Sequence record: MN850621.1
Length of the DNA stretch: 64,000 bases
Direction: 5' to 3' (one strand)
From: Escherichia phage dhabil
Shown: positions 1 through 64,000 of the stretch, piece after piece
Layout: the number at the start of each line of letters is the position of its first letter
Position numbering within the stretch: the stretch's first letter is position 1
Notes under the pieces: generated by a model
The model's database searches: none
Told to the model about the DNA's origin: nothing
The model's input: the letters and a program-made list of their open reading frames with translations, nothing else
Made by a program: the position numbers and the translations under genes

Positions 1-87
1 GGTATATTGGTCTGAGTCTAAACGTTCAATGGCGCGTTCAGCGAAGGCGTGCATTAAGGTTAGATAAATGGGGGTTAAAAATTTCAT
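1..87 (-). CDS. hypothetical protein, N-terminal fragment (gene continues beyond window start)
   Basis: ATG at 87 on minus strand, open frame to window edge (MKFLTPIYLTLMHAFAERAIERLDSDQYT...); not in ORF track because truncated. Confidence 0.3.
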   Translation of the reverse strand, partial: MKFLTPIYLTLMHAFAERAIERLDSDQYT

Positions 88-225
88 AGTTGTCTCTTAG
101 TTGTGGGCCGTTCCTTGGCACATTAATTCGTCCCTTTCTGCATTTACCCATTACCGCACTTGGGCTCGACCTTATTACAGGTTGGCGGGAGTCCCTCACA
201 GAATTGTGAGGTCCAGGTTGCTCCC

Positions 226-642
226 TTATGCGTAAATCGCCTTACCATAATGTTTGTACCAGGTAGGACGTTGTGCAATTTTTTCATCCAAACGGGCTTG
301 TGAAATAGCGATAGAAGCTTCGTGAGGAACATAATCACCACGGAATTCCTGAGGAATATCACTAATGTCCTGGACTGTAGTATCCTTGATATTAAAGCCA
401 CGTTTTAAACATTCAGCTATAAGCTCAATTTGACGCTTACGTAAAAATTCAAGCTTATCATAAAAGAATGTAACATGGCCTGTACCAAGGATAAAAGTAG
501 GGCTGATTTTAAAATCACGAACACGTTTACCGTTAGCAACATGCTTACGAACTGCACCGAAAACACGTGGTAATTCACGGTATTCAGCCATAAGGTGTTG
601 GTCGGCCAATTCAGATACTAAGGTAAGGTTGATACGAGTCAT
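226..642 (-). CDS. denV: endonuclease V, pyrimidine-dimer DNA glycosylase/AP lyase
   Basis: 138 aa, near-identical to T4 DenV as remembered ([26 protein letters not shown]...); SD AGGAG upstream. Confidence 0.95.
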
Positions 643-668
643 TTTAATCTCCTGTAGTTGATAGGTCT

Positions 669-697
669 ATAGTATCATGCCTACCGGAGATGTAAAC
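669..697 (-). promoter_or_regulatory. T4-type early promoter for denV (-35 GTTTAC, 17 nt spacer, -10 TACTAT)
   Basis: Minus-strand GTTTAC (692-697) and TACTAT (669-674); same cassette recurs upstream of other early ORFs. Confidence 0.5.
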
Positions 698-702
698 TGC
701 TT

Positions 703-1191
703 TTATCTATAAGCGGCCCAAGTACCTGTTTTAAAGGTGGCGATAACACGCTTGGCACGATTCGGGGTTTGCTTGTACCAACGAGACTGCGCCAGGTTAA
801 CTGCGGCGTCATCCCAACGTTTTTGTTGGAGCATACGCAGAGAGTTGGTAAATCCCGCTACACCAGCTTCACCCATTTGGAAGACCATATTAATCAATGC
901 ACAACGACGAACTTCGTCCAGCACATCATAAACCGGTTTCAATTTAGGATTGCGCATTATAGCTCTACGAGCATTTTCCACTGAACGATTAAAGAGTTGT
1001 TCAGCTTCAGCCATAGTAATACGACCATTACAAACTCGACCCATAAGCTTATCAAGTTCAGCGCGAGCAACATCTTTAGATGGGTTCTTGGTAACTAACT
1101 GGCCTATACCAATAGTCCAATAACCTTCGGTGTCTTTATAAAGATTTAAATCAAGACCTTCGTCTTGACGTAACATATCAAAAATATCCAT
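703..1191 (-). CDS. e: lysozyme (endolysin), T4 gene e homolog
   Basis: 162 aa, aligns along full length with T4 lysozyme (…[17 protein letters not shown]…[59 protein letters not shown]). Confidence 0.95.
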
Positions 1192-1195
1192 AATA

Positions 1196-1221
1196 CCTCC
1201 TGAGTATAGGAGGTATTTATA
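1196..1221 (-). promoter_or_regulatory. late promoter TATAAATA abutting an SD-sequestering hairpin for gene e
   Basis: Minus strand reads TATAAATA-cctcct-atactc-AGGAGG-tatta-ATG; the inverted repeat cctcct/aggagg contains the SD. Confidence 0.5.
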
Positions 1222-1671
1222 TCAAAAGAGCGAATCTAAAACCTTAAACATCGACGGGCCCATGACATATTCCCATTGCGGACGTTTAATCAAGGCGAAG
1301 GCATCAAATTCAGGAATCGTACGACCATCAGGGAACGTGTGGTAAGCTGTACATTTGCAATTCTTGAACTGCTCGTGTTCGACAGGCACAGTATATAAGA
1401 ACAGGTGTAGATTCTTATTGCTAGAATATTTGAACTCACCTAGGTCTTTCAGGAACGCAGGATCGTATGCAGTGAATCCAATCTCTTCTTCAGTTTCACG
1501 CATTGCTGCTTGAATAGGCTCTTCACCCGGTTCGACATGACCTTTAGGGATGTCCCATTTATGACGCATATTCTCTGGATTACGAGAACCTGTTACACGA
1601 CCCATAACCAATTCTTTATCGGCGGTCATAAACAAAATACCGGCGGATAGTTCTTTAACTTTTTTACTCAT
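1222..1671 (-). CDS. nudE: Nudix hydrolase (T4 e.1/NudE-like)
   Basis: 149 aa with Nudix box GHVEPGEEPIQAAMRETEEEIGF; position immediately downstream of e as in T4. Confidence 0.85.
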   Translation of the reverse strand: MSKKVKELSAGILFMTADKELVMGRVTGSRNPENMRHKWDIPKGHVEPGEEPIQAAMRETEEEIGFTAYDPAFLKDLGEFKYSSNKNLHLFLYTVPVEHEQFKNCKCTAYHTFPDGRTIPEFDAFALIKRPQWEYVMGPSMFKVLDSLF

Positions 1672-1900
1672 CGTCTCGTTTCCATGATTGGTTAAAAATG
1701 TCGCTCATTAAAATTTCAAGTCTATTTTCTAATGACGGACTTTCACTATCAGATATTTGGACCATATAATCAGAAATAGGTCGGAACATATCCAAGTCGC
1801 TTTCTAAATCTTCTTTGATTTTCTCTTCTGATGTTCCAGTGTCATAGGAATACAGATAAGAATCGCATGACTCAGATTTAATATAAATCGCAATACTCAT
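1664..1900 (-). CDS. hypothetical small acidic protein
   Basis: 78 aa ORF, start overlaps upstream stop (ATGA coupling), SD GAGGAA. Confidence 0.5.
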   Translation of the reverse strand: MSIAIYIKSESCDSYLYSYDTGTSEEKIKEDLESDLDMFRPISDYMVQISDSESPSLENRLEILMSDIFNQSWKRDDE

Positions 1901-2484
1901 TTACGGCATTCCTCAATAAAAGAGTTTAATGTATTTTTCTTAGTGATATCGTCATATACCTTTTTAACTTTAGAAATACGAAAAGGTACTTCAATAACTG
2001 CAGTCCATAAAAATGATGCGATAAGTCCTAAGATAGCCGCAGACATCGCTGAAGCAAATAGCGTAATAGGCAGGTCATTATCCGTTGTCAGGAAAAACCC
2101 TAGGAGTGGGAAAAATAATATCCCCATCCAAACATAGAACCTAGAACTCACCAATTTGTCGTATTCATCACTCCATGTACGGAAGCCGTATTTTTTGCTA
2201 TAACAAATCAATGGGTCCGGCGTCTGTTCTTTATGGGGTTCCGGTTGCCAACCATTTACGATATAGCCCATTTTATATTCCTCAATTAAAAGTTGTTTCA
2301 TTTCAGCAGTACATCCTGACCAATCTACTGTACTGGCTGAAATTCCTTCATCAGCATCATCAATATTTCGCCAGGACTTTTTAATAATCATATTCTCACC
2401 ATTTGGGATAATGATTCCGGCATTTTCAGACCGACGGATGAAGTTTACATCAACACCCATGCAACCAGGTTCATAAAGGGCCAT
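1897..2484 (-). CDS. hypothetical membrane protein with C-terminal FIxECR motif
   Basis: 195 aa; hydrophobic segment VWMGILFFPLLGFFL…AILGLIASFLWTAVI; C-terminus …NTLNSFIEECRK. Confidence 0.55.
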   Translation of the reverse strand: MALYEPGCMGVDVNFIRRSENAGIIIPNGENMIIKKSWRNIDDADEGISASTVDWSGCTAEMKQLLIEEYKMGYIVNGWQPEPHKEQTPDPLICYSKKYGFRTWSDEYDKLVSSRFYVWMGILFFPLLGFFLTTDNDLPITLFASAMSAAILGLIASFLWTAVIEVPFRISKVKKVYDDITKKNTLNSFIEECRK

Positions 2485-3170
2485 TACCAGCCCTCCATAG
2501 GGAATTCCAGATATACTTGAGCATTAACGCGGATTTCATTTGTAATCTTTTTAACACGGTCGGTATTACGAGACACACGACCAAACCAGCGCCATCCGTT
2601 ACTTACTGCACGGGAACCTGTATGCCATGTCTGCCAATCAAACTGGAGCAATGTACGGTCAGGAGCATCCCACTTGGTTAATTCATTAGACTCAATTTTT
2701 TCCAGAACTTCTTTATGCCACTGGCGATAGATAAGTTCGCCATCAGGAATCTGGCTAAATTGTGCAGTTCCGGTTGCAAAATAAGTAGGACACACATCAG
2801 CGTTAACAAGACCAAGAATATGTTCAGAATGGTATCGAGGGTTATCATAATCAGGTTGCCCTGCAGTAATAAAGTGTTGACCAACCGGAATATCCGGGCG
2901 TGGTACATCATCATGGTGATAACCTGGGATAGCAGGATACCAACCAGGCATCAGCATATGAACCCGAGAATCAAATACAACCTGGTCGGTGTTCCAATCA
3001 TCCGGCAGACTCATTATAAAGCTACGAGTAATAGGGCCACCATTATCAAAAGCGAAAGCCAATGAGCTGTTGAAGAACATAGTTTCGTTTTTGATTTTAT
3101 CGTTAGAAATTTTACCAGCGAAACCGCCTACTGCACGAGCTTGAGAATTAAAAGTTTTTGGGCTGTTCAT
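2484..3170 (-). CDS. hypothetical protein
   Basis: 228 aa ORF with SD TGAGGAAAATATT-ATG; no family recognised from sequence. Confidence 0.6.
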   Translation of the reverse strand: MNSPKTFNSQARAVGGFAGKISNDKIKNETMFFNSSLAFAFDNGGPITRSFIMSLPDDWNTDQVVFDSRVHMLMPGWYPAIPGYHHDDVPRPDIPVGQHFITAGQPDYDNPRYHSEHILGLVNADVCPTYFATGTAQFSQIPDGELIYRQWHKEVLEKIESNELTKWDAPDRTLLQFDWQTWHTGSRAVSNGWRWFGRVSRNTDRVKKITNEIRVNAQVYLEFPMEGW

Positions 3171-3180
3171 AATATTTTCC

Positions 3181-3411
3181 TCAGAAGCAAGTATTAACTT
3201 TACCAGTTGTGCTTACACATGTGTTACCGAGCTGAACACCTAAAGTACCATTAGGATTCATATGGAGATTATTACCGATCTTAACCGATGTACCATCTTT
3301 ACTGACAACGATTGAGGATTCAACTTGTGTTTCGTCTCCAACATCAACAATAAAAGGAACTGCAGCTAAAGCAACCAAGCTCAGGGCTAAAACACTCATG
3401 ATGGCTTTCAT
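3181..3411 (-). CDS. small secreted/periplasmic protein (signal peptide)
   Basis: Start taken at internal ATG after GGAG SD (MKAIMSVLALSLVALAAVPFIV…); conserved leader cassette upstream. Confidence 0.5.
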   Translation of the reverse strand: MKAIMSVLALSLVALAAVPFIVDVGDETQVESSIVVSKDGTSVKIGNNLHMNPNGTLGVQLGNTCVSTTGKVNTCF

Positions 3412-3476
3412 TTTATTCTCCAATTCACTCATTTGTTTTGATAGGTCTATAATAACATATCTTACGAGAATGTATA

Positions 3477-3689
3477 TTACTTTTTGTTGAAAAAGTACAT
3501 TTTACCTTTAGGGGATAAGGATACACGAAGTGCATTACCGATACCAACCGAACATTTAACCAGGTCAGCAGATTTCAATTCACCAAATGCTTGACGAAGG
3601 TCACCGTCACGAGTGTTAACCATCAGACATTTAGCACCAGCTGCACGAACTTCGTTTAACATGTTGATTGCTTGGTTAGAAAGTTTCAT
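3477..3689 (-). CDS. hypothetical small protein
   Basis: Start at ATG 6 nt after GGAG in the conserved leader (MKLSNQAINMLNEVRAAGAK…); the track ORF extends further 5' into the leader. Confidence 0.45.
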   Translation of the reverse strand: MKLSNQAINMLNEVRAAGAKCLMVNTRDGDLRQAFGELKSADLVKCSVGIGNALRVSLSPKGKMYFFNKK

Positions 3690-3720
3690 TTTATTCTCCA
3701 TTTCACTCTGTTGTTTTGAT

Positions 3721-3755
3721 AGGTCTATAGTATCACACCTATAGACCTTGTACAC
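3721..3755 (-). promoter_or_regulatory. early promoter with perfect 10-bp stem-loop (PeSL-like cassette)
   Basis: Minus-strand -35 GTGTAC (3750-3755), -10 TACTAT (3727-3732); inverted repeat aggtctatag (3721-3730) / ctatagacct (3739-3748). Confidence 0.55.
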
Positions 3756-3767
3756 TGTTTTATGCAA

Positions 3768-4727
3768 TTATTTTTCGAAAGGACGAATTAAATGTTGATT
3801 ACGCTTAAACCGGTTGATGTAGTCACTTTCACCTAGGGTCCTATACATATTCACTACAGCTTGGTAGTTTTCCCAGGCATACTCACGGAACCAACCTGAA
3901 GTGATTGAGGTGCACACTTTCTCAAGAGCCATATAGAAACTTGTGGCCGCTGGGATATTAAAGTCATTAGGAACCTGCGAACGCTCTAGAGCAAGTACAC
4001 ATGCTTCTTCATAAACCCCTGCCAGTTTAATAGCTTCAGGCAAAGCTTCAAACTTCTCACGAGAGGTCATGACTTCAGAACCATCTTTCATATAAAAGGT
4101 ATACGCTGGGCGTCCGGCTAATGCCACAGCTTCATGAATAGAGTCGTGGTCTAATGTATAGATGGTATCATTAAAGAACGATGATTTGTTTACATCTAAT
4201 TTAGGATGAGAATAGCTCAACGTTTCTTTCTGACGTTGCAGCATGATTTCTTGGAGCTCTTCATTCAAGGTTACACCTTTATTACGAAGGTATTTGATGT
4301 GGGACATCGTCTTCAAAAAGAAAGGGTTGTTCTTCAAATAACGATGGCTCATTTTGATGGCCAGACAGATATCAGGCGTGGCCCAATAGAAACCCGTCAT
4401 CCGATCTTTCTTAATATGTGTTTTAGCATAATTCAGAAGGCGGTAGCTTGAGGTGAAATCCTCATCTTGGAGTTCGCCGGTAATTTCACGTACGTTAGTC
4501 AAGGCGCGGACGATATAAGCTTCAAAATAGGTTTCTTTACCGTTGTGCATGCATTTAAAAGCCTGGACGTCAGGGTTGTCTACGTGTACATGGGCGCCAA
4601 ACATCTGTGCTTTAAAATTATTCCATGACCCCTGGTCGGCAATAAAATCCCAATCAGAATTTTCGATATACTTACTTTCAATCAGACCAGCGTGGTGCAG
4701 TGCACGAGAACCAATAACTAGCATCAT
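3768..4727 (-). CDS. hypothetical protein (319 aa)
   Basis: Long ORF with SD GAGGAAAATATT-ATG; no confident family assignment. Confidence 0.65.
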   Translation of the reverse strand: MMLVIGSRALHHAGLIESKYIENSDWDFIADQGSWNNFKAQMFGAHVHVDNPDVQAFKCMHNGKETYFEAYIVRALTNVREITGELQDEDFTSSYRLLNYAKTHIKKDRMTGFYWATPDICLAIKMSHRYLKNNPFFLKTMSHIKYLRNKGVTLNEELQEIMLQRQKETLSYSHPKLDVNKSSFFNDTIYTLDHDSIHEAVALAGRPAYTFYMKDGSEVMTSREKFEALPEAIKLAGVYEEACVLALERSQVPNDFNIPAATSFYMALEKVCTSITSGWFREYAWENYQAVVNMYRTLGESDYINRFKRNQHLIRPFEK

Positions 4728-4740
4728 AATATTTTCCTCA

Positions 4741-4908
4741 TTAATAAAGACGAGTTACTTCATATTTACCCAGTTCAGATTTTTTTGCTTCAATACGCGT
4801 TGCGGCTAGATTAGCAGCCTCTAGTGAAGAAAATTGGACCACTTGGGAAGTATTCTGCCTTACGCCACCTTGTGGGTGAGTAACAAAAACAATAAGAACA
4901 TTATACAT
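4741..4908 (-). CDS. hypothetical small protein (55 aa)
   Basis: Below the ORF-track size cutoff; found by manual translation (MYNVLIVFVTHPQGGVRQNTSQVVQFSSLEAANLAATRIEAKKSELGKYEVTRLY), SD TGAGGAAAATATT. Confidence 0.35.
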   Translation of the reverse strand: MYNVLIVFVTHPQGGVRQNTSQVVQFSSLEAANLAATRIEAKKSELGKYEVTRLY

Positions 4909-4929
4909 AATATTTTCCTCAGAGTAAAC

Positions 4930-5169
4930 TTAAATTTCAGCAACGTAATCGTTATGCAATTCCCACATATCATCAGAATTATTCTTAATGATAGGAATTA
5001 TCTCATTAGAGATTTCTTCGGCATAAGGGTCGTTGATACAGTGAGCGTCTTCAAAACGAACACCATAATCAGACTTCTTATAGGCAAAGCCATAAATCTT
5101 TTTAAACTTGGCACGACTAATGCGTACCGGCTCATCAGACTTATCAGACAGTGGAGAGTAATACCACAT
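4930..5169 (-). CDS. hypothetical small protein
   Basis: 79 aa ORF with SD AGGAG 6 nt upstream of ATG. Confidence 0.45.
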   Translation of the reverse strand: MWYYSPLSDKSDEPVRISRAKFKKIYGFAYKKSDYGVRFEDAHCINDPYAEEISNEIIPIIKNNSDDMWELHNDYVAEI

Positions 5170-5213
5170 AATGTTCTCCTCATGTTTGTGTAAGGTAATA
5201 GTAACACAAGTTT

Positions 5214-5564
5214 TTAGAGTTGTACATCACTTCTGCAATATTCTAAAAATAATTTATCGCTGTCTACTGTATCCCAACGCCGCCAAGATGGATTCCAGAC
5301 CAGAGCGTTGTCACCACAATCATTGAGCTTAAAATGGTCGTAGTACATGGCTATGTGTCTAGTCTCGTCACCGGAGAACCCTAGTATAGGCTCGCCGTGG
5401 GTATGATACATATGATGGTGCATTGAGAGGTCGCACTTATAAAACATCTCACGTTTACCACGAACGAACAAGAAAGCTTGCCCATTCATATAGAATTCTT
5501 TATCTGTTTTCAAAAGATATTTGAATACTGAATCTTTGTGCATAAGTCCTCCTACCACATCCAT
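5214..5564 (-). CDS. hypothetical His/Cys-rich protein
   Basis: 116 aa ORF (…CDLSMHHHMYHTHGEP…); alternative start at 5543 has the stronger SD (AGGAGGA). Confidence 0.5.
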   Translation of the reverse strand: MDVVGGLMHKDSVFKYLLKTDKEFYMNGQAFLFVRGKREMFYKCDLSMHHHMYHTHGEPILGFSGDETRHIAMYYDHFKLNDCGDNALVWNPSWRRWDTVDSDKLFLEYCRSDVQL

Positions 5565-5573
5565 GTGGCTAAA

Positions 5574-5801
5574 TTATTTTCCTAACGAAATACGAGTAGG
5601 TTTTTTACCAAAGTATTCTTCATAAGAACCATCTAAACGACCTGCTTTAGACCGGCAATATGAATCATACTTTTTATAATAGGCCATCTCAGTATTATAA
5701 CGTGGGTGTCTATCAGCCATAATAATACTTAACGGCCAACCTTTGGCATAATCGCGAAGACCGTTTATTTTATGAATGTATCTTTTCTTTAATTTTAGCA
5801 T
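5574..5801 (-). CDS. hypothetical small protein
   Basis: 75 aa ORF in a tightly packed minus-strand operon. Confidence 0.4.
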   Translation of the reverse strand: MLKLKKRYIHKINGLRDYAKGWPLSIIMADRHPRYNTEMAYYKKYDSYCRSKAGRLDGSYEEYFGKKPTRISLGK

Positions 5802-6019
5802 GAGCTTGGGTACCAGATTTTACCATCGGAGCGAGCAACGAAGGTACGACCAGCTTCTTCACCATAACAAGAGCTATTCAGCCAATCTTCAAGACGAACT
5901 TCACCATCATAATCATCAAGCTCAACACCAAAATCCTGAGCAGAAGCCATATCTTTTACTTTCTTATACAGCGCAGCCAGTTCAAGAGCTGCTTTTTCTA
6001 ATTCATTAATATTAGACAT
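5795..6019 (-). CDS. small acidic protein, paralog 5 of the C-terminal W-x-x-SS-C family
   Basis: 74 aa, ends …KIWYPSSC; member of the tandem array. Confidence 0.55.
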   Translation of the reverse strand: MSNINELEKAALELAALYKKVKDMASAQDFGVELDDYDGEVRLEDWLNSSCYGEEAGRTFVARSDGKIWYPSSC

Positions 6020-6028
6020 TTTATCACC

Positions 6029-6241
6029 TTAGCAAGACATAGAGGATGTAAACCAGAAACCTTCACCATCTGGGATACCGTAATCATCACGGACCCATTC
6101 GTAATCATCATATTCCGGATTCTTTGGGGAAATGTATTGTCCACGGCCGGAAACATGGAACTCTTCACCTGTTTCGTCAGCCACGGACTGACCTTTACGT
6201 ACTAATTCACGGATTTGTTTTTCAATTTCATCAATAGTCAT
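6029..6241 (-). CDS. small acidic protein, paralog 4 of the C-terminal W-x-x-SS-x-x-C family
   Basis: 70 aa, ends …GFWFTSSMSC; preceded by ggtaataaaATG-type RBS. Confidence 0.55.
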   Translation of the reverse strand: MTIDEIEKQIRELVRKGQSVADETGEEFHVSGRGQYISPKNPEYDDYEWVRDDYGIPDGEGFWFTSSMSC

Positions 6242-6250
6242 TTTATTACC

Positions 6251-6448
6251 TTAGCATTCGTAAGAGGAGGACACCCAAGAGGTACCACTAATAGTAATAC
6301 AACCGTTATAAAGCGTTATATGTCGTTCTAAGTCACGAGCACCATCAATATAGATATCAGCTTCTTCGCGTTCTTCTTTACAAATTTGAATAACGTTTTC
6401 AATTGCCGCAGCGGCAGTTCGGATTGCACAATCTAATTCACGAGACAT
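6251..6448 (-). CDS. small acidic protein, paralog 3 of the C-terminal W-x-x-SS-x-x-C family
   Basis: 65 aa, ends …TSWVSSSYEC. Confidence 0.55.
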   Translation of the reverse strand: MSRELDCAIRTAAAAIENVIQICKEEREEADIYIDGARDLERHITLYNGCITISGTSWVSSSYEC

Positions 6449-6457
6449 AATATTTCC

Positions 6458-6739
6458 TTAACATTCAGAAGAAGAGGACACCCAACCGCCAGTTGCGAGG
6501 TCAGTTGTATAGTCATGAGTATTAACAATAGCCCATTCAGGATGACCATCTTCTTCCCAATGGGCAAGGTCAGCTTTCAAGGCGCCAGGAGAATAATAGT
6601 CACCGCCCATACCGCGAGCAGGGTATATATTAAAATGAGTCTCATATTTGTCTGCAATTTCCTCGGCACGACGAATAGCTTCATGAATTTCTTTTACTGC
6701 GGCCAGAAGCTCTGGATGGTTATGATTATCATTCATCAT
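6458..6739 (-). CDS. small acidic protein, paralog 2 of the C-terminal W-x-x-SS-x-x-C family
   Basis: 93 aa, ends …GGWVSSSSEC. Confidence 0.55.
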   Translation of the reverse strand: MMNDNHNHPELLAAVKEIHEAIRRAEEIADKYETHFNIYPARGMGGDYYSPGALKADLAHWEEDGHPEWAIVNTHDYTTDLATGGWVSSSSEC

Positions 6740-6748
6740 AGCTTTTCC

Positions 6749-7039
6749 TTAGCACATTGCCGAAGAGGAGACCCAGGCACCAACTGTAACGACGCCATTT
6801 TCAACTTCACCGCCATTGTTTTCAATTTCATCTTTAAACCACTGGGAGCATTCATAACCAACAGGGTAGTAGGTACGTCCTGAGCCATAATCACCTGTTC
6901 CGAATTGAATACCGTACTTATCGGCAATAGCTTCACATTTGGATTCGATGATATCTACTTTACCGAGCAGGGCATAGATAGCTTTTTCTGCAGATTTCTC
7001 GTCGTTGTATTCAGGGATTTCAATTTCAATTTTATTCAT
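6749..7039 (-). CDS. small acidic protein, paralog 1 of the C-terminal W-x-x-SS-x-x-C family
   Basis: 96 aa, ends …GAWVSSSAMC. Confidence 0.55.
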   Translation of the reverse strand: MNKIEIEIPEYNDEKSAEKAIYALLGKVDIIESKCEAIADKYGIQFGTGDYGSGRTYYPVGYECSQWFKDEIENNGGEVENGVVTVGAWVSSSAMC

Positions 7040-7389
7040 GATTTACATTCCTTAATAAAGGTTTCAAGGTCATTACGTTTGGTTTGTTTTACATACTCAT
7101 TATAATTAGCCATCTCTAAAGCATATCTCTTACGGATGGGAGCATTCAAAGCATTTGTATGGCAAATATCATACACGAGAGGGATAAAATAAGCCACGAC
7201 AGCCGGAGCAATTATCATATAGAAACCCATCTCAATAGGCATGACTCCTTCGATTGCAGCCATAACTGTGGTCATTACCAGACCAACCAGACCGCCGAGC
7301 ATACCTGTGACAATTCCCGTGAATAAGGAAATAGCAATATCATATTCAGCCAATTGATAAACATGCGATGAAAGACTAGGCCGTTCCAT
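7036..7389 (-). CDS. hypothetical membrane protein with C-terminal FIxECK motif
   Basis: Start at internal ATG (MERPSLS…) preceded by SD AGAGG; multiple hydrophobic helices; C-terminus …NDLETFIKECKS. Confidence 0.5.
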   Translation of the reverse strand: MERPSLSSHVYQLAEYDIAISLFTGIVTGMLGGLVGLVMTTVMAAIEGVMPIEMGFYMIIAPAVVAYFIPLVYDICHTNALNAPIRKRYALEMANYNEYVKQTKRNDLETFIKECKS

Positions 7390-7918
7390 TTTGGACCTCT
7401 TTAGCGTATTCACGGCATTCAGCAATAAAGCGATTAAGCTTCCGTTGTTGTTTACGACTTTCTAATGTGTACTCAGCAGTTAAGATACCAAGCTCGGCTT
7501 TATCATAATTTTTAATATCAGTGTAAGATGGTCGACGGTCGACCATTCCAAATACATCACCATTTTCTAAAGCCACATAGCATACTAAATGGTAATCATC
7601 GTCTGCCATATTAAGAAGCACGCAATCATTGCTCTCATTTAAAGAATATACTGAATAACGTAGTCCAGCGAATTCCACTCGTTGAATAGCCAGATTTACG
7701 TCAATAATTTCCAAAGCATCTTCAAAAGAAAGGTCTTCAGCTAAAGCAAAAATAAAAGGTAATTTGGTAGTATCGCCACGGCTAGATGTTCTGCTTAAGA
7801 AATCGTTTGAATAGCCTAGGTCTTGGCGAATTCTATAAAGAACTGAATTGGTTTCATGGGAAAGACCACTATTTTTAAACCAATCAATATTTGATATAAG
7901 GTTATCATATAAACTCAT
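7376..7918 (-). CDS. hypothetical protein with FIAECR motif near C-terminus
   Basis: 180 aa ORF, SD GGAGGAGAGGAGAATATT-ATG. Confidence 0.55.
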   Translation of the reverse strand: MSLYDNLISNIDWFKNSGLSHETNSVLYRIRQDLGYSNDFLSRTSSRGDTTKLPFIFALAEDLSFEDALEIIDVNLAIQRVEFAGLRYSVYSLNESNDCVLLNMADDDYHLVCYVALENGDVFGMVDRRPSYTDIKNYDKAELGILTAEYTLESRKQQRKLNRFIAECREYAKEVQNGTA

Positions 7919-7931
7919 AATATTCTCCTCT

Positions 7932-7949
7932 CCTCCAAATAGGGAGACC
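7932..7949 (-). terminator. hairpin (gggagac-UUCG-gucuccc), likely minus-strand terminator/attenuator
   Basis: 7-bp GC-rich stem with UUCG tetraloop, short U tract on minus strand. Confidence 0.4.
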
Positions 7950-7966
7950 GAAGTCTCCCGGTAATA

Positions 7967-8560
7967 TTACTTAAGTGAATTAATGTAGTCTTCGATATCG
8001 GCTGAAGTCGTATCCATTCCAACTTGTGGGCCTTTAAACGTTTCTACACGCAGCAGGGTATCTTCAATATCAATCTTAGTCAATGCAGCGATTTCAACCA
8101 CATCATCGGCAGTAGCAATACCAAGGGCAGCCATATTACGAGTTTCACGAATGTACTCAAGCTTAACCGCTAGTTCCTGGCGAGAGTCATCAAGTTCCTT
8201 GACCTTCAGTTTAATTTCATTACGCATTTCGATATAATCGTCTGCTTTCTTACGAAGTTGATTAGCTGTACGACGATAAAGGAGGCCAAGTTTAGCATGC
8301 ACCTGGACATCGGCGCCTTCTTTAATCAGTTTACGAATTTCACGCTCTTTTGAAGCGGCGAGTTGGTCTTTTTCATTCGCTAACTCGCGAATACGTTTTT
8401 CTTCATTCACAGACTTAACATGAGCAGTCTGGAGTTCAGTAATTTTATCAATCAGGGTAGAAGCAGCTTTAGTATACTGGTCTTCGATTGACAGGTTCTG
8501 AGTCATTGCGGTACCCAGTTTAGAACGGATGAATTCAACGATTTTCTTTAAAGTGTTCAT
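7967..8560 (-). CDS. coiled-coil protein, possibly PspA/IM30-like
   Basis: Start at internal ATG ([10 protein letters not shown]…) with SD GAAGGA; predicted long heptad-rich helices; family call is tentative. Confidence 0.5.
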
Positions 8561-8597
8561 AGTATTTCCTTCAGTCGGTTGATATTTTGTAATCCAT

Positions 8598-8633
8598 GAG
8601 GACATTATACCCTGTCCTCTGAGGGTTGTAAAC
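8598..8633 (-). promoter_or_regulatory. strong sigma70-type early promoter with stem-loop over the -10
   Basis: Minus-strand -35 GTTTAC (8628-8633), -10 TATAAT (8604-8609), 18 nt spacer; inverted repeat gaggac/gtcctc flanks the -10. Confidence 0.55.
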
Positions 8634-8636
8634 ATT

Positions 8637-9035
8637 TTATTTCATTTTTGCTAGGCAAATTTCATTGGCTTCCCATTGAGCTTGCTTAATAATAGCTTTG
8701 GATACAGGAACCCTTTGACCATAAGTTTTTGACGTTGAGAGAACAATATATTTGTTTGCCTCATTATGCCAACCTAGTGATTTTTCACCATGAGTACCTT
8801 TAACCACAGCTGACACCTCAACAGAGCAACCACCATCAGAAATCTTGGTTTCTACAATCCATTCATTTCTCTCGACAGCTTCAATTTCCGATCTCCTTTT
8901 TTCTTCATACATGGCGGCCCAATCAGTTTTTGCCAAGCTGAAAGTAAGAGCTTTCTCTAATTCTTTGGCAGCTTTTTGTTGTTCAGGCGTTAATGAATTA
9001 TACAACTCTTGCATTTCTTTATCTTCGATATTCAT
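8637..9035 (-). CDS. hypothetical protein
   Basis: 132 aa ORF in the early accessory operon. Confidence 0.5.
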
Positions 9036-9092
9036 TATGCTCTCCTCAAATTACGGGCTCATAATATCTCAATCATGAGCCCGTGTAAACAA

Positions 9093-9356
9093 TTATTTCA
9101 TATTATTGAAATAATCTTCCGCATCAAAATCGTTATCGTGATAAACTTTGGTAGACAATTTGACGTACCCTTCGGCAGCAAACATATTAACCACAACCTT
9201 TACGGTATACCACTGTCCATCGTCATTACCCATTACTGCGTAGGTTTCAAATATGGGATGGTCATCACCTATAACCTTAATATCGTTAACAGTAGCACCA
9301 AATTCTTCAGGAACGCATTTCATAAAGAAATTAAACAATTCACCATAATTATCCAT
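9093..9356 (-). CDS. hypothetical small acidic protein
   Basis: Start at ATG 9356 after SD AAGGAG; the track start at 9371 is a GTG inside the conserved leader. Confidence 0.5.
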   Translation of the reverse strand: MDNYGELFNFFMKCVPEEFGATVNDIKVIGDDHPIFETYAVMGNDDGQWYTVKVVVNMFAAEGYVKLSTKVYHDNDFDAEDYFNNMK

Positions 9357-9391
9357 TTTACTCTCCTTCACTCTGTTGTTTTGATAGGTCT

Positions 9392-9420
9392 ATAGTATCA
9401 CGTTTAAAGGAGGTGTAAAC
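9392..9420 (-). promoter_or_regulatory. T4-type early promoter cassette (-35 GTTTAC, -10 TACTAT)
   Basis: Minus-strand GTTTAC (9415-9420), 17 nt spacer, TACTAT (9392-9397), followed by the conserved leader agacctatcaaaacaacagagtgaa. Confidence 0.55.
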
Positions 9421-9458
9421 AACTTTGTGAAATTATTTTTAGTTTAAACCCCCTAAAA

Positions 9459-9474
9459 GGAGACCGAAGTCTCC
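9459..9474 (-). terminator. rho-independent terminator (ggagac-UUCG-gucucc + U tract)
   Basis: Hairpin immediately 3' of the 9480..10103 gene, U tract on minus strand. Confidence 0.5.
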
Positions 9475-9479
9475 TTTCA

Positions 9480-10103
9480 TTATTTACGAGTCTTTTCGAA
9501 CTGAGCTGCGTCACCGGCCAGTCGGCGTGCTTGACGAAGTTTGTTGTCAATTTCTTCGCGCATAGGCTGGGTGTACTTAAGGCCTTCAACCGTCAGATAG
9601 AGACGATAAAGGTCTGGTGTGTCCAGGTTGTTAATGTGTTGACCGTTACGAAGAACATTGAATTCACGAACAAGGTGTTTAGTTTCGGATTCTATTTCAG
9701 AAACCAAAGAAGCCAGTTGGTTATATTTTTTAACAATAGTGCTGGTGTCGAACTTGATTTTAGGTTTAGGAGCTTCTTTTACAGGCTCTGCTTTAGGTGC
9801 TGCCGCAGGTTTAGGTGGTGCAACTTTGGTTGGGGCTGCAGGTTTAGCAACAGGAGCTTTAGCTGGTTTAGCAGGTTTAGTAGCGCCACCGGCTACGATA
9901 TCTTTAAAAGCTTTGGAAGCTTTGTAATATTCTTTCTGGTTACTAGTATCAAAACCATACATATCATAAACGTTTTTAAAGAACTCGGTAGTGGTTTTAG
10001 TCCCGGAAATTTTATCATAAGCAGCTTGCCACATATCTTTAGTCATGCGCACGCTGGCTTCAGTCAGAACGCTTTCGTTCAAAAATTCATTGTAAGTTTT
10101 CAT
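9480..10103 (-). CDS. internal head protein (IP) with capsid-targeting sequence and Ala/Pro/Lys-rich linker
   Basis: N-terminus MKTYNEFLNESVLTEA matches the T4 IP capsid-targeting sequence and protease cleavage motif (LTE|A); late promoter upstream. Confidence 0.6.
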   Translation of the reverse strand: MKTYNEFLNESVLTEASVRMTKDMWQAAYDKISGTKTTTEFFKNVYDMYGFDTSNQKEYYKASKAFKDIVAGGATKPAKPAKAPVAKPAAPTKVAPPKPAAAPKAEPVKEAPKPKIKFDTSTIVKKYNQLASLVSEIESETKHLVREFNVLRNGQHINNLDTPDLYRLYLTVEGLKYTQPMREEIDNKLRQARRLAGDAAQFEKTRK

Positions 10104-10131
10104 TATTGTTTCCTGTGTTAATTAACTTATC

Positions 10132-10139
10132 TATTTATA
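10132..10139 (-). promoter_or_regulatory. late promoter TATAAATA (minus strand) for the IP gene
   Basis: Exact TATAAATA ~30 nt upstream of ATG at 10103. Confidence 0.5.
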
Positions 10140-10140
10140 C

Positions 10141-10168
10141 AAAAAAGGCCCAACCTTTCGGAAGGGCC
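10141..10168 (-). terminator. rho-independent terminator at the 3' end of the tRNA/stable-RNA transcription unit
   Basis: Hairpin ggcccaaccuuucggaagggcc followed by U6 on minus strand. Confidence 0.65.
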
Positions 10169-10338
10169 TTTAACCTAGGGTAACCTTGTCGGGGTTCCAC
10201 CTGCTAGGCAAGTGTTCGGTGCGCCGTTTCAGCTGTGAGATAAGGGACTTTAAGAGGAACTCATGTACGCCTTAAAGTCGGGTCTTATTCAGGGAACTTC
10301 AGTCCGACGACTTACCGGTAGCGACCCGGTTTCTTGTT
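10169..10338 (-). ncRNA. possible small stable RNA(s) downstream of the tRNAs
   Basis: 170 nt with no ORF, relatively GC-rich, between tRNA-Arg and the terminator; inferred by analogy to T4 species 1/2 RNAs. Confidence 0.25.
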
Positions 10339-10414
10339 TGGTCGAGACAGTAGGGATCGAACCTACGACCCAGGACTTAGAAGGTCCTTGCTCTTCCTTC
10401 TGAGCTATGCCTCG
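10339..10414 (-). tRNA. tRNA-Arg (anticodon UCU)
   Basis: Manually folded cloverleaf: acceptor cgaggca/tgtctcg, anticodon stem aggac/gtcct, loop cuUCUaa, T-arm gtagg-ttcgatc-cctac, encoded CCA. Confidence 0.8.
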
Positions 10415-10418
10415 TATT

Positions 10419-10493
10419 TGGCGGACATGCATGGATTCGAACCATGGACCAATTGATTAACAGTCAACTGCTCTACCACTGAGCTACACATCC
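10419..10493 (-). tRNA. tRNA-Asn (anticodon GUU)
   Basis: Cloverleaf: acceptor ggatgtg, D-arm gctc-agtggta-gagc, anticodon loop cuGUUaa, T-loop ttcgaat, encoded CCA. Confidence 0.75.
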
Positions 10494-10497
10494 AAAT

Positions 10498-10571
10498 TGG
10501 TGGCCCTGGGTGGAATCGAACCACCATCCAGCGATTATGAGTCGCTCGCTTGACCGTCCAGCTACAGGGCC
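10498..10571 (-). tRNA. tRNA with CAU anticodon (Met, or Ile if lysidine-modified as in T4)
   Basis: Cloverleaf: acceptor ggccctg, anticodon stem agcga/tcgct, loop cuCAUaa, T-arm ggtgg-ttcgatt-ccacc, encoded CCA. Confidence 0.8.
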
Positions 10572-10656
10572 TTAATTCTATTATGAAAGGCTCTTTGAGG
10601 GAAGAACCTTTGGTAATAGAGGGTATTAATGATAGAGTAATAATATCACATAATTC

Positions 10657-10941
10657 TTAAAGCATATTAATATAGTCAAGTTTAATAGAAGCAATCTTCA
10701 AAGGGTTTTTAAAGATGTCGTATTCGACCAATCCATTTTCAGTTGCGGTATAAAAAGTAAAGTTAACAGAATTATAGCGATGGCTGTTAACTTTGAGTTT
10801 AACATCGCTTGAACTACGGCCAATATTAACCTGTTGAACATCAAGCACGGCATCTTTGCCGTAATTTCGAATCAACAACTCGGCTGCAACCTGATCGGAT
10901 TTATAGCCATTCTCTGGATTAGTAACCTTAACGTATAACAT
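10657..10941 (-). CDS. hypothetical protein
   Basis: 94 aa ORF, SD GAGGG, start overlaps upstream stop (TAAATG). Confidence 0.5.
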   Translation of the reverse strand: MLYVKVTNPENGYKSDQVAAELLIRNYGKDAVLDVQQVNIGRSSSDVKLKVNSHRYNSVNFTFYTATENGLVEYDIFKNPLKIASIKLDYINML

Positions 10942-11322
10942 TTAACCCTCGTCTACAATAGTGTGGGTATTGGCATTGACAATCTGCCACCAGTCAAAAC
11001 GATTGGAACCGTAACAAGGCTTATTCTCGTTTTCTTTAATGATATCGCGCAGTTCATCTTCAGTCGCGGCCTTTGCGATTAAGTCAGCATAACCGCCACG
11101 AGGATAATAGTTATCACCGGCAAAGAGCAAAAAGTTTGTTTTGATATTCTTGAATTCTTCAAGAGTAATAACTGTTCCACCCGGTTGAACAATATCTACA
11201 TAACTATATCCTAATTTCTGTGCTTCATTTACCGCTTCAAGCAGGGTGTCATGCGCCCACCCAATTTGGCAATCTGGTTTTTCAGATGGATTTGCTTGAT
11301 AATCCGCATACACTTTATACAT
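10942..11322 (-). CDS. hypothetical protein
   Basis: Start at internal ATG (MYKVYADYQ…) preceded by SD AGGTGAG. Confidence 0.5.
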   Translation of the reverse strand: MYKVYADYQANPSEKPDCQIGWAHDTLLEAVNEAQKLGYSYVDIVQPGGTVITLEEFKNIKTNFLLFAGDNYYPRGGYADLIAKAATEDELRDIIKENENKPCYGSNRFDWWQIVNANTHTIVDEG

Positions 11323-11323
11323 T

Positions 11324-11509
11324 TTACTCACCTTTAGAGATTTTATCCATAACGAAAGAGATTGAACCAATTAAGAATGCCACTACTAAAGAGATTATAT
11401 TCTCGGAAGTTGTAAGCAAATCCAACATGAATCCTGCAAACATACTAAAGCCAAAAGCAGTAACGGCGGCCAGTGCAGTAACATTTCTAATTAATTCACA
11501 ACGTTTCAT
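11324..11509 (-). CDS. small membrane protein (two predicted TM helices)
   Basis: Start after GGAG in the conserved leader (MKRCELIRNVTALAAVTAFGFSMFAGFMLDLL…). Confidence 0.5.
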   Translation of the reverse strand: MKRCELIRNVTALAAVTAFGFSMFAGFMLDLLTTSENIISLVVAFLIGSISFVMDKISKGE

Positions 11510-11545
11510 TTTATTCTCCAATCACTCATTTGTTTTGATAGGGCT

Positions 11546-11574
11546 ATAGTATCATCACTAGAGCCCGTTGTAAA
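11546..11574 (-). promoter_or_regulatory. early promoter cassette with imperfect stem-loop (PeSL-like)
   Basis: Minus-strand -35 TTTACA (11569-11574), 17 nt, -10 TACTAT (11546-11551); inverted repeat gggctctag/ctatagccc. Confidence 0.5.
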
Positions 11575-11579
11575 TAACT

Positions 11580-11858
11580 TTAAAGTGCTTTTTTCAAAAT
11601 ATCAAAGTGCTTGGTGGCGATGTAAACGGTTTTCATTACAGAAGATTCTTGAGCCGGGGAAATAACAATGCTCCCACCGTCTTTTTTAGCATGGTAACCG
11701 TCGCCCAGATAAACAGTACCTTTAAGTTCATCACCATTAAGACCGATAACCGGTTTACCTTCACGGCCTTTGTTTAGGGCTATAACTTCACTCATAACAC
11801 TGGCTTCAGTGATAGGAGCCACTTTTTGAGATTTACTAAATTCTTGATAAGTTTTCAT
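11580..11858 (-). CDS. internal head protein (IP) paralog with capsid-targeting sequence
   Basis: MKTYQEFSKSQKVAPITEA… (CTS with ITE|A cleavage motif); start at second in-frame ATG of the conserved leader. Confidence 0.55.
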   Translation of the reverse strand: MKTYQEFSKSQKVAPITEASVMSEVIALNKGREGKPVIGLNGDELKGTVYLGDGYHAKKDGGSIVISPAQESSVMKTVYIATKHFDILKKAL

Positions 11859-11896
11859 TTTGATTTCCATTTGGTTAGTTTGTTTTTGATAGGCCT

Positions 11897-11925
11897 ATAG
11901 TATCATCACTAAAGCCCTTTGTAAA
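11897..11925 (-). promoter_or_regulatory. early promoter cassette (PeSL-like)
   Basis: Minus-strand -35 TTTACA (11920-11925), 17 nt, -10 TACTAT (11897-11902). Confidence 0.5.
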
Positions 11926-11936
11926 ACATTTTTAAA

Positions 11937-12820
<884 letters not shown>

Positions 12821-12828
<8 letters not shown>

Positions 12829-13582
12829 TTTTATTTCCTAATAATTTATCAATAGTAGTGTATAGTTCAGAAAGAGTGCCGTTATTTTCAATAACAACGT
12901 CACCAGGTAAAATTGGTAGACCCGCTTCAGTGATGTGCGAGTCTTGTACTTGACCGGTTTCAGCGCGAACTACATGAATAATCGTAGCACCCATCGCTCT
13001 GAGCGAATCAATTTCGTGTGTTTGACGAACATCAGGTACGACATAGTATTTCGCATCAGAGTATATTTTATCAAAATAGTCTAAAGCGAACAACTTAACC
13101 CAATACATCTTATCAAATTGGTTAACAATAATATCAGTCCCAAGGGTCTGCATGAGACGACGTACTGACCAATTGTTATTTTTATTTATTACTTCAAATA
13201 GCTGGTCTTTTGTTTCTTCAGACAGATACTGGGCCGGGGTAAGACCATAATGATATGCGATACGAACATCAATTCCTGGAATAGGAAGGATATTATTCAG
13301 CTTAACAATAGCATGTTCAAAAATATCAACCACATCATACGGTTTTAAAGGAATTATTTCTTCACGGTCATAACCGATACCTTCAAAACAATTAAAATCT
13401 AATTTAGGCATATAGCTACGGTCGAATACAGGGTCATCAGATATGTATTCATAAGCTTCAGCCAGATACTTTTTAATAGGACCAGCGAGTTGGAATTTTA
13501 CGGAATCCATATTCTCAATTACATAGTTAGCAACGGTATCCTTACCGCTACGTTTGATTCCTACAATTGATATTAGTTTCAT
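12821..13582 (-). CDS. 1: deoxynucleoside monophosphate kinase gp1
   Basis: 253 aa, P-loop GIKRSGKDT and strong similarity to T4 gp1 (…MYWVKLFALDY…ATIIHVVR…). Confidence 0.9.
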
Positions 13583-14172
13583 TATTTTCTCATAGATGGA
13601 TGCATAGACATACGAGCCACACGTTGTTCGGCATACGAATCAATTTGTGGACGACCTGTAACTATTGTACCATCTATTTCTACAGCAAACGACTTGAAGT
13701 TGAATGTTGCCGTAGCGATTATAGCAGGGTCAGAATCTTCTTTATACGAGTATTGGATTTCCGATAAGTCGGATGGCCAACCGCCGTAGTAATGAATGCT
13801 CATTACGATTTTCTGTTTGTTGTTATCAAGGATATGGAGGGTAATCGCTTCAGGCAAGCCTTTAGGATGCCAGGCTTCGGATTCATGTGTTACATAGTTG
13901 TTTAATGATAGCATCCATTTATAAACGTCCATCCATGATTTCAGCTCACGGTCTACAAGAAAGTTTACAATCAAGGGGTCGAATTCTACTGTAGAACCTG
14001 GCAGCTTAGCACGATGTATGCCCTGGGTCGATCCGGGGACGTCTGAGATAGGAATATGGATACCCGGTAGTGTTACATCTTGTACGTTCAATTTGAATGA
14101 CTGCGTCATTCCTGAGTCACTAACCTCTAAGATAAAGTTGGTAGTGTTAGTTTGGTTAAATAAACCGTTCAT
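13582..14172 (-). CDS. 3: tail completion / sheath stabilizer protein gp3
   Basis: 196 aa ORF at the T4 gene 3 position between genes 1 and 2. Confidence 0.7.
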   Translation of the reverse strand: MNGLFNQTNTTNFILEVSDSGMTQSFKLNVQDVTLPGIHIPISDVPGSTQGIHRAKLPGSTVEFDPLIVNFLVDRELKSWMDVYKWMLSLNNYVTHESEAWHPKGLPEAITLHILDNNKQKIVMSIHYYGGWPSDLSEIQYSYKEDSDPAIIATATFNFKSFAVEIDGTIVTGRPQIDSYAEQRVARMSMHPSMRK

Positions 14173-14254
14173 AGGATTCCTATATTGCTTAAGTCCCAGA
14201 CAGTGTATAATGGTCCTAGGTCTATTCCATTCAATAACTGGCTGGGATAATAGA

Positions 14255-14905
14255 TTATTTTATAAATTCACGTAATCTTACAGGTGTCATAAAAGGCCAT
14301 TTGGCTATAGTTGGTTTTATCCAGTATCTTTCATGACATGTAGCTTTAAACGCCCGAACCATATCCTTGGCCTCTTCTATAGTATCCACACCAAATTGTT
14401 CACAAGTTTTCTTTCTGGCTTTATCCCATCTCCGTTTAGCAAGCTCTGCTTGGAGGTCTTTATTGGCAAAATGGCCATTATTCCTGTTATGTGTGGTTCC
14501 TTTAGTAGGGCTCCATCCTCGTCCCTTTACAAATCCTTTAGGGACAGGTTCGTCTGGGAATAATTTAATACACTTATCACCGTTATTATAATAAACCTTT
14601 CCGGTTTGGGTAGCTGTAATATTCTCAGAATGTTTACGTTTAAGCCACCCATAAAGCTTATTAGAACGACGAGGACCTTGAGTCATTGTCATAGCTGCAA
14701 AAGTTAGTCCAGGATGGCCCGGATGTATTTTAACTAATAGTTGATGTGCCAAATAATGTTCTTCAGGGGTTAAATCAACTAGGTTTGTAGATTCATCACC
14801 TCCACCCATACATCTAGGTAAGATATGATGAGACTCTGTATAGCAGGATAGTGCTCGTCCTTGAGCACGTTTAATTAATGAAGAATATATTTTCTGGTAA
14901 TCCAT
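14255..14905 (-). mobile_element. free-standing HNH homing endonuclease inserted between genes 3 and 2
   Basis: HNH motif …SHHILPRCMGGGDESTNLVDLTPEEHYLAHQ…; ATG at 14905 overlaps the gene 2 stop (TAATG); the track start at 14920 is TTG. Confidence 0.75.
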
Positions 14906-15741
14906 TATGCGTTCTTCCAAACTTTCTGAGCACTGTAACGCTTACCTTTAGACATAAACTGCTGAAGAGGAAGTAGGGTTACGTTAGCCCAATCAGAAGG
15001 TTTTATCTCTACTAAAGGTCCCTTGATATTTCCAGGGATATAAGCCTTAATCATCGCGTCAGCACCAGCAAATCCTTTTACCTTACTCCAATCAATTTTT
15101 AATTTGGTCGAGTTCGTAATGGTAGGCGTACTCGCGTATTGCTTCAGCAATTCTTCTAGAAATTGTTGGCGTGCTTTAGGCGGAATATAGTGTAAGTTCA
15201 ACCCATACATCAGATTATGCTTACCGAGCCCAAGATAAATGATTAAAGGATATTTGTCCCAGTAGGGTAATGTGTCCTTGTGTTTAGCATCATAGATATA
15301 AGCATAAAGCTTACCAGGAGATGGTTTAGATACCTGGTGTCCACGAATTCCTTTCTTTAATGTTTCTGTAAACCATTTAGCTGATTTATTGTTTACAGCA
15401 GCGCCTTCGTTAGCAATCTTATCACGAATACTCTTTCTAAAACTATTCACCAAAATTAATTGACGTTCGGCTTTGGTCAATTTATTGCCAGGTTTCTTCT
15501 GAAGTTTTTCGACCTGTACGGCAGTTTTAATTCGACTCGAGTATCGAGACATCGCAGATGTAAAGCTAGAATACTTAATGCCTTTATCTTCAGCGAATTT
15601 CTTAGACGAGACACCTTTGGCCTTAGCTTTGGCATATTCAACACCTAAAGCTATCCATTGTTGCTCTGAACGAGTAGGCTTAGAACCTTTTGTGGTTTCA
15701 GTGGCCTCATTGATGTAGGAAAATATACTCATCCTTTCCAT
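14905..15741 (-). CDS. 2: DNA end protector protein gp2
   Basis: 278 aa, basic; position and length as T4 gp2. Confidence 0.8.
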
Positions 15742-16178
15742 CCTAATTTTTTCAGTGAATGTTCGGTAATCAATCTAAAGTTGATACCCATTTTATCTGC
15801 GGTAGCTTTAGCGGCTTTCCACTTGTCACTATTCACAGACCAAGTATAATGTTCGTTAATATATCTCTTTTTAGCGGCAGTGGTCATTTTTACCGGAATC
15901 GCTGGAGGGTGGGTCTCTTTAAAAGGTTTGACTTCAAAAAAGAATTGTTGACCATTATCAAACTTAACCCAGAAGTCCATATAATATCGACGTTTCTTTC
16001 CTTCAGCATTACAAAAATATGGAATCACAACCTCTTCTGAATTCCATTGGACTACATTAGGATGATTATCAAGCCATCTCATTAGCCATGCTTCCCAAGA
16101 GGAACGATATTGGATTTTCTTCCAGTCACCTTTATATTTTTGTAAGTTTGTAGGTTTAAATTTCCCTGAGTAAGCCAT
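15729..16178 (-). CDS. 4: head completion protein gp4
   Basis: 149 aa ([21 protein letters not shown]…); synteny with 2 and 53. Confidence 0.85.
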
Positions 16179-16189
16179 AGTTGCCTCCT

Positions 16190-16212
16190 TATAAATATTA
16201 ATATTATTTATA
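16190..16212. promoter_or_regulatory. divergent late promoters: TATAAATA (+, 16190-16197) for gene 53 and TATAAATA (-, 16205-16212) for gene 4
   Basis: Exact T4 late -10 consensus on both strands in the 46-nt intergenic region. Confidence 0.6.
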
Positions 16213-16224
16213 CTCGGAGGCCCT

Positions 16225-16827
16225 ATGCTCTTCTCATTTTTCGATCCTATCGATTACGAATCAAAAACAGTCAAGCCGGATTCGGGCTCATTAACAAATG
16301 CCGATGTATTGAGCGTGCCGATGACTGATATATTTAGAAATTATAAAGAATATTTTGATAAAGTGGCTAAAAATTATACACTAAAGACTTATTATATCAA
16401 TGGGGCCCCTCGTCCAGAAGAATTGGCCCATCTTCTTTATGGCAATGTCCAATTATATTGGGTTCTACTTATGTGCAACAATATATATGACCCTTATTAT
16501 GGATGGATTACCGGGCAAGAAGCAGCATATCAAGCGGCAATCCAAAGATATTCTACCGACGGCGGAAACCAGGTCCTTTACCATGTAAACGAAAAAGGTG
16601 AGAAATTCTGGAATCTTGTCAACACACCGGAAAATCCGTATACTTGGTATGATAAAGGCGATACAGAAAAACGTTATCCTCAATACGAAGGTCCATTAGC
16701 CGCAGTAGATATTTACGAGGATGCCATTCGTAAAAATGAATATAAGCGCGAAATAAAGATTATTGACCCTAATGATATTGAGTCTTTTATTTCTGCCCTT
16801 ATTCGTGAAATGGAGAAAGCCCTCTAA
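16225..16827 (+). CDS. 53: baseplate wedge protein gp53
   Basis: 200 aa, high identity to T4 gp53 (MLFSFFDPIDYE…YINGAPRPEELA…QLYWVLLMCN…DPYYGWIT). Confidence 0.9.
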   Translation: MLFSFFDPIDYESKTVKPDSGSLTNADVLSVPMTDIFRNYKEYFDKVAKNYTLKTYYINGAPRPEELAHLLYGNVQLYWVLLMCNNIYDPYYGWITGQEAAYQAAIQRYSTDGGNQVLYHVNEKGEKFWNLVNTPENPYTWYDKGDTEKRYPQYEGPLAAVDIYEDAIRKNEYKREIKIIDPNDIESFISALIREMEKAL

Positions 16828-18569
16828 TGATTAACATGTCTGATAACGTAAGTTGGTTCGTCGGTGTAGTTGAAGACCGAATGGACCCACTCCAACAAGG
16901 TCGTGTACGCGTACGCGTATGGGGTATGCACCCGTATGAAAAAGTACAGGGCCCTGTAAAAGGCCTTCGTACGGAAGATTTACCATGGATGTCGGTATTA
17001 ATGCCTACATCTTCTGCCTCTGTTTCCGGTATCCAAACCGCTATGACTGGTATGGTCCCTGGTACACAAGTTTATGGCCATTTTCTTGATAAGTGGAAAT
17101 TAAACGGGCTTGTCCTTGGTACGTACGGTTCAGCATCAAAACAAAAGGCAAATCCAAACGAAGGTTTTAGTGACCCTACAGGGCAGTATCCGCTTTATTT
17201 AGGTAATGATGCCGCTGCACTAAACCGAGGTGGTGAAGTTGGATATGATGCCACTTCTAACGTAATACAAGATGCAAACACTGATGTAGGTATTAATCCT
17301 GACGGTTTGGATTTAAGCCAAGTTAAGCCTGATGATAATCCTAATTTCACAATAGAAAACATGCTTCATCGTGATGAAGGGCTTAGACTGAAGGTATATT
17401 GGGACACCGAAGGATACCCTACTATTGGTATAGGCCACCTTATTACTCCACAACCTATTAGAGATATGACCCAGATAAACAAAATATTATCTAATCAAAT
17501 AGGTCGAGAAGTTAAAGGTAATCCAGGTGCAATATCAATGGACGAGGCTTCTAAGTTATTCCAGGAAGACCTTAAAAAAGTTCAAAACGATATAGGTAGG
17601 CATAGTGTTGTAGGTCCGGTTTACAATAAAGAAAACCGTTCAAGACAAATGGCTCTTGAAAACATGGCTTTCCAAATGGGTTTAGGTGGACTTGCTAAAT
17701 TCCGTGGTATGCTCAGTGCTATGTTAATAGGCGATTATAAAAAGGCATTTGAGGAAGCTCGTAATTCAGTATGGTTTAACCAAACTAAGGGACGTGCCTC
17801 AAGGGTATCAATGATTATCCTTACCGGTAATATGGAATCATACGGTATTATGGCCCCTAAAGAAAGAGAATTTAATGGCCGTTCTTATAGGATGATTCAA
17901 ACCTTTGCAGCCCCTACAAATTCAGACCCAGCCGACCCATGGACTCCAGAAGATACAAGGATTCTTTTTAAAGAGCCGGATTCCAGTTATAAAGGCGAAT
18001 ATCCATATGTCCAAACCATGCAAACTGAAGGTGGGCATATCCAAGAATTCGATAACACACCAGGGCAAGAACGTTACCGATTAATTCACCCTACAGGTAG
18101 TTATGAAGAAGTTGCTCCTGATGGACGTAAAACTTCTAAGACCGTAGCCGACGGATATTATATGACCCAAGGCGATTCTAATACTTATGTTGGCGGTAAT
18201 AATAAAGTCAATATAGGTGGTGATGAAACCTATTATAATATGGCAAACGTTCGACGTCAAACTGACGGTTCTGAAAGCATCCATATTCGTGGTAACGAAA
18301 CCAAAACGGTAGAAGGCGACGGAACCCTTATTGTTAAAGGAAATGTTACGGTTATTGTTGAAGGCAATGCTGATATAACTGTTAAAGGTGATGCAAAAAC
18401 ATTAGTTGAAGGCAACCATGATTATACAGTAAATGGAAACGTTAAATGGTCGGTAAACGGAAACGTTGATATGACCGTTGCTGGTAATTGGTCTGAAACT
18501 ATGTCGACTATGAGTTCTATTGCATCCGGTCAATATACTATTGATGGTTCGAGGATTGACATTGGCTAA
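16827..18569 (+). CDS. 5: baseplate hub subunit and tail lysozyme gp5 (cell-puncturing device)
   Basis: 580 aa; N-terminal OB-fold region, central lysozyme domain (DEGLRLKVYWDTEGYPTIGIGHLI), C-terminal beta-helix repeats (VNGNVKWSVNGNVDMTVAGN). Confidence 0.9.
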   Translation: MINMSDNVSWFVGVVEDRMDPLQQGRVRVRVWGMHPYEKVQGPVKGLRTEDLPWMSVLMPTSSASVSGIQTAMTGMVPGTQVYGHFLDKWKLNGLVLGTYGSASKQKANPNEGFSDPTGQYPLYLGNDAAALNRGGEVGYDATSNVIQDANTDVGINPDGLDLSQVKPDDNPNFTIENMLHRDEGLRLKVYWDTEGYPTIGIGHLITPQPIRDMTQINKILSNQIGREVKGNPGAISMDEASKLFQEDLKKVQNDIGRHSVVGPVYNKENRSRQMALENMAFQMGLGGLAKFRGMLSAMLIGDYKKAFEEARNSVWFNQTKGRASRVSMIILTGNMESYGIMAPKEREFNGRSYRMIQTFAAPTNSDPADPWTPEDTRILFKEPDSSYKGEYPYVQTMQTEGGHIQEFDNTPGQERYRLIHPTGSYEEVAPDGRKTSKTVADGYYMTQGDSNTYVGGNNKVNIGGDETYYNMANVRRQTDGSESIHIRGNETKTVEGDGTLIVKGNVTVIVEGNADITVKGDAKTLVEGNHDYTVNGNVKWSVNGNVDMTVAGNWSETMSTMSSIASGQYTIDGSRIDIG

Positions 18570-18603
18570 TATTTTACCTATGAGCACTGATTTAGGAGAC
18601 TCC

Positions 18604-19101
18604 ATGGAAGGAGCCTCAATCGATGTTACGTTTACCGCTCAATTAGAAACAAACGAAACATTAGTTGAAATAAATATAACAGAATATGAGCCAACAGAAG
18701 GCATTATTGTCGATGGGGCTCGTTTATACGGAACCTATGAATCGGTATTTGGATTCTCTGAAGATGCGTTAAAATATCGATTAGGTGATGAATTTAAAAC
18801 AGCAGGTTCATGGAAAGATTTACCAGAGGACAAGAGCACTCAATTATACCTCTGGAAAGCCCCTGGTAATCTTCAGAAGACTTTTTCCTATACTGTCACA
18901 TTAATCTATGACTTTCAGGAAGAGTCATCAGGAGGTGATACAGGGAGCTCAGGAGGAAGTAATTCTAGAGCCGGTAGCGAAACCGACCCTCCTCCAGCAC
19001 CAGTAAGAAAAACCCTTACTAAGGTTTATACCAAGGTTATAGTGGGTAATTGGAGCAAATGGGCTAATCAACTCAGAGAATATGTATATGCGAGGCCATA
19101 A
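18604..19101 (+). CDS. hypothetical baseplate-region protein (5.1-like)
   Basis: Start at ATG 18604 with SD AGGAGA; the track ORF starts earlier at 18520 inside gene 5. Confidence 0.5.
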
Positions 19102-19394
19102 TGTCGGGCTTAAGTTATAACCAATGCGTAACCGCAGGTCATGAAGCATGGCCTCCTACAGTAATAAATGCCACCCAGGGTAAAGTATTTACAGGCGGCA
19201 TTCCTGTATTAGTCGATGGGGACCCAATAACTCCTCATACAGAAATTAAAAAACCATATGAAACCCACGGTGGGGTAACCCAACCTAGAACATCAAAGGT
19301 ATATGTTACAGGCAAAAAGGCTGTCCAGATGGCAGACCCTATTTCGTGCGGTGATACAGTCGCACAAGCCTCATCTAAAGTATTCATAAAATAG
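19101..19394 (+). CDS. 5.4: PAAR-repeat spike tip protein gp5.4
   Basis: 97 aa, same length as T4 gp5.4; ATGA start-stop overlap with upstream ORF. Confidence 0.8.
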
Positions 19395-19402
19395 GAATTA
19401 AA

Positions 19403-21361
19403 ATGGCTACTCCTACGAATTACCAATTAACAAGAACCGTTAACGCTATCCCAAAAGTATTTGTGGGAGCTACGTTTGAAGAAATTAAAAAGAATATTAT
19501 AGACTGGCTTTCCAGCCAGGACGAATTTAAGGATTATGATTTCGTTGGTTCTCGAATGAATATCCTTATTGATATGCTTGCTTATAATACCCTTTATATG
19601 CAGCAATTTGCTAACACAGCTTTATACGAATCTTTTATAGGAACAGCAAACCTTCGTTCTTCTGTTGTCCAAGCTGCACAAGACAATGGATATCTCCCTA
19701 GTTCTAAGTCTGCAGCTAAAACTACGGTAATGCTCACATGCACGCAAGCCCTTAATGAAAAGAATATTCGTATCCCTAGAGGTACCAAATTCTTGGCTTA
19801 TGCACGTGATACATCAGCAGACCCATATTCTTTTGTGACAACTGATAACGTTATCGCAGTGCGAGACGTTAATAATCAGTATTGGCCTATTGTTTCTTTG
19901 GCCCAGGGACGTATTATTCGTACTGAACTTAAATATGACCCTAAAACTCCTATTCTTATTCGTGACCCTGATATTGATAGACAAGAAGTTAGACTTTACG
20001 TTGATGGCGCAGAATGGATTAACTGGACCAATAAATCAATGGTCCACGCTGGCAGTACTTCAACAATTTATTATATGCGTGAAACCGTAGATGGTAATAC
20101 AGAATTCTTCTTTGGTGAGGGTGAAGCCGAGAAATCTGTTGCGGGTGGAGTATTGGAAGCTAATTATATCGGCGGCCTAAAACCTGTTAAAGATTCTACT
20201 ATCGTCATCGAATATCTTCGTACAGATGGTGAAGTTGCTAACGGTGCGGTGGACTTCAGTTATGCTGACTCCTTGGCTTATATTACTGTAGAAAAAATTA
20301 CTGAAAACTATAACGACGACCCTGATTATGTGGGTGCTGATGGTGGTGGCGACCCTGAAGATATTGAACGAATCCGTGAATTGGCTGTAGTTAAGCGTGA
20401 AGCCCAGATGCGTGCTGTAACAGGAACCGACTACGATACATTCGTATCCGAACGTTTTGGTTCTATCGTGCAAGCAGTACAAACCTTTACAGACCCAAAT
20501 AAACCCGGTTATGCTTTTGTCACCATTAAACCTAAATCAGGGCTATATTTGACCGCGGTCCAACGTGAAGATATCCAAGACTATCTAAAAGAATTTAACT
20601 TAGCCCCTATTACCGCTTCTGTTATTTCTCCCGATTATTTGTTCTTAAAGCATAAAATTAAGGTATCGTATGCCTTGAATAAATTACAGGAATCTGAACA
20701 GTGGTTATCGGCCCAAATTCTTTCTCAGATAGACCGTTATTATATTAACGAAGTAGAAATTTTTAACCACGGATTCGCTAAGTCAAAAATGCTGACTTAT
20801 ATTGATAATGCTGACCATAGTATTTTAGGCTCCTCTGCTACCATAACAATGGTTCGTGAGGTATTGAACTTTTTCAAAACTCCTGAGTCAGGTATTAAAT
20901 ACTATAATCAATACACTAACCGTTCTGTGGTTTCTAGTGAATTTGAGTTTGTCCCTACTAACGTTTCTGAAGACCACCCGGCATATAATGTACGAATTGC
21001 CGCTACAGATAAAGACGAACGTGGTGATGGTAAAATGGTTATTGGGCCTTTCCGTCCAGGAGATGTAATTGAAAACCAATATATTAAACCATATACAGGA
21101 AATGACTTTGATAAAATGCCTGCTCCTGCAGACCAATCCGTTTATTACGTTATAGGTGAAATCGATTATTATTCAGATTTCATTTTCTGGGACATCGCGG
21201 CTATTGGTTTAACGTCCGACCGTTTTGAAGTTCAATCTATAGAACTTTATGCGGGACCTGACCAAGATAACATCTTTACAAAAGATGGTTCATTAATCGT
21301 ATTTGAAGATGACCTCCGCCCTCAATACACGACCATTGAATTAGAACCTATTACAATATAA
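19403..21361 (+). CDS. 6: baseplate wedge protein gp6
   Basis: 652 aa; size and order match T4 gene 6. Confidence 0.85.
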   Translation: MATPTNYQLTRTVNAIPKVFVGATFEEIKKNIIDWLSSQDEFKDYDFVGSRMNILIDMLAYNTLYMQQFANTALYESFIGTANLRSSVVQAAQDNGYLPSSKSAAKTTVMLTCTQALNEKNIRIPRGTKFLAYARDTSADPYSFVTTDNVIAVRDVNNQYWPIVSLAQGRIIRTELKYDPKTPILIRDPDIDRQEVRLYVDGAEWINWTNKSMVHAGSTSTIYYMRETVDGNTEFFFGEGEAEKSVAGGVLEANYIGGLKPVKDSTIVIEYLRTDGEVANGAVDFSYADSLAYITVEKITENYNDDPDYVGADGGGDPEDIERIRELAVVKREAQMRAVTGTDYDTFVSERFGSIVQAVQTFTDPNKPGYAFVTIKPKSGLYLTAVQREDIQDYLKEFNLAPITASVISPDYLFLKHKIKVSYALNKLQESEQWLSAQILSQIDRYYINEVEIFNHGFAKSKMLTYIDNADHSILGSSATITMVREVLNFFKTPESGIKYYNQYTNRSVVSSEFEFVPTNVSEDHPAYNVRIAATDKDERGDGKMVIGPFRPGDVIENQYIKPYTGNDFDKMPAPADQSVYYVIGEIDYYSDFIFWDIAAIGLTSDRFEVQSIELYAGPDQDNIFTKDGSLIVFEDDLRPQYTTIELEPITI

Positions 21362-21389
21362 GCCTCTTAGGAGGCTTTGAGGAGATTTA

Positions 21390-24300
21390 ATGTCTGTGCA
21401 AGCGCCTTCCGTTACTAGTTTGAGAATTGATAAACTCTCGGCTAACCATGTAAGTATTCTTTGGGATGACGTAGGCGCCAATTTCTATTATTTCGTAGAA
21501 CTGGCCCAAACCAAGGATGCGGGTGAATCTATACCCGATGATAAGTTATTTTGGAGAAATTTAGGTTACACCCCGAACAATAACTGGTTCGAAGAAAGAT
21601 TTATTTCTCCTAATTCGTTTTATAAAATGCGTGTCGCTGTAGCTGCTCAAGGATTTGAACAATCTGAATGGGTTTATACAGAAGAATTCGAGACATTTTC
21701 TACCAACGCATATACCTTCGAGCATATGCGAGAATTCACTTTATCCAATAAATTCATTGAAGAAAAATTTACCAAAAATAACCAGAATTACGTGGATTTT
21801 AATAGTGATGCCATTATGGCTTCTATGATGACAGAGGATTTTACTTGGACTCCATCGTATTCTCACCTTTCTTCAATTTCTAATTATGTATTAAAGGCTG
21901 ACCGCTTTCATGAGATTCAAGGAAGTATTCAAGCCGTATGTAAGGACCCTAATCGTTCCATTTTAATGGAGCTTGGTGGTGTACTTTATCTTTTAGAAAG
22001 ATTTCAGAACACTGCTAAGGTATCTAATGACAAAGCTCAAAACTGGCACTATATTCGTTTGTTTAATGACCGAGTAGGTAACCCGGTTTCACGTACGGCC
22101 CATTACCAAACGGACACCACAACTTATGTTTTAGGTTATGACCGTATATTTTACGGACGTAAATCGAGCGATATCAGATGGTCTGCTGACGATGTACGTT
22201 TTAGCTCACAAGACGTGACATTTGCTAAAATTGGTAGTGATATCGACCTTGATTTTGAAATTGAAATTTTTGGTTCTTATGCCCGTTTACCATTAGCTAT
22301 TTCTACTATAGCAGAGGCAATGTGTGCTTCGGATGATTTTATTTACGTGGCTGCTAGAGACAGAGTTTATAAAGCAAAAACCACCGATGCGCCTATTGAT
22401 ACCGACCCAGGTTCTCCTACTTATGGTGAAAAAATATTTGAAAGTGGATATTCGACCATAACCGGCAACCCTAAAGCAGTTTGTTATAAATTGGACTCTA
22501 TTCAAGGAAATACTTTTGCCTTAATTACGGGTGAAGTTAAAGAAGAAAGAATGGACCCTACTAAAGAAGAAAACGTGGTTGATTCTGAATCTAAAGGCGT
22601 TTATTGGTTGGATGCTGAAACTGATACATGGACCAGAGTATTTGGTAATACTGAAGAAGAGAGACGTCGTATTGAGCATGGTTATACCAGCATGTCTACA
22701 GACGGTGAAGAAATATTCTTTAGCTCAAGTAACTTCAAATACGAGGTGGAAGTTGACAACGAATTGCCTTTAGAATACCCTATCGTGGCTTCTGCCGTAA
22801 AATACGTTAAGGATGAGCAGTGGATTCATGATAAACATTATCTGATGATGAGCTTTAGAGCCAACAGTAAATCAGATTTTAAAGAATTCAAACCTGGCCG
22901 AATGGCTTATTACGCCGAACCATTCTTTAGTTGGTCTAGACGCGATGGAACCCGCTCTTGGATTACCACAAGTAATCATGCGATGGTAGTTTATAACGAT
23001 GCATTATATCAGAAAATTATTGATTTAAACAGTGGTTCTTCTCCAGAGCGTATTATCCGTGAAATTTGGGATAAAGGCTTTTGTACCGTAACATGCCCTA
23101 ACATTGAATTCAGCGGATTTAAAAAATATTCTTCAGGTATTATGATTCACAAATCATCAGGTGAATTGGTAGGATATTTCGAGTTCGATTATCGAGTTCG
23201 AGATGAAGTTAGAATAATTTGGAAGCCTAAAGAAATAATGTTTACCGCAGAGCTCCAAAACCAAGAGCATGAAATCCCATGGACCCCTAAAGAAGAAACA
23301 GGTGAACAAGACCCTGATTTGCGTCCTTTATTGGTTAAAATGGTCCCTGATAGTTATTTGCTTCAAGATTCTAACTTTGAAAAATTCTGCGAATATTATC
23401 TTCAGTTTATTAGTGATGGCTCTGGCACTCATTATAATAACCTATTAAATCTTATTCGTAACCAATATCCTCGTGAAGAAGACTCGTGGGAATATTTGTG
23501 GTCCGAAATCTATAAACGTAATATCTACCTGTCTAAAGAAAAGCGCGACGAAGTGGTTCGTTTCTTCCAGGCTCGTCAATCGGATTTCTGGTCTACAAAA
23601 GGTACCGAGGCTTCTTATAAGTTCCTGTTTAAATTGCTTTATAACGAAGATGTCGAAATTGATATAGAGTCTAAGAACTCTATTGAATATGATATCATTG
23701 TAGAATCCGATAACATCAGTGAAGATATTGTCGGCCAAACAATTTATACCCCTACAGGAAGAAGTAATGTTACTTATATAGAACGAAATTATAAAGATGG
23801 TAAATTGCAATGGCGTTTAACCATTCATAATCTTTTAGGTCGTTTTATAGTGGGTCAAGAGATTAAATCTGAACGCACATCATTTAAAGGTATGATAGTG
23901 CAGGGTGTACGCGGTAAAGAATTGTTAAGTAACAATATCGATTATATTAACCGCAACCGTTCTTATTATGTTATGACTATTAAATCCAACCTCCCTACTT
24001 CTCGATATCGTAATGATGTATTGAGATTTGTCCACCCTGTAGGATTTGGTTTTATAGGGATTACGTTGCTTTCTATGTTTGTTAACGTCGGTTTGACATT
24101 AAAGCACACGGAAACCATTATTAATATACTTAAGAACTATAAGTGGGACTCAGGTCTTCCATCTGAATGGTATGATAGAGTTGCTGTAATCGGATTTGAT
24201 GGTAATATAGAACGAGACCCTAGAACAGGGCTCCCGGTTTATAACGTTGGACCTAAAGCAGGTGAACCGTTTGATATTCCTGCTGATTATGACGCAGAAA

Positions 24301-24482
24301 ATGATTTCTCTGTATTCCAAGGCCAATTACCTCATGAACGTATTAAAAAGCATAGTCCTTTATTTGACCAAAGTGCAGTAACATTTTCAAAATGGCGTGC
24401 TTTAGTTGATGACAGACTTAAAGCTGATATAGGAAACCCTAGAGACCCGCAAGACCCAACTCAGGTAAAAATTGATGATTAA
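21390..24482 (+). CDS. 7: baseplate wedge initiator gp7
   Basis: 1030 aa; size and order match T4 gene 7 (1032 aa). Confidence 0.85.
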   Translation: MSVQAPSVTSLRIDKLSANHVSILWDDVGANFYYFVELAQTKDAGESIPDDKLFWRNLGYTPNNNWFEERFISPNSFYKMRVAVAAQGFEQSEWVYTEEFETFSTNAYTFEHMREFTLSNKFIEEKFTKNNQNYVDFNSDAIMASMMTEDFTWTPSYSHLSSISNYVLKADRFHEIQGSIQAVCKDPNRSILMELGGVLYLLERFQNTAKVSNDKAQNWHYIRLFNDRVGNPVSRTAHYQTDTTTYVLGYDRIFYGRKSSDIRWSADDVRFSSQDVTFAKIGSDIDLDFEIEIFGSYARLPLAISTIAEAMCASDDFIYVAARDRVYKAKTTDAPIDTDPGSPTYGEKIFESGYSTITGNPKAVCYKLDSIQGNTFALITGEVKEERMDPTKEENVVDSESKGVYWLDAETDTWTRVFGNTEEERRRIEHGYTSMSTDGEEIFFSSSNFKYEVEVDNELPLEYPIVASAVKYVKDEQWIHDKHYLMMSFRANSKSDFKEFKPGRMAYYAEPFFSWSRRDGTRSWITTSNHAMVVYNDALYQKIIDLNSGSSPERIIREIWDKGFCTVTCPNIEFSGFKKYSSGIMIHKSSGELVGYFEFDYRVRDEVRIIWKPKEIMFTAELQNQEHEIPWTPKEETGEQDPDLRPLLVKMVPDSYLLQDSNFEKFCEYYLQFISDGSGTHYNNLLNLIRNQYPREEDSWEYLWSEIYKRNIYLSKEKRDEVVRFFQARQSDFWSTKGTEASYKFLFKLLYNEDVEIDIESKNSIEYDIIVESDNISEDIVGQTIYTPTGRSNVTYIERNYKDGKLQWRLTIHNLLGRFIVGQEIKSERTSFKGMIVQGVRGKELLSNNIDYINRNRSYYVMTIKSNLPTSRYRNDVLRFVHPVGFGFIGITLLSMFVNVGLTLKHTETIINILKNYKWDSGLPSEWYDRVAVIGFDGNIERDPRTGLPVYNVGPKAGEPFDIPADYDAENDFSVFQGQLPHERIKKHSPLFDQSAVTFSKWRALVDDRLKADIGNPRDPQDPTQVKIDD

Positions 24483-25479
24483 TTCAACAGTAATATATCG
24501 TTCTATTGTTACTTCTAAATTTAGAACGGAAAAGATGTACAACTTTTACAGAACAATCGGTGATGGTGAAGACCAGAACACGATGTATGTATCTTTCGGG
24601 AGAGCCCAACCATGGGCTCCTAACGAAAACGACCCAGGCTTTGCTCCACCGTATCCTGTAGATGATTCTGAGGGCGTAGAGGACGTCTGGACAAACATGA
24701 TGGGTTGTGTTAAGGTTTATAAGAGTATGTTGGATTGTGTTGTTCCTCGCAAAGACTGGGGCGATACCTCTTATCCTAATCCTTTCACATTCCAGATTGG
24801 TGAAATTGTAGTGGCGAATAGCCAGCCGCAAAACCGTACTGATGTTGGTGCAGGTTGGATGGTTTATCGTTGTGTGGATGTTCCTGAATCCGGAGCATGC
24901 TCTATTTTATCTCTTGATAATAAAACCGAGTGTATTAAACTTGGCGGTAAATGGACCGCAAACGTCCCTTCAGTTAAAGCTCCAGCAGGACAAGGCGATA
25001 CCGAAGGTATGGTTGATACCGGCGATGGGTATCTTTGGGAATATCTTTATGAGATTCCACCTGATGTAAGTATCAACCGTTGTACCAATGAATATATTGT
25101 AGTTCCATGGCCGGAAGAAATTGCTGAAGACCCTGAACGTTGGGGATACGAGAATAACCTCACTTGGCAACAAGACGATTACGGATTGATTTATCGTATT
25201 AAAGGCAATACTATTCGTTTTAAAGCATTCTTAGATTCAGTTTATTTCCCTGAATTTAGTTTGCCAGGGAATAAAGGATTTAGACAACTTTCAATAATTT
25301 CCAACCCATTGGAAGCTAAAGCCCACCCATCAGACCCGATCATTAAAGCCGAAAAAGAGTACTATGACGTTATAGACCTCTCCCGCCACTCCGGTGAAAT
25401 GATTTATATGGAAAACCGTCCTCCGGTTATTCGTTCCATGGACCAAACCGAAGAAATTAACATTATCTTCGAATTCTAA
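24475..25479 (+). CDS. 8: baseplate wedge protein gp8
   Basis: 334 aa from ATG 24475; strong identity to T4 gp8 (…VIYR.IVTSKFRTEKM…NRCTNEYIVVPWPEE…). Confidence 0.9.
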   Translation: MINSTVIYRSIVTSKFRTEKMYNFYRTIGDGEDQNTMYVSFGRAQPWAPNENDPGFAPPYPVDDSEGVEDVWTNMMGCVKVYKSMLDCVVPRKDWGDTSYPNPFTFQIGEIVVANSQPQNRTDVGAGWMVYRCVDVPESGACSILSLDNKTECIKLGGKWTANVPSVKAPAGQGDTEGMVDTGDGYLWEYLYEIPPDVSINRCTNEYIVVPWPEEIAEDPERWGYENNLTWQQDDYGLIYRIKGNTIRFKAFLDSVYFPEFSLPGNKGFRQLSIISNPLEAKAHPSDPIIKAEKEYYDVIDLSRHSGEMIYMENRPPVIRSMDQTEEINIIFEF

Positions 25480-25506
25480 TAAAGGGCCGCAAGGCCCTTT
25501 CGGGGG

Positions 25507-25514
25507 TATAAATA
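25507..25514 (+). promoter_or_regulatory. late promoter TATAAATA for gene 9
   Basis: Exact consensus ~27 nt upstream of the gene 9 ATG, just after the gene 8 terminator-like hairpin. Confidence 0.55.
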
Positions 25515-25540
25515 CATTATATCAATAATGAGGCATACCT

Positions 25541-26401
25541 ATGATTAAGCAAACTGGTAAATTACTAATTGACGTTGGTGAAATTGGTAATGCTAGCACC
25601 GGCGACATTCTTTATGACGGTGGTGTTAAACTAAACACCGACTTAAACAACATCTATAATACCTTTGGTGACCAACGTAAAACCGCTCTTACAGGCGAAA
25701 CTACCGGTCAGAAATTACATGCCACTGGATACTATCAAAAATTTGGCGATACCGACCAAGCAAGTTCTGTTGACCTTGGTTCTTTGGTTGATATTGATGC
25801 TTCTACAGGTTCTATAGTGTTAACCACGGTAAAAGGAGCCGTAGGTGAAGGTATTGAAATAATTAACTCTAATGGAAGTATTTCAGCTACCAACTATCTT
25901 GAAATCCGTATATTGGATTCGTTTTTAAACCATCCTACATCAACCCTAAGAATAGTAACTCCTTATACTAGAGTTCTATTATGGTGTGTAAGTGACATCA
26001 ACGGTATAGCTGTATGGGATTATTCTATTGAGAGCATGTTTGGTGATAAACGAGTGCCGTTAAATAGAACATATAACATTTCTAACGTACCTAGAGATAT
26101 ACCGGTGGTTTTTTCAGGTCAATATTCTTTGGTCAAGCTTTTAGTTACCGCAGTAAATGCTAATGAAACCATTTATAAAGCTTCTGAATATCTTTTGTTT
26201 ATGGATAACCAAGCTAAAAAAATATATTCCACCGAATATGCTGTTATCCGTCGTGGACAGACCACTGATGAAGACGAAATTTACAAACTCGATTTTAAAT
26301 TTGATACCTCTAACTATATAGTGGCTACGGCATCATCTGAAACCCCTATGAGATTAGCAATTAAAGTCGTAGATACCCAAACTATTGGAGTTCCATTATA
26401 A
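25541..26401 (+). CDS. 9: baseplate wedge / long-tail-fiber socket protein gp9
   Basis: 286 aa; size and order as T4 gp9. Confidence 0.85.
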   Translation: MIKQTGKLLIDVGEIGNASTGDILYDGGVKLNTDLNNIYNTFGDQRKTALTGETTGQKLHATGYYQKFGDTDQASSVDLGSLVDIDASTGSIVLTTVKGAVGEGIEIINSNGSISATNYLEIRILDSFLNHPTSTLRIVTPYTRVLLWCVSDINGIAVWDYSIESMFGDKRVPLNRTYNISNVPRDIPVVFSGQYSLVKLLVTAVNANETIYKASEYLLFMDNQAKKIYSTEYAVIRRGQTTDEDEIYKLDFKFDTSNYIVATASSETPMRLAIKVVDTQTIGVPL

Positions 26402-28212
26402 TGAAACAAGAATTAAAAATAGGCCAGGCCGTTGATGATGGCTCCGGAGATTACCTGCGCGCAGGTGGTCTAAAAATCAATAATAACTTTAACGAGTTAT
26501 ACTATCAATTAGGTGATGGAGATAATCCTCACGCTGCTGGTGCCTGGAAACAATATTCTACTGCAGATGGTCCTTTACTTAATGCTGTTATGGGTCATAG
26601 CTATACGTTGAATACCCAGGGTGGAAGGATTAACGTTCAACTTCCTAAAGGTACCCCTTCAGAATATAACTTTGTAATTCGTTTGCGTGACGTTTATTCT
26701 TCTTGGCAAGCTAACCCTGTAACAATTATACCTGCTCCAGGTGATACGATTAAAGGCTCTGCTGTACAGGTTGAAATAGCCCGTAACTTTGCTGACCTTG
26801 AACTTGTCTATTGTGCTCCGGGTCGCTGGGAATATGTTGAGAACAAGCAAGTTAACCGTATTCCAAATAACGACCTCGCTACTGTAGCAACCAAACAGTT
26901 TATTGCTACTGAAGGCCAAACCGATTTCTTGGATATTTTCCCAGGATTAACCTATAATATTTCTAGTCTTAGCGTAATTCAACGTGGTAACACCTTGTTT
27001 TATGGTGTAGATGATATATTTGATGAAGCCACTTCAGAGTTCGGTAGCCCAGGCGCTAACCCAGGCGAATTGGTTGAATTGAACGGTAAAGATATCCGTT
27101 TGAAATATCCATGTGAAGCCGGTGATACAGTAATCATTAAATCCTATAACGATGGATTGGCCCAATGGCGTAGTTCTTATAATCGTCGTGATATTACTAT
27201 TTTAGATAAAACCCTTACCCATGAAACCACAGTTAACGGTTCTAAAGTAGTATTAGACCTTTCTACCATACAGACTATTACCGCGGTGGAATTAAATGTT
27301 TCTCCTACAAGCCCTATTAACCCTAATGCTTGCCAGGTAATGCTTAACAGTACTTTATTGCACCAAGCTGGTACTGCAGGGTTCCCTGCTTTCTATTGTG
27401 AAGGTGTTGATACTGATGATGCAGCTCTTTGTGCTGATTCGGGTGGTGTATGGACACAATCTAAATCTGATTATATTTTGAATATTGCAGATGACGATAA
27501 AATCGAATCATTCGAATTTGGACGTAAATTAGAACATGGTGATATCCTTACCGTAATTTGGTATAATAATGATATTGGTACTACCATGACTATTGATGAG
27601 ATTTTGGATACTACAAATGATATCTACATTTCTCAAGGTCCTTCGGTGTCTTTAACCGGCCAGGTTCGTATTACTGATGTGGATAATCCATTTTCTCCTA
27701 ACTTTGAACCTGTTGCAGAATCCGAAGTTTCTATTAATACGGCTGCAGTGATGTTCGATTTGTTCCATCCAATAGGGACAATTTACGAGAACACGGTGAA
27801 CCCTAATAACCCTGCAACTTATATGGGTATGGGTAGTTGGAAACGTTTATCTGATAGTTTCCTTGTAGGTTGGTCGCCGGATGCAGATTCATTGTTCAAT
27901 GCGAACAATAACGATTTGGATTCTTCTGGTATTCCTAAATCTACCGCAGGTGGAACAGGTGGTTCTCATAATATTTCGATTAAATATGAAAATGTTCCTG
28001 AACTTAATACAGATGACAAGGTATTAGTTGCTGATGATAATGGCCCTATTGTTATCGGTGGATGTTTGGTAGACCCGGATGCACAAGGTCCTGCTTATAC
28101 CAAATATCGTGAAGATAAAGCTACAATAAACAAGCAGCAATCTACAACGCCTATTCCAATTAATACATTGCCTCCATATACAACCGTTTATCGCTGGGTG
28201 AGGATTGCGTAA
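26401..28212 (+). CDS. 10: baseplate wedge protein gp10
   Basis: 603 aa; ATGA coupling to gene 9; size and order as T4 gp10. Confidence 0.85.
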   Translation: MKQELKIGQAVDDGSGDYLRAGGLKINNNFNELYYQLGDGDNPHAAGAWKQYSTADGPLLNAVMGHSYTLNTQGGRINVQLPKGTPSEYNFVIRLRDVYSSWQANPVTIIPAPGDTIKGSAVQVEIARNFADLELVYCAPGRWEYVENKQVNRIPNNDLATVATKQFIATEGQTDFLDIFPGLTYNISSLSVIQRGNTLFYGVDDIFDEATSEFGSPGANPGELVELNGKDIRLKYPCEAGDTVIIKSYNDGLAQWRSSYNRRDITILDKTLTHETTVNGSKVVLDLSTIQTITAVELNVSPTSPINPNACQVMLNSTLLHQAGTAGFPAFYCEGVDTDDAALCADSGGVWTQSKSDYILNIADDDKIESFEFGRKLEHGDILTVIWYNNDIGTTMTIDEILDTTNDIYISQGPSVSLTGQVRITDVDNPFSPNFEPVAESEVSINTAAVMFDLFHPIGTIYENTVNPNNPATYMGMGSWKRLSDSFLVGWSPDADSLFNANNNDLDSSGIPKSTAGGTGGSHNISIKYENVPELNTDDKVLVADDNGPIVIGGCLVDPDAQGPAYTKYREDKATINKQQSTTPIPINTLPPYTTVYRWVRIA

Positions 28213-28877
28213 TGACTTTAACAGAAATGAAAAGCGGGTTAAAATCCCGCCTTGCCGACTTTTTAGAATTTTCTTTTACAACTAATCAACCTGCCGCAGT
28301 GGCAGGTCAACGCCCTATTGGTGGTCCATCGGCAAACCAAACCCGAAAAGGCGTTTATTACCCTACAGTCCAAAGTGCTATTGATGATATTGCTTTCCGC
28401 GCAGAACTTCCTGTTAATGCGGTGGTAACTACTACCGAAAACAGAGCGCCTGGCTTTATCCAACAATCTGATAAATTAACTTTCTCTGGCTCCATTTCTT
28501 CTGGTGGCGAATTAGGCGATACGGTTATAATTAAGGTATTTGGTTTGCCTGTTGAAGTTATTGTGGGTGATTCTTCGGTTCTGGTTGCTTCTAAAGTTAA
28601 CGATGTTTTTATAAGCGCTATTGCTAATAGTTATATTTTAGCAGAAACCTCTATCGACCCTCTGGACCAATCTACTTTAAACATTAAATATAACGACTAC
28701 CAAAACCATATTTTTGAGCCATTTAAACAGGCTGGATGTACCATTTCCCAAACTATAGTCCAAGAGCCTCGTGCAGGTTATGGATACTGGGAATATTTAG
28801 GTTCTACTACAGAATCTATGACCGGTGGAACTATAAATGGAACTACAACTTTATATCACTATAAGCGAGTAAGTTAA
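28212..28877 (+). CDS. 11: baseplate wedge / short-tail-fiber attachment protein gp11
   Basis: 221 aa; coupled to gene 10; size and order as T4 gp11. Confidence 0.85.
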   Translation: MTLTEMKSGLKSRLADFLEFSFTTNQPAAVAGQRPIGGPSANQTRKGVYYPTVQSAIDDIAFRAELPVNAVVTTTENRAPGFIQQSDKLTFSGSISSGGELGDTVIIKVFGLPVEVIVGDSSVLVASKVNDVFISAIANSYILAETSIDPLDQSTLNIKYNDYQNHIFEPFKQAGCTISQTIVQEPRAGYGYWEYLGSTTESMTGGTINGTTTLYHYKRVS

Positions 28878-30409
28878 TGTCTACAAATACACTAAAACAT
28901 ATAAGTGATAAATCGGAATTTAAAACATTCGACCCTACCGGGTCGAATTTTGACCCTAGTATTACCAACGTCCAAGACGCCTTATCATCCATTTCTGCTA
29001 TAGGTGTTACAGGTAATATTCCGGCCGCATCCGAAACAGAACAGGGTATTATTAGATTAGCCACCCAACAAGAAGTTATTGATGGCACTGATACTTTCTC
29101 TGCTGTGACCCCGGCTACTTTAAAAGGCCGCTTGGACATTCCTACTCAAGCAACTGAAACCTATGTAGGTATCACACGTTATGCTACTAATGATGAGGCC
29201 ATCGCTGGGACAGAGACCCAGGCTGCAATCGTAGCATCATCTTTGAAGGCTACTATAGATTATACATTCACCAATCGTTTAGCCACAGAGAACACTACAG
29301 GTGTACTCAAGATTTCAACCTTGCCAGCGGCTTTAGCGGGTACAGATGATACTACGGCTATGACGCCTCTTAAAACCGCACAGGCAATTGGAGCCGCTAC
29401 ATCGGCCTTACCAACTTATGCAAGTGCAACACAAACTACTGAAGGTATTGTTAGAATCGCGACAAATGCCGAAGTGGCAAATGGCACATTGACTAATGGC
29501 GTCGCAATTTCTCCATCAGGGCTTATTTCTTTAACTTCTAATACTTCTCGACGTGGACTGGTTCAATTAGCCACTGGAGCTGAAGTTTCGGCCGGAATTG
29601 ATGCAAATAAAGCTATTACGCCTCAAACCCTTTTGTCAAGAACGGGTAATACCGGTAGAATAGGCCTTCTTAAAACCACAACTACCGTGGGTTCTGGCGA
29701 TGGAAGTACAGCATTGGCATATAATGCTAACGTTATTTCTACCACCGGTGGTACTATTAATGGTACTTTAAACGTTAATGGTACTTTACGTCGTAATGGG
29801 CGTGATGTTGTTACTGTCGACCAATTAAAAGATTCTGTTCCTATTGGTACTATCGTTATGTGGGGAGGCCAAATTAACAATATCCCTGCAGGTTGGGCCG
29901 TTTGTGATGGTGGTAACTCTGGTGAGCAAGGATTCCGAAACGTAGTTGGTAGTAAATGGGGCTCAACTGGTGCTCGTCCTGACTTCCGTGGATTATATCC
30001 TAGAGGTGCAAACCAAACTAATGACGGTGGATTAAAAGAATGGGACGCCAACGTTAGAATTAGAGACGCCAAAGGTAACGACGCCAAAGGCAAACCAAAA
30101 TTAGGTGTAGGTTGTGGTTCATATGGACACGGTACAGTACAAGCTCAACAACTTCGGTTCCATAAACATGCAGGTGGTTTTGGTGAACATGATAACGCAG
30201 GTGCTTTTGGTAACACTGTTCGTTCCAACTTTGCCGGTACTCGTAAAGGATTAGACTGGGATAACCGTTCTTACTTTACAAACGAAGGATACGAAATTGA
30301 CGGTTCCGGTTCACGAGATTCAAGAACTACCCTAAACAGTGAAGGGTTAATTGGTAACGAAAACCGTCCTTGGACTATGTCCATCCTATTCATTATTAAA
30401 GTTGCTTAA
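28877..30409 (+). CDS. 12: short tail fiber protein gp12
   Basis: 510 aa; repetitive Thr/Ala-rich N-terminal fibre repeats and C-terminal receptor-binding domain; synteny. Confidence 0.85.
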   Translation: MSTNTLKHISDKSEFKTFDPTGSNFDPSITNVQDALSSISAIGVTGNIPAASETEQGIIRLATQQEVIDGTDTFSAVTPATLKGRLDIPTQATETYVGITRYATNDEAIAGTETQAAIVASSLKATIDYTFTNRLATENTTGVLKISTLPAALAGTDDTTAMTPLKTAQAIGAATSALPTYASATQTTEGIVRIATNAEVANGTLTNGVAISPSGLISLTSNTSRRGLVQLATGAEVSAGIDANKAITPQTLLSRTGNTGRIGLLKTTTTVGSGDGSTALAYNANVISTTGGTINGTLNVNGTLRRNGRDVVTVDQLKDSVPIGTIVMWGGQINNIPAGWAVCDGGNSGEQGFRNVVGSKWGSTGARPDFRGLYPRGANQTNDGGLKEWDANVRIRDAKGNDAKGKPKLGVGCGSYGHGTVQAQQLRFHKHAGGFGEHDNAGAFGNTVRSNFAGTRKGLDWDNRSYFTNEGYEIDGSGSRDSRTTLNSEGLIGNENRPWTMSILFIIKVA

Positions 30410-30418
30410 GGAAATAAA

Positions 30419-32581
30419 ATGATTGACAAACTGAGTATTAAAGAACTTCCGTTTGTCGATGGTGTACCTGATGCATCCCAAGAGCGTATCCGTTGGATAC
30501 GCAATGGCGAATGTATTGAAGGAGCCACGACTAAATACGGTCACGACGGTAATTTGAATGCCCCTGCTTTAGGAGTACAAACTAACGTAGTTAGATTAGA
30601 AGAAAACAGCATAGCTTCTAAAGACAAAATTAACGAGCTTGTGGATAACGTTAATTTGATTAATGAAGCCCTTGATATTTCTACTGATACGGCTGTTATT
30701 CAGCAAATTGAAAAGAACCGTGTCGATATATTGGCTGTAGATGAAAAGGCTTCCGAGACTAAAAAGGACTTAGGCGACTTAACAGTTAATTTTAATTTTT
30801 TAGAAGAAGATGTCGGTTATTATGACCCGTCTTTAGATGGCCCGTATCTCACTGTTAGAGAAAATATAAATCTTCTTAAATCAGAAATTGGCCATTATGC
30901 AAACCAAGATATAAACAGCCAGCCGCTTCCTCCCGGTGAAACTTCTGAAGCCACCGGTATGAAACGTCGTATTATGGATAATACCAGTGCTATTGTCGAC
31001 CATTCGCAACGTATAGATACCCTTGAAAAGAATTATGAAGATTCTGATGTAGGTCAACTTGGGCTTAAACTTAACGAAATTCGTGAAGAACTTGGTCCAC
31101 ATATTGATACGGTAGGTAAACAACCTGCTTATACTAGAATTTCAGCTCTCGAAACGGCAGCCGTAAACTTTAATGAATCGATAGATTCTATCAAAACCAG
31201 TATAGGCTTTAATAAGGGCTCTATTGATACCAGAGTAACTACATTAGAAACTAAAACGTCTACTTTAGAAAACACTGTTAATAATGGATTGGTCCCTAGG
31301 GTTACTGCAGTAGAAACTGCCATCGGTACTGCCGATACCCCTACGTCTATTAACGGCAGATTGGGCGGCTTGCGTACTGATGTTAATGAGTTAAAAACCA
31401 TAGTTGGTGCTAGTTCATCTGAAGGGCTTCGTTTCCAGGTTTCTGATATAGACCGTAAAATCGGTGCGGATGTGAGTCCGGCAGCAGGAACAATCAATAA
31501 ACGTTTGAACGACCTTACAACTCAAGGCAATACTTCAGCCTCTACTATTCAGGATTTGCAGGCCGAAATTGGTAATAACCAAACAGGCATCAAAGGTTCT
31601 ATTCTTAAAATCACCAACCAAATTGAAGGAACCAACCCTAACGGTAGTACCGTAGAAGAACGAGGATTAATAAACTCGGTTAAAGGCCTTGAAGCTCAGA
31701 TGCCTACTAAATTGGGTGAAGCACCTACTGATGGTAAATTGTATGGACGTAAGGATTCGGCATGGACGGAAATCCTTGATGGTACTACAGAAATCGATGC
31801 AGTAAAAGCTTCTTTATTGGTTACTGATGGTAAGGTATCAGCCTTAACGGCTAGAGTCGATACTAATGACGCCTCCATTTCTTCTCTTGATACCAGAACT
31901 GGTGCTTTAAACACTTCAGTAGGAGAAATTAAAGCCGATGTTGTTTTGTTAAAATCCAAAGACACTGAGCAAGATAATCGTATTACTGCTTTGGAAGAAA
32001 GTGACGTAACTATTAATGGCAAAATAACCGCATTGGAAACCAAGACGGATACAACCGATTCTGATGTTACGGCTTTGGCTTTAGATGTGAGTTCTATAGA
32101 ATCACAATTAACCCCTATTAAAGCCGATATAACCAAGAATAAAGGTGATATCGTTACTTTAACCGGGCGAGTAGCAGCTAATGAAGGCGAAATTACTGAT
32201 ATTAAATTAGATACCGCTAAAATAGCTCCTTTAACAACTCGTGTAACAACAGCTGAAGGTAAAATAACTACACTTCAGTCCGATTTAGCCGCAGTTAAGG
32301 TTGAATCGGATAAAGTAGAAGGAATTGATACTCGATTAGGTACATCTGAAGGTAAAATAACTACCCTTGAAACAGGTTTGGCTGCCGTTAAAGTTGAATC
32401 TGATAAAGTTGCCGATTTAGGAACCCGTTTAACCGCCGCCGAAGGTAAAATTACAGCCTTAGAAACAGAATTAGCTAAACGTCCGCCGGTGGCTCCTGCT
32501 GCAGACGGACTCCCGTACGTTCTGGTTGATAACGCATGGGTATTATTGTCTGATTTTGTGACTTTAAACTCAGCACCATAA
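30419..32581 (+). CDS. wac: fibritin (neck whiskers), extended form
   Basis: 720 aa coiled coil ending in a foldon-like C-terminus (…GLPYVLVDNAWVLLSDF); longer than T4 fibritin (about 487 aa). Confidence 0.85.
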   Translation: MIDKLSIKELPFVDGVPDASQERIRWIRNGECIEGATTKYGHDGNLNAPALGVQTNVVRLEENSIASKDKINELVDNVNLINEALDISTDTAVIQQIEKNRVDILAVDEKASETKKDLGDLTVNFNFLEEDVGYYDPSLDGPYLTVRENINLLKSEIGHYANQDINSQPLPPGETSEATGMKRRIMDNTSAIVDHSQRIDTLEKNYEDSDVGQLGLKLNEIREELGPHIDTVGKQPAYTRISALETAAVNFNESIDSIKTSIGFNKGSIDTRVTTLETKTSTLENTVNNGLVPRVTAVETAIGTADTPTSINGRLGGLRTDVNELKTIVGASSSEGLRFQVSDIDRKIGADVSPAAGTINKRLNDLTTQGNTSASTIQDLQAEIGNNQTGIKGSILKITNQIEGTNPNGSTVEERGLINSVKGLEAQMPTKLGEAPTDGKLYGRKDSAWTEILDGTTEIDAVKASLLVTDGKVSALTARVDTNDASISSLDTRTGALNTSVGEIKADVVLLKSKDTEQDNRITALEESDVTINGKITALETKTDTTDSDVTALALDVSSIESQLTPIKADITKNKGDIVTLTGRVAANEGEITDIKLDTAKIAPLTTRVTTAEGKITTLQSDLAAVKVESDKVEGIDTRLGTSEGKITTLETGLAAVKVESDKVADLGTRLTAAEGKITALETELAKRPPVAPAADGLPYVLVDNAWVLLSDFVTLNSAP
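32238..32475 (+). repeat. in-frame tandem repeats (~90 bp unit) encoding coiled-coil segments of fibritin
   Basis: Repeated AEGKITTL(Q/E)(S/T)(D/G)LAAVKVESDKV… units visible in both protein and DNA. Confidence 0.6.
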
Positions 32582-32587
32582 TAAAAA

Positions 32588-32606
32588 GGGCTTCGGCCCT
32601 TTTTTG
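32588..32606 (+). terminator. rho-independent terminator after wac (gggc-UUCG-gccc + U6)
   Basis: GC stem with UUCG loop followed by tttttt. Confidence 0.65.
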
Positions 32607-32607
32607 C

Positions 32608-32615
32608 TATAAATA
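32608..32615 (+). promoter_or_regulatory. late promoter TATAAATA for gene 13
   Basis: Exact consensus immediately 3' of the wac terminator. Confidence 0.6.
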
Positions 32616-32636
32616 CGGTTATTAGAGGAATAAAAT

Positions 32637-33569
32637 ATGGCAAGCGAATCATTCAACCCTAAGCAACTCAAGGACGCTATTCTGCGCCGCCTGGGTGCAC
32701 CGATTACAAATATTGAAGTAACTACAGACCAAGTATATGATTGCATCCAGCGTGCTCTAGAGCTCTACGGTGAATACCATTATAACGGGTATAACAAAGG
32801 ATATCAGGCTTTTTATATCGGCCACGACGATGAAGAAAAATTCCGTAATGGTGTATTCGACCTTAAAGGACGTAATATATTTGCAGTAACACAAATTTTG
32901 AGAACTAACGTTGGTTCTTTAACATCTATGGATGGGCAAGCAACTTATCCCTGGTTTACAGATTTTGTATTAGGCTTAGCTGGTATTAATGGTGGGCTTG
33001 GGTCTTCATGTAACAGTTTCGGACCTAATGCCTTCGGCGCCGACCTTGGTTATTTTACGCAGCTAATGCAATATCGTTCTATGATGCAGGACCTTTTGGT
33101 TCCACTACCAGATTATTGGTATAACGATGCCACTGAACAATTGAAGGTAATGGGTAACTTTGTTAAAGGCGATTTTATTGTAATCGAAGTTTATACTCGT
33201 TCTTTTAATGGGGTTGATTCTATGGTTGGAAATACCGTAGGCTATGGTTATGCTTCGGCCTGTGGTGAAAACGAATGGAGCCCAGGTGCTATTTGGGATA
33301 ACCCATCTCGTCGTATTTCCGGTATGCGCGTAGGCGAGGACCTCGGCCTTCAGGACGGTGCATATAATAACCGTTGGGTTAAAGATTATGCCACTGCATT
33401 GGTTAAAGAAGTCAATGGCAATATTCTAGCCAAACACCAAGGCATGCAACTTGCAGGTGGAACCACTGTAGATGGTATTCGATTGATTGAAGAGGCTCGT
33501 TTAGAAAAAGAACGTCTTCGTGAAGAATTAGATTTGCTCGACCCACCAACACCTATTTTAATTGGATAA
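32637..33569 (+). CDS. 13: neck protein gp13
   Basis: 310 aa; size and order as T4 gp13. Confidence 0.85.
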
Positions 33570-33571
33570 TT

Positions 33572-34345
33572 ATGGCTACTTTCGATTCGAGTTTATTCGC
33601 TAAGCTAGAAGATAATACTGGCTATGCTAACACGAACGAAACTGAAATAATGAACCCATTCGTCAACTTTTATCGCCATGAGAACACCCAAACATTGGCT
33701 GATGCTTTAGTTGCTGAGTCTATTCAAATGCGTGGTATCGAGCTTTATTATATACCACGTGAATATGTTAAACCAGACCAGCTATTTGGCGAAGACCTTC
33801 AGAACAAATTTACTAAAGCCTGGAAGTTTGCAGGTTATTTAGATTCCTTTGAAGGTTATTCCGGTGACAATACTTATTTCAGTAAGTTCGGTATGATGGT
33901 TAATGATGAAGTAACAATCACAATTAACCCTAACCTTTTTAAACATCAATGCAATGGTACTGAACCTGTTTCAGGTGACTTGATTTATTTCCCTATGGAC
34001 AACAGTCTATTTGAAATTAATTGGGTTCAACCTTACGACCCGTTCTATCAAGTTGGTACAAACGTCCAGCGTCGTATTACTGCTACCAAGTTCATTTATA
34101 ATGGTGAAGAACTTCGTCCTGAATTACAGAGAAATGAAGGTATTAATATTCCTGAATTCAGTGAGCTTGATTTAATGCCTGTTAAAAATATCGACGGGTT
34201 GGCTGATATCTCTGATATCCAATATGAAGAGGTTAATGAGATTAATGCTGAAGCAGCGGAATTCGTACATCCTTATGTGGTGATTAATGGTAGAGGAGAA
34301 GATGCTCCTCCTACAGCATTTGATGATGCTTTTTTAGATGATTAA
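33572..34345 (+). CDS. 14: neck protein gp14
   Basis: 257 aa; size and order as T4 gp14. Confidence 0.85.
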
Positions 34346-34384
34346 ATAATACATGGCGCATAGTGCGCCATTTTAGGAGGTTTG

Positions 34385-35247
34385 ATGTTTGGACATTGGT
34401 ATAATAGTTCGCTACGTCGCTATATTGTTTTGATGGGTGATTTATTTTCCCATGTTCAAGTAGCACGTCAAAGAGAAGATACAGGGCTTAAATTTATTAA
34501 GGTTCCTATTACGTATGCTTCTAAAGAAAGATTTATGGCTAATTTAGGTAAGTGGACCGCAGTTCAAAATATCCCAAATCCTAATATGTCCCCAAAAGAA
34601 AGGGCTGAACAAAAAGCTAAAGTGGAAACTGTTCTTCCACGTATGAACCTCCAAATGGTTGACATGCTTTATAACTCACAATACAAAACGGCTCTTCAAA
34701 ATAGAACACAAATTCAATTTGAGAATGGAGACCCTCGGAAACGAGTCAGCCAATATTCTCCTACTCCAGTAAAAATGATTTTTGAACTGGGTATTTACAC
34801 TAGAACTCAAGATGATATGTTCCAGATTGTGGAACAAATTATGCCGTATTTCCAACCTCACTTTAATACAACAATTACCGAACTCTATACAAACGAAATT
34901 AAATTTGACCGTGATATTCGTATTGTGTTCCAATCTATAGCAATGGACGAACAATTAGAAGGTGATACCACTTCACGTCGTCGCTTAGAATGGTCTATGA
35001 TGTTTGAGGTTAACGGATGGCTATATCCTCCTGTTAAAGAAATGGAAGGCGAAATCAAAACCATTTATCTTGATTTCTTTGCCAACTCTAAAGAACTCGC
35101 TCCTGAAGGTAATTTTGAATCGGTTGATAGCGAAGTAGTTCCTAGAGGCGTAGAAGAAAAAGAATGGGATGGTAAGTCCATTCAAACGTATTCACAAGAT
35201 ATTCCGGTGCCTGTTGAACCAGAGCCTCCAGCACCAAGGAGAAACCC

Positions 35248-35251
<4 letters not shown>
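34385..35251 (+). CDS. 15: tail sheath stabilizer / tail terminator gp15
   Basis: 288 aa from ATG 34385 (SD AGGAGG); preceded by hairpin atggcgca-tag-tgcgccat; the track start at 34382 is TTG. Confidence 0.85.
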
Positions 35252-37561
<2,310 letters not shown>

Positions 37562-37590
37562 ACAATAAAGCATAACCAAGAGGATTCAAA

Positions 37591-39573
37591 ATGGCTTTAT
37601 TATCACCGGGCATTGAGCTCAAAGAAACGTCCGTACAGAGTACTGTCGTTCGTAACGCAACGGGTCGTGCAGCGCTGGTAGGTAAATTCCAGTGGGGCCC
37701 TGCTTTCCAGGTAACTCAGATTACTAATGAAGTTGAACTGGTTGATTTATTTGGAGGTCCTAATAACGAAGTAGCAGATTACTTTATGTCTGGTATGAAC
37801 TTCCTCCAGTATGGTAATGACCTTCGCACAGTTCGTGTTGTTAGTCGCGAATTTGCTAAAAACGCATCTCCTATCGCTGGTAACATTGAGACCACTATTA
37901 CTACGGCCGGTTCCAACTATGCAGTAGGCGATAAAATCAATATTAAATATAACCAAACTGTAGTCGAATCTGAAGGTCGTGTGACTTCTGTAGATACAGA
38001 CGGTAAAATTCTTTCCGTGTTTATTCCGTCAGCAAAAATTATTGCTTATGCACGTTCTTTAAACCAGTATCCTACCCTTGGCCCAGCTTGGACCGCTGAA
38101 GTTACTTCTGCATCTTCCGGTGTTTCTGGTACTATTACCGTAGGTAAAATTGTTACGGATTCCGGTATTCTTTTGACTGAAGCAGAGAATAGTGAAGAAG
38201 CTATTACTTCTCTTGAATTCCAAGCTTCTCTTAAGAAATTTGCTATGCCAGGCGTAGTGGCTCTTTATCCTGGTGAAATTGGTTCTACTCTGGAAGTAGA
38301 AATCGTTTCCAAAGCCGCTTATGATGCTGGTTCTTCTAAAATGCTGGATATTTATCCTGGCGGCGGTACCCGTGCTTCTATTGCCAAGGCAGTATTTAAT
38401 TACGGACCACAAACAGATGACCAATACGCAATTATTGTTCGTCGCGATGGCGCTATCGTAGAATCTGTCGTACTTTCTACCAAAGAAGGTGAAAAAGACG
38501 TTTACGGTAATAACATTTATCTTGACGACTATTTCGCTAAAGGTACTTCCAACTATATTTTTGCTACCTCTTTGAACTGGCCTAAAGGCTTCAGCGGTAT
38601 CATTAATCTGATGGGCGGTGTTTCTGCTAACGATAAAGTTACTGCAGGCGATTTGATGCAAGGTTGGGATTTGTTTGCCGATCGTGAAGCACTCCATATT
38701 AACCTGCTTATTGCCGGTGCTGTTGCTGGTGAAGGCGACGAAGTGGCTTCTACTGTTCAGAAACACGTTGTGAGTATTGCTGATGAACGTCAGGATTGCT
38801 TAGCATTTATTTCTCCTCCTAAAGGACTGTTGGTTAACGTTCCACTGACTCGTGCAGTAGATAACCTTATTGACTGGCGTACCGGTGCTGGTAATTTCGA
38901 TGCCAACAACATGAACATCAGTACCACTTATGCTGCTATTGATGGTAACTATAAATATCAGTATGACAAATATAATGACGTAAACCGTTGGGTACCACTG
39001 GCTGCTGATATGGCTGGTTTGTGTGCACGTACTGATGATGTGTCTCAGCCTTGGATGTCTCCTGCTGGTTATAACCGTGGTCAGATTCTTAACGTTCTGA
39101 AATTGGCAATTGAACCACGCCAAGCACAACGCGACCGCATGTACCAGGAAGCTATTAACCCAGTTGTTGGTTTTGCTGGTGGTGATGGTTTCGTATTGTT
39201 TGGTGATAAGACTGCAACTAAAGTTCCATCTCCGATGGACCACATTAACGTTCGCCGTCTGTTCAACATGCTTAAGAAAAATATCGGTGATGCCTCTAAA
39301 TATAAACTGTTTGAATTGAACGATAACTTCACTCGTTCAAGCTTCCGTATGGAAGTTTCTCAGTACTTAGATGGTATTAAGGCACTTGGTGGGATTTATG
39401 AAGGACGTGTGGTTTGTGATACTACAGTGAACACCCCTGCGGTTATCGACCGTAACGAGTTTATTGCTAATATATACGTAAAACCTTCTCGTTCTATTAA
39501 CTACATCACGTTGAACTTCGTTGCAACGAGCACTGGTGCTGATTTTGATGAATTGATTGGACCTTTAGTATAA
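37591..39573 (+). CDS. 18: tail sheath protein gp18
   Basis: 660 aa; size and order as T4 gp18 (659 aa). Confidence 0.9.
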   Translation: MALLSPGIELKETSVQSTVVRNATGRAALVGKFQWGPAFQVTQITNEVELVDLFGGPNNEVADYFMSGMNFLQYGNDLRTVRVVSREFAKNASPIAGNIETTITTAGSNYAVGDKINIKYNQTVVESEGRVTSVDTDGKILSVFIPSAKIIAYARSLNQYPTLGPAWTAEVTSASSGVSGTITVGKIVTDSGILLTEAENSEEAITSLEFQASLKKFAMPGVVALYPGEIGSTLEVEIVSKAAYDAGSSKMLDIYPGGGTRASIAKAVFNYGPQTDDQYAIIVRRDGAIVESVVLSTKEGEKDVYGNNIYLDDYFAKGTSNYIFATSLNWPKGFSGIINLMGGVSANDKVTAGDLMQGWDLFADREALHINLLIAGAVAGEGDEVASTVQKHVVSIADERQDCLAFISPPKGLLVNVPLTRAVDNLIDWRTGAGNFDANNMNISTTYAAIDGNYKYQYDKYNDVNRWVPLAADMAGLCARTDDVSQPWMSPAGYNRGQILNVLKLAIEPRQAQRDRMYQEAINPVVGFAGGDGFVLFGDKTATKVPSPMDHINVRRLFNMLKKNIGDASKYKLFELNDNFTRSSFRMEVSQYLDGIKALGGIYEGRVVCDTTVNTPAVIDRNEFIANIYVKPSRSINYITLNFVATSTGADFDELIGPLV

Positions 39574-39697
39574 TCTATTATCCCAGGCTGTAATATAAAG
39601 AACCTAAAACCATTATACCATGGGTTTGGTTACAGCGTACATCACGTAGAATTGCGCCTGGGATTGATTAACTATCAGGAATATGATTTATCAACTG

Positions 39698-39705
39698 TTA
39701 TAAAT
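39698..39705 (+). promoter_or_regulatory. late promoter TATAAATA for gene 19
   Basis: Exact consensus within the 173-nt 18-19 intergenic region. Confidence 0.55.
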
Positions 39706-39758
39706 AAATTAATCAGAACGTTCCTGGTGTGGCCAGGAACTGACTTATGAGGCATCCC

Positions 39759-40250
39759 ATGGAGTTGACAGATATCACTCGTGCGTTTGAGTCAGGTGAC
39801 TTTGCACGCCCTAACCTTTTCGAAGTGGAAATTCCATTTCTTGGTAAAAACTTTAGCTTTAAATGTAAAGCAGCACCTATGCCGGCAGGCATTGTAGAAA
39901 AAGTACCGGTTGGCTACATGAACCGTAAAATTAACGTAGCTGGCGACCGTACGTTTGATGATTGGACTATTACCATTTATAACGATGATGCCCATGACAC
40001 CCGTCAGGCAATTGTCGATTGGCAAAACCTCTGCCACGGTATGACCAATGAAATTACCGGTGCTGCACCTGCAGAATATAAGAAACAAGCAATTGTTCGA
40101 CAGTTCCACCGTGATGGTAAGACTGTGACTAAAGAAGTTACAATTTATGGCTTATGGCCTACTAACGTTGGTGAAGTCCAGATGGATTGGGATTCAAACA
40201 ACGAGGTAGAAACTTTCGAATCTACGTTCGCTATCGATTGGTGGGAATGA
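39759..40250 (+). CDS. 19: tail tube protein gp19
   Basis: 163 aa from ATG 39759 (SD GAGG); high identity to T4 gp19 (…TRAFESGDFARPNLF.VEI…); the track ORF starts 12 nt earlier. Confidence 0.9.
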   Translation: MELTDITRAFESGDFARPNLFEVEIPFLGKNFSFKCKAAPMPAGIVEKVPVGYMNRKINVAGDRTFDDWTITIYNDDAHDTRQAIVDWQNLCHGMTNEITGAAPAEYKKQAIVRQFHRDGKTVTKEVTIYGLWPTNVGEVQMDWDSNNEVETFESTFAIDWWE

Positions 40251-40251
40251 G

Positions 40252-40259
40252 TATAAATA
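40252..40259 (+). promoter_or_regulatory. late promoter TATAAATA for gene 20, followed by hairpin aggagc-UUCG-gcuccu
   Basis: Exact consensus overlapping the gene 19 stop; hairpin at 40272-40287 in the leader. Confidence 0.55.
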
Positions 40260-40307
40260 GAATTATAAAGGAGCTTCGGCTCCTTATCCCATTCATCGGA
40301 GACTCTA

Positions 40308-41882
40308 ATGGCAAACTTTAATACAATATTAAGTTTTCTTAAGCCATGGGCTAATGAAGACGAAAAAGAATATAAACAACAATTAAATAACAATTTAGAG
40401 TCTGTCACTGCACCTAAGCTTGATGATGGCGCTCGCGAAATTGAAACCCAAGAGCAAAATATTCCTTATAATGCTCTTATGCAACAAATGTTTGGTAGTA
40501 ATGAGCCTGAAGTTAAAAACACCAGGGAACTCATTGATACCTACCGTAATTTGATGAACAACTATGAAGTCGACAATGCCGTTCAAGAAATTGTGTCTGA
40601 CGCTATTGTCTACGAGGATGATAAAGAAGTAGTTGCATTGAATTTAGACGGCACGGAATTTAGTCAATCAATTAAAGATAAAATTTTGGCTGAATTTAGT
40701 GAAGTTTTAAACCTTTTAAATTTCCAACGTAAAGGCACTGACCATTTCCAACGTTGGTATGTAGACTCGAGAATATTCTTTCATAAAATTATAAACCCTA
40801 AAAAAATGAAAGATGGCGTACAAGAGCTTCGACGCTTAGACCCGCGCCAAGTCCAATATATTCGTGAAATCGTTACACGTATGGAAGACGGCGTTAAAAT
40901 TGTAGACGGGTATCGCGAGTTTTTCGTTTACGACACAGGCCATGAAAGTTATTGCGCTGATGGACGCATTTATTCAGCCGGGACTAAAGTTAAAATTCCT
41001 CGTGCTGCCGTAGTTTATGCACATTCCGGATTATTAGATTGTTGCGGTAAAAACATCATTGGCTATTTGCAACGTGCTATTAAGCCTGCAAACCAGCTTA
41101 AATTGATGGAAGACGCAATGGTCATCTACCGTATTACACGTGCTCCTGACCGTCGTGTGTTTTATATCGATACAGGTAATATGCCTTCACGTAAGGCTGC
41201 AGCACAAATGCAACATATCATGAACACGATGAAAAACCGTGTGGTGTATGATGCTTCGACAGGTAAAATTAAAAACCAACAACATAATATGTCTATGACT
41301 GAAGACTATTGGTTGCAACGTCGTGACGGTAAAGCGGTAACAGAAGTTGATACAATGCCAGGTGCTACTGGTATGAGTGATATGGATGATGTTCTTTATT
41401 TCCGCACAGCACTTTATCGTGCACTGCGTATTCCAGAGTCACGTATCCCTAGTGAATCTAATTCAGGCGTTATGTTTGATGCCGGTACAGCAATCACTCG
41501 TGATGAGTTGAAATTTGCTAAATGGATTCGCCAGCTACAAAACAAATTTGAAGAAATTTTCCTAGACCCGTTAAAAACAAACCTCATTCTTAAAAAGATT
41601 ATTACAGAAGATGAGTGGGAAAAGGAAATAAATAATATTAAAGTTACGTTCAATCGTGATAGCTATTTCAGTGAAATGAAAGATGCGGAAATCATGGAAC
41701 GCAGAATCAATATGCTAACGATGGCTGAACCATTTATTGGTAAGTATATTTCACATCAAACGGCTATGAAAGATTTCCTTCAGATGACTGACGAAGAAAT
41801 TAATCAAGAAGCTAAGCAAATTGAAGAAGAGTCTAAAGAGGCTCGTTTCCAAAACCCAGATGAAGAAGAAGAGGATTTCTAA
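40308..41882 (+). CDS. 20: portal vertex protein gp20
   Basis: 524 aa, same length as T4 gp20; synteny. Confidence 0.9.
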
Positions 41883-42160
41883 TGGAAGATTTAATCGAAG
41901 CTATTAAATCAAACGACCTCGTAGCAGTTCGTAAAGCAGCAGCCCCGCTTATCGAATCTCGAGTAGCCGCTTTGATTGAAGCCCGTAAAGCAGAAATTGC
42001 TCGCTCCGTTATGATTGAAGGCGAAGAAGCCGACGAAGATGACGAAGACGAAGATAAAGACGAAAAATCCGATAAAGCAGATAAGAAAGACAAAAAAGAA
42101 TCTGACGATGCGGATGAAGGTGATGACGGCGATGATGATGAAGACGAGGACGACGAATAA
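41882..42160 (+). CDS. 67: prohead core protein gp67 with extended poly-acidic C-terminal tail
   Basis: 92 aa; C-terminus is almost entirely D/E/K; ATGA coupling to gene 20. Confidence 0.75.
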
Positions 42161-42588
42161 TGTTCCTTATCCCTGATGATTACGAATTAACTCTAGAAAG
42201 CGTAGAGGCCAAAATTCCAGAAGCACAGGGACGTTTTGCTACTCTTTCTGAAGCCCTCGAGAAAAGCGATATAAATAATCTTGTAGAGAACATGATTGCT
42301 GATGGTGATATCGATACAGCTATCGCCATTGCCTCTTTGAATGAAAATATGGCTCTTAACGAATTTATCGTTAAGCACGTCTCTTCTAAAGGTGAGCTTA
42401 CTCGTACTAAAGATATTAAAACCCGTCAACGCAACGCTTATCAAACGACTGGGTTGTCTAAAGCAAAACGCCGTCAGATTGCTCGCAAAGCGTCTAAAAC
42501 CAAACGTGCTAACCCGTCTACTCAAGTACGTGCTGAACGTAAGCGTAAGAAAGCTCGTTCTAAACGTAAAGCCTTTGGACTTAACTAA
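42160..42588 (+). CDS. 68: prohead core protein gp68
   Basis: 142 aa, basic C-terminus; size and order as T4 gp68. Confidence 0.8.
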
Positions 42589-43223
42589 TGAAACCTGAAT
42601 TGCTCATCGAACATTGGGGACAACCAGGTGAAATTATCGATGGGGTTCCGATGTTGGAATCTCATGATGGAAAAGATTCTGGACTTGCCCCGGGCCTTTA
42701 TATAGAAGGCATATTCATGCAAGCCGAAGTGGTTAACCGTAATAAACGCCTTTATCCAAAACCTATTTTGGAAAAAGCTGTTGCTGATTATATGGCAGAA
42801 CAGGTTGCTACTAAACAAGCTTTAGGAGAATTAAATCATCCGCCTCGTGCTAACGTCGACCCTATGCAAGCCGCTATTATTATTGAAGATATGTGGTGGA
42901 AAGGTAATGACGTTTATGGACGTGCTCGTATTATTGAAGGCGACCATGGTCCTGGTGATAAACTAGCTGCTAATATTAGAGCCGGTTGGGTGCCTGGTGT
43001 TAGTTCTCGTGGTCTAGGTTCTTTAACTGAAACCAATAAAGGATATAAGCGTGTAAACGAAGGTTATAAATTAACCGTCGGTGTTGATGCAGTATGGGGT
43101 CCATCTGCTCCTGATGCTTATGTAACTCCTAAACAAATTACAGAATCACAAACGGTAGATACCGATACCAGTGCCGATGACGCCTTTATGGCTCTCGCAG
43201 AGGCCATGAAAAAAGCGTTATAA
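42588..43223 (+). CDS. 21: prohead core scaffold protein and protease gp21
   Basis: 211 aa; size and order as T4 gp21 (212 aa). Confidence 0.9.
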   Translation: MKPELLIEHWGQPGEIIDGVPMLESHDGKDSGLAPGLYIEGIFMQAEVVNRNKRLYPKPILEKAVADYMAEQVATKQALGELNHPPRANVDPMQAAIIIEDMWWKGNDVYGRARIIEGDHGPGDKLAANIRAGWVPGVSSRGLGSLTETNKGYKRVNEGYKLTVGVDAVWGPSAPDAYVTPKQITESQTVDTDTSADDAFMALAEAMKKAL

Positions 43224-43226
43224 ATA
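43219..43226 (+). promoter_or_regulatory. late promoter TATAAATA for gene 22
   Basis: Exact consensus overlapping the gene 21 stop. Confidence 0.55.
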
Positions 43227-43253
43227 TTATTATCTAAACAACAGGACTACAAA

Positions 43254-44069
43254 ATGCTTAAAGAACAACTGATCGCCGAAGCACAGAATATTGATGCTTC
43301 CGTTGCTCTTGACAGTATTTTCGAATCAGTTAATATTTCTCCGGAAGCAAAAGAAACTTTCGGCACTGTATTCGAAGCTACCGTCAAGCAACACGCCGTT
43401 AAACTGGCTGAATCTCATATCGCTAAAATCGCTGAAAAAGCGGAAGAAGAAGTTGAGAAAAATAAAGAAGAAGCTGAAGAAAAAGCTGATAAGAAAATCC
43501 AAGAAGCTGCCGGTCGTTTCCTTGACCACGTCGCTAAAGAATGGATGGCTGAAAACCAGCTGGCTGTTGATAAAGGTATTAAAGCCGAACTGTTCGAATC
43601 CATGTTGATGGGTATGAAAGAACTGTTTGTTGAACATAACGTGGTTGTTCCAGAAGAAGCAGTAGACGTTGTCGCTGAAATGGAAGAAGAATTGGCTGAA
43701 CAGAAAGCTGAAACCGCTCGTTTGTTCGAAGAAGTTGGCAAGCGTGACGCATATATTAATTACGTACAGCGTGAACAAGCTGTTATGGAAGCAACCAAAG
43801 ACCTGACTGAATCTCAGAAAGAAAAAGTTAGTTCTCTGGTAGAAGGCATGGATTATTCCGATGCATTTGGTAAAAAAATTGGCGCTATCGTTGAAATGGT
43901 TAAGGGTCAGACCGACGTTGAAAAACCAATCACTGAAGCCGCTATAAATAAAACTGAAGACGATGCTGCAGCACTGAATTATATTTCGGAAGCAGTTGAA
44001 GAAAAAGGCGCTAAGCCTACCCTGTCCTTCGCGGACCTGTCTGCAATCGCAGCATCTCGAATTTCTTAA
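43254..44069 (+). CDS. 22: prohead core scaffold protein gp22
   Basis: 271 aa, E/K/A-rich helical; size and order as T4 gp22. Confidence 0.9.
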   Translation: MLKEQLIAEAQNIDASVALDSIFESVNISPEAKETFGTVFEATVKQHAVKLAESHIAKIAEKAEEEVEKNKEEAEEKADKKIQEAAGRFLDHVAKEWMAENQLAVDKGIKAELFESMLMGMKELFVEHNVVVPEEAVDVVAEMEEELAEQKAETARLFEEVGKRDAYINYVQREQAVMEATKDLTESQKEKVSSLVEGMDYSDAFGKKIGAIVEMVKGQTDVEKPITEAAINKTEDDAAALNYISEAVEEKGAKPTLSFADLSAIAASRIS

Positions 44070-44090
44070 TTTAATAAGGTTATACAACAC

Positions 44091-45650
44091 ATGAAAAAGA
44101 ATGCATTAGTACAAAAATGGTCCGCTCTGCTGGAAAACGAAGCTCTTCCTGAAATCGTTGGTGCTTCTAAACAAGCTATCATCGCTAAAATCTTTGAAAA
44201 CCAGGAACAAGATATTCTGACCGCTCCTGAATATCGTGACGAAAAAATCTCCGAAGCATTTGGTTCTTTCCTGACTGAAGCTGAAATCGGTGGTGACCAC
44301 GGTTATGATGCTACCAATATCGCAGCTGGCCAGACCTCTGGTGCTGTAACTCAGATTGGGCCGGCAGTAATGGGTATGGTTCGTCGTGCTATTCCTCATC
44401 TGATTGCTTTTGATATTTGTGGTGTTCAGCCTCTGAATAACCCTACCGGCCAGGTATTTGCACTGCGCGCAGTATACGGTAAAGACCCTATCGCTGCTGG
44501 CGCTAAAGAAGCTTTCCACCCGATGTATGCTCCGAATGCTATGTTCTCTGGTCAGGGTGCTGCTCAGACTTTTGAAGCACTGGCTGCAGGTAAAGTTCTG
44601 GAAGTTGGTAAAATTTATTCTCACTTCTTCGAAGCTACCGGTTCTGCACACTTCCAGGCTGTTGAAGCCGTAACCGTTGATGCTGCTGCTACCGATGCTG
44701 CTAAACTGGATGTTGCCGTAACCGCTCTGTTGGAAGCTGGTCAGCTGGCTGAATTGGCTGAAGGTATGGCTACTTCTATCGCTGAACTTCAGGAAGGCTT
44801 TAACGGTTCTCAGGACAACCCGTGGAACGAAATGGGCTTCCGTATCGATAAACAAGTTATCGAAGCTAAATCCCGTCAGCTGAAAGCAAGTTACTCCATC
44901 GAACTGGCACAGGACCTTCGTGCAGTACACGGTATGGATGCAGATGCTGAACTGTCCGGTATCCTTGCTACCGAAATTATGCTCGAAATCAACCGTGAAG
45001 TTATTGATTGGATTAACTACTCTGCACAGGTTGGTAAATCTGGTATGACCAACACCGTTGGCGCTAAAGCTGGTGTGTTTGACTTCCAGGACCCGATCGA
45101 TATCCGTGGTGCTCGTTGGGCCGGTGAGAGCTTTAAAGCCCTTCTGTTCCAGATTGATAAAGAAGCAGCCGAAATCGCTCGTCAGACCGGTCGTGGTGCT
45201 GGTAACTTCATCATCGCTTCCCGTAACGTAGTTAACGTACTGGCTGCAGTTGATACTTCTGTAAGTTATGCAGCTCAAGGTCTGGGTCAAGGTTTCAACG
45301 TTGACACCACTAAAGCAGTATTTGCCGGTGTTCTTGGTGGTAAATATCGCGTTTACATCGACCAGTATGCCCGTGCTGATTACTTCACCATCGGTTATAA
45401 AGGTTCCAACGAAATGGACGCAGGTATCTACTACGCCCCTTACGTTGCACTGACCCCGCTGCGCGGTTCCGATCCGAAGAACTTCCAGCCGGTAATGGGC
45501 TTCAAAACTCGTTACGGTATCGGTATTAACCCGTTCGCTGACCCAGCTGCTCAGGCACCTACCAAACGTATTCAGAATGGTATGCCGGACATCGTTAACA
45601 GCCTCGGTCTGAATGGTTACTTCCGTCGCGTTTATGTTAAAGGTATCTAA
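44091..45650 (+). CDS. 23: major capsid protein gp23
   Basis: 519 aa, roughly 85% identical to T4 gp23 by eye (…GSFLTEAEIGGDHGY…IAAGQTSGAVTQIGPAVMGMVRRAIP…). Confidence 0.97.
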   Translation: MKKNALVQKWSALLENEALPEIVGASKQAIIAKIFENQEQDILTAPEYRDEKISEAFGSFLTEAEIGGDHGYDATNIAAGQTSGAVTQIGPAVMGMVRRAIPHLIAFDICGVQPLNNPTGQVFALRAVYGKDPIAAGAKEAFHPMYAPNAMFSGQGAAQTFEALAAGKVLEVGKIYSHFFEATGSAHFQAVEAVTVDAAATDAAKLDVAVTALLEAGQLAELAEGMATSIAELQEGFNGSQDNPWNEMGFRIDKQVIEAKSRQLKASYSIELAQDLRAVHGMDADAELSGILATEIMLEINREVIDWINYSAQVGKSGMTNTVGAKAGVFDFQDPIDIRGARWAGESFKALLFQIDKEAAEIARQTGRGAGNFIIASRNVVNVLAAVDTSVSYAAQGLGQGFNVDTTKAVFAGVLGGKYRVYIDQYARADYFTIGYKGSNEMDAGIYYAPYVALTPLRGSDPKNFQPVMGFKTRYGIGINPFADPAAQAPTKRIQNGMPDIVNSLGLNGYFRRVYVKGI

Positions 45651-45666
45651 GACCTAACCTTATTAT

Positions 45667-45695
45667 GGGAGACTTCGGTCTCCCATTCTTGTTTC
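45667..45695 (+). terminator. rho-independent terminator after gene 23 (gggagac-UUCG-gucuccc + U-rich tract)
   Basis: 7-bp stem, UUCG tetraloop, followed by attcttgtttc. Confidence 0.7.
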
Positions 45696-45737
45696 TGTAC
45701 TATAGTAACACGTGGGAACCTTGCTGTAAACAACTTT

Positions 45738-45745
45738 TATAAATA
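45738..45745 (+). promoter_or_regulatory. late promoter TATAAATA for gene 24
   Basis: Exact consensus ~28 nt upstream of the ATG. Confidence 0.55.
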
Positions 45746-45773
45746 AACATATACCCTCAATAAGGAAAGCGCA

Positions 45774-47057
45774 ATGGCAAAGATTAACGAATTACTGCGC
45801 GAGTCAACAACTACTACCAGCAACTCATTGGGTCGCCCTAATCTTGTTGCTTTGACCCGTGCTACCACTAAACTAATTTATCGCGATATCATCGCTGAAC
45901 AACGTACAAACCAACCTATCGCTGCGTTGTATGGTGTCAAATATCTTACCCCTGATAATGAATTCAGTTTCCAAACCGGTGCAGTTTATGGTGGTGAAGT
46001 TGGTTCTAAAGACCGTGAAACTATCCCGGAACTCACAGATAAAGCCCAGGCGATTGCCAAGGGTGACTACTTTAAGTATCAGAATGTGGTTTATAAGGCT
46101 CTTCAAGCAAGCCCACTCGCATCCACTAGCGCTACAGAATTGGCCGATGCTCTTCAAGAAGGTTTGGTGTCATTAACGTGTCGTTTGGTTCCTGATGCAG
46201 CCCATACCACTAAATTTGAAGAGAGTGATGTAGAAATCTCTGATGCTGTATTCCAGGTTAATAAATGGAATGCCCCTGTTAAGACCCGTAAATTGAAGAC
46301 TGCTTTGACCGTAGAATTAGCACAGGATATGGAATCAAATGGCTTCGACGCCCCTGCATTCTTAGAAGACCTCCTGGCTACAGTAATGGCAGATGAAATT
46401 AATAAAGATGTTCTGCAATCCCTAATAACCGTATCCAAACGCTATAAAGTTACGGGTGTATCTGATAATGGCATCATCGATTTGACTTATGATAGTGCTC
46501 CAGAATCTGCACGTAAACTTTATGAAATTGTTTGTGAGATGAATTCTGAAATCCAGAAAACTACTTCTTATTCGGGTACGTTTGTTGTGGCTTCAAGTCG
46601 TGTGGCTGCAATGCTTGCAGGTTCTGGCTGGTTAAAACATAGACCTGAAGATAATAATTGGCTCCCAGAAACGGCCTATGGTTATTTGTTGAATGGATTA
46701 CCTCTGTTCTGTGACGTTAACAGCCCATTGGATTATGTTATCGTAGGTGTTAAAGAGAACTATGGTGGTAATGAAGTTGTCGGTTCTATTTTCTATGCCC
46801 CATATACAGAAGGCCTGGATTTAGACGACCAAGAACACGTTGGTGCTTATAAGGTTATTGTCGACCCGGATTCATTACAGCCTTCTATTTCTCTGATGGT
46901 TCGTTATGCACTGTCCGCTAACCCGTACACCGTAGCTAAAGACGATAAAGAAGCTCGTGTTATCGATGCAACCAATATGGATTTAATGGCTGGTCAGAGT
47001 AATATGTCTTATCTGCTTGGTGTTAAACTTCCAGCAATTATTTACGAGGCTGATTAA
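45774..47057 (+). CDS. 24: capsid vertex protein gp24 (ortholog copy)
   Basis: 427 aa, same length as T4 gp24 and high identity (MAKINELLRESTTT.SNS.GRPNLVALTRATTKLIY…). Confidence 0.9.
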   Translation: MAKINELLRESTTTTSNSLGRPNLVALTRATTKLIYRDIIAEQRTNQPIAALYGVKYLTPDNEFSFQTGAVYGGEVGSKDRETIPELTDKAQAIAKGDYFKYQNVVYKALQASPLASTSATELADALQEGLVSLTCRLVPDAAHTTKFEESDVEISDAVFQVNKWNAPVKTRKLKTALTVELAQDMESNGFDAPAFLEDLLATVMADEINKDVLQSLITVSKRYKVTGVSDNGIIDLTYDSAPESARKLYEIVCEMNSEIQKTTSYSGTFVVASSRVAAMLAGSGWLKHRPEDNNWLPETAYGYLLNGLPLFCDVNSPLDYVIVGVKENYGGNEVVGSIFYAPYTEGLDLDDQEHVGAYKVIVDPDSLQPSISLMVRYALSANPYTVAKDDKEARVIDATNMDLMAGQSNMSYLLGVKLPAIIYEAD

Positions 47058-48337
47058 TGTCTAAGATTATAGACCTAATTAAAGAATCCACATTGACGGC
47101 TGCCAACTCGGTTGGCCGTCCTGCTCTTCTTTCATACACCCAAGCAACTAATAAACGAATCTTTAAAGCCCTAGTTGCTGAACAAAAAACAAGCCAACCT
47201 GTTGCTGCTCTGTACGGGGTTCGTGTACTTAACCCTGACGACAAAATGACTTATCTTGGTGGCGCTACATTTGCAGGCCAGATTGGTATGTCGGAACGTG
47301 AAAATATTCCTGAATTTACCGATTCGTCTACAGCTTATGCAGCCGGCGATATGTTCCAGTTTGAAAGTGTAGTGTTTAAAGTTCTAGAAGCATCTCCTTT
47401 CGCCGGAACCACGGAAACCGACCTCGGTGAAGTTATTTCTGAAGCAGTGGCCGCTGGGCATATTCGTATGGTATCAGATGCTGCTATTACTTCTAAATTC
47501 GAACAAGGCCATCCTGAAATTGCTGAAGCAGGCTTCCGTATTGACAAATGGCAATCTGAAGTTAAATCACGTAAACTGAAAACTTCATTGACAGTCGAAT
47601 TGGCCCAAGACCTAGAATCAAACGGGTTTAATGCTCCTAATTTCATTGAAAATCTGCTAGGCATTCAAATGGCAGAAGAAATTAATAAGGACGTATTACA
47701 GTCATTAATTACAGTGAGTTCTCGTTTTAAAGTCCAGGGTGTTTCTGAAAAGGGCGTATTGGACCTTACTAACCCACGTTATGATAATGCCCAGGACCGT
47801 GCTCGTACATTATATTATTACATGTGTGAGATGAACTCTGCCGTCCAACGTCAAACTTCTTTCGCTGGGACTTATGCCGTAGCTAGTTCTCGTTGTGCTG
47901 CTATTCTCGCTGCATCCGGTTGGGTTGAGAAAAAGGAAGACCAAGATGAATTGGCTTATGGTGTATTAAAGAATGGTCTACCTCTTTATGCCGATATGAA
48001 TAGTCCATGTGATTATGTTATTGTTGGTGTAAATGCTCAGATGGGTGAAGGACAGACGGTCGCATCTTTATATTATGCGCCTTATACGGAAGGTTTGGAT
48101 GTGGTTGATGAAGAAGGTGATACTTCAGTAGGTGAATTTAAGGTTATTGTTGACCCAGAAAGCTTACAACCTACAGTAGCATTGCTTGCTCGTTATGCAT
48201 TGACTGCAAACCCTTATACCGTCGCTAAGGACGATAAAGAAGCCCGCATTATTGATGGTTCTGATATGGACAAAATGGCTAACCAAAGCCAGTTGAGTTC
48301 TTATCTCGGTGTTAAACTTCCACCACTAGAAAAATAA
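47057..48337 (+). CDS. capsid vertex protein gp24 paralog (second tandem copy)
   Basis: 426 aa, roughly half identical to the upstream gp24 copy by eye; ATGA-coupled to it. Confidence 0.8.
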   Translation: MSKIIDLIKESTLTAANSVGRPALLSYTQATNKRIFKALVAEQKTSQPVAALYGVRVLNPDDKMTYLGGATFAGQIGMSERENIPEFTDSSTAYAAGDMFQFESVVFKVLEASPFAGTTETDLGEVISEAVAAGHIRMVSDAAITSKFEQGHPEIAEAGFRIDKWQSEVKSRKLKTSLTVELAQDLESNGFNAPNFIENLLGIQMAEEINKDVLQSLITVSSRFKVQGVSEKGVLDLTNPRYDNAQDRARTLYYYMCEMNSAVQRQTSFAGTYAVASSRCAAILAASGWVEKKEDQDELAYGVLKNGLPLYADMNSPCDYVIVGVNAQMGEGQTVASLYYAPYTEGLDVVDEEGDTSVGEFKVIVDPESLQPTVALLARYALTANPYTVAKDDKEARIIDGSDMDKMANQSQLSSYLGVKLPPLEK

Positions 48338-48338
48338 A

Positions 48339-48363
48339 AGGGACCGTAAGGTCCCTTTATTGT
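48339..48363. terminator. bidirectional rho-independent terminator between the gene 24 paralog (+) and rnlB (-)
   Basis: Hairpin gggacc-GUAA-ggtccc flanked by A-rich 5' and T-rich 3' tracts. Confidence 0.65.
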
Positions 48364-49371
48364 TTATTTGGATACTAATTCAATCCATACAGCTCGTAGC
48401 GTATCTTTAACGCACTCAATAAGCTGCTTTTTAACTTCAACAGGGTTTTCTGCATCGGTTAATTCTAATTCTTCGCGGGCTGCCTCTTCCAAAATATCTT
48501 GGACCGTCAGTCCCATTACCTTTCCAAAATCTTTAGGTGATACTTCACCAATCTTACTGATAACGTTGTTAATACGGTTAACAGTCACATAATCTGTGAA
48601 TTGTTGTAATAAATCTAAATCGTCTTGGGATAATACTACTGCAACTTTAATAGGCTTATCAGATTTTTTCTTCTCGCTGAATTTAGAGTTCTTGCATTTA
48701 ATTGCTACACGATTTCCATTAGGCAGCCAAAGCGGATAACAAGGTTTTAATACGTACCCTTCAGCGGTAAATACTTCGCCTTTTGCTTCGGCATTCCACA
48801 CATGAGCATTAGCTTCGGCTAGCCCGACATTATCTACTGTAAAATTATAATCAGGAAGGACGGAATCTAAATCATTTGGCAATTTAATAAGGTCTTCAAA
48901 TTTACCACGACCTAAAAGTGGTGCCATTTTAAATTTGAACGTCTTACAAAATGATTCCATCATATAATCGTCGACATAAGTCACATCGCCGCTTTCGGTG
49001 GTAACAATAATGTCAAATACATAAAAATCTTTATCACCGTAATCAACGTTCTTCTGAATGCCTGTTCCAGCGAATTCACCGAAAACTTGATAAGATACGG
49101 CTGCTGAAGTTTCCATAATATCTTGTATAGATTTAATAGAATCAGCGTAGTTCTTAAGTACAATTTCATAACCATAGAAATCTTCAGCAGGGAGAATTGG
49201 GCCAGTGCGCTTGGCGCATGTGACTGCGTCACGTTCTATGATTAAACTAAAGTTGGTTCCATGAATCTTCTCACGTGCTACCCATTCACCACCAGTCAAA
49301 CCATTGGTACGGAGTTTTTCGATAAACTTACTGTTGTAGTGGTTTTCCAGACTGCTATATTTCTTGAACAT
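48364..49371 (-). CDS. rnlB: RNA ligase 2 (Rnl2)
   Basis: 335 aa, high identity to T4 Rnl2 ([20 protein letters not shown]…, nucleotidyltransferase motif KIHGTN). Confidence 0.92.
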
Positions 49372-49485
49372 AAATCACCATAATAAATATAATTAAATAG
49401 AAGAGCTAGTAATCTTCTGTCACCAAGCCAAATGGTTTAACGGAAGGACCTAGACCCATTATAACACACCTAAATTTAAAGCATA

Positions 49486-49737
49486 TTACTTTAGACCAAA
49501 AACGCGCTTTGCGCTGACCTTTTTGTTGTTTAATCTTTTACGATACACAACTTTCTCTTTTGCTTTAAACTTGGCCTTAGCATTCTCAACTTCGGCCCAG
49601 GCTTTAGCCATATCTCTGGCAGTTCCGCCAATCTTTTTAGCAATATCAATAAAATTCATACCCGATTCATGTAAAAAATGTACTTTAATCTTATCCATAA
49701 CAGTTCTCTTGTGATTTGAACTATTCAATAGTAACAT
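49486..49737 (-). CDS. hypothetical small basic protein, possible DNA-binding (24.2/24.3 region)
   Basis: 83 aa ORF; start may instead be the internal ATG at 49698 (MDKIKVHF…). Confidence 0.4.
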   Translation of the reverse strand: MLLLNSSNHKRTVMDKIKVHFLHESGMNFIDIAKKIGGTARDMAKAWAEVENAKAKFKAKEKVVYRKRLNNKKVSAKRVFGLK

Positions 49738-49767
49738 GAGAATTTTAACTTGTAAACAGGAGATTTT

Positions 49768-51273
49768 ATGTCAGACAATCCATTATACGGGCATGATGGT
49801 AGAGGCCACTTTAGAGGCGTATCATTAGTAGAAGTTCCACAGAACAAATCATTGGAATTTGTGGACATACTCACTAGTGAAAGCACCTTAGACCCTACTA
49901 TGCTAGATTCTTCTCAAAGCTATGGACTTGAATTTATAAAACAAGCTTCTAGGGAAGGCGCGTTGGCCCATTTAGGTATAACTAATGAGATGCTAACACC
50001 TGGTACTGAAGGTCCACAAGGCCCTAAAGGAGACCCAGGGCCGCAAGGTATTCAAGGTAACCCCGGTCCTAAAGGAGAAAAGGGCGAACCAGGACCAGTA
50101 GGTCCAGAAGGTCCTAAAGGAGACCCGGGTTCACCAGGAAAAGAAGGCCCTCAGGGTTTACAAGGGGCCCAAGGAGAAGTAGGACCGCAAGGACCACAAG
50201 GTCCTATAGGCCCGGCAGGTTTGGTGTGGAAGGGAGCCTGGGATGAATCTACCCAATACTCTAAAGACGATGCAGTTGGATACCAGGGAGCTTCTTATTT
50301 TTGCATCAGTTCTAATACAGGAACAATACCTCCTAGCGAAGGAGTTTGGGCACTATTGGCTAATATCGGTGCACCAGGTCCTCAAGGACCAACAGGCCCA
50401 ACCGGCCCTCAAGGTCCACAAGGCGCGCCAGGCCAAGATGGTAATGGGTTTATCTGGGCCGGAAACTGGGCCCTTGGTTCGTCTTATTATATAAACGATT
50501 TGGTCCAGTGCGAAGGGTCTTCTTGGATTTGTATCCAGGATAATATAGCAAATAATGATAGTTATCCTGGGAGTGGAGACCTGTGGGCCGATTATTGGAA
50601 TTTATTTGTAAAAGAAGGGCGTCCAGGAAATCCCGGAGAAGATGGTGCACCTGGAGAGCAAGGTGCCCAAGGACCGCAAGGCGACCCAGGTCCTAAAGGT
50701 GAAAAGGGTGAACCCGGGCCACAAGGTATTCAAGGTCCTATAGGTCCTGCAGGTGCGCCAGGCAAAGATGCAGTATTTGATGTCGATTCTTTAACCCAGT
50801 CTCAATTAAAATCTTTATATGATAAACTTTTCCCATTCTATCCACCTAGATATTGGAAAGGCTCTTTAAGATTTGATAAGCCTCTGAACACTTCAGAGTG
50901 GAAGGAAATACGTTTGTGGGACCTTAATATGGTTCTTCATGTTCGCATGTACTCATCTGTAGGCATCCATATAAGGGCTACTAATGCAGGTCTTACTAAT
51001 AGGCTTGATATTAAAAGATTTACCAACTATGAAAACGGAATAGAATGTGCCAACTGGAGTAATGTGTTGTGGTCATCATCTCCTGAATTATTCGACGATT
51101 TGGCTTATTCTAGTGCAAGACAATTTAACCGTTACGAAATATTTGACCGTGATACTAGAAAATACTACACTGTATCTGTGTTTATTGTAGGCGGCCCTCT
51201 TAATACGACTACAGATATCCCTGTTGAAGTTTTATTTTCTGTCGAAGACCATACCAATATGAGCACGTTTTAA
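49768..51273 (+). CDS. collagen-like protein with two chitin-binding-type (CBM5/12-like) modules and a C-terminal globular domain
   Basis: 501 aa; three Gly-X-Y blocks (about nt 50002-50194, 50347-50424, 50623-50769) separated by W…Y…D.V.Y.G..Y.C modules; SD AGGAG. Confidence 0.8.
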
Positions 51274-51282
51274 GGAGGTTAA

Positions 51283-52149
51283 ATGATTGTACTTAAAATA
51301 AATGGTCCTAGATATGAATTGGTTGGCAGGACAGTAACCTTTTATACCGGGTTTGTATTACCACCCGGTTCTACTCTAGATGACGTAGAAATTAATTGGT
51401 ATAAAAACGATGTCCATATTCCACAACTTCCTACCGAAGACCCTTTTGAATTAAATTTATGGGAAGTAGGATTCCCGGCGGCAGGAACATTTTATGCGAC
51501 CATAACAAATAAGAAAAGTGGTGAAATAACAAAGAGTAACGAAATAGAACTTGAAATAGGTACCCTTCCAAGAAGAATAGTCCTAGATATAAACTCTAGG
51601 GAATTAATATATGCCAATATAGGAGAAACAGTTTCACTTCGCCCGTCGTGTAGAGTGGAACCCACTTATGCCGAAAGAATTTGTAGATGGTATAGAGATG
51701 GAGTAGAATTATCTAAAGACGAAGATATTGATATATTAATAGACGACCCTGATAAATTTGGAGATTATACATTAAAATCTATAGCGACCTGCGAAGGAGC
51801 ATATATCCCTGCTTCTGAAGAACTTTTAGTTGAAATAAAACCTAGGGATGATGTATTGCAGTGCCCTTTCATATATGATAACGACCTTAATGCTTATTTA
51901 CCATATGGCGGTGGAAGAAATGAATCGTATATGTGGATAGGTTGGTGGGTATGGGACGAAATAAGAGAAGCCGTTAGATTGGGAGAAGATTGGACTTTGG
52001 ATATAAACAACAGCCCATACAAGTATAAATGTGAGTTACAAAAAGTAGCCGACCTTTTGTCTAAGTATCCTGAAGTAGAGATACAAGAGTCGAGAAATGG
52101 CTACATCTTAGAAAGGAAAGACTTAGTTTACGTCCCTCCTGAAAAATAA
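51283..52149 (+). CDS. Hoc-like capsid decoration protein paralog (novel N-terminal domains + Hoc capsid-binding C-terminus)
   Basis: 288 aa; C-terminal ~75 aa (YMWIGWWVWDEI…YPEVEIQESRNGYILER) matches the C-terminus of the Hoc protein on the opposite strand; coupled to the collagen gene (TAAGGAGGTTAAATG). Confidence 0.7.
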   Translation: MIVLKINGPRYELVGRTVTFYTGFVLPPGSTLDDVEINWYKNDVHIPQLPTEDPFELNLWEVGFPAAGTFYATITNKKSGEITKSNEIELEIGTLPRRIVLDINSRELIYANIGETVSLRPSCRVEPTYAERICRWYRDGVELSKDEDIDILIDDPDKFGDYTLKSIATCEGAYIPASEELLVEIKPRDDVLQCPFIYDNDLNAYLPYGGGRNESYMWIGWWVWDEIREAVRLGEDWTLDINNSPYKYKCELQKVADLLSKYPEVEIQESRNGYILERKDLVYVPPEK

Positions 52150-52153
52150 TAAA

Positions 52154-52172
52154 GGGCCTACGGGCCCTTTTT
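52154..52172 (+). terminator. rho-independent terminator after the Hoc-like paralog
   Basis: Hairpin gggcc-UACG-ggccc followed by ttttt. Confidence 0.6.
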
Positions 52173-52337
52173 GGTATGTAAAATTTTATCTATAGTAGCT
52201 ATTATCCCAAAAAAGGAACTAATGCATGTGAAAAGAGCCAATATAGAAGCAAACAACCCACTAGTTAATGAAATTAACGAAAACAAAAACAGCACTATAA
52301 AGAAAACCAACAACCCTATATCTTTGTTAAATTTCAT
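52158..52337 (-). CDS. small hydrophobic membrane protein (59 aa)
   Basis: Below the track cutoff; manual translation MKFNKDIGLLVFFIVLFLFSLISLTSGLFASILALFTCISSFFGIIATIDKILHTKKGP; SD AGGTGG 4 nt upstream of ATG. Confidence 0.4.
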   Translation of the reverse strand: MKFNKDIGLLVFFIVLFLFSLISLTSGLFASILALFTCISSFFGIIATIDKILHTKKGP

Positions 52338-52404
52338 ATATCCACCTATTAAAAATTATTCGTCAATAACTTAATCTCCCGAAACATTATCATAAACTAA
52401 ATAA

Positions 52405-52418
52405 GGGCCTTGCGGCCC
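52405..52418 (-). terminator. hairpin terminator downstream of hoc
   Basis: gggcc-GCAA-ggccc followed on minus strand by ttattt. Confidence 0.45.
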
Positions 52419-52422
52419 TTTA

Positions 52423-53835
52423 TTAATAAACGTAATCGTAAATAATTCCAGCATCCAAAGCGGTTCTGTGAATAATTCTACCATTACGAGATTCCTGTAC
52501 ATCAACCTCAGGATAATCGGCTACCATTTTTTGAAGGGTATAACGATGGAGATAATATTCACTATCAGGTTCGTCAGTTTTCCAGTCTTTGCCTTCAAGG
52601 GTCATTTTCTGAATTTCGTCCATAACCCACCAACCACACCAAATATAAGCTGAATTACGAACTGGTAGCGGATGAACGTAAGGTAGTTCGCCCTCTGGTT
52701 CAGGAGCGACTTTAGCCGTAATTGTTACATTACCGGATTTTGTGACGGTCACAGAATTATAGTCGGTAGCCGAAACCACAACAGAAACTTCAATAACCTG
52801 TGAACCTTCAGCGCTTGTGTCAATTACTAATGTATCCGTAGCACCCACAACAGGTGAACCATCTTTCTTCCAAGAATAAGCAAAAGTAGCACCACTAGGC
52901 GCACCGACTACCGTGGCTTTAAAAGAAGCCGGGATTCCTTCAGAGACAGTAATAGAAGCAGGCGTTAAATTAACAGAAACACCTGCCATAGTCTTTTTAG
53001 TAATTGTTACACTTCCTGTTTTGGTAACGGTTAAATCATTATAATCCGTACCTTTTAGGAGTACCGAAACTTCAATAGAGTAAGAACCTATTGTAGACGT
53101 ATCAACAGCAAGAGTATTACTGCTTTCGCCCGGAATAATAGAACCGTTTTTCTTCCAAGAATAAGTTGCATTTACGCCGGAAGGAGCGCCGACTACATCC
53201 GCTTTAAACTGTGCAGATGAGTCTTTCTCTGTACTAATTGAGGCCGGTGTTAAAGTAACAGAAACACCTGATATAGTTTTCTTAACAAAAGTTACCGCAG
53301 CACCTTTAGTAGCGGTACCCGGGTTATATTCAGGGGCGGTAACAGTAACTTCACAGTTCAACGTGTAATTTGCTTCCGCGGCTTCGGTTACAGTAATAGT
53401 TTTACCAGTTTGGCCAGAGATTACGCTGGTGTTACGTTTCCAAACATAAGCAATTGTTGCACCTGCAGGTGCACCCGTCACGTTAGCAGTAACAACTTGA
53501 GATTGGCCAACTTCTTTAGAAACAGAAATAGGGTCCAAAGCCAAAGAAATAGACATGGTCTTATTAGCTACGGTAACTTCAAAAGTATCTTCAGCTACCT
53601 CAGGTTCGCCTTCAGCCGGAGTAGAAGTTGCTACTACTTTTAAAACTTTCTTACCTACAGGTGCAGCACCTGTATATTTCAAAACATTGGTTGCTTCTGG
53701 ATTAGAAGCACCATCAATAGACCATACATATGTAATGGTTCCTTCTACAGCTGCACCTGTTGCGGTAGCAGTGTAGTTAGCACTTTCGCCTATTTTAATA
53801 GACGCTGTGCCGGCTATACTTACAGTAAAAGCCAT
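52423..53835 (-). CDS. hoc: highly immunogenic outer capsid protein Hoc (four Ig-like domains + capsid-binding domain)
   Basis: 470 aa; C-terminus …PEPEGELPYVHPLPVRNSAYIWCGWWVMDEIQKMT.EGKDWKTD… closely matches T4 Hoc; four internal Ig-like repeats versus three in T4. Confidence 0.9.
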   Translation of the reverse strand: MAFTVSIAGTASIKIGESANYTATATGAAVEGTITYVWSIDGASNPEATNVLKYTGAAPVGKKVLKVVATSTPAEGEPEVAEDTFEVTVANKTMSISLALDPISVSKEVGQSQVVTANVTGAPAGATIAYVWKRNTSVISGQTGKTITVTEAAEANYTLNCEVTVTAPEYNPGTATKGAAVTFVKKTISGVSVTLTPASISTEKDSSAQFKADVVGAPSGVNATYSWKKNGSIIPGESSNTLAVDTSTIGSYSIEVSVLLKGTDYNDLTVTKTGSVTITKKTMAGVSVNLTPASITVSEGIPASFKATVVGAPSGATFAYSWKKDGSPVVGATDTLVIDTSAEGSQVIEVSVVVSATDYNSVTVTKSGNVTITAKVAPEPEGELPYVHPLPVRNSAYIWCGWWVMDEIQKMTLEGKDWKTDEPDSEYYLHRYTLQKMVADYPEVDVQESRNGRIIHRTALDAGIIYDYVY

Positions 53836-53844
53836 ATTTTACCC

Positions 53845-54516
53845 TTATTTTAAAGTTACGAAAGATGAATTACGCGTTTCACGTACTAATACTGAACCAT
53901 TACGATTGATGTAATAAATCAGACTGAATAGTGTTTGGTGGGCAGATGGGTGTTGGAAATCTTTAGGGCGTTCTTTCCAATCAGGGGTTTCGGTAATCCA
54001 TTGATAAATCCACCAAGGCACAGTACAATACCCTGGGTTTTTACCAATGAGTAAAAGATTAGGGCTAAAGTTTTCAGGTAAAGAGAATACAGGTTTTTCA
54101 GATTCAATAACCTCGGCCACAGCCTCTTTGAATTTCTCTTCGACAAACGGGACGTCTTCTTCAATAATCTCTACCTTAGGAAGTTCGGCTACCTCAATAA
54201 CTTCAACTACCGCTTCAGGGGCATCAAATAATAGGGTAGCCTCTTCTTTGGCGGGTTCGGCACCATCAACAAATTCGTTAGCGCCTGTGAGTTCGTCGGC
54301 GGCATCAATCAAATCAGAAATAGACAAACCTTCGGTTTCTGGAAGTGGTTCATCAGCCAGGGCTTTAAGGCCTTCAGAGATATCGATAATCAAATTATCA
54401 AACGAACGGGTTTTCTTAAGTTTCAAACCGAATTGTTCGCCGTATTCGATTAACTTAGCTTTAGCTTCTTTTTTATCTTCGAGTGCACGAAGCTCTTCAA
54501 TATATTGAGTATCCAT
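53845..54516 (-). CDS. inh: Inh-like protein (inhibitor of prohead protease), acidic
   Basis: 223 aa acidic protein in the T4 inh position between hoc and uvsW. Confidence 0.6.
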   Translation of the reverse strand: MDTQYIEELRALEDKKEAKAKLIEYGEQFGLKLKKTRSFDNLIIDISEGLKALADEPLPETEGLSISDLIDAADELTGANEFVDGAEPAKEEATLLFDAPEAVVEVIEVAELPKVEIIEEDVPFVEEKFKEAVAEVIESEKPVFSLPENFSPNLLLIGKNPGYCTVPWWIYQWITETPDWKERPKDFQHPSAHQTLFSLIYYINRNGSVLVRETRNSSFVTLK

Positions 54517-54535
54517 AATTAGTCTCTTGTTGGTG

Positions 54536-54557
54536 TATAAATATAATTATATTTATA
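54536..54557. promoter_or_regulatory. divergent late promoters: TATAAATA (+, 54536-54543) for uvsW and TATAAATA (-, 54550-54557) for inh
   Basis: Exact late consensus on both strands in the 55-nt intergenic region. Confidence 0.5.
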
Positions 54558-54571
54558 ACTGAGAATTAGAC

Positions 54572-56068
54572 ATGCAAATTCAAGTACATTTTGATAATTT
54601 TAGTCATGTTCGTGTTGAGTGTGATGAATCCACCTTCTACGAACTCAGAGACTATTTCAGCTTTGAAGCTGATGGATATAAATTTAACCCTAAATACCGT
54701 TACGGGCAATGGGACGGGAGAATTCGTCTTCTAGATTATAACCGTAAACTTCCGTATGGTCTAGTCCCACAAATTAAAAAATTCGCTGACCAGTTTGAAT
54801 ACTCTCTTTGGATAGACCCACGTATTCTTGAACAGGAAGATATTTCTCGCGAAGATTTTGACTCATGGGTGGCTTCACAAGAGATTTATTCAGGTTCTAC
54901 CAAGATTGAGCCACATTGGTACCAGAATGAAGCCGTATACAACGGTCTGACAAAACGTCGTGCAATTCTGAATTTACCTACATCCGCAGGTAAATCATTG
55001 ATTCAGGCGCTCCTGAGTCGATATTACGTTGAGAACTATGAAGGTAAAATTCTTATCTTAGTTCCTACTACTGCACTTGTCGACCAGATGATTAATGACT
55101 TCATCGATTATCGTTTGTTCCCTAAAGCCGCTATGCTTGGTATTCGTTCAGGTACTGCTCGTGATTCTGATGCAATGATTTATGTTTCAACTTATCAAAC
55201 GGCTATTAAACAACCTAAAGAATGGTTTGCTCAGTTTGGTATGTTTATGAATGACGAATGCCATTTGGCAACAGGTAAATCAATTTCTACCATCATCGAA
55301 GGCCTTACCAATTGTATGTTTAAATTCGGTTTGTCCGGTTCTTTAAAAGACGGTAAAGCCAATTTAATGCAATATATGGGTTTGTTTGGTGATGTGTTTA
55401 AGCCAGTATCCACTTCACAGTTAATGGAAGAAGGACAGGTAACTGATTTAAAAATAAACAGTATTTTCCTTCGTTATCCGGATGAATTCACTGTTAAGAT
55501 GAAAGGTAAAGATTACCAATCAGAAATTAAAGTCATTACTAAGGCTACTCGTCGTAATAAATGGGTTGCTAATTTAGCTGTTAAACTCGCTAAGAAAGAA
55601 GAGAACGTATTCCTGATGTTTAAAAACATCGAGCACGGTAAAACTCTTTTTGAAATGGTTAAAGAGCAACATAAAGAAGTTTATTACGTATCAGGTGAAG
55701 TTAATACAGAAACTCGTAATGCTCTTAAAGTAATGGCGGAAAATGGTAAGGGTATTATTGTTGTGGCAAGTTATGGTGTGTTCTCTACTGGTATTTCCGT
55801 TAAGAACCTCCACCATGTAATATTTGCACATCCGGTAAAATCCAAAATCATTGTACTCCAGACAATAGGTCGTGTGCTCCGTAAACATGCTTCTAAATCA
55901 ACAGCACAAGTTTGGGACATTATAGACGACATGGGCGTTAAGCCTAAATCAGCAAATGCTAAAAAGAAATATGTTCATTTGAATTATGCATTAAAACATG
56001 CCTTAGAACGTATTCAACGTTATGCTGACGAGAAATTTAATTACGTAATGAAACAGGTGGATTTATGA
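54572..56068 (+). CDS. uvsW: UvsW DNA/RNA helicase
   Basis: 498 aa, high identity to T4 UvsW (…VHF..FSHVR..C.ESTF.ELRD.FSFEADGY.FNP…, Walker A PTSAGKS). Confidence 0.95.
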   Translation: MQIQVHFDNFSHVRVECDESTFYELRDYFSFEADGYKFNPKYRYGQWDGRIRLLDYNRKLPYGLVPQIKKFADQFEYSLWIDPRILEQEDISREDFDSWVASQEIYSGSTKIEPHWYQNEAVYNGLTKRRAILNLPTSAGKSLIQALLSRYYVENYEGKILILVPTTALVDQMINDFIDYRLFPKAAMLGIRSGTARDSDAMIYVSTYQTAIKQPKEWFAQFGMFMNDECHLATGKSISTIIEGLTNCMFKFGLSGSLKDGKANLMQYMGLFGDVFKPVSTSQLMEEGQVTDLKINSIFLRYPDEFTVKMKGKDYQSEIKVITKATRRNKWVANLAVKLAKKEENVFLMFKNIEHGKTLFEMVKEQHKEVYYVSGEVNTETRNALKVMAENGKGIIVVASYGVFSTGISVKNLHHVIFAHPVKSKIIVLQTIGRVLRKHASKSTAQVWDIIDDMGVKPKSANAKKKYVHLNYALKHALERIQRYADEKFNYVMKQVDL

Positions 56069-56292
56069 AGTCCTTTAAAGAAGTTATCTATGAAGCCTCT
56101 ATCGAGAGCTTCATGTCTAAAATTAGTTCTTGTCAAACCATGGACGGTTTGAAGGAATTGGAGAAGTATTACAAAACTCGTAGTAAAGAAGCTGAACTTC
56201 GAGATTCGGATGATATCAGTGTTCGTGATGCCCTGGCAGGTAAACGGGCTGAATTAGAATCCATGGATGACGAAGAGCAAGAAGAGTTCTAA
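56065..56292 (+). CDS. uvsW.1: UvsW.1 small acidic protein
   Basis: 75 aa, ATGA-coupled to uvsW as in T4. Confidence 0.7.
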   Translation: MKSFKEVIYEASIESFMSKISSCQTMDGLKELEKYYKTRSKEAELRDSDDISVRDALAGKRAELESMDDEEQEEF

Positions 56293-56324
56293 AAACAAAA
56301 AGGGCCCAACCTTTCGGAAGGGCC
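56291..56324 (-). terminator. rho-independent terminator (same 22-mer hairpin as at 10147-10168)
   Basis: ggcccaaccuuucggaagggcc followed on minus strand by uuuuuguuuuu. Confidence 0.6.
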
Positions 56325-56354
56325 AATAACCATAAAATGGCTATACACACTAGA

Positions 56355-56522
56355 CTAAAGTAATAATTGGGTTTCGTTCAGCTGTTCTTCAGTGTTTTCC
56401 GTAACAGGCATGCTTTGAACGTAATTATAACATGGACCCGGATGAACCGGACCTTTTTCTGTTTCAACAACCAATGCAGCATCGATTGGAGTTTTACAGA
56501 CAACGCAAATCTTATCTGACAT
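56355..56522 (-). CDS. small Cys-containing protein (uvsY.-2-like position)
   Basis: 55 aa (MSDKICVVCKTPIDAALVVETEKGPVHPGPCYNYVQSMPVTENTEEQLNETQLLL); SD GGAGA; below track cutoff. Confidence 0.4.
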   Translation of the reverse strand: MSDKICVVCKTPIDAALVVETEKGPVHPGPCYNYVQSMPVTENTEEQLNETQLLL

Positions 56523-56550
56523 GATTGTCTCCTTAGTTTATCTTACATAT

Positions 56551-56649
56551 CTATTTATTACTTGCTAAAGCGGCATTAATGAATTCTTGGAGAAGTTTCA
56601 TCTTATCGGCATCTACTTTAATGGGTTTGGTATTTTTAGTACGTCTCAT
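56551..56649 (-). CDS. very small ORF (32 aa, uvsY.-1-like position)
   Basis: ATG overlaps the uvsY stop (TAATG); MRRTKNTKPIKVDADKMKLLQEFINAALASNK. Confidence 0.25.
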   Translation of the reverse strand: MRRTKNTKPIKVDADKMKLLQEFINAALASNK

Positions 56650-57083
56650 TATTTACCTGCCTCAAATTGCCTCATCTCATGCATGGTCTTAAGGTTAAAA
56701 CCTCGCGCTTTAATAGCATCAAGGGCTGAACTACAAAAGTCCTGTAATAAAGCCCAATATTGAATTGATGTATCTATTTTAATCACGCTAGAATCTGCGG
56801 CCATTACAGTCTTTAATTCTGACTTCTCATACTGGTCCATACAAACCTCATCACCGGGCTCTCCACGTCCCGTGTAGAAATCTAATCGCTTCTTAAGAGA
56901 GGTCTTTTTCTGGATTTCTAATCGCATTATCTCTTTCTTACAATTCGTATACAGCCTTAGCCATTTGCTGTGCAGCAAAACGTTGTTCTGTACTTCATAC
57001 TGTAAACGGGTCCCATCAATCTTTAAATCTTCATCTAATGCATCTTGGAATGATTCCAATTTATATTCAATCTCTTTACTCAT
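56649..57083 (-). CDS. uvsY: recombination mediator UvsY
   Basis: 144 aa from ATG 57083 (SD AGGAAA); strong identity to T4 UvsY (…LQYE…KKEI/M.RLE.QKK…YEKSE.KTV…IKARGF…M..FEAGK). Confidence 0.9.
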   Translation of the reverse strand: MSKEIEYKLESFQDALDEDLKIDGTRLQYEVQNNVLLHSKWLRLYTNCKKEIMRLEIQKKTSLKKRLDFYTGRGEPGDEVCMDQYEKSELKTVMAADSSVIKIDTSIQYWALLQDFCSSALDAIKARGFNLKTMHEMRQFEAGK

Positions 57084-57141
57084 CGCATGTTTCCTGTGTA
57101 ATAACCATAGGACCATTATACACTATTCATTTGAACAGCAA

Positions 57142-57531
57142 TTAACCACTCTGTGAGAGCTGGATTCTAATTTGCTCTAATGTATCCGGGTCATCAACAA
57201 TACTAAACTGGACAGTTACTATAATAGAGTTGTCATCATAAACAGGGGTAACGCCTACGGCAAGAGCAGAAATTCTGGGTTCGAAGTTCCGCACAGCGGA
57301 AACTATATTACGCTTAATGGTATCTGTGATTAATGGAGTAATATTCTCAAATAGTTGATTACTGATATCACAACCAAATTCAGGCATAAAAGGGCGAGAA
57401 CCCTTACGGGTGGTAATAATGCCTAGCAAACTGTTTTTTACTGCACGGGCCCCTGTAGCTTTAGCGACGTCTCTATTCCAAGACGTCCTCATTTCAGGGT
57501 CTAAATCTGAATACATTTTATTGATATTCAT
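57142..57531 (-). CDS. 25: baseplate wedge protein gp25 (lysozyme-fold, sheath initiator)
   Basis: 129 aa, high identity to T4 gp25 (…NSLLGIITTRKGSRPF.PEFGCD.S.QLFEN.TPL…). Confidence 0.9.
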   Translation of the reverse strand: MNINKMYSDLDPEMRTSWNRDVAKATGARAVKNSLLGIITTRKGSRPFMPEFGCDISNQLFENITPLITDTIKRNIVSAVRNFEPRISALAVGVTPVYDDNSIIVTVQFSIVDDPDTLEQIRIQLSQSG

Positions 57532-58154
57532 TACATCACCTTAAAGAACTCTTTAAGTCCCTCAATAACATGGACGGTATGTTCACCACATTCACAAGAA
57601 ATAGGTATGGCCAAAATAGGCTTAGGGGCAACTAGAGCATCATAAACTTCTTTTATATCTTTTTCTGTTATCACAGAATAAAGGTCATCAAGTTCCGCAT
57701 CACTTAAATCGGAAAGAAAAAGCTTTTCGCCTGCAGAAGTTAAAATATAATCGATACACCCTGCGACCATCATAGCTCTATTTTTATCTTCAAAGAGTTT
57801 AGGATATCTGAACACGATTTTAAAGTTGCCAAAGTCTTTAATAACATCTGGCTCTTTACCTAATGTTGCGCGAGTTAGTGTCATAGGAACAACCTGTGAG
57901 CGACCACAACTACAAACCCACTCACGTTCTATATTAACTTCAGCTAATGAATGGGCCCACAGGTTTATCACCAGGAGCTCAGATTCTTGCTTGTTTAAAT
58001 CACGAGCATCTGTGCAATTCGAAATGAGTTCATTGATAAAGGACTCTATTCTGCCTTCTAATTTAGCTTGGAGCAAGTCCTTATACTCTCTGAGGGTAAA
58101 TGCTCTGCATTTTATGGTTTTGTTTTTAATTTTTACGTCAAAAGTATAATTCAT
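57531..58154 (-). CDS. 26: baseplate hub protein gp26
   Basis: 207 aa; size and position as T4 gp26; SD AGGAGAAG. Confidence 0.8.
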   Translation of the reverse strand: MNYTFDVKIKNKTIKCRAFTLREYKDLLQAKLEGRIESFINELISNCTDARDLNKQESELLVINLWAHSLAEVNIEREWVCSCGRSQVVPMTLTRATLGKEPDVIKDFGNFKIVFRYPKLFEDKNRAMMVAGCIDYILTSAGEKLFLSDLSDAELDDLYSVITEKDIKEVYDALVAPKPILAIPISCECGEHTVHVIEGLKEFFKVM

Positions 58155-58172
58155 TGTCTTCTCCTTTAAGCT

Positions 58173-58184
58173 TATTTATAAATA
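58173..58184. promoter_or_regulatory. overlapping divergent late promoters TATTTATAAATA (gene 26 on minus, gene 51 on plus)
   Basis: TATAAATA on + (58177-58184) and on - (58173-58180) sharing 4 bp. Confidence 0.55.
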
Positions 58185-58204
58185 CATCAATAAGAGGACA
58201 CCCT

Positions 58205-58957
58205 ATGGCTAATATAGTACGTTGTGAAATGCCCGATGGAGTCCACCGATTTAAACCTTTTACAGTAGCTGATTATCGTGATTTTATTTTGATTCGAAAT
58301 GACATGAATAATAAATCACCTGAAGAGCAAAAACAAATTTTAGATGAGTTACTGGAAGAATACTTCGGTGAATATCCTATGTCATGGCGCCCGTATATGT
58401 TCATTGAACTTTACACGTCATCACTCGGCAAGACCAAAATTCCTATCCGATACACTTGCAGTAAGTGTGAAAAGGATAAACAAGTCTTATTCAATTTGAA
58501 ACAGGCCAAGTTAGATAACCCTACAATTGAAGTGGCTGGCTTGAAACTAACATTCAAATTTCCGGAAATAGAATATCACGACAAATCTGAATTGATTTTG
58601 AACACCCTCCAAACCGTCGAAGATGAAAATGGGACATATAATTGGACTGACCTTTCTGAAGAAGACCAGTTGGCCGTAATAGATGCTATAGACTTATCCA
58701 CTTTAGAGGATATAGTCAAACAAACAAGCCCTATTCATTTCGAACTCAAATATGGATGCTGTAATCGTAGAACAATTACGTATACCGATATTTTAGAGGT
58801 GTTTAAGCTTATAGTCAATCCGGATGAGATATTTTTATTTTACCAAATAAACCATTTATTGGTAAAGAACAATTATTCATTAGAAAGCATTATGCAGATG
58901 ATTCCAATCGAACGCGGTATTGCTTTGTCTTTGGTTGAAAAGGACCTTAAGAAATGA
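58205..58957 (+). CDS. 51: baseplate hub assembly catalyst gp51
   Basis: 250 aa from ATG 58205 (SD AAGAGGA); T4 gp51 is about 249 aa; the track ORF starts 51 nt earlier without an RBS. Confidence 0.8.
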
Positions 58958-60123
58958 GTTCAAAAACTATGCAGCGTGAAGGCTTTCCTAATATTAGTAT
59001 ACGCCTTTACGAAGATTATGACGCCTGGTTAGAGCATCGTTTTGTTGAACTAGGCGCGACATTTACTACCCTAACAATGCGTGATGGCCTTTACGGTAGT
59101 AATGAAGGATTGCTCCAGTTTTATGATGCAAAAAACCTTCATACTAAAATGGATGGTGAACAAATTATCCAAGTTTCTGTTAAGAATGCCAACTCTGAAC
59201 GTACCCAATCAAGAATTTACGGAAGTAAACACTTTGCAGTAGGGGTGGATTCTAAGGGCGACAATATCATAACAATACAACTCGCCCCTATCCACTTTTT
59301 AGAAAATCTTAAATTCGGACGTATGTTCTTCCCTAGCGTTCAAGAAACATTAACAGAAATGATTGGTGTTATTTACCAAGACCGTCCGTTACTTGCTCCT
59401 CCTTTGAACGGAATAAACGTTTACGTTCCTAATGTTCCGTGGTGTGATTCTATGGACAGATATATGGAATTTGTGCGAGAAGTAGGTATGGCTGTTGAAT
59501 CCGATAAATTTGTATTTGTCTGGGAAGATATAGATGGTATTTCTATCATGGACTACGAATTTATGGTTAATCAGGAGCCTATCAATTTTGTGGTTGGTGA
59601 GCCTCGTTTAATAGGCCAATACGTCCAAGATATGGATACCCCTATTGCATTTGATTTTGAGTGGCTAACTAAAGCTAACCAACATACCAGAAAGCCATAC
59701 GAAAATGCTACAGTATATGCCCATTCGTTCCTAGATAAAAACGCTACACGAATTACTTTTGGTGATGGACAAAACAGTATATTGGTTTCTCGTTCAGGTG
59801 GATATTCTGATTATACCTACCGAAACGGATTTGAAGAAGCTGATAGATTAGTTACAATGGCCCAGTATGATGGCTATGCTCATTGTAAGGTATACGGTAA
59901 CTTTGAATTAACTCCAGGTGATAAGATTAATTTCTATGACCCTAAAAACCAATTCCAGTACGATTTTTATGTAGACGAAGTTATTCATGAAGTGAGTAAC
60001 AATACATCAATTACAAACCTTTATATGTTTACTAATGGTAAGCCTATTAAGATTGAAGAACCACCGAAGGTTAAAAATGAACTTAAAACTGATACTCCCG
60101 ATCAAGAAAATAACGCTGGGTGA
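58954..60123 (+). CDS. 27: baseplate hub protein gp27
   Basis: 389 aa; ATGA-coupled to gene 51; size as T4 gp27 (391 aa). Confidence 0.85.
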
Positions 60124-60598
60124 TAAAGAGATTTCCATTCCTAAATTAGGTCTTAAACACCAAAAATTGGTTAAAGATGAAAAAGACCCATATAAAGCTC
60201 TTCATATATTAATGAATTCCATTTATAAGGGTTTAACTGCGGCCGAAACCGATTTCGCTGCTCTTCATCTTTTAGAATTCAACGGACGGTTGAAAGAAAA
60301 GGTAACTAAGGACGGGTTTACGTATAACCTAAATGACCTTTATATCTGCCAGCGACTTGAATTCCAATTCCAAGGTAAAACATTTAAATTCAAATCGCAC
60401 GAACCATTCCAAACCTTTGGTCCGGTTGATAGTGTATTACAATCTCTTTACCTTGGTAACGATGTACCAGATTTTCTGGATATGCCTGCCTTTGTTGCTA
60501 CATGGGCCGACGATATAACTTCTACTGTAGCTATCCCTGGTCCTAATGGTCCTATCAAAGGATTGCTTAAAATCATGGATATCTTAAATGAAGAATGA
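60077..60598 (+). CDS. 28: baseplate hub distal subunit gp28
   Basis: 173 aa from ATG 60077 ([11 protein letters not shown]…); overlaps the 3' end of gene 27 in another frame. Confidence 0.75.
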
Positions 60599-62324
60599 AT
60601 CTAATCAGAATAGTTTTCGTCGCAATAAACTGATTGAAGAAATGGCTCCTCAGCGTCGTGCTGAGGCGCTAGCCCAAACTCAGAACGATGAATTAGGAAA
60701 TATATCAGATGTTTTATCTGATTCCCAGGCGGCGTCTGAATTGCTCTCTGAAGTGGTTGAGACAAAGTCCAATCAGATTATTAATTCTGTAGATAGAGTA
60801 GATAAAAGCGTCCAAGACGTTGTCGCTGGAACAGAATTAACAGCTGAAGCTATATCAGAACAAACCCAACAGTCTAAAGCTCTTTCGGATGCATTAAACG
60901 AAAAGATTAATAAGCTTTCTAATATGTTGGAGGCTAAATTTTCCGGTATTTCTATTCCACCGGACGGGAGCTCATTAAAGGTTATTGAAGACTCTATTCC
61001 GGAAGAACCCAAGGCCGAAACTCCTAAAGTCCCTGCTGTTGTTGAAGATATTCTTCCGCCTGAAGATAATAAACCTGACGCCGAATTTATGCCAGAGCCT
61101 CCTAAAAATTCGGATGAAGGTAAAGAAGGTGATAAGTCTTCTCTTTCTGATAAAATCGAAGCCCTTACAAAAATAACCGAAAAAGGATTTAAAGCTTCTA
61201 TAGGCGTCGCTGATAGAATTTCAGGCATGCTTTTTAAGTATACTATTACTGCTGCTGCAGAAGCCGCTAAACTTGCCGCAGGTTTAGCCCTTTTAATATT
61301 TGGTATAGATGCTATTCGTGTATACTTCCAATATTTCATGGACCAATTTAATGAAGGATGGAAAAAATTTAACGATAAGTTTAAAGAATGGGGACCTGTA
61401 CTTGAAGGCTTAATGACCTGGGCCAAGAATGCTGAAGCTATGTTTAGCGAAAGAAATTGGCTAGGTCTGGCAGAAGCTATTATTCGCGGTATGGTTAATC
61501 TTACCAAAAATATGGCACAACTGTTAATGCTCGGTATTTCTAAATTGATTTCTGCCATTTTAAGTAAAATACCAGGTATGGGCGAGTTGGCTGAAAACGT
61601 AGAGGCATCCGCTTTAATGTCATATCAACAAAATACCGGAGCCACTTTAGATGACGAAGACCAAACTAAAGTAGCCAAGTATCATGATAGACGTTCTGCC
61701 GAGGCTTTAGAAGCAGCCGAGAAAATGAATAAGAAGTATAAGGATAAACCCGAGCTTATAAACCAGGCAGAGAAATACGGTAACCTTACTAAAGAACAAG
61801 CTGACCAATTACGCGCAGGTGGAATTGACACAAGCTTCCGTGACCTCCCTGAAGAAGAACGTTTAGAGTATTTCAAGAAACGTGATAAAGCACAGGCCGA
61901 TATTATTCGTTTAACTCAAACCGCCGATAATATAATGAAGCCTGATTCTAAAGATATCGAAAATGCCAAGGCATTTAAAGCGGATATCGAGAAACAATTG
62001 GCTGACCCTATTATGGCTAAAGGTGGAGCACCTAAGGACCTTAATATCCAGCAATTACTTGATAAGATGAATAAATCTTTAGAGAAATTTAACGAAGCTG
62101 AAAAGCCTAAACCTGCTTCTGTAGCGGAATCTCCTGAAAACACCCAGGTTAAAAAGGTTGACGAGCAAATGAGAGCAAAGGAAAATGCTAAATATAGTCA
62201 GCAAGCTCCAACTCAAATAAATCAGCAAACGAATATCAAGAAAACGAGTAAGACCAGTTATAATTTACCACCACAGTCTTCTACTCCTGCTCCTGGTATG
62301 CGTCAAGCTACTAAAGTTAATTAG
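60588..62324 (+). CDS. 29: baseplate hub / tail-length determinator gp29
   Basis: 578 aa, long helical protein; size and order as T4 gp29. Confidence 0.85.
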   Translation: MKNESNQNSFRRNKLIEEMAPQRRAEALAQTQNDELGNISDVLSDSQAASELLSEVVETKSNQIINSVDRVDKSVQDVVAGTELTAEAISEQTQQSKALSDALNEKINKLSNMLEAKFSGISIPPDGSSLKVIEDSIPEEPKAETPKVPAVVEDILPPEDNKPDAEFMPEPPKNSDEGKEGDKSSLSDKIEALTKITEKGFKASIGVADRISGMLFKYTITAAAEAAKLAAGLALLIFGIDAIRVYFQYFMDQFNEGWKKFNDKFKEWGPVLEGLMTWAKNAEAMFSERNWLGLAEAIIRGMVNLTKNMAQLLMLGISKLISAILSKIPGMGELAENVEASALMSYQQNTGATLDDEDQTKVAKYHDRRSAEALEAAEKMNKKYKDKPELINQAEKYGNLTKEQADQLRAGGIDTSFRDLPEEERLEYFKKRDKAQADIIRLTQTADNIMKPDSKDIENAKAFKADIEKQLADPIMAKGGAPKDLNIQQLLDKMNKSLEKFNEAEKPKPASVAESPENTQVKKVDEQMRAKENAKYSQQAPTQINQQTNIKKTSKTSYNLPPQSSTPAPGMRQATKVN

Positions 62325-62326
62325 GA

Positions 62327-63421
62327 TTGATAATGAAAGTAAAAGAAATTGACATTGACGTAGCCTCCTTGTTTAAAGGAGGTTCAAAGACCTCCGCCGG
62401 CCAGTCTAAAGCTAAACCGGTCCAAACTACAGTAACGGCCCAATACCCAGCAGAAAGGGCCTCTGGTAATGACACCTCTACGGATATGGTGTTAAGCGAT
62501 TTATATAAAAACGGGCTACTTTTTACAGCATATAATTTTAGCTCTCGTGTATCACCCGATTTGCGTAATGACCGTTCAAGCCAAATGACTAAAAAGTTTT
62601 CAAAAGCCGCTAGTAAACTTACCGGTAATACCGGAGGATTCAGTGCGGTTAAAAACTTGTTTAGTAACAACTCTAAAGGAGTTAAATTTGATAGCCAGGC
62701 TTTAGCCAATATTTTGCTCCCACGTTCTAAATCTGATGTTGATTCGGTTACCCATAAATTTAATGATGTAGGCGAATCATTAATTACTAAAGGTGGTGGT
62801 ACTGCTACCGGTATTTTGAGTAACGTTGCCAGTACTGCTGTATTTGGAGCATTGGAATCCGTAACTAACGGCGTAATGGCCGATTCAGGTGAGCAAATAT
62901 ACACAACCGCCCGTAGTATGTATGCAGGGCCAGATAACCGTACTAAGGTATTTACTTGGGAAATGACCCCTAGAAACGCCCAAGACCTTATTCAGATTAT
63001 TAAAATATACGAAATCTTTAATTACTATTCTTATGGTGAAACCGGTAACTCTGCCTTCGCCGGTGAATTAAAAGAGAAGATTGATACTTGGTACCGTTCC
63101 ACATTTAAAAAAGAAGCTATTGATAACTTTGACGGCAAACTATTAGGCGAAGGTATTACGAGCTTCCTTTCTAATGTTATTGTGGTAAGTAACCCAACTA
63201 TTTGGTATATTCGAAACTTTGGTGATAGTAGTTCATACGATGGCCGTGAAGATATTTTCGGACCCTGCCAAATCCAAAGTATACGATTTGATAAAACTCC
63301 TGATGGACATTTTAACGGTTTGGCTATTGCTCCTAACTTACCATCTACGTTTAGTTTAGAAGTTACTTTCCGTGAAATCATTACTTTGAACCGTGGCTCA
63401 CTTTATACGGAAGGATTCTAA
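62327..63421 (+). CDS. 48: baseplate-tail tube junction protein gp48
   Basis: 364 aa, same length as T4 gp48; synteny. Confidence 0.85.
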   Translation: MIMKVKEIDIDVASLFKGGSKTSAGQSKAKPVQTTVTAQYPAERASGNDTSTDMVLSDLYKNGLLFTAYNFSSRVSPDLRNDRSSQMTKKFSKAASKLTGNTGGFSAVKNLFSNNSKGVKFDSQALANILLPRSKSDVDSVTHKFNDVGESLITKGGGTATGILSNVASTAVFGALESVTNGVMADSGEQIYTTARSMYAGPDNRTKVFTWEMTPRNAQDLIQIIKIYEIFNYYSYGETGNSAFAGELKEKIDTWYRSTFKKEAIDNFDGKLLGEGITSFLSNVIVVSNPTIWYIRNFGDSSSYDGREDIFGPCQIQSIRFDKTPDGHFNGLAIAPNLPSTFSLEVTFREIITLNRGSLYTEGF

Positions 63422-64000
63422 TGTATACTTTACAAGAATTTCAAAACCAGGCAATTAATATTGACCTACAGAGGAATAACCTGTTTAGTGTAGTATTTGC
63501 TACAGTTCCTTCTTCTAAATCCCAAGCGCTCCTCGACCAGTTCGGTGGAGCTTTATTTAACAATATCCCATTGAACACTGATTTGTTTGGAATTACTCAA
63601 GGAGAGTTGACTCAAGGTGTTACGACATTAGTGACCGCGGGCACTCAGAAGTTGATTCGTAAGTCAGGCATAAGTAAATATCTGATTGGTGCTATGTCAT
63701 CCAGGGTTGTGCAGAGCTTACTAGGTGAGTTTGAAGTCGGGACTTATCTGATGGATTTTTTCAATATGGCTTATCCTACGGCAGGTCTTTTAGTCCATGC
63801 TGTTAAAATCCCAGATAATACTTTGAACTATGAAATGGATTTGAATCACAACTCGCCTAATATCAAAATTACCGGAAGAGAATATTCTCCATTGGTATTA
63901 AGCTTCCGTATGGATTCTGAAGCTGCTAACTACCGTGCTTTTAATGATTGGGTCAACAGTGTCCAAGACCCTATTACACAATTAAGAGCATTGCCAGAGG
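63421..64000 (+). CDS. 54: baseplate tail-tube initiator gp54 (truncated at window end)
   Basis: ATGA-coupled to gene 48; open to the window edge; synteny. Confidence 0.8.
   Translation, partial: MYTLQEFQNQAINIDLQRNNLFSVVFATVPSSKSQALLDQFGGALFNNIPLNTDLFGITQGELTQGVTTLVTAGTQKLIRKSGISKYLIGAMSSRVVQSLLGEFEVGTYLMDFFNMAYPTAGLLVHAVKIPDNTLNYEMDLNHNSPNIKITGREYSPLVLSFRMDSEAANYRAFNDWVNSVQDPITQLRALPE

Follow-up and report, generated by a model that had tools for sequence, protein, structure and literature searches.

According to Repoila et al. (1994; EMBO J 13:4181), internal-protein genes are flanked by a T4 early promoter bearing an inverted repeat; these genes reportedly share an N-terminal capsid-targeting peptide, with swap endpoints in the promoter and in the peptide codons. 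Promoter-early stem-loops (PeSLs) of T4-type phages have been described in RB49 and phi1 (Arbiol et al. 2010, PMC2839356) and also in PST/T4 and nt-1/KVP40 (Comeau et al. 2014, PMC4122927). The 2010 paper terms the T-even internal-protein-locus elements of Repoila 1994 PeSL analogues, and phage JS98 is mentioned there only for PeSL-like sequences near gene 43 (PMC2839356). Gain, loss and swapping of small genes at early promoters is a pattern already published for T4-type phages. In lambdoid moron accretion (Hendrix et al. 2000), single accessory genes likewise bring their own promoter, but morons are independent of conserved flanking repeats and often oriented against the flow of transcription.

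The 64,000-nt stretch of DNA analysed here (the window; Escherichia phage dhabil, MN850621.1) belongs, according to sequence comparison, to a Dhakavirus, i.e., a JS98-like T-even coliphage, with 98.8% identity to phage dhaeg. Its repeats are the usual strong early promoters of Dhakavirus, followed by a short leader and a ribosome site, and they fit the published PeSL and T-even internal-protein-locus elements. Taken as a whole, they are probably T4-type early promoter plus translation-initiation cassettes which serve as passive crossover sites.

The first-pass annotation had listed six minus-strand promoter sites and a degenerate seventh copy. All were found where it had placed them, with the boxes read directly on the minus strand (Table 1), and the proposed anatomy was recovered as well: an A-rich tract upstream of -35 GTTTAC, a spacer of 17-18 nt leading to TGn and -10 TACTAT, and then GGAG and ATG behind a short leader. 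Three further promoters of the same kind were absent from that list (9090-9061, 5227-5198 and a weaker candidate at 4931-4900); the one at 5227-5198 overlaps the stop codon of the upstream ORF and precedes ORF 4930-5169, its predicted target. Eight window promoters are counted as clear, namely the six listed, the degenerate copy and 9090-9061. A repeat search of the window returned a 46-nt family in six copies and an 85-nt family in four. TACTATAGRCCTATCAA has six window matches at no more than one mismatch, compared to 0.49 expected at up to three mismatches, and the near-identical leader attributed to four sites was confirmed by four exact matches of CTATCAAAACAANNGAGTGA (0.09 expected). The six sites and the degenerate seventh are far beyond chance.

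Table 1. Promoter cassettes and a second repeat in the window, with hairpin statistics and junctions in relatives.
Feature	Span	Strand	Promoter elements and leader	Start codons	Inverted repeat or hairpin	Junctions
denV early-promoter cassette	640..703	-	A-rich upstream tract; GTTTAC 697-692; TGn + TACTAT 674-669; start-region box to 658; SD AGGAG 653-649; repeat family D3	ATG 642-640	not significant in fold test, z -0.07	
Degenerate cassette	3409..3477	-	-35-like ATATAC 3477-3472; TGt + TATTAT 3454-3449; long leader	upstream in-frame ATG 3432-3430; true ATG 3411-3409		
Cassette of 70-aa ORF (3477-3689)	3687..3760	-	GTGTAC 3755-3750; TACTAT 3732-3727; long leader	upstream in-frame ATG 3701-3699; ATG 3689-3687	AGGTCTATAG 3748-3739 / CTATAGACCT 3730-3721; -15.4 kcal/mol, z -3.3	3685 (ORF replaced in phage ABTNLS3)
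Additional early promoter	5198..5227	-	ATGTAC 5227-5222; TGt + TACTAT 5203-5198		spacer-shuffle z -2.6	
e.6 promoter	8558..8635	-	GTTTAC 8633-8628; TATAAT 8609-8604; own leader, different from the shared long leader	ATG 8560-8558	7 bp, GAGGACA 8619-8613 / TGTCCTC 8604-8598; fold z -1.2	8581 (VR5 deletion)
Additional promoter before ORF 8637-9035	9033..9092	-	GTTTAC 9090-9085; TATTAT 9066-9061		ACGGGCTCAT 9084-9075 / ATGAGCCCGT 9062-9053, extending to 13 bp; strongest hairpin of all, -21.5 kcal/mol, z -6.2	9046 (JS10)
e.8 cassette	9354..9477	-	GTTTAC 9420-9415; TACTAT 9397-9392; long leader	ATG 9356-9354	fold test over -10: no hairpin, z +0.6; separate UUCG-tetraloop hairpin with U-run 9477-9456, z -3.2	9378, 9432, 9438
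trna.4 cassette	11507..11580	-	ATTTAC 11575-11570; TACTAT 11551-11546; long leader	ATG 11509-11507	GGGCTCTAG / CTATAGCCC; box variant GCCC paired by GGGC in spacer; fold z -4.05	11574-11577 (internal-protein gene swap, 9 relatives)
Cassette of IPI-like internal protein gene (11580-11858)	11856..11945	-	TTTTAC 11926-11921; TACTAT 11902-11897	upstream in-frame ATG 11870-11868; ATG 11858-11856	imperfect inverted repeat; fold z -1.9	11823-11837, 11934-11945
RBS repeat TGAGGAAAATATTATG, second recombination substrate	3169..3185 (other copies 4727-4745, 4908-4925)	-				3183, 4744, 4906 (20-nt overlap)

TACTATAGRCCTATCAA is a 17-nt core formed by the -10 and start region of a genus-wide early promoter. 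Dhaeg has about 22 copies of this core box, every one of them on the early-gene strand with an annotated ATG 32-46 nt downstream; the genes behind the box include motA, regB, denV, alc, sp, srd and frd.1. It is also found in T4, whose denV promoter is almost base-for-base that of the window. Thus, the shared core is simply a genus-wide early-promoter consensus, common to T4 as well, and no special local element. The consensus, AAAAAnTGTTTACATCnnCTnTAGACATGATACTAT, is of the sigma-70 type judging by its sequence: about 17 nt separate -35 from -10, and an AT-rich tract precedes them. It is followed by the conserved start region AGACCTATCAA, an A/C-rich leader of 22-35 nt and a GGAG Shine-Dalgarno sequence, with the ATG 6-7 nt further on in every cassette copy. 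The near-identical long leader, ATCAAAACAA(CA/AT)GAGTGAA(A/T)TGGAGAATAAAATG, marks a Dhakavirus-restricted subtype, detected only in contigs of Dhakavirus size (~170 kb) at 3-4 copies per genome and absent from the 20 kb of T4 examined; it precedes at least six unrelated ORF families.

The cassettes share UP, -35, TGn, -10 and extra conserved positions with the T4 early promoter consensus (Liebig and Rüger 1989; Miller et al. 2003; reviewed in PMC2988021), and T4 early promoters have been characterized as “über” UP/-35/TGn/-10 promoters with additional consensus regions (PMC2988021). Given this near-identity, host sigma-70 RNA polymerase would fire the cassettes immediately after infection. 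GGAG is a motif of the type at which the phage’s own RegB nuclease would cut to shut early genes off, as judged from T4 and from the presence of regB, which is encoded next to the cassette region. For the window phage, start sites, promoter strength and RegB cleavage are predictions.

The cassette had further been described as embedding an in-frame upstream ATG. Such an ATG is present at some cassettes, but the literal ATGGAGAATAAAATG occurs only once (3701-3687), and the other copies carry ATGAGTGAATTGGAG..., TTGGAG... or ATGGAAATCAAAATG instead. The warning that ORF-track starts are too long in this region was justified: six of seven cassette genes are given a longest-ORF start ahead of their SD-spaced ATG, because the track lists longest ORFs. 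Public annotations mostly have the correct ATG. In several public Dhakavirus records, the start of e.6 is an ATG within the -10 box.

Compared with PeSLs, the window cassettes run in the same way from an AT-rich tract through the early promoter to SD and ATG, with a stem-loop, often over the -10, in a part of the copies. The likeness proposed in the first-pass annotation holds; a stem-loop overlapping the -10 is among the commonest PeSL layouts in the 2010 paper (PMC2839356). Both kinds of element cluster in hyperplastic regions beside ORFs differing between close relatives, with crossovers, putative ones in the window, between -35 and ATG. However, the window promoter is T4-type (GTTTAC / TGnTACTAT) and not the near-perfect TTGACA/TATAAT of PeSLs, its stems are AT-rich and built on CTATAG instead of polyG/polyC, and only some copies have a stem; mini-circle and reporter data exist for RB49, whereas the Dhakavirus cassettes are described here from sequence. 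Turning to the internal-protein loci, the cassettes at 11546-11575 and 11897-11926 flank a gene of the IPI_T4 family (Pfam, 1.4e-26) which begins with the capsid-targeting peptide MKTYQEF, and the T4 ipI, ipII and ipIII promoters have the same layout. The window’s swap endpoints also lie in the promoter (11574-11577) and in the capsid-targeting-peptide codons (11823-11837). Unlike the internal-protein-locus elements, the Dhakavirus cassette type is genome-wide, with about 20-40 promoters per genome, including those of motA, regB and denV.

The idea of mobile cassettes shuffling accessory modules survives in part: synteny does break at cassettes in relatives, but the term “mobile” is unsupported; the cassettes resemble passive recombination substrates. 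Junctions in at least one of 11 relatives were found at 9 of 10 promoter-bearing gene boundaries versus 10 of 23 others (Fisher p=0.015). This enrichment is modest. It is also confounded, since an indel has to end between genes to be viable and a module that inserts brings its own promoter. In the window, the e/denV promoter is visibly chimeric, built from two promoters of JS98: the upstream part and -35 of JS98 e/ipIII are joined to the spacer, -10 and leader of JS98 orf114/denV, with the crossover inside GTTTACaTCTCC and an alignment overlap of 13-22 nt. A chimeric promoter and junction overlaps of this length are the footprints expected of recombination between neighbouring elements. In addition, the degenerate cassette and the 76-aa signal-peptide-like ORF it precedes (3181-3411) form a 292-nt module (3184-3475) which is either there or missing as one unit; of the genomes compared, only the window, dhaeg and CLB_P2 have it, and the IPI-like gene is swapped between two cassettes.

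T4-type recombination requires less than 50 bp of homology. The same 45-90 bp, present in about 20-40 copies per genome and in one orientation, would provide a crossover substrate of this kind, and we therefore infer that the cassettes act as passive crossover sites. Exchange between them would delete, insert or swap “promoter + ORF” modules, and each gene would keep a working promoter and RBS.

A rather unlikely alternative invokes functional constraint only: selection would keep promoters and RBSs alike, and junctions would coincide with them since only indels between genes survive. About half of the junctions indeed lie outside cassettes, i.e., at RBS repeats, at paralog ends or the paralog array, in the tRNA region and in the N-terminal coding sequence for the capsid-targeting peptide of the internal proteins. 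Those at the RBS repeat, the paralog array and the tRNA region are consistent with constraint, as are the ten promoterless boundaries with junctions and the microhomology of just 5-6 nt at the VR5 junction (8581/9378). Constraint hardly accounts, however, for the crossover and overlap of the chimeric e/denV promoter, for identical promoter plus leader ahead of different ORFs in different phages, or for the PeSL mini-circle crossovers mapped experimentally in RB49 and phi1 (PMC2839356).

Inverted repeats over the -10 had been ascribed to several sites, with a perfect one at 3721-3748. The latter was confirmed (10 bp), but among the eight clear window promoters hairpins are significant at three only (z -3.3, -6.2 and -4.05), weak at two and absent at three. 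In dhaeg, 38 predicted early promoters have a mean hairpin z of -1.70 (p=3e-5), with z < -2 in 16; when spacers were swapped between dhaeg promoters, the observed energy was reached in 0 of 200 trials, and seven T4 promoters follow the same trend (mean z -2.28). Throughout the dhaeg genome, spacers show specific complementarity to the -10/+1 segment of their own promoter. Such complementarity is seen in about one third of promoters, in two genera, and also between unrelated sequences (TAAGGCTAT/ATAGCCTTA, GGTACAGGT/ACCTGTACC, GAGAGCC/GGCTCTC). As far as we found, this is the first quantitative evidence of promoter-embedded hairpins co-varying with their own -10 region. We tentatively suggest that the hairpin spanning the -10 could be under selection as a structural part of T-even early promoters, beyond the internal-protein loci. 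It seems rather unlikely that the inverted repeats are instead functionless, i.e., by-products of past recombination or of palindrome-templated mutation or repair around the CTATAG of the -10. CTATAG is itself palindromic, stem length and register are variable, many promoters have no stem, and quasipalindrome-templated mutagenesis is a classic T4 phenomenon; nevertheless, stems also occur at promoters with unrelated boxes, such as the last two pairs above, and in T4 and Dhakavirus alike.

Regarding a role for a selected hairpin, a read-through transcript from upstream would contain it and a transcript started at the promoter would not; therefore, it could be a U-tract-independent insulator or a 3′-end stabiliser. 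It may attenuate, process or 3′-stabilise upstream transcripts rather than act as a classical terminator; as a stabiliser, it would act once RegB has cut the downstream GGAG. Alternatively, it might form a cruciform that focuses recombination. That the stem-loops are intrinsic terminators which insulate the modules, a role proposed and tested for one PeSL of RB49, appears unlikely. With -12 to -21 kcal/mol the hairpins are strong, and they directly follow the upstream stop codon; the PeSL211/210 stem-loop lowered lacZ expression to an extent similar to the rrnB T1 terminator (PMC2839356). However, TATCAA or a similar sequence and no U-run follows the 3′ arm, the terminator scan called none of the promoter hairpins, three of the eight clear window promoters lack a hairpin, and the sole terminator-like one (9477-9456) is separate and upstream of the -35.

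The many near-identical copies could also suggest autonomous mobile elements, or a structured cis-regulatory RNA in the shared leader, but both are highly improbable: the cassette sequences read have neither terminal inverted repeats nor target-site duplications, the matching dhaeg region has no annotated transposase or homing endonuclease and the ten accessory ORFs scanned gave no hit to one, all copies have one orientation and a fixed distance from the ATG, the only Rfam families are three tRNAs, and the leader is short, A/C-rich and unstructured.

With passive crossover at early-promoter cassettes as the preferred reading, Dhakavirus becomes the third T-even genus to join the PeSL picture, which is itself unaltered. 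The cassettes mark true gene starts and explain possible assembly breaks at repeats, the dhaeg record starting and ending within one such promoter. They further predict the sites of accessory-gene gain and loss in a genus used for phage therapy, and the accessory genes concerned include an IPI-type anti-restriction protein.

According to the first-pass annotation, made from the sequence alone, at least six minus-strand sites carry T4-type early promoters, with a degenerate seventh copy placed at about 3436-3470. All promoter hexamers it named were found in place when the minus strand was read, and the inverted repeat at 3721-3748 has two fully matching 10-bp arms. A repeat search recovered the cassettes (early promoter, leader, SD and ATG) as a 46-nt family of six copies (658, 3438, 3716, 9381, 11535, 11886), together with an 85-nt family of four (3413, 3691, 9356, 11510). 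TACTATAGRCCTATCAA gave six matches at ≤1 mismatch, with 0.49 expected at ≤3 mismatches, and CTATCAAAACAANNGAGTGA, from the leader reported as common to four cassettes, gave four exact matches versus 0.09 expected. Two other promoters of this class, at 9090-9061 and 5227-5198, had been overlooked, as had a weaker candidate at 4931-4900. We regard the original observation as confirmed, and its interpretation as PeSL-like regulatory cassettes that could mediate shuffling of accessory genes is supported in substance.

The 17-nt core, comprising the -10 and start region, might be taken for a local repeat family, but this was ruled out by genome-wide copies in the close relative dhaeg and by its presence in T4. 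The complete dhaeg genome holds approximately 22 copies at ≤3 mismatches, all on the early-gene strand and each 32-46 nt before an annotated start codon; the genes behind them include motA, frd.1, alc, regB, denV, sp, srd and motB.2. Their aligned consensus, AAAAAnTGTTTACATCnnCTnTAGACATGATACTATAGACCTATCAACTAAnnAGGAGAATAAAATG, consists (5' to 3') of an A-rich upstream tract, the -35 GTTTAC, a 17-nt spacer and the extended -10 TGnTACTAT, after which a conserved start region leads through a short leader to GGAG and ATG. T4 contains the same sequence, its denV promoter being CAGTTTACATCTCCTGTAGGTATGATACTATAGACCTATCAACTACAGGAG. T4 early promoters have been described as “über” promoters of UP/-35/TGn/-10 layout in which further positions are conserved (PMC2988021). 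Judged by their sequence, the cassette promoters belong to this class, and their near-identity to T4 promoters suggests that they would fire early in the window phage. As a side observation, both ends of the dhaeg record MN850609.1 (L005:20741-20817; L002:1-100) lie inside the same early-promoter cassette and share GTTTACTTCTGCTTTAAACATGATACTATAGACCTATCAAA, followed by differing leaders; this cassette repeat, upstream of motA, is probably where the linear record was cut open or where the assembly collapsed.

Two leader subtypes were distinguished. Most promoters have the short form, ATCAACTAA(TG)AGGAGA..AAAATG, while the four copies spotted initially have the long form, ATCAAAACAA(CA/AT)GAGTGAA(A/T)TGGAGAATAAAATG. 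When IMG/VR was scanned for exact matches to the long leader, 19 stretches had it, all on seven contigs of 155-175 kb (JS98 and VR5 included) that each held between one and four matches. The long leader stands before at least six unrelated ORF families; one identical promoter and leader precedes MNKMKNTQ... in JS98/VR5 and MKTLNINS... in another genome. A structured leader RNA was rejected, as an Rfam search of the region matched three tRNAs and nothing else. The cassette SD is GGAG, the motif cut by T4 RegB, and regB of dhaeg lies directly beyond the span matching the window. RegB may thus cleave the cassettes at this motif.

Inverted repeats spanning the -10 had been proposed for several sites. 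We folded eight clear window promoters (the six sites, the degenerate copy and 9090-9061) from -35 to +12, each against 200 dinucleotide shuffles. Three promoters were clearly significant, two were weak and three showed nothing (see table). The spacer supplies the 5' arm of the stem, and the 3' arm extends over the end of the -10 and the start site. When the spacers alone of 38 predicted dhaeg early promoters were shuffled, mean z was -1.70 (t-test p = 3e-5), with z below -2 at 16. When spacers were swapped onto another promoter's -10/+1, mean energy in dhaeg weakened from -7.03 to -4.46 ± 0.34 kcal/mol, and the observed value was not attained in any of 200 swaps. Since shuffles and swaps both give weaker pairing, the spacer matches its own box. 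This complementarity is also seen where sequences are unrelated (TAAGGCTAT/ATAGCCTTA, GGTACAGGT/ACCTGTACC, GAGAGCC/GGCTCTC, GGGC/GCCC), and T4 shows the same trend (mean z -2.28; seven promoters in one 20-kb region). The stems are probably not classical terminators: no U-run follows any of them, and a terminator scan called none. Only one hairpin near a cassette resembles a terminator, a UUCG-tetraloop stem (9477-9456) that stands apart, upstream of the e.8 -35.

Bases 1-12,500 of the window match Escherichia phage dhaeg over their full length at 98.8% identity and other Dhakavirus members (JS98, JS10, IME08 and others) at 88-98%. Every gene in the cassette region lies on the minus strand. PHROGs and Pfam searches of the ORFs downstream of cassettes found no function except for the internal-protein gene 11580-11858 (Pfam IPI_T4 family, 1.4e-26).

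Features of the cassette region, with folding results and synteny junctions
Feature	Position	Strand	Details
denV	226-642	-	
Lysozyme e	703-1191	-	
nudE, run of small ORFs, e.6, e.8		-	
tRNA Arg/Asn/Met cluster		-	
trna.2, trna.3, trna.4, internal-protein genes, 57B, 57A		-	
Longest ORF	3181-3432	-	SD-spaced start 3411
Longest ORF	3477-3767	-	SD-spaced start 3689
Longest ORF	7967-8635	-	SD-spaced start 8560
Longest ORF	9093-9371	-	SD-spaced start 9356
Longest ORF	11324-11521	-	SD-spaced start 11509
Longest ORF	11580-11870	-	SD-spaced start 11858
Fold	655-700		z -0.07; MFE -6.0 kcal/mol
Fold	3435-3480		z -0.76; MFE -4.9 kcal/mol
Fold	3713-3758		z -3.3; MFE -15.4 kcal/mol
Fold	8590-8635		z -1.2; MFE -12.7 kcal/mol
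Fold	9048-9093		z -6.2; MFE -21.5 kcal/mol
Fold	9378-9423		z +0.58; MFE -1.6 kcal/mol
Fold	11532-11577		z -4.05; MFE -12.4 kcal/mol
Fold	11883-11928		z -1.9; MFE -9.9 kcal/mol
Junction	646-718		between e and denV; relatives have 366-1485 bp of ipII, ipIII or orf114
Junction	3183|3476		292-nt cassette-plus-ORF module, only in window, dhaeg, CLB_P2
Junction	3685		ABTNLS3: different ORF in place
Junction	8581|9378		VR5: two genes missing between two promoter leaders
Junctions	9046; 9432-9438		JS10, PSD9, ABTNLS3
Junctions	11574-11577; 11823-11837		internal-protein gene replaced; IPI_T4 family member in window
Junctions	11934-11945; 12141-12147		internal-protein-like ORF missing from five relatives

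Several further elements were seen in the window. A 69-aa minus-strand ORF with a GTG start (11937-12146), whose N-terminus is internal-protein-like (phrog_23867), overlaps the 57B stop, is not annotated in dhaeg and is missing from five relatives. The minus-strand gene 9480-10168 encodes a 207-aa protein with the MKTYNEF start of internal proteins and an Ala/Pro/Lys-rich repeat, and has a late-type promoter upstream; JS98, MN04 and KIT01 carry a second gene in tandem whose 90-nt 5' region is the same. Approximately 170 nt of non-coding minus strand (10170-10338) lie between tRNA-Arg and a strong terminator, which is followed by the late promoter TATAAATA (about 10128-10140). In T4, this position is occupied by the small stable RNAs rnaC and rnaD; here it had no Rfam match at gathering score, and breakpoints occur in relatives at 10215 and 10340. 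On the plus strand, 50002-50756 contains runs of a 9-nt-periodic GGNCCNNNN repeat (family D1, 12 of the 13 listed copies), which resemble coding repeats of the collagen type (Gly-X-Y) and probably belong to a late structural gene.

Chained BLAST matches of window positions 1-13,500 to 11 Dhakavirus loci revealed synteny breaks at the cassettes. The clearest junction is the e|denV spacer of the window: its upstream part through GTTTACATCTCC equals the JS98 e|ipIII promoter, and from there on it equals the JS98 orf114|denV promoter (spacer, -10 and leader). Two JS98 promoters are thus joined here, with the crossover falling within the -35 region. Breakpoints occurred at nine of ten promoter-bearing boundaries versus 10 of 23 others (odds ratio 11.7, one-sided Fisher p = 0.015), an enrichment to be read knowing that an indel has to end between genes to be viable and that modules carry their own promoter. 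Junctions with overlap were also found outside cassettes, namely at the RBS repeat TGAGGAAAATATTATG (3183 and 4744|4906), within a paralog array (6278|6443), around tRNAs and in the 5' part of an internal-protein gene (10079-10168). The minus-strand repeat TGAGGAAAATATTATG (3169-3185, 4727-4745, 4908-4925) contains the upstream stop codon, SD and ATG, and flanks a 161-nt single-ORF module (4741-4908) that six relatives lack, with a junction overlap of 20 nt. The array consists of four small paralogous minus-strand ORFs in tandem (6009-6776) with repeated C-terminal and intergenic ends (48-nt family D7), each ending ...SS.EC*; KIT01 and PSD9 have one unit fewer, with an overlap of 43 nt.

The first-pass annotation further held that an in-frame upstream ATG embedded in the cassette makes ORF starts too long. 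The literal ATGGAGAATAAAATG exists (3701-3687), but only once; in the other copies, the upstream in-frame codons differ and are ATG, TTG or GTG. Mechanically called longest ORFs are indeed too long for six of seven cassette genes. The dhaeg annotation uses the SD-spaced ATG for most cassette genes, with e.6 (start region 8558-8635) as the exception: it is 639 nt long in dhaeg, CLB_P2 and MN04, with its start at the ATG in TATAATG, within the -10 box (8606), and 594 nt long in T4, JS98, JS10, IME08 and VR5, starting at the SD-spaced ATG. The 639-nt call is probably a mis-annotated start.

PeSLs (promoter-early stem-loops) were defined in RB49 and phi1 by Arbiol et al. 2010 (PMC2839356) as an AT-rich tract, early promoter, stem-loop, SD and ATG, with the stem-loop most often between -35 and -10 or over the -10. 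They are concentrated in hyperplastic regions, and their recombination yields deletions and mini-circles; JS98 is mentioned only for PeSL-like sequences near gene 43 (PMC2839356). The same authors regard the T-even internal-protein-locus elements of Repoila 1994 as analogues in which T4 early promoters are combined with weaker stems rich in AT (PMC2839356). Comeau et al. 2014 extended PeSLs to T4/PST (promoter TTTACW-N17-TAYWAT) and nt-1/KVP40 (PMC4122927), and T4 recombination at short homologies is well documented (PMC9391042). The genome-wide, cross-genus statistics for spacer/-10 complementarity go beyond the published accounts compared here. From this comparison, we conclude that the window cassettes are a Dhakavirus instance of an already described class.

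Follow-up and report, generated by a model that had tools for sequence, protein, structure and literature searches.

A probable Dhakavirus counterpart of the T4 gene e leader switch at the nudE-e junction

The DNA analysed here is a 64,000-nt stretch of Escherichia phage dhabil (MN850621.1), referred to as the window, which is assigned to Dhakavirus (JS98/dhaeg-like) by its 98.7% identity to Escherichia phage dhaeg. Its minus strand carries nudE, followed by gene e (Table 1). In dhaeg, the counterparts of these genes are annotated as a nudix hydrolase and a soluble lysozyme, and the gene order around the pair agrees with both T4 and dhaeg. The T4 ortholog of nudE is an early gene. The gene e product shares 74% identity with that of T4; the lysozyme, termed diverged in the initial annotation, thus differs from its T4 counterpart, but just moderately. 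The TGA stop of nudE (1224-1222) and the ATG of e (1191-1189) enclose a 30-nt spacer that is entirely occupied by a late promoter box and a hairpin, as is the spacer in T4. Read on the minus strand from 1224 to 1189, the junction is TGA TATAAATA CCTCCT ATACTC AGGAGG TATT ATG, with ...ctcttt preceding the TGA and gat... following the ATG. The sequence and interval originally reported for this element (1192-1221, minus strand) match this reading exactly, whereas the spacer given there as 'tatta' wrongly includes the A of the ATG and is in fact TATT.

Table 1 Features of the nudE-e junction and of the upstream region, in window coordinates
Feature	Position	Strand	Basis
nudE (NUDIX hydrolase), 149 aa	1222..1671	-	ORF; Pfam NUDIX, E = 2.6e-15
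Late promoter box TATAAATA	1214..1221	-	Directly after the nudE stop; sequence, enrichment, placement
Hairpin 5' arm AAUACCUCCU, with anti-SD CCUCC inside	1208..1217	-	MFE and centroid structures
Predicted late transcription start, sixth base after the box (+/-1)	1207..1208	-	T4 -13 to -6 rule
Hairpin loop AUACUC, 6 nt	1202..1207	-	Sequence and fold
Hairpin 3' arm AGGAGGUAUU, consisting of the SD AGGAGG (1201-1196) and the spacer up to the AUG	1192..1201	-	Sequence and fold
Gene e, soluble T4-type lysozyme (endolysin), 162 aa	703..1191	-	ORF; Pfam Phage_lysozyme
Sigma-70/T4-early-like promoter match TTTACT-17-TATAAT, 10/12	4900..4928	-	Consensus scan
Further early-type promoter matches	8604-8632, 9061-9089, 9392-9419	-	Consensus scan

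The two arms of the hairpin form a stem of 10 perfect base pairs. Within it, CCTCCT (1213-1208) faces AGGAGG (1201-1196), while TATT (1195-1192) pairs with the last four bases of the late box (AATA), and the stem ends at the base before the AUG. An SD-sequestering hairpin had been proposed earlier with a stem of 6 bp; the hairpin is present, but its stem is longer by the four pairs at its base. The 33-nt segment folds at -14.1 kcal/mol, compared with -4.1 +/- 2.1 kcal/mol for dinucleotide shuffles (z = -4.75), and none of 200 shuffles is as stable. The signal is strictly local, because the fold of the 91-nt context is indistinguishable from that of shuffles (z = -0.67). The SD AGGAGG of e is fully paired, with a predicted probability of 0.99-1.0. 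Rfam contains no family for the hairpin or its surroundings, either at gathering thresholds or at E<=1.

A stable stem directly after a stop codon, with GGAG inside it, might act mainly on the fate of the RNA, as a terminator or attenuator of nudE, as a 3' stabiliser, or as a shield against or target of an endoribonuclease such as RegB, which cleaves GGAG in the SDs of early genes (PMC3014915). The terminator scan is silent at this position, however, leaving a terminator reading unsupported, and the sequence after the stem, UAUGGAUAUUUUUG, has no U-tract. A role in RNA fate would also leave unexplained the constant placement of a late promoter that removes the 5' arm, and we regard it as very improbable. 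The preferred reading is that the hairpin controls translation of e.

SD pairing in silico, taken alone, is common in this AT-rich genome. In an SD-accessibility screen with windows anchored on the SD, 14 of the 60 SD-bearing genes of the window show a predicted SD pairing of at least 0.8, with e among the top six (0.99). The composite of a late box and a directly adjoining anti-SD/SD inverted repeat is present at a single place in the 64 kb, against 0.007 expected (2/300 shuffles). No anti-SD was found after any other late box of the window.

The late box itself is well placed to act as a promoter. The window contains 19 copies of TATAAATA against 8.2 expected, and although 94% of it is coding, 15 of the 19 sit 18-48 nt upstream of a gene start on the same strand. 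Being both enriched and placed in this way, TATAAATA marks real late promoters in this genome; the boxes behave as late promoters across the window, and the e box, 22 nt from the start of e, fits among them. The earlier proposal of a late promoter abutting the hairpin is thereby borne out. In T4, the late box occupies positions -13 to -6, with A frequently replacing T at -13 in relatives of T4 (PMC1524935). Applied to the box at 1221-1214, this rule puts the predicted +1 at 1208 or 1207, so that by analogy with T4 late transcription would begin with either the final base of the 5' arm or the initial base of the loop; mapped 5' ends of T4 e are mentioned in the Fig. 5 legend of PMC3014915. The predicted late RNA begins U/AUACUCAGGAGGUAUUAUG, its 5' arm is reduced to at most one base, and its 5' end is predicted to be unstructured (z = -0.04). 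A late mRNA beginning there would be unable to form the hairpin.

The consequence for ribosome access was expressed as constrained-ensemble opening energies, since mean pairing probability overstates structure in the late RNA. Opening the stretch from the SD to the AUG in the window is predicted to cost 14.6 kcal/mol on the read-through RNA versus 4.2 kcal/mol on the late RNA. The corresponding predictions for T4 are 16.3 kcal/mol on read-through RNA versus 4.0 and 1.2 kcal/mol on the late RNAs of its two promoters, and those for 12 other lineages are 10.6-18.7 versus 1.0-7.7 kcal/mol. The predicted costs of opening the ribosome-binding site in the window match those of T4.

In T4, the nudE-e spacer reads TATAAATAccttcTATAAATActtAGGAGGtattATG, and the element folds at -13.3 kcal/mol (z = -4.57). 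The two loci share the order nudE-spacer-e, the SD-to-AUG spacing, near-identical predicted energies and a TATAAATA box that overlaps the 5' arm. The 10-nt arms differ at one base, where T4 has U.G and the window C-G. Having the same nudE-e spacer and arms one base apart, the window site is an ortholog of the T4 gene e leader. The loops differ: that of T4 is 10 nt long and carries a second TATAAATA, whereas the 6-nt loop of the window has no second late box and only the upstream box is present. The match to the control of T4 gene e claimed in the initial annotation is sound as regards the orthologous leader, and incomplete as regards the promoters, since the window has the upstream one alone.

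The T4 mechanism is credited to McPheeters et al. 1986, Nucleic Acids Res 14:5813 (cited in PMC3014915 and PMC2988022). Early transcripts running into T4 e have been demonstrated to form an inhibitory structure, lysozyme synthesis from the long early transcripts is about 100-fold lower, and RNAs from either late promoter, which do not contain the 5' strand, are well translated (PMC3014915). Similar e leaders with a late promoter in the region of the 5' strand have been predicted for closely related T4-type phages, whereas Aeh1, 44RR, 25, 31 and FelixO1 have e and no such structure (PMC3014915). JS98 is not named in the text of that review (Uzan & Miller 2010).

For the comparison across Straboviridae, e loci were gathered from IMG/VR and annotated genomes, yielding 14 distinct leaders from at least eight lineages. 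They come from Tequatrovirus, Dhakavirus, Gaprivervirus, Marfavirus, Karamvirus, Jiaodavirus, Yersinia MHG19, Pectobacterium PM2, Cronobacter S13 and three more contigs. The leaders were compared by an SD-anchored pair table, an arm-swap test and a covariance-model alignment; MAFFT misregistered the 5' arms. All 14 place a late-type box against an SD-pairing stem, while arms, loops and register vary. The SD core is paired in every one (14/14), and the NATAAATA box lies at the 5' arm in 13. The conservation of the switch asserted in the initial annotation thus holds, and it had already been predicted for relatives (PMC3014915).

Several lineages carry changes in both arms. In Gaprivervirus and MHG19, CCUCC/GGAGG is replaced by CCCC/GGGG, the paired U and A being missing from the two arms of MHG19. 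Locus L017 has an A-U pair at a position that is C-G elsewhere. In the Karam/Marfa/Jiaoda group, the AAUA/UAUU pairs at the base side are lost and UAUC/GAUA pairs at the loop side are gained. The stem of Cronobacter S13 reaches 14 bp, and CTAAATA, the Aeh1-type late motif (PMC1524935), lies at the junction of its 5' arm and loop. A second complete, loop-borne late box occurs only in T4-type (Tequatrovirus) leaders among the lineages examined.

These comparisons bear on whether the complementarity is simply a by-product of a strong SD standing beside a late promoter with a C/U-rich flank, with no regulatory role. Each arm is constrained for other reasons, the 5' arm by the late promoter and its flank and the 3' arm by the SD, which gives independent grounds for conserving both. 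Strict column-wise covariation is also weak, with one pair changed on both sides and 43 of 500 shuffles scoring as high; this weakness reflects a stem with few variable positions, the leaders differing instead by indels or by shifts of register. Back-to-back units of late promoter and SD can moreover give automatic palindromes, as between genes 53 and 4 at 16178-16225. Against this, native arm pairs fold better (mean -12.9 kcal/mol) than chimeras (-9.7 kcal/mol), and the native mean is reached in 0 of 20,000 permutations, a figure that ignores relatedness and is thus not a true probability. In the covariance-model alignment, 86.7% of cells are paired, versus 31-59% with the register slid. A by-product is unlikely, since no other late box in the window precedes an anti-SD, the arms change together in the CCCC/GGGG, L017 and UAUC/GAUA leaders, and work on T4 has demonstrated both the formation of the structure and a repression of about 100-fold (PMC3014915); we consider it very improbable. 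A leader whose pairing is maintained for regulation remains the preferred reading, and its sequence, orthology, predicted structure and conservation with co-varying arms are direct observations of this analysis.

The SD hairpin is absent from the lysozyme leaders of phi92 and Aeromonas AS-szw (Ceceduovirus), the latter in agreement with the list of Aeromonas phages without the structure in PMC3014915. A match in Aeromonas 44RR (H70) was rejected as an e homolog, being the lysozyme domain of gp5. Among lysozyme homologs outside Straboviridae, the phi92/rV5-like loci L023-L030 have a small SD hairpin, UUCCUU-AAAUAA-AAGGAA, which phi92 itself does not have, and L032/L034 likewise carry a small hairpin over the SD. 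In the homologs L035-L037, a CCUCAUAAAUA... hairpin covers the SD and a CATAAATA-like box lies inside the 5' arm. The SD hairpins outside Straboviridae could be chance products of AT-rich leaders, or could follow the same logic together with gp55-type late transcription.

For the hairpin to act, RNA initiated further upstream would have to cross nudE. A consensus scan places the nearest strong early-type promoter match on the same strand at 4900-4928, with further matches beyond it (Table 1), and detects nothing resembling a terminator over the minus-strand interval that runs from about 10846 down to e. Together these make read-through into e plausible, and the upstream matches, although weak evidence, are plausible candidate sources of the read-through RNA.

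Early in infection, RNA polymerase from these early-type promoters would read via nudE into e, and the read-through RNA would fold the 10-bp hairpin of AAUACCUCCU and AGGAGGUAUU, burying the SD and the spacer up to the AUG. The hairpin would keep 30S subunits off the message, and lysozyme synthesis would be avoided for as long as the cell is required. At late times, the gp55-type promoter TATAAATA, whose sequence overlaps the 5' arm, would initiate RNA near the end of that arm, at about its last base. In this late mRNA, the SD would be exposed at a distance of 8 nt from the 5' end, and translation would proceed. For three elements of this scheme, namely where late transcription begins, the occurrence of read-through RNA and the strength of the repression, the account relies on T4.

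A leaky version of the switch can also be conceived, in which ribosomes terminating at the nudE UGA unwind the lower stem and provide, by design, a low level of early coupling between e and nudE. The geometry invites this reading: the stop lies at 1224-1222, the stem begins at 1217 with a gap of 4 nt, and a terminating ribosome covers several bases beyond the stop codon. The SD, however, belongs to the upper six pairs (CCUCCU/AGGAGG), which would be out of reach, and T4, with nearly the same arrangement and 7 nt separating its stop from the stem, nevertheless represses lysozyme synthesis about 100-fold (PMC3014915). Leakiness by design is very improbable; some leakage is possible and would modify rather than replace the switch model. 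We consider it highly probable that the window site is orthologous to the T4 gene e leader switch and, in this Dhakavirus, couples the timing of transcription to translation.

The same logic is found in other T4-type leaders. In those of I-TevI (td intron), I-TevII, I-TevIII, segB and Aeh1 mobE, a hairpin hides the ribosome-binding site on early or middle read-through RNA, and a late promoter beside the ORF produces an RNA too short for the hairpin (PMC2988022, PMC3014915). These leaders differ from that of e in belonging to unrelated genes with unrelated sequences, and I-TevI additionally autorepresses its own late promoter and has the control of its translation linked to splicing of the intron. 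T4 soc and gene 49 are grouped with e as inhibitory structures sequestering the SD and/or AUG (PMC3014915); they are other genes with other structures, not orthologous to the window site. Riboswitch expression platforms and RNA thermometers have the same output, in which an anti-SD pairs with the SD and 30S binding is blocked. In riboswitches and thermometers, however, ligand or temperature decides on a single RNA, whereas in the e leader promoter choice yields two RNAs with different 5' ends, and there is no sensor domain.

Other late boxes and palindromes of the window were recorded alongside. Divergent late boxes lie at 16190-16197 (plus strand) and 16205-16212 (minus strand), between gene 53 (baseplate wedge) and gene 4 (head completion). 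The surrounding palindrome at 16178-16225, GCCTCC..TATAAATA..TATTTATA..GGAGGC, would pair the SDs of the two genes. It is most likely the automatic outcome of two back-to-back units of promoter and SD, and both of its arms stand on one RNA only with antisense read-through. Divergent late boxes are also found at 54536-54557, between a 223-aa gene of the size of inh (prohead-protease inhibitor) and a 498-aa gene of the size of a UvsW-like helicase. A further divergent pair, at 58173-58184 between 207-aa and 250-aa baseplate genes, consists of boxes on opposite strands that overlap each other (TATTTATAAATA). For the gene at 58205-58957, the fold prediction pairs the SD with a UCUCC situated upstream of that gene's late box. 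A perfect palindrome of the anti-SD/SD type, CCTCCTTGTTTAAAGGAGG, is situated at 62364-62382, about 30 nt inside the 5' end of a gp48-like baseplate tail-tube-cap gene (start 62333).

On the downstream side of e, the window departs from T4. There, ipIII and ipII follow e; here both are absent, and denV (226-642, minus strand) comes directly after e, across a spacer at 643-702. This spacer contains a T4-early-type promoter match at 696-669 (TTTACA-16-TACTAT, with TG upstream). The e-denV interval varies among related phages, some of which carry an inserted ipII or ipIII, and this variable content marks it as a hyperplastic region.

Beyond denV, a GC-rich noncoding element of about 125 nt occupies 100-225 of the minus strand, bounded by the stop of denV (226) and the ATG of the gene that follows (87). 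Conserved copies were recovered from 977 phage records, with identities of 80-90% in 580 of these, and are mostly unannotated. The T4 copy lies right after denV (NC_000866, ~64814-64938) and overlaps an annotated 5' extension of the vs.8 ORF. In Tequatrovirus, Dhakavirus and Jiaodavirus, the element is always located just 5' of a vs.8-like gene of unknown function (phrog_1488). Two copies are present at the Jiaodavirus locus L098, and in one Pseudomonas phage the element lies within a tRNA cluster. Its core, CTGTAATAAGGTCGAGCC, is invariant. Compensatory changes are seen both in an outer helix (GGGAG/CUCCC, GGGAA/UUCCC, GGGG/CCCC) and in an inner hairpin (CCTCAC/GTGAGG, CCTCAT/ATGAGG, CCTTAT/ATAAGG), and the 5' half exists in two alternative forms. 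All reading frames are broken by stops, in the window as well as in phage G28.

The denV-downstream element has no Rfam match at E<=1. Its covariance model (R1) finds no second copy in the window, including the tRNA cluster at 10342-10571 (minus strand), which consists of three genes, Met, Asn and Arg according to the dhaeg annotation. T4, for comparison, has eight tRNAs plus rnaC and rnaD; homology of the element to rnaC/rnaD was rejected, the covariance model being without a match there. A literature search on vs.8/denV returned dengue papers only. The element looks like a candidate undescribed structured RNA, either a vs.8 leader or a small stable RNA, or else a recombination module.

In conclusion, orthology and conservation support the interpretation of the e leader first proposed from the sequence. 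The mechanism has been in the literature since 1986 and was noted as conserved among relatives of T4 by Uzan & Miller (2010), so the switch as such is already known and the site opens no new question. Two aspects may be new: the confinement of a loop-borne second late box to Tequatrovirus-type leaders, and the remodelling of the arms in several genera with the pairing kept. A broader, tentative reading, which we hold to be possible although doubtful, regards the e-leader switch as an ancient, evolvable Straboviridae module with co-evolving arms, of which Dhakavirus would embody a tighter form that has one promoter, a fully paired stem and a loop free of promoters. This reading would take in the indel-compensated CCCC/GGGG stems and the 14-bp version of S13, with CTAAATA replacing TATAAATA.

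For annotation, the element would serve as a reliable marker of the true start codon of gene e and of its late promoter. In phage engineering, changes to the nudE-e spacer would risk premature or absent lysozyme synthesis. To judge from the sequence, a classic phage timing device appears to be intact in the therapeutically relevant coliphages of the JS98/Dhakavirus group, where it would tie translation to promoter choice and prevent endolysin synthesis from early read-through RNA. If the broader reading is true, the single-promoter state of Dhakavirus could shift the amount or time of lysozyme synthesis, and hence the timing of lysis, relative to T4.

Follow-up and report, generated by a model that had tools for sequence, protein, structure and literature searches.

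In phage T4, e.2 (PF26896, phrog_2203), e.3 (phrog_2330), e.4 (phrog_2604) and e.5 (phrog_2607) are uncharacterised ORFs located between lysozyme e/nudE and e.6. The four families are listed apart, as 'hypothetical' or 'membrane protein', and the searchable literature yielded no account of a tail common to them. Translationally coupled overlapping gene pairs, with an ATGA overlap and the SD inside the upstream ORF, are common in phage operons. T4-type genomes have hyperplastic regions in which modular shuffling is reported to be mediated by promoter-early stem-loop (PeSL) cassettes, which are non-coding promoter/terminator hairpins (Arbiol et al. 2010, PMC2839356; Comeau et al. 2014, PMC4122927).

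Here, we analysed a window (the whole stretch of 64 kb) of a JS98-like T4-type phage (Dhakavirus). Its tail-bearing genes are members or positional equivalents of the T4 e.2, e.3 and e.5 families, in the same order and orientation as in T4, and T4's own e.3, e.4 and e.5 carry the same tail. Compared to T4, e.4 is missing from the window, and the e.5-type protein belongs to phrog_8788, a family weakly linked to T4 e.5.

Carrier genes in the window

Three tail-bearing genes were confirmed, all on the minus strand. They are given here with a probable fourth carrier and the adjoining features.

1897..2484, minus strand: e.2 homolog (PF26896 Phage_T4_Y06M, phrog_2203; profile match)
1903..1929, minus strand: tail codons L-N-S-F-I-E-E-C-R of e.2
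1898..1914, minus strand: start region of gene 1664-1900 (SD GAGGA 1910-1914, ATG 1898-1900)
5214..5543, minus strand: soluble 109-aa protein, phrog_9796, ending in DKLFLEYCRSDVQL at the stop
7036..7389, minus strand: e.3 ortholog, phrog_2330, 117 aa, with two predicted TM helices, a charged helix and the tail LETFIKECKS at the stop
7042..7068, minus strand: tail codons L-E-T-F-I-K-E-C-K of e.3
7037..7053, minus strand: start region of gene 6749-7039 (SD AAGGA 7049-7053, ATG 7037-7039)
7131..7389, minus strand: body of e.3, comprising the N-terminus and the two membrane helices; a divergent module swapped relative to the related phage L013
7376..7918, minus strand: soluble 180-aa protein, phrog_8788, at the T4 e.5 position, ending in LNRFIAECREYAKEVQNGTA at the stop
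7412..7438, minus strand: tail codons L-N-R-F-I-A-E-C-R of the e.5-type protein, outside the next gene's ribosome-binding site
7387..7402, minus strand: e.3 start region (AAAGAGGTCCAAAATG), junction at which the e.4-type gene of phage dhaeg is missing

The three proteins end at their stop codons in KKNTLNSFIEECRK (1897-2484), KRNDLETFIKECKS (7036-7389) and QRKLNRFIAECREYAKEVQNGTA (7376-7918). The earlier note had described a shared motif, K-[KR]-N-x-L-x-x-F-I-x-E-C-[KR], in these proteins. The motif is real and its core, L-x-x-F-I-x-E-C-[KR], is common to all three, but only two of them have the K-[KR]-N prefix in register. A six-frame search of the window revealed just three matches to FI.EC[KR], which are the ends of the three genes, and the chance expectation for L..FI.EC[KR] in the window proteome, calculated from composition, was 2.4e-4 matches. 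A shuffle test of pairwise tail similarity within the window was not discriminating; the decisive case against chance comes from other genomes.

The e.2 homolog consists of a soluble N-terminal domain, two predicted TM helices, a charged helix and the tail (LNSFIEECRK at the stop). It matched phrog_2203 over residues 32-195 (E=1.2e-70, profile search), and PF26896 is precomputed on all close homologs of this protein. In the window, JS98, dhaeg, T4 and metagenomic contigs, e.2 lies upstream of nudE and lysozyme e on the same strand. The phrog_2330 profile matched both the window e.3 (E=2.7e-46) and T4 e.3 (E=2.9e-57), each with two hydrophobic helices, and the e.3 tail is invariant across orthologs of just 52-59% overall identity. 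The protein at 7376-7918 has no predicted TM helix. Its best family is phrog_8788 (E=3.5e-115), its match to the T4 e.5 family phrog_2607 is partial and weak (E=0.009), and phrog_13418 is weakly matched by both T4 e.5 and this protein. It is e.5-like in lying directly downstream of e.6, in being soluble, in its size (the type is ~180-240 aa long) and in its end (F[IV]xECREY[AV]K). Gene 5214-5543 is a probable fourth carrier with a weaker variant of the motif, F-L-E-Y-C-R at 5232-5249, and no downstream start overlaps it (the next start is 46-47 nt past the stop).

Two of the three proteins, e.2 and e.3, each have two hydrophobic helices and are predicted to be membrane proteins, as had been claimed. 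The description of the three as otherwise different is roughly right: a profile-profile comparison of the three families gave an alignment over the tails alone, although e.2 and e.3 share a layout of two helices and a charged tail. These two matched one another in BLASTP (E=2e-5), weak cross-family PHROG matches were also found, and they may be distant paralogs. Hydrophobic residues recur in the tail at positions -3, 0, +1 and +4, a helical pattern, and a K/E-rich stretch precedes it. The AF2 models were poor (pLDDT 58 and 40); in e.2, one long helix (residues 140-194) was predicted with modest confidence.

Distribution and conservation of the tail

The search across T4-like phages that the earlier note proposed revealed an enrichment. 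The enterobacterial T-even phages covered form at least seven groups, with a few genera dominating the loci sampled; in them, [FWY][IVL]xxC[RK] was present near the stop in 24 of 86 ORFs between e.6 and e vs. 3 of 268 outside (Fisher p=1.8e-13). On the coding strand, 120 of 132 matches were 16 aa or less from a stop, compared to 11 of 30 on the opposite strand. The carriers, membrane and soluble proteins alike, are spread over at least 10 BLAST clusters and PHROG families, which include e.2, e.3, e.4, e.5 and roughly six orphan families, and their genes are packed between e.6 and nudE/e. In T4, e.3 ends in MKEFVIDCRKIK and e.4 in FVKESRCKSQS at their stops, and the end region of e.5 contains LEKFVKECREYV. 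The tail was also present in phiE142 (Mosigvirus), Enterobacter CIP9-like phages, Pectobacterium PM2, Klebsiella Marfa and Klebsiella KPV15. Searches of T4 0-50 kb and of the equivalent RB49 region found no motif. The tail is a family-wide trait of the whole e.2-e.5 cluster, T4 included. Its consensus, hydrophobic-x-x-[F/W]-[I/V]-x-x-C-R and then basic residues, stands 1-15 residues before the stop. The Cys was lost or shifted in e.4-type proteins (FIKEVR, FVKESRC, FIKNVR) and is therefore dispensable in some carriers.

Codons at the conserved positions varied freely. Among 60 distinct DNA versions, Cys was encoded by TGT (32) or TGC (28) and Arg by CGT (18), AGA (18), AGG (11), CGC (6), CGA (4) or CGG (1); Phe and Ile were likewise conserved through TTT/TTC and ATT/ATC/ATA changes, and the replacements seen at these anchors (F/W and I/V) were conservative. 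Distant e.2 homologs, found through the N-terminal domain (E down to 4e-4), all retained [FW]IxxCR, and in an alignment of 17 e.2 sequences (18-46% identity) the only invariant columns were the tail I, C and R. Codons and alignments together show the tail to be under purifying selection at the amino-acid level and to be the most conserved part of the carrier proteins. As I, C and R are invariant while the rest has diverged beyond recognition, this selection must be ongoing, and inertia would not suffice.

Candidate explanations for the shared tail

The explanation we favour, with somewhat better than even confidence, is that the tail is a portable cytoplasmic C-terminal docking helix. It would link exchangeable heads (soluble domains or two-helix membrane modules) to one common partner or to one another, and the contact surface would be the L/F/I/C hydrophobic face of an amphipathic helix. 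The earlier note had suggested an interaction or degradation tag, and either would fit the amino-acid conservation and the amphipathic pattern.

A relic of ancestry is an unlikely alternative, in which one small membrane protein was duplicated in tandem and fused, and the tail is its slowest-evolving remnant with no shared present-day function, possibly kept uniform by gene conversion. Two helices, a charged helix and the tail recur in e.2 (its C-terminal half), e.3, e.4 and several orphans, which also show weak cross-family matches; the e.3 and e.4 types have a common N-terminal start (K-P-S-K / L-Y-L-P-S-K-P), and recombination among paralogs is documented below. The membrane carriers may thus be mere paralogs with an inherited tail. 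However, the soluble carriers (three e.5-type clusters and the ~100-aa families phrog_9796, 32323, 20096 and 22510) have no similarity to the membrane carriers beyond the tail, and the invariance of I, C and R is hard to reconcile with a functionless remnant. Gene conversion among these genes could homogenise tails and inflate the apparent conservation within one genome, but it cannot account for conservation across genera with differing codons.

Just as improbable is a regulatory or localisation element, such as a signal for degradation by a host protease, by which early proteins would be short-lived, an amphipathic helix that binds the membrane surface, or the cytoplasmic regulatory tail of two-helix, holin-like proteins whose genes adjoin the endolysin gene. 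The C-terminal position, the amphipathic pattern and the basic residues after the tail are consistent with it. Moreover, small two-helix membrane proteins with a charged C-terminus make up most of the carriers, and their genes lie near lysozyme e; this layout near an endolysin resembles class II holins. The layout of e.3 fits that class; its sole sequence link, a match to the holin family phrog_9407 (E=0.02), is insignificant. The same tail is present on soluble proteins, and a hydrophobic face of four residues is short for a membrane-targeting helix. To our knowledge, the tail ends (CRK, CKS, CREY and others) are unlike host degradation tags. The carriers stand behind early-type promoter matches and outside any obvious late lysis cassette; they are probably early genes.

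A recombination-prone linker, also raised by the earlier note, would mean that the tail is kept mainly for in-frame cassette shuffling, as a coding counterpart of PeSL elements. Four independent recombination junctions were located on the tail or the adjoining start region. First, the window lacks an e.4-type gene that phage dhaeg, 98% identical to it, has, and the end of its e.5-type protein is a hybrid of the ends of dhaeg e.5 and e.4. Second, an e.2 deletion has its crossover inside TG(C/T) AGG AAA. Third, the e.2 membrane module (~1921-2259) is swapped relative to L013; identity is ~40% inside the module, and 97-100% identity resumes exactly at TTTATTGAGGAATGCCGTAAATGA, the Phe codon, so that the 3' boundary is formed by the tail codons. 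Fourth, the e.3 body is swapped relative to L013 between the start region and the C-terminal helix; identity is 97-100% over the last ~30 codons and in the downstream gene. Chimera P0081 is a further recombinant. As read from these sequences, homologous recombination is shown to have used the repeated gene-end sequence as a crossover point, and the outcomes were in-frame deletion, insertion or swap of whole genes or variable membrane modules. The tail therefore is a place of recombination, but we consider recombination very unlikely to be the cause of its conservation. Recombination needs nucleotide identity, whereas from genus to genus the codons of the motif diverge and its amino acids are what is conserved. 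Wherever a conserved island borders divergent DNA, crossovers will land on it; junctions at the tail are therefore to be expected from its conservation and do not prove what caused it. Any second-order selection in favour of evolvability is also weak compared to direct selection on the protein.

The remaining alternative is that nucleotide constraint alone acts on the tail, the codons being the initiation region of the downstream gene (U-rich stretch, SD, spacer and ATG) and the amino acids irrelevant. Stop and start overlap in these tightly packed genes (ATGA at 1897-1900 and 7036-7039, and 14 nt at 7376-7389), and consequently tail codons usually double as the next gene's SD region. In e.2, the SD GAGGA is built from the two Glu codons of the motif, and in e.3 the SD AAGGA from its Lys-Glu codons, each 9 nt before the ATG; these are the two coincidences previously noticed. 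The third case is separate, with AAAGAGG at 7396-7402 as the ribosome-binding site after the e.5-type gene. The motif did not always overlap a downstream ribosome-binding site, a point that the earlier note had proposed to test: of 94 distinct gene ends, 60 had the next gene's SD within the six motif codons and 25 had it downstream of the motif. Among the latter are genes whose following start is 13-47 nt beyond the stop, and e.5-type genes with the motif 10-31 nt upstream of the start. Because the SD falls within the motif, the middle residues are purine-rich K-E, K-G or E-E (mostly AAG GAA, GAG GAA or AAA GGA), or Arg is encoded by AGG/AGA. The likeness of the e.5 and e.4 ends beside the motif (K-E-V-Q/R-N, from AARGAGGTTCRWAATG) is likewise due to the shared start region. 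RNA structure gave no signal at the motif sites (folding z-scores 0.33, 0.61 and -0.52), and an Rfam scan of 1-12000 found no match there, only three tRNAs at 10342-10571. The codon data, with CGN and AGR exchanged freely, largely refute constraint on nucleotides alone, which is extremely improbable. Since the anchors are conserved through free synonymous change and persist where no downstream start overlaps, the motif is neither confined to embedded ribosome-binding sites nor unconserved as protein. Constraint at both the RNA and the protein level, as originally proposed, is borne out; overall, the earlier interpretation is partly supported, and most of its alternatives survive in modified form.

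Comparison with known systems

Several proteins can bind one hub through C-terminal docking peptides; examples are the clamp-binding tails of T4 proteins for replication and late transcription, and the conserved C-terminal peptide of FtsZ. By analogy, the tail would be a short, hydrophobic/aromatic-centred C-terminal peptide carried by unrelated proteins and preceded by a flexible or charged linker. Unlike those peptides, it has an invariant Cys-Arg, does not match their motifs and is carried mostly by membrane proteins; the likeness is one of mechanism only and not of membership.

Sequence traits of translationally coupled pairs were seen at e.2 and its next gene, at e.3 and its next gene, and in most carriers. 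Coupling alone would not lead one to expect Phe, Ile, Cys and Arg to be conserved while their codons vary.

As far as PeSLs are outlined in the two papers, the tail resembles them in being a short conserved sequence repeated at gene boundaries of a hyperplastic region, and in serving as a crossover point at which small accessory genes are inserted, deleted or replaced between close relatives. The junctions lie within coding sequence or ribosome-binding sites, and neither a hairpin nor a convincing promoter was found at them; a lone promoter-like match (9/12) was present at 7067-7038, in a regional scan that gave 38 matches vs. 30 expected from shuffling. Unlike in PeSLs as outlined there, it is the protein sequence of the repeat, not its DNA, that is conserved. 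The repeat also differs in consisting of coding sequence and a ribosome-binding site, so that exchanges are in frame and able to swap protein parts.

Tail-bearing genes in the window

In sequence identity the region matches dhaeg and CLB_P2 at 98% and JS98 at 95% (genus Dhakavirus, T4-type). Its minus strand carries, in order, e.8, e.6, the tail-motif genes, nudE, the lysozyme gene e and denV. The earlier note had proposed a C-terminal motif shared by three otherwise different proteins, and the three C-termini were confirmed exactly in the following genes:

1897-2484, minus strand: T4 e.2 homolog (phrog_2203 profile, E=1e-70; PF26896 'Phage_T4_Y06M' on close homologs)
7036-7389, minus strand: T4 e.3 ortholog (phrog_2330, the family to which T4 e.3 belongs)
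7376-7918, minus strand: e.5-type gene (phrog_8788; in the position of T4 e.5)

The match of the 7376-7918 protein to the T4 e.5 family was weak in the profile search. Two transmembrane helices each were predicted in e.2 and e.3 and none in the e.5-type protein, in agreement with the proposal that two of the three are membrane proteins. A six-frame search of the whole 64 kb window gave FI.EC[KR] at these three sites only, and composition alone predicts 2.4e-4 occurrences of L..FI.EC[KR]. The K-[KR]-N prefix originally included in the motif is in register only in e.2 and e.3. A fourth gene (5214-5543, phrog_9796) terminates in a weaker variant, ...LFLEYCRSDVQL. A shuffle test of pairwise tail identity inside the window was uninformative (chance gives 6-7 matches in 10), and cross-genome enrichment tests were used in its place.

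No match below E=0.2 was obtained in a PDB sequence search with the three family profiles, nor any match in NCBIfam for the window families or in a direct Pfam search with the three window proteins; the e.2, e.3 and e.5-type families have no annotated function, no solved relative in the PDB and no NCBIfam name. AF2 structure predictions (pLDDT 58 for e.2 and 40 for the e.5-type protein) were too poor for fold searches. The tail-motif genes are probably in early transcripts, because T4-early-type promoter matches, from a consensus scan only, precede e.6 and also occur at 4928-4900.

Several other features of this region were recorded. Five small, adjacent minus-strand ORFs (5795-6019, 6029-6241, 6251-6448, 6458-6739 and 6749-7039) all end W-x-x-S-S-(x-x)-C-stop (...IWYPSSC, ...FWFTSSMSC, ...SWVSSSYEC, ...GGWVSSSSEC and ...GAWVSSSAMC respectively). 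Situated immediately downstream of e.3, they make up another tandem family, which has a C-terminal Cys motif of its own. The family is also present in phiE142, CIP9-like phages and PM2 (loci L027, L028 and L031), but not in T4. Three identical GGAGAC-UUCG-GUCUCC hairpins (7943-7958, minus; 9459-9474, minus; 45668-45683, plus) were found against a chance expectation of 0.01; the first lies within the e.6/e.5 spacer, where the window and L013, a QL01-like locus, show 100% identity. Stable C(UUCG)G hairpins are known from T4 intergenic regions, and those of the window are similar. The denV gene (226-642) is directly followed by lysozyme e (703-1191); ipII/ipIII, located between denV and e in T4, are absent at 226-1191 in the window and likewise in dhaeg, while in JS98 internal-protein genes adjoin e.

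Distribution of the tail among phages

Between e.6 and the lysozyme gene the tail recurs in many phages. The pattern [FWY][IVL]..C[RK] was counted in 23 loci around e.6, taken from viral contigs of T4-like, JS98-like, phiE142 (Mosigvirus), Enterobacter CIP9-like, Pectobacterium PM2, Klebsiella Marfa and Klebsiella KPV15 phages. The coding strand gave 132 matches, 120 of them at most 16 residues from a stop, and the opposite strand 30, with 11 near a stop. When a carrier was defined as an ORF with the motif within its last 22 residues, 24 of the 86 ORFs from e.6 to lysozyme e qualified in seven representative genomes, compared to 3 of 268 elsewhere (Fisher p=1.8e-13). These three were two thymidine kinases and an ORF antisense within a gp5-like gene. 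The motif is a genuine, non-random feature of the cluster. The thymidine kinase ends (YVSLCRK...) were rejected as carriers, being chance matches. The same applies to the antisense ORF, which lies in the window (67 aa; 18081-18284, minus; end ...FFITTCRVN, a relaxed-motif match); the gp5-like gene around it, at 16827-18569 on the plus strand, encodes the baseplate lysozyme. No carrier was found in T4 from 0 to 50 kb or in the equivalent region of RB49 (Krischvirus), and all 652 phage records with e.2 homologs are of the enterobacterial T-even type.

T4 itself carries the tail in e.3 (...MKEFVIDCRKIK) and e.5 (...LEKFVKECREYVKAITIPSK), and with a shifted Cys in e.4 (...FVKESRCKSQS). In T4 (locus L003, 3492-3961, covering e.2 and the stretch before nudE) the annotated e.2 (102 aa) is truncated by a frameshift, an A-run being A5 rather than A6, for which a later extra G compensates. 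What is left of the e.2 sequence, with ...LNNFITECRKLK and the start region of nudE, persists in 160 nt annotated as intergenic. The gene is intact (162 aa) in other T4-like phages.

BLAST clustering after removal of the tails divided the carriers into many groups. They fall in at least 10 PHROGs, none with an assigned function, and PM2 has six or seven carriers in one phage.

Architecture of the tail-bearing proteins
e.3 carriers: two helices
e.2 carriers: two helices preceded by an N-terminal domain
e.4 carriers: two helices; Cys shifted or replaced
e.5-type carriers: three soluble clusters
Carriers of about 100 aa: soluble families
Orphan carriers: several, two-helix

Could the tail be a relic of paralogy? 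This is possible. The e.2, e.3 and e.4 proteins share a common layout and weak cross-family matches and may therefore be old paralogs; profile-profile comparison of the three window families gave an alignment confined to 13-25 tail columns.

Protein-level selection and the ribosome-binding site

For the motif, codons were compared in 60 distinct DNA versions, a set that includes the two chance thymidine kinase ends. Cys was encoded by TGT in 32 versions and TGC in 28, Arg by CGT (18), AGA (18), AGG (11), CGC (6), CGA (4) and CGG (1), and Phe by TTT in 43 and TTC in 11, with Trp (4) or Tyr (2) in the other six. The position after Phe was mostly Ile (ATT, ATC or ATA), with Val in 13 and Leu in 3. 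Codon variation at the anchor residues is the signature of amino-acid selection, and the tail is under purifying selection at this level. Word-indexed searches retrieved Dhakavirus-level relatives only, and distant e.2 proteins needed an exhaustive profile search. The distant homologs, found for the most part by N-domain matches (E=1e-44 to 4e-4), all end [FW]-I-x-x-C-R, and the tail I, C and R are the only invariant columns of the e.2 alignment (17 sequences, 18-46% identity). The metagenomic contigs involved stop just upstream of e.2, placing e.3-e.5 outside their reach.

The Shine-Dalgarno sequence (SD) of the following gene lay inside the six motif codons in 60 of 94 distinct gene ends and after the motif in 25, seven of which have the next start 13-47 nt past the stop; seven ends had no recognisable SD and two no start within 60 nt. 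The motif thus coincides with the next gene's SD in most carriers, not all. In the window, the SD is formed by the e.2 codons GAG GAA and the e.3 codons AAG GAA, as had been noticed, and both stops overlap the following ATG as ATGA, while in the e.5-type gene the motif is upstream of the following SD (AAAGAGG, 7396-7402). Ends with the SD in the motif have K-E, E-E, K-G or R-S as middle residues, or else an Arg AGG/AGA codon followed by a purine-rich codon; in the other ends the middle residues are free to vary (E-Y, K-S, K-H, K-Y, D-Q, A-K). The influence of the ribosome-binding site therefore extends to the two middle positions and to what follows Arg, but not to the anchors. The suspected double constraint, on RNA and protein, is supported, and a motif arising as a mere by-product of the ribosome-binding site, despite this frequent overlap, is essentially excluded by the anchor codons. 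Folding of the three junction RNAs was no better than in shuffled controls, and no Rfam family matched the junctions.

Among 88 distinct tails, hydrophobic residues occupy positions -3 (L/F/I), 0 (F/W), +1 (I/V) and +4 (C), position +5 is Arg, and the dozen residues before the tail are rich in Lys/Glu. This composition describes a putative one-sided hydrophobic patch ending a charged helix. AF2 modelled the second membrane helix of e.2 and the tail as a single long helix, with modest confidence. A degradation signal, as the earlier note had offered, a membrane helix or a holin tail is each possible. A coiled coil was rejected (no hydrophobic periodicity upstream of position -3), as was a prohead-protease site (I-x-E), many carriers having no Glu (FIKGCR, FIKQCR, FIKNCR).

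Recombination at the tail and its possible role

Comparisons between related phages located four junctions on the tail or the attached start region. In dhaeg an e.4 gene lies between the e.5-type gene and e.3, while the window and JS98 lack e.4; their e.5-type end, ...YAKEVQNGTA, is a hybrid of the dhaeg e.5 end ...YAKGVQNANVISAK and the e.4 end ...FIKEVRNGTA, and the indel junction falls within the repeated start region AARGRGGTYCRWAATG. The T4-like locus L022 has no e.2, and its e.3 ends ...FVIDCRKLK, an e.3 body with an e.2 end joined within the Cys-Arg-Lys codons TG(C/T) AGG AAA. Between the window and L013, e.2 is 90-100% identical until about nt 225 and about 40% over the membrane module, and high identity returns exactly at TTTATTGAGGAATGCCGTAAATGA; in e.3 the body diverges from the ATG to about 7131, and identity is 97-100% over the final ~30 codons and the gene downstream. 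Tails serve as crossover points, and near-identical phages swap membrane modules while the tails stay constant. Another recombinant among tail-bearing paralogs is the metagenomic protein P0081 (106 aa), which starts as e.4 (MSKPSLYLPSEP...) and continues as e.2, of which it has the second membrane helix and the tail. Identity to the L013 modules is about 40% at e.2 1921-2259 and e.3 7131-7389 (minus), within flanking DNA of 90-100%. Membrane modules that are hypervariable or exchanged, set between an N-domain and a tail that stay constant, point to possible diversifying selection on the part facing the membrane or periplasm.

The idea of a recombination-prone linker is supported by the four junctions as far as the exchanges go. 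A linker selected for evolvability is a possible explanation of the tail; junctions are no proof of the reason for conservation, and recombination is not established as that reason because codons differ across genera. We propose that the tail may be a portable peptide for docking or assembly in the cytoplasm, joining variable heads (two-helix membrane modules and small soluble domains) to a common partner. In its full form, which we advance tentatively and think rather unlikely, the tail would be an address tag, a portable C-terminal signal connecting rapidly diversifying, recombining heads to a single invariant hub of host or phage origin. An arms race would then have shaped the genes from e.6 to nudE into a combinatorial effector array in which the tail is constant and the head varies, new combinations being generated by in-frame shuffling at the tail.

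Although few viruses have been studied as thoroughly as T4, its genes e.2-e.5 and their neighbours remain 'hypothetical proteins'. A strongly selected tail connects at least 10 such families, and this 9-residue peptide with four anchor residues is an experimental entry point to part of the T4 'dark matter', testable though not a new principle. A conserved gene end serving simultaneously as protein motif, ribosome-binding site and crossover point allows in-frame exchange of whole genes or membrane modules. Constant tails with hypervariable membrane modules between near-identical phages hint at diversifying selection, which would bear on host range, superinfection exclusion or counter-defence.

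Literature searches on e.2-e.5, hyperplastic regions and T4 functional genomics turned up no mention of the e.2-e.5 genes or the motif. No description of a coding tail common to these families, with its triple role, was found; coverage of subscription journals was thin and an earlier description is possible. The catalogued gene families and the shuffling of PeSL (promoter-early stem-loop) elements are already known, and the shared coding tail with its triple role is apparently new. Shuffling at conserved boundary sequences of non-coding PeSL elements is described in two reports (PMC2839356, PMC4122927). PeSL elements are non-coding, whereas the e.2-e.5 cluster is a coding-level counterpart of their shuffling.

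Follow-up and report, generated by a model that had tools for sequence, protein, structure and literature searches.

Nucleotidyltransferases of the MenT and AbiEii (DUF1814) groups, for which motif definitions are available (PMC7450476), are encoded in bacterial TA or Abi loci, each alongside one MazE-like or COG5340 antitoxin. In the MenT family, the active site handles phosphorylation of serine, and a short protein encoded directly upstream controls MenT1. Protein-directed nucleotidyl transfer is exemplified by GlnD acting on PII and by MNT AMPylating HEPN, where the hydroxyl that receives the nucleoside monophosphate belongs to a small partner protein encoded, or acting, alongside; in GlnD, the transferase is paired with a His/Asp-rich helical removing domain. 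HD-domain phosphohydrolases, to be found in GlnD and in CCA-adding enzymes, are characterized by an H...HD...D metal site on an all-alpha fold. Among oxygenases, the PhyH-like enzymes (EasH, EctD, ColD, and phytanoyl-CoA hydroxylase) combine a beta-helix fold with an HxD...H triad, and PhyH carries an arginine 11 residues after the distal histidine. Finally, phages themselves encode minimal nucleotidyltransferases of the NrdC.11/RlaP type (e.g., in BCP1 and Av05), which contain GS and SDxD motifs (Ho et al. 2022 preprint).

Here, we analyzed two genes, ORF-A and ORF-B, of the window, that is, the whole stretch of 64,000 nucleotides taken from Escherichia phage dhabil (MN850621.1), a JS98-like (Dhakavirus) T4-type phage (Table 1). 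An earlier note had described both as large ORFs with good ribosome-binding sites (RBSs). The ORF list of the window reproduces their coordinates and lengths exactly and places them on the minus strand, which had been left unstated, and a GAGGA-type GAGGAAAATATT lies immediately 5' of the ATG in each. Both are annotated CDSs in phages dhaeg (98.4% to the window over 9 kb) and JS98 (95.1%), and their homologs at E<=1e-3 amount to 1143 clusters for ORF-A and 2277 for ORF-B. Given the RBSs, the CDSs in near-identical phages, and the abundance of conserved homologs, we consider ORF-A and ORF-B to be real genes rather than chance ORFs. Of 50,697 phage records, tblastn detected ORF-A in 471 and ORF-B in 733. 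T4 early-type promoter-like sites precede both genes, which, as had been proposed, lie in the variable early region extending from lysozyme to the tRNAs, and their description as uncharacterized is borne out by every record inspected, where they are hypothetical. T4 lacks both genes, and no homology to its e.x ORFs was found: its syntenic 50 kb contain no match to the profile of ORF-A or ORF-B and no ORF with the C-terminal motif described below. The boundaries originally drawn around the two genes (2484-4727) omit an array of five genes at 5795..7039, which is the most important part of the finding.

Table 1. Features of the window around ORF-A and ORF-B.
Feature	Position	Strand	Description
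Tail protein 1 of 5	6749..7039	-	96 aa; end ...GAWVSSSAMC; phrog_899
Tail protein 2 of 5	6458..6739	-	93 aa; end ...GGWVSSSSEC; phrog_899
Tail protein 3 of 5	6251..6448	-	65 aa; end ...TSWVSSSYEC; phrog_4882
Tail protein 4 of 5	6029..6241	-	70 aa; end ...GFWFTSSMSC; phrog_899
Tail protein 5 of 5	5795..6019	-	74 aa; end ...KIWYPSSC; internal copy WLNSSC; phrog_899
Four small ORFs	4741..5801	-	55, 79, 116, and 75 aa; between array and ORF-B
Sigma-70-like promoter	4900..4928	-	TTTACT, 17 nt, TATAAT; 10/12; consensus match only
ORF-B	3768..4727	-	319 aa; predicted polymerase-beta-fold nucleotidyltransferase, residues ~1-135 (DUF7277), and family-specific helical domain (DUF7275)
Two small ORFs	3181..3767	-	between ORF-B and ORF-A
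ORF-A	2484..3170	-	228 aa; predicted divergent Fe(II)/2-oxoglutarate-dependent oxygenase, double-stranded beta-helix

The earlier note recognized no family for either protein, a statement that holds in part. ORF-B matches DUF7277 (E 1.5e-27) and DUF7275 (E 2.4e-78) of Pfam as well as phrog_2141 (E 7.7e-150), and ORF-A matches phrog_1843 (E 1.4e-93); none of these families has an assigned function. The proteins are nevertheless not unrecognizable, since structure prediction and residue conservation place both in well-known enzyme superfamilies. The ORF-B model displays the polymerase-beta fold with the hG[GS], [DE]x[DE], and third-carboxylate signatures, and its nucleotidyltransferase core is intact: G6 S7, D25 x D27, and E69 do not vary across 61 sequences and are retained in 80-86 of the 86 homologs aligning over the N-terminus. 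The nearest solved relatives of the model are the MenT tRNA-modifying toxins, ANT(2''), and LnuA, with MenT1, MenT3, and MenT4 as the top structural matches; for the DUF7275 helical domain (~180 residues), no structural neighbor was found. Judging by the model and the conserved residues, ORF-B is a phage-restricted protein of predicted polymerase-beta nucleotidyltransferase fold, and very probably an active enzyme. Beyond phages, a search of 185,579 species genomes with two peptide patterns recovered it from only 5 MAG contigs.

Immediately relevant to the role of ORF-B are the products of the five-gene array, which are small, acidic, and end in W-x-[S/A/P]-S-S-x-x-C or W-x-x-S-S-C, the Cys being the last residue (hereafter, tail proteins). 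Within the array, each stop codon overlaps the RBS of the next gene (TGCTAAGG...ATG). Across 182 unique tails, the W, S-S, and terminal C are fixed and the bodies share only ~25% identity; the proteins have a median length of 89 aa and a median net charge of -8.5. From 1 to 5 motif ORFs are located upstream of ORF-B, on the same strand and within 4.5 kb, in 78 of 85 loci (80 IMG/VR loci, representing 35 lineages at 75% ORF-B identity, and the 5 MAG contigs), and four more loci carry a tail-motif ORF 5.3-5.8 kb downstream, on the opposite strand. The motif is present in 220 of the 1201 small ORFs upstream of ORF-B versus 7 of 7078 elsewhere; the corresponding Fisher p of 8e-181 overstates the significance, because the loci, many of them T4-type, are not independent samples, and the lineage count is the fairer measure. 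The linkage also holds in reverse: when tail-protein relatives were sought by a small-protein profile search and their context looked up, 4 out of 4 sampled lay within ~3.2 kb upstream of a DUF7277+DUF7275 gene. As a negative control, the 64-kb window holds exactly five motif ORFs, all within the array, and loci containing ORF-A only have no tail-motif ORF except for one doubtful match in two loci.

ORF-B and tail proteins are found together in T4-type, rV5-like, jumbo, and ~100-kb Pseudomonas phages. Tail protein 2, taken individually, was detected by tblastn in 280 phage records, of which those listed, like the named host groups, are all enterobacterial T4-type phages. Conservation within ORF-B follows the same association: R165, Y172, H174, C272, and R281 are kept in nearly all tail-associated homologs, and all five are lost in exactly three distant homologs, those without tail proteins. 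Two loci (L037 and L066) encode an ORF-B with all conserved residues, yet have no tail gene within 10 kb, and residue 243 of ORF-B (Cys or Tyr) does not correlate with tail type. Collectively, these sequence patterns, together with the precedent of MenT1, the closest structural relative of ORF-B, suggest that ORF-B and the tail proteins are, with high probability, functional partners.

We propose that the tail tag binds in the cleft that separates the core of the nucleotidyltransferase from DUF7275, where ORF-B would move a nucleoside monophosphate or phosphate from an NTP onto a serine of the tag. A single enzyme would then mark a diversified set of clients, which would be the actual effectors, a logic resembling that of GlnD on PII or of MNT on HEPN. 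Covalent modification of the tail by ORF-B is a tentative proposal, to which we give somewhat less than an even chance; counting against it, none of the relatives with solved structures acts on proteins, their targets being tRNA 3' ends or small molecules. If the tag is modified in this way, it would represent a protein-directed use of the MenT-like fold, whose known targets to date are tRNA and small molecules. The overall picture, in which both early accessory genes encode enzymes, ORF-B and the tagged acidic proteins form a conserved module, and ORF-A is a mobile oxygenase, appears to us about evenly poised between right and wrong.

Sequence searches with ORF-A were uninformative beyond its PHROG: there was no Pfam, NCBIfam, or PADLOC match, curated families such as PhyH and 2OG-FeII_Oxy included, and no PDB match by sequence. 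Neither its 51 close nor its 10 distant relatives matched Pfam or NCBIfam, the distant ones displayed no domain fusions via Pfam, and a search for weak recurrent Pfam matches over 61 ORF-B and 51 ORF-A family members yielded none. PDB searches with single sequences and three profiles remained at chance level (IPP isomerase, E 0.02; RNase L KEN domain, E 0.17), and the profile of diverse ORF-A relatives returned nothing. The predicted structure is a confident model of a double-stranded beta-helix (cupin-like) fold. Among 73 diverse relatives (31-54% identity), the sole invariant residues are G83, H85-x-D87, H183, R194, and R198. In the model, H85 is on a beta-bridge after strand 64-73, H183 lies within strand 182-185, and R194 and R198, 11 and 15 residues past H183, belong to strand 192-201. 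H85, D87, and H183 correspond to the iron triad (H-x-D/E...H), whereas R194/R198, by sequence position and predicted strand, would supply the basic residue for the C5-carboxylate of 2-oxoglutarate (2OG), R194 having the spacing of the PhyH arginine; the predicted metal and co-substrate site is complete. The beta-helix model and the invariant HxD...H...R therefore point to a divergent Fe(II)/2-oxoglutarate oxygenase, which is highly likely to be active and for which the PhyH-like enzymes are the nearest known systems.

As an accessory gene, ORF-A combines high mobility with strong constraint; it trails ORF-B in T4-type phages, and in other phages its translation is coupled to that of NAMPT. It comes immediately after ORF-B in 23 of 80 loci, all in T4-type phages (with a 5-nt gap in two), whereas 63 of 79 ORF-A loci lack ORF-B and ~70% identical copies reside in unrelated phages of ~50-60 kb. 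Being alone in many phages and beside ORF-B only in T4-type ones, ORF-A may therefore be unrelated to the module. Over 46 lineages, it has no general protein partner; NAMPT alone recurs, with its gene within 4 kb in 9 lineages, of which 4 show a 4-nt stop/start overlap. NMNAT-Nudix, which together with NAMPT constitutes the NARP2 pathway, is also encoded in four ORF-A loci, and nudE is ~0.8 kb from ORF-A in the window. On this evidence, we lean slightly towards ORF-A being functionally independent of ORF-B, a separate oxygenase whose target would be a metabolite or protein of the host and which is possibly connected to NAD+/ADP-ribose metabolism, with the adjacency to ORF-B reflecting inherited T4-type synteny. 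Conversely, the B-then-A order persists even in T4-type phages of Aeromonas, whose ORF-B shows only 45% identity, and NAMPT adjacency is confined to one-fifth of the lineages; we also know of no NAD-related chemistry for the double-stranded beta-helix oxygenase fold. Where ORF-A is coupled to NAMPT, phage NAD+ salvage may be accompanied by an oxidative step that is as yet unexplored.

The main rival to tail modification by ORF-B is that the enzyme is a MenT-like toxin, which shuts off the host or excludes competitors by extending or blocking the 3' ends of host tRNA, and that the tail proteins are antitoxin-like pseudosubstrate inhibitors or timers, plugging its active site as MenA1 does. The structural best matches fit such a role, as does the 68-aa protein encoded directly upstream of MenT1, which blocks the MenT1 active site; the strong acidity of the tail proteins means that they could mimic nucleic acid, and the K125 helix of ORF-B may occupy the position of the motif III lysine on which MenT toxicity depends. 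However, ORF-B differs from MenT1/MenA1, MenT3, MenT4, and AbiEii in several respects. There is no detectable sequence similarity, and neither ORF-B nor 61 relatives, searched against Pfam and PADLOC at permissive thresholds, gave an AbiEii/DUF1814 match, motif IV of DUF1814 included. ORF-B possesses an additional conserved helical domain of ~180 residues, whose fully conserved extra DUF7275 cluster a toxin-inhibitor pair leaves unexplained, and it is encoded by lytic phages rather than in bacterial TA or Abi loci. Moreover, 1-5 divergent acidic paralogs sharing one invariant C-terminal tag fit many clients better than a single antitoxin. Linkage of ORF-B to tRNA genes was considered and rejected: apart from 4 others, only the T4-type loci of enterobacteria have them within 10 kb, so that the proximity represents synteny, and the Gordonia and DSS3 cases are not general. 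We regard a toxin with its inhibitor as unlikely, at roughly one chance in a few.

A phage-specific protein-tagging system, in which ORF-B nucleotidylates the tails or initiates their dehydration followed by a thioether ring to the terminal Cys, with ORF-A adding an oxidative step in T4-type phages, is improbable as a whole; if true, it would amount to a new post-translational chemistry by which very diverse lytic phages arm host-directed effectors. Its RiPP-like form is more doubtful still. There, the tail Ser would be O-nucleotidylated or phosphorylated, converted to dehydroalanine, and closed into a thioether ring with the terminal Cys, and ORF-A would oxidize, for example, the terminal cysteine or a tryptophan. 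Lanthionine and aminovinyl-cysteine peptides have a terminal Cys and a Ser 3-5 residues upstream, a layout to which that of the tails is analogous, and the invariance of W, S-S, and C, the position of ORF-A right after ORF-B, and the retention of C272 only where tail proteins occur are all compatible with such maturation. Yet a conserved tail on a variable body is the opposite of the usual leader-and-core logic, the structural matches include no lanthipeptide dehydratase, cyclase, or flavin decarboxylase fold, short W-x-x-S-S-C tails imply very small rings, and most ORF-B loci lack ORF-A.

ORF-B resembles NrdC.11/RlaP-type enzymes in its GS and SDxD motifs, phage origin, and accessory-region location, but belongs to a separate family, and membership in the NrdC.11/BCP1 group was rejected: instead of GS-x-AY[GAN]T-x4-SDxD plus NP-x-h2[DE], ORF-B reads GSRALHHAGLIESKYIENSDWD, with a GS-to-DxD spacing of 18 rather than the published 11 residues, no AY[GAN]T, and no conserved second motif. 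That ORF-B makes or caps a second messenger or decoy (3'3'-cGAMP of the NrdC.11/BCP1 type, or as Gad2 against Gabija), with the tail proteins as unrelated neighbors, is very improbable: although SDWD-motif phage nucleotidyltransferases inhibit TIR-STING and ORF-B has SDWD at residues 24-27, Gad2 is a predicted nucleotidyltransferase, and one ORF-B homolog, from Acinetobacter phage phi1_092060, is labelled 'DefenseFinder protein', the same phage lineage has its own NrdC.11 (Pfam RlaP in JS98), which aligns to ORF-B with an hhalign probability of 0.1%, the published list contains no JS98, RB69, or 319-aa entry, ORF-B has no NCBIfam match, and the near-universal tail-protein linkage is ignored. 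Gad2 (400 aa) was set against ORF-B by description; besides the lack of an NCBIfam match, the host groups named in the tblastn search include no Bacillus phages.

The suggestion that ORF-A and ORF-B serve host takeover or anti-defence is a guess. PADLOC gave no match for either protein, and the sole anti-defence hints are the 'DefenseFinder protein' label and the placement of ORF-A beside NAD+ salvage genes in other phages. Assigning a catalytic class to two large hypothetical families makes ORF-A and ORF-B testable, but of greater use is the recognition of ORF-B as half of a module, which offers an enzyme together with its putative tagged clients and provides a handle on phrog_899, a large PHROG whose small acidic members probably target the host. 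The published literature searched holds no account of these genes, and a module of this enzyme-plus-clients kind was found nowhere in it.

Several smaller features accompany the main genes. The four ORFs between the array and ORF-B are lineage-specific filler; in some related phages (loci L016 and L018) the array stops ~285 nt before ORF-B. The sigma-70-like promoter sequence lies 5' of the 55-aa ORF and ORF-B. Of the two ORFs separating ORF-B from ORF-A, one begins MKAIMSVLALSLVALAAV..., which reads as a signal peptide, and each is preceded by a repeated promoter-plus-RBS cassette (3438-3483 and 3716-3761).

The putative nucleotidyltransferase ORF-B is genomically coupled to small acidic proteins sharing a C-terminal tag, here called tail proteins, and it was a tandem array of their genes that became key to ORF-B. 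When all ORFs within 5 kb of ORF-B at 80 IMG/VR loci (35 lineages at 75% ORF-B identity) were clustered, small proteins with a common C-terminus were its only non-trivial partner. One to five ORFs ending in W-x(1,2)-[STAG]-[ST]-x(0,3)-C, then a stop codon, occur at 78 of the 80 loci, and almost all of these ORFs share its strand and lie directly upstream of ORF-B. Across all 85 loci, the pattern is present in 220 of 1201 upstream small ORFs versus 7 of the 7078 located elsewhere. Under a strict upstream definition, such ORFs are found at 78 of 85 loci, four further loci carry one 5.3–5.8 kb away on the opposite strand, and two have none. Among controls, the pattern is absent from T4's 50 kb and from loci with ORF-A, the putative oxygenase, but not ORF-B, save one doubtful match in two loci. 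Conversely, each of four relatives retrieved with a small-protein profile has a DUF7277+DUF7275 gene downstream of it.

The tag is conserved among tail proteins: 137 of 182 unique tails read [G]-G-W-x-[S/A/P]-S-S-x-x-C and 38 read W-x-[P/S/A]-S-S-C, with a second, internal W-x-x-S-S-C in some proteins. The proteins have a median length of 89 aa and a median net charge of -8.5. Their bodies have an N-terminal helix (..EAExIADExG..F) and a YG.G.TYYP segment in common, yet align at only ~25% identity; the invariant columns are limited to the W, one S and the last C. No Pfam family covers the proteins, which belong to phrog_899 and phrog_4882. The window contains exactly five such ORFs, all within the array and outside the two ORFs of the earlier note; these are paralogous and acidic, end in W-x-S-S-S-x-x-C or W-x-P-S-S-C, and each stop codon overlaps the following ribosome-binding site (TGCTAAGG...ATG).

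Five ORF-B residues co-vary with the presence of tail proteins. R165, Y172, H174, C272 and R281 are all lost in exactly three distant homologs (25–28% identity; Streptomyces, Gordonia and Vibrio phages), those without tail proteins, whereas the universal residue cluster is retained there. Distant tail-less homologs instead adjoin a different small-protein family (phrog_8206, phrog_18295 and phrog_13591; motif GWYxSYxGxxYDG..EV.P..K.ITV), of which the DSS3 member ends in ...DYSTSSY.

Predicted folds and residue conservation show the enzyme classes of the two putative enzymes, and we infer functions from fold, conservation and gene neighborhood only. The tag may bind ORF-B, which would then transfer an NMP or phosphate to a tag serine. 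We favor tail proteins as clients over inhibitors of ORF-B, because several divergent paralogs with one invariant hydroxyl-rich tag fit one enzyme with many clients, and because MenT-family sites are known to handle serine phosphorylation. That tail proteins inhibit an ORF-B toxin is nevertheless a serious rival, since MenT1, the closest solved relative of ORF-B, is blocked by the 68-aa product of the adjoining upstream gene. Readings in which the module of ORF-B and tail proteins matures a peptide, or ORF-B makes a nucleotide signal, are less likely.

ORF-B matches Pfam DUF7277 (residues 2–101), Pfam DUF7275 (residues 120–305) and phrog_2141, with 2277 relatives and presence in 733 phage records. 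No structural neighbor was found for its helical remainder, in which K125, H128, H194, D195, H198, E240, E241, E248 and R249 are universal or nearly so among 90 homologs. When 185,579 species genomes were scanned with two peptide patterns, ORF-B appeared at 5 loci, all on MAG contigs and all with the same module; the gene is essentially phage-only. The JS98 phage lineage also encodes NrdC.11 (Pfam RlaP), a nucleotidyltransferase unrelated to ORF-B whose family reportedly synthesizes 3'3'-cGAMP in phages BCP1 and Av05. We rejected this identity for ORF-B: it does not fit the published motifs, and hhalign of JS98's own NrdC.11 against ORF-B gave 0.1% probability. Near ORF-B, a calcineurin-like metallophosphoesterase gene recurs in jumbo and rV5-like loci (L050–L064), loci L099–L101 carry a Metallophos and a SIR2-family gene, and glutaredoxin and MazG-like genes recur in Pseudomonas-phage-like loci.

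ORF-A (phrog_1843) matched nothing in Pfam, NCBIfam or PADLOC, nor in the PDB by sequence. Across 73 relatives (31–54% identity), only G83, H85, D87, H183, R194 and R198 are invariant; in the predicted fold, they provide the HxD...H iron triad and the 2OG-binding arginine position, on the expected strands, and ORF-A is therefore filed as a divergent Fe(II)/2-oxoglutarate (2OG) oxygenase outside every curated sequence family. It has 1143 relatives in a 90%-identity collection (739 clusters at 50%), and tblastn matches it in 471 phage records, T4-type, Aeromonas, Mycobacterium and Gordonia phages among them. It is mobile and under strong constraint; ~70%-identical copies occur in a Stenotrophomonas phage of 50 kb and on a ~62-kb contig from an unrelated phage. 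ORF-A comes after ORF-B at 23 of 80 loci, every one of them T4-type, among them Aeromonas phages with only 45% ORF-B identity; it is probably independent of ORF-B, because it is more often found without it. No general partner emerged across 79 loci in 46 lineages. A NAMPT gene lies within 4 kb in 9 of the 46 lineages, with a 4-nt stop/start overlap in 4 of these, and four loci also carry a bifunctional NMNAT-Nudix gene; thus, ORF-A adjoins NAD+ salvage of the NARP2 type, a NAMPT plus NMNAT pair reported in ~1.1% of phage genomes.

The window comes from a JS98-like Dhakavirus among the T4-type coliphages, and over its first 9 kb it matches Escherichia phages dhaeg (98.4%) and JS98 (95.1%). The earlier note's two ORFs with ribosome-binding sites are borne out: GAGGAAAATATT immediately precedes both ATGs, and dhaeg and JS98 carry the two as annotated CDSs (orf120 and orf122, "similar to RB69 ORF132c / ORF134c"). 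Nor are they T4 e.x homologs, as the syntenic e-to-tRNA region of T4 matches neither profile and holds e.2 to e.8 instead. The feature is real and more interesting than "two unknown ORFs": each putative enzyme forms a new, sequence-orphan branch of a well-known superfamily, and the searchable literature yielded no account of either the genes or the module. Regarding a possible anti-defense role, PADLOC gave no match, including for the Acinetobacter phage phi1_092060 homolog of ORF-B labelled 'DefenseFinder protein' by its depositors.

Coordinates of features in the window and in compared records
Feature	Position	Strand	Record
denV, e (lysozyme), nudE, 78-aa ORF, e.2-like membrane protein (start of minus-strand order)		-	window
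ORF-A	2484..3170	-	window
Two small ORFs		-	window
ORF-B	3768..4727	-	window
Four small ORFs		-	window
Five tandem small ORFs (array)	5795..7039	-	window
More ORFs		-	window
Three tRNA genes (end of order)	10339..10571	-	window
Putative sigma-70-like/T4-early-like promoter matches	4928..4900, 3476..3449		window
Repeated cassette	658-703, 3438-3483, 3716-3761, 9381-9426	minus-strand sense	window
Small ORF coupled to ORF-A	3181..3432	-	window
ORF with common 5' cassette	3477..3767		window
F-I-x-E-C-[RK] proteins	1897..2484, 7036..7425, 7376..7918	-	window
Repeated DNA of that motif	1899-1920, 7408-7429		window
Distant ORF-B homologs without Cys-tail proteins (Streptomyces, Gordonia, Vibrio, DSS3 phages)	3594-3893; 3600-4800; 2360-2656; 4217-4612		L009; L010; L011; L012
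JS98 nrdC.11	13621-14631		L008
phi1_092060 ORF-B homolog	3662-4615		L003
ORF-A loci with NAMPT nearby			L129, L139, L164, L170 and others (IMG/VR)

A cassette of ~46–85 nt, TTGATAGGTCTATAGTATCA...GTAAAC on the plus strand, occurs four times ahead of small ORFs; it reads as a putative T4-early-type promoter plus ribosome-binding site and resembles the mobile regulatory cassettes known from T4-type phages. Translational coupling links ORF-A to a small ORF whose N-terminus (MKAIMSVLALSLVALAAVPF...) reads as a signal peptide and which shares a 5' cassette with a neighboring ORF. Finally, the motif F-I-x-E-C-[RK] lies at or near the C-terminus of three proteins (...SFIEECRK, ...TFIKECKS and ...RFIAECREYAKE...), of which two are e.2-like membrane proteins, and the underlying DNA is likewise repeated.
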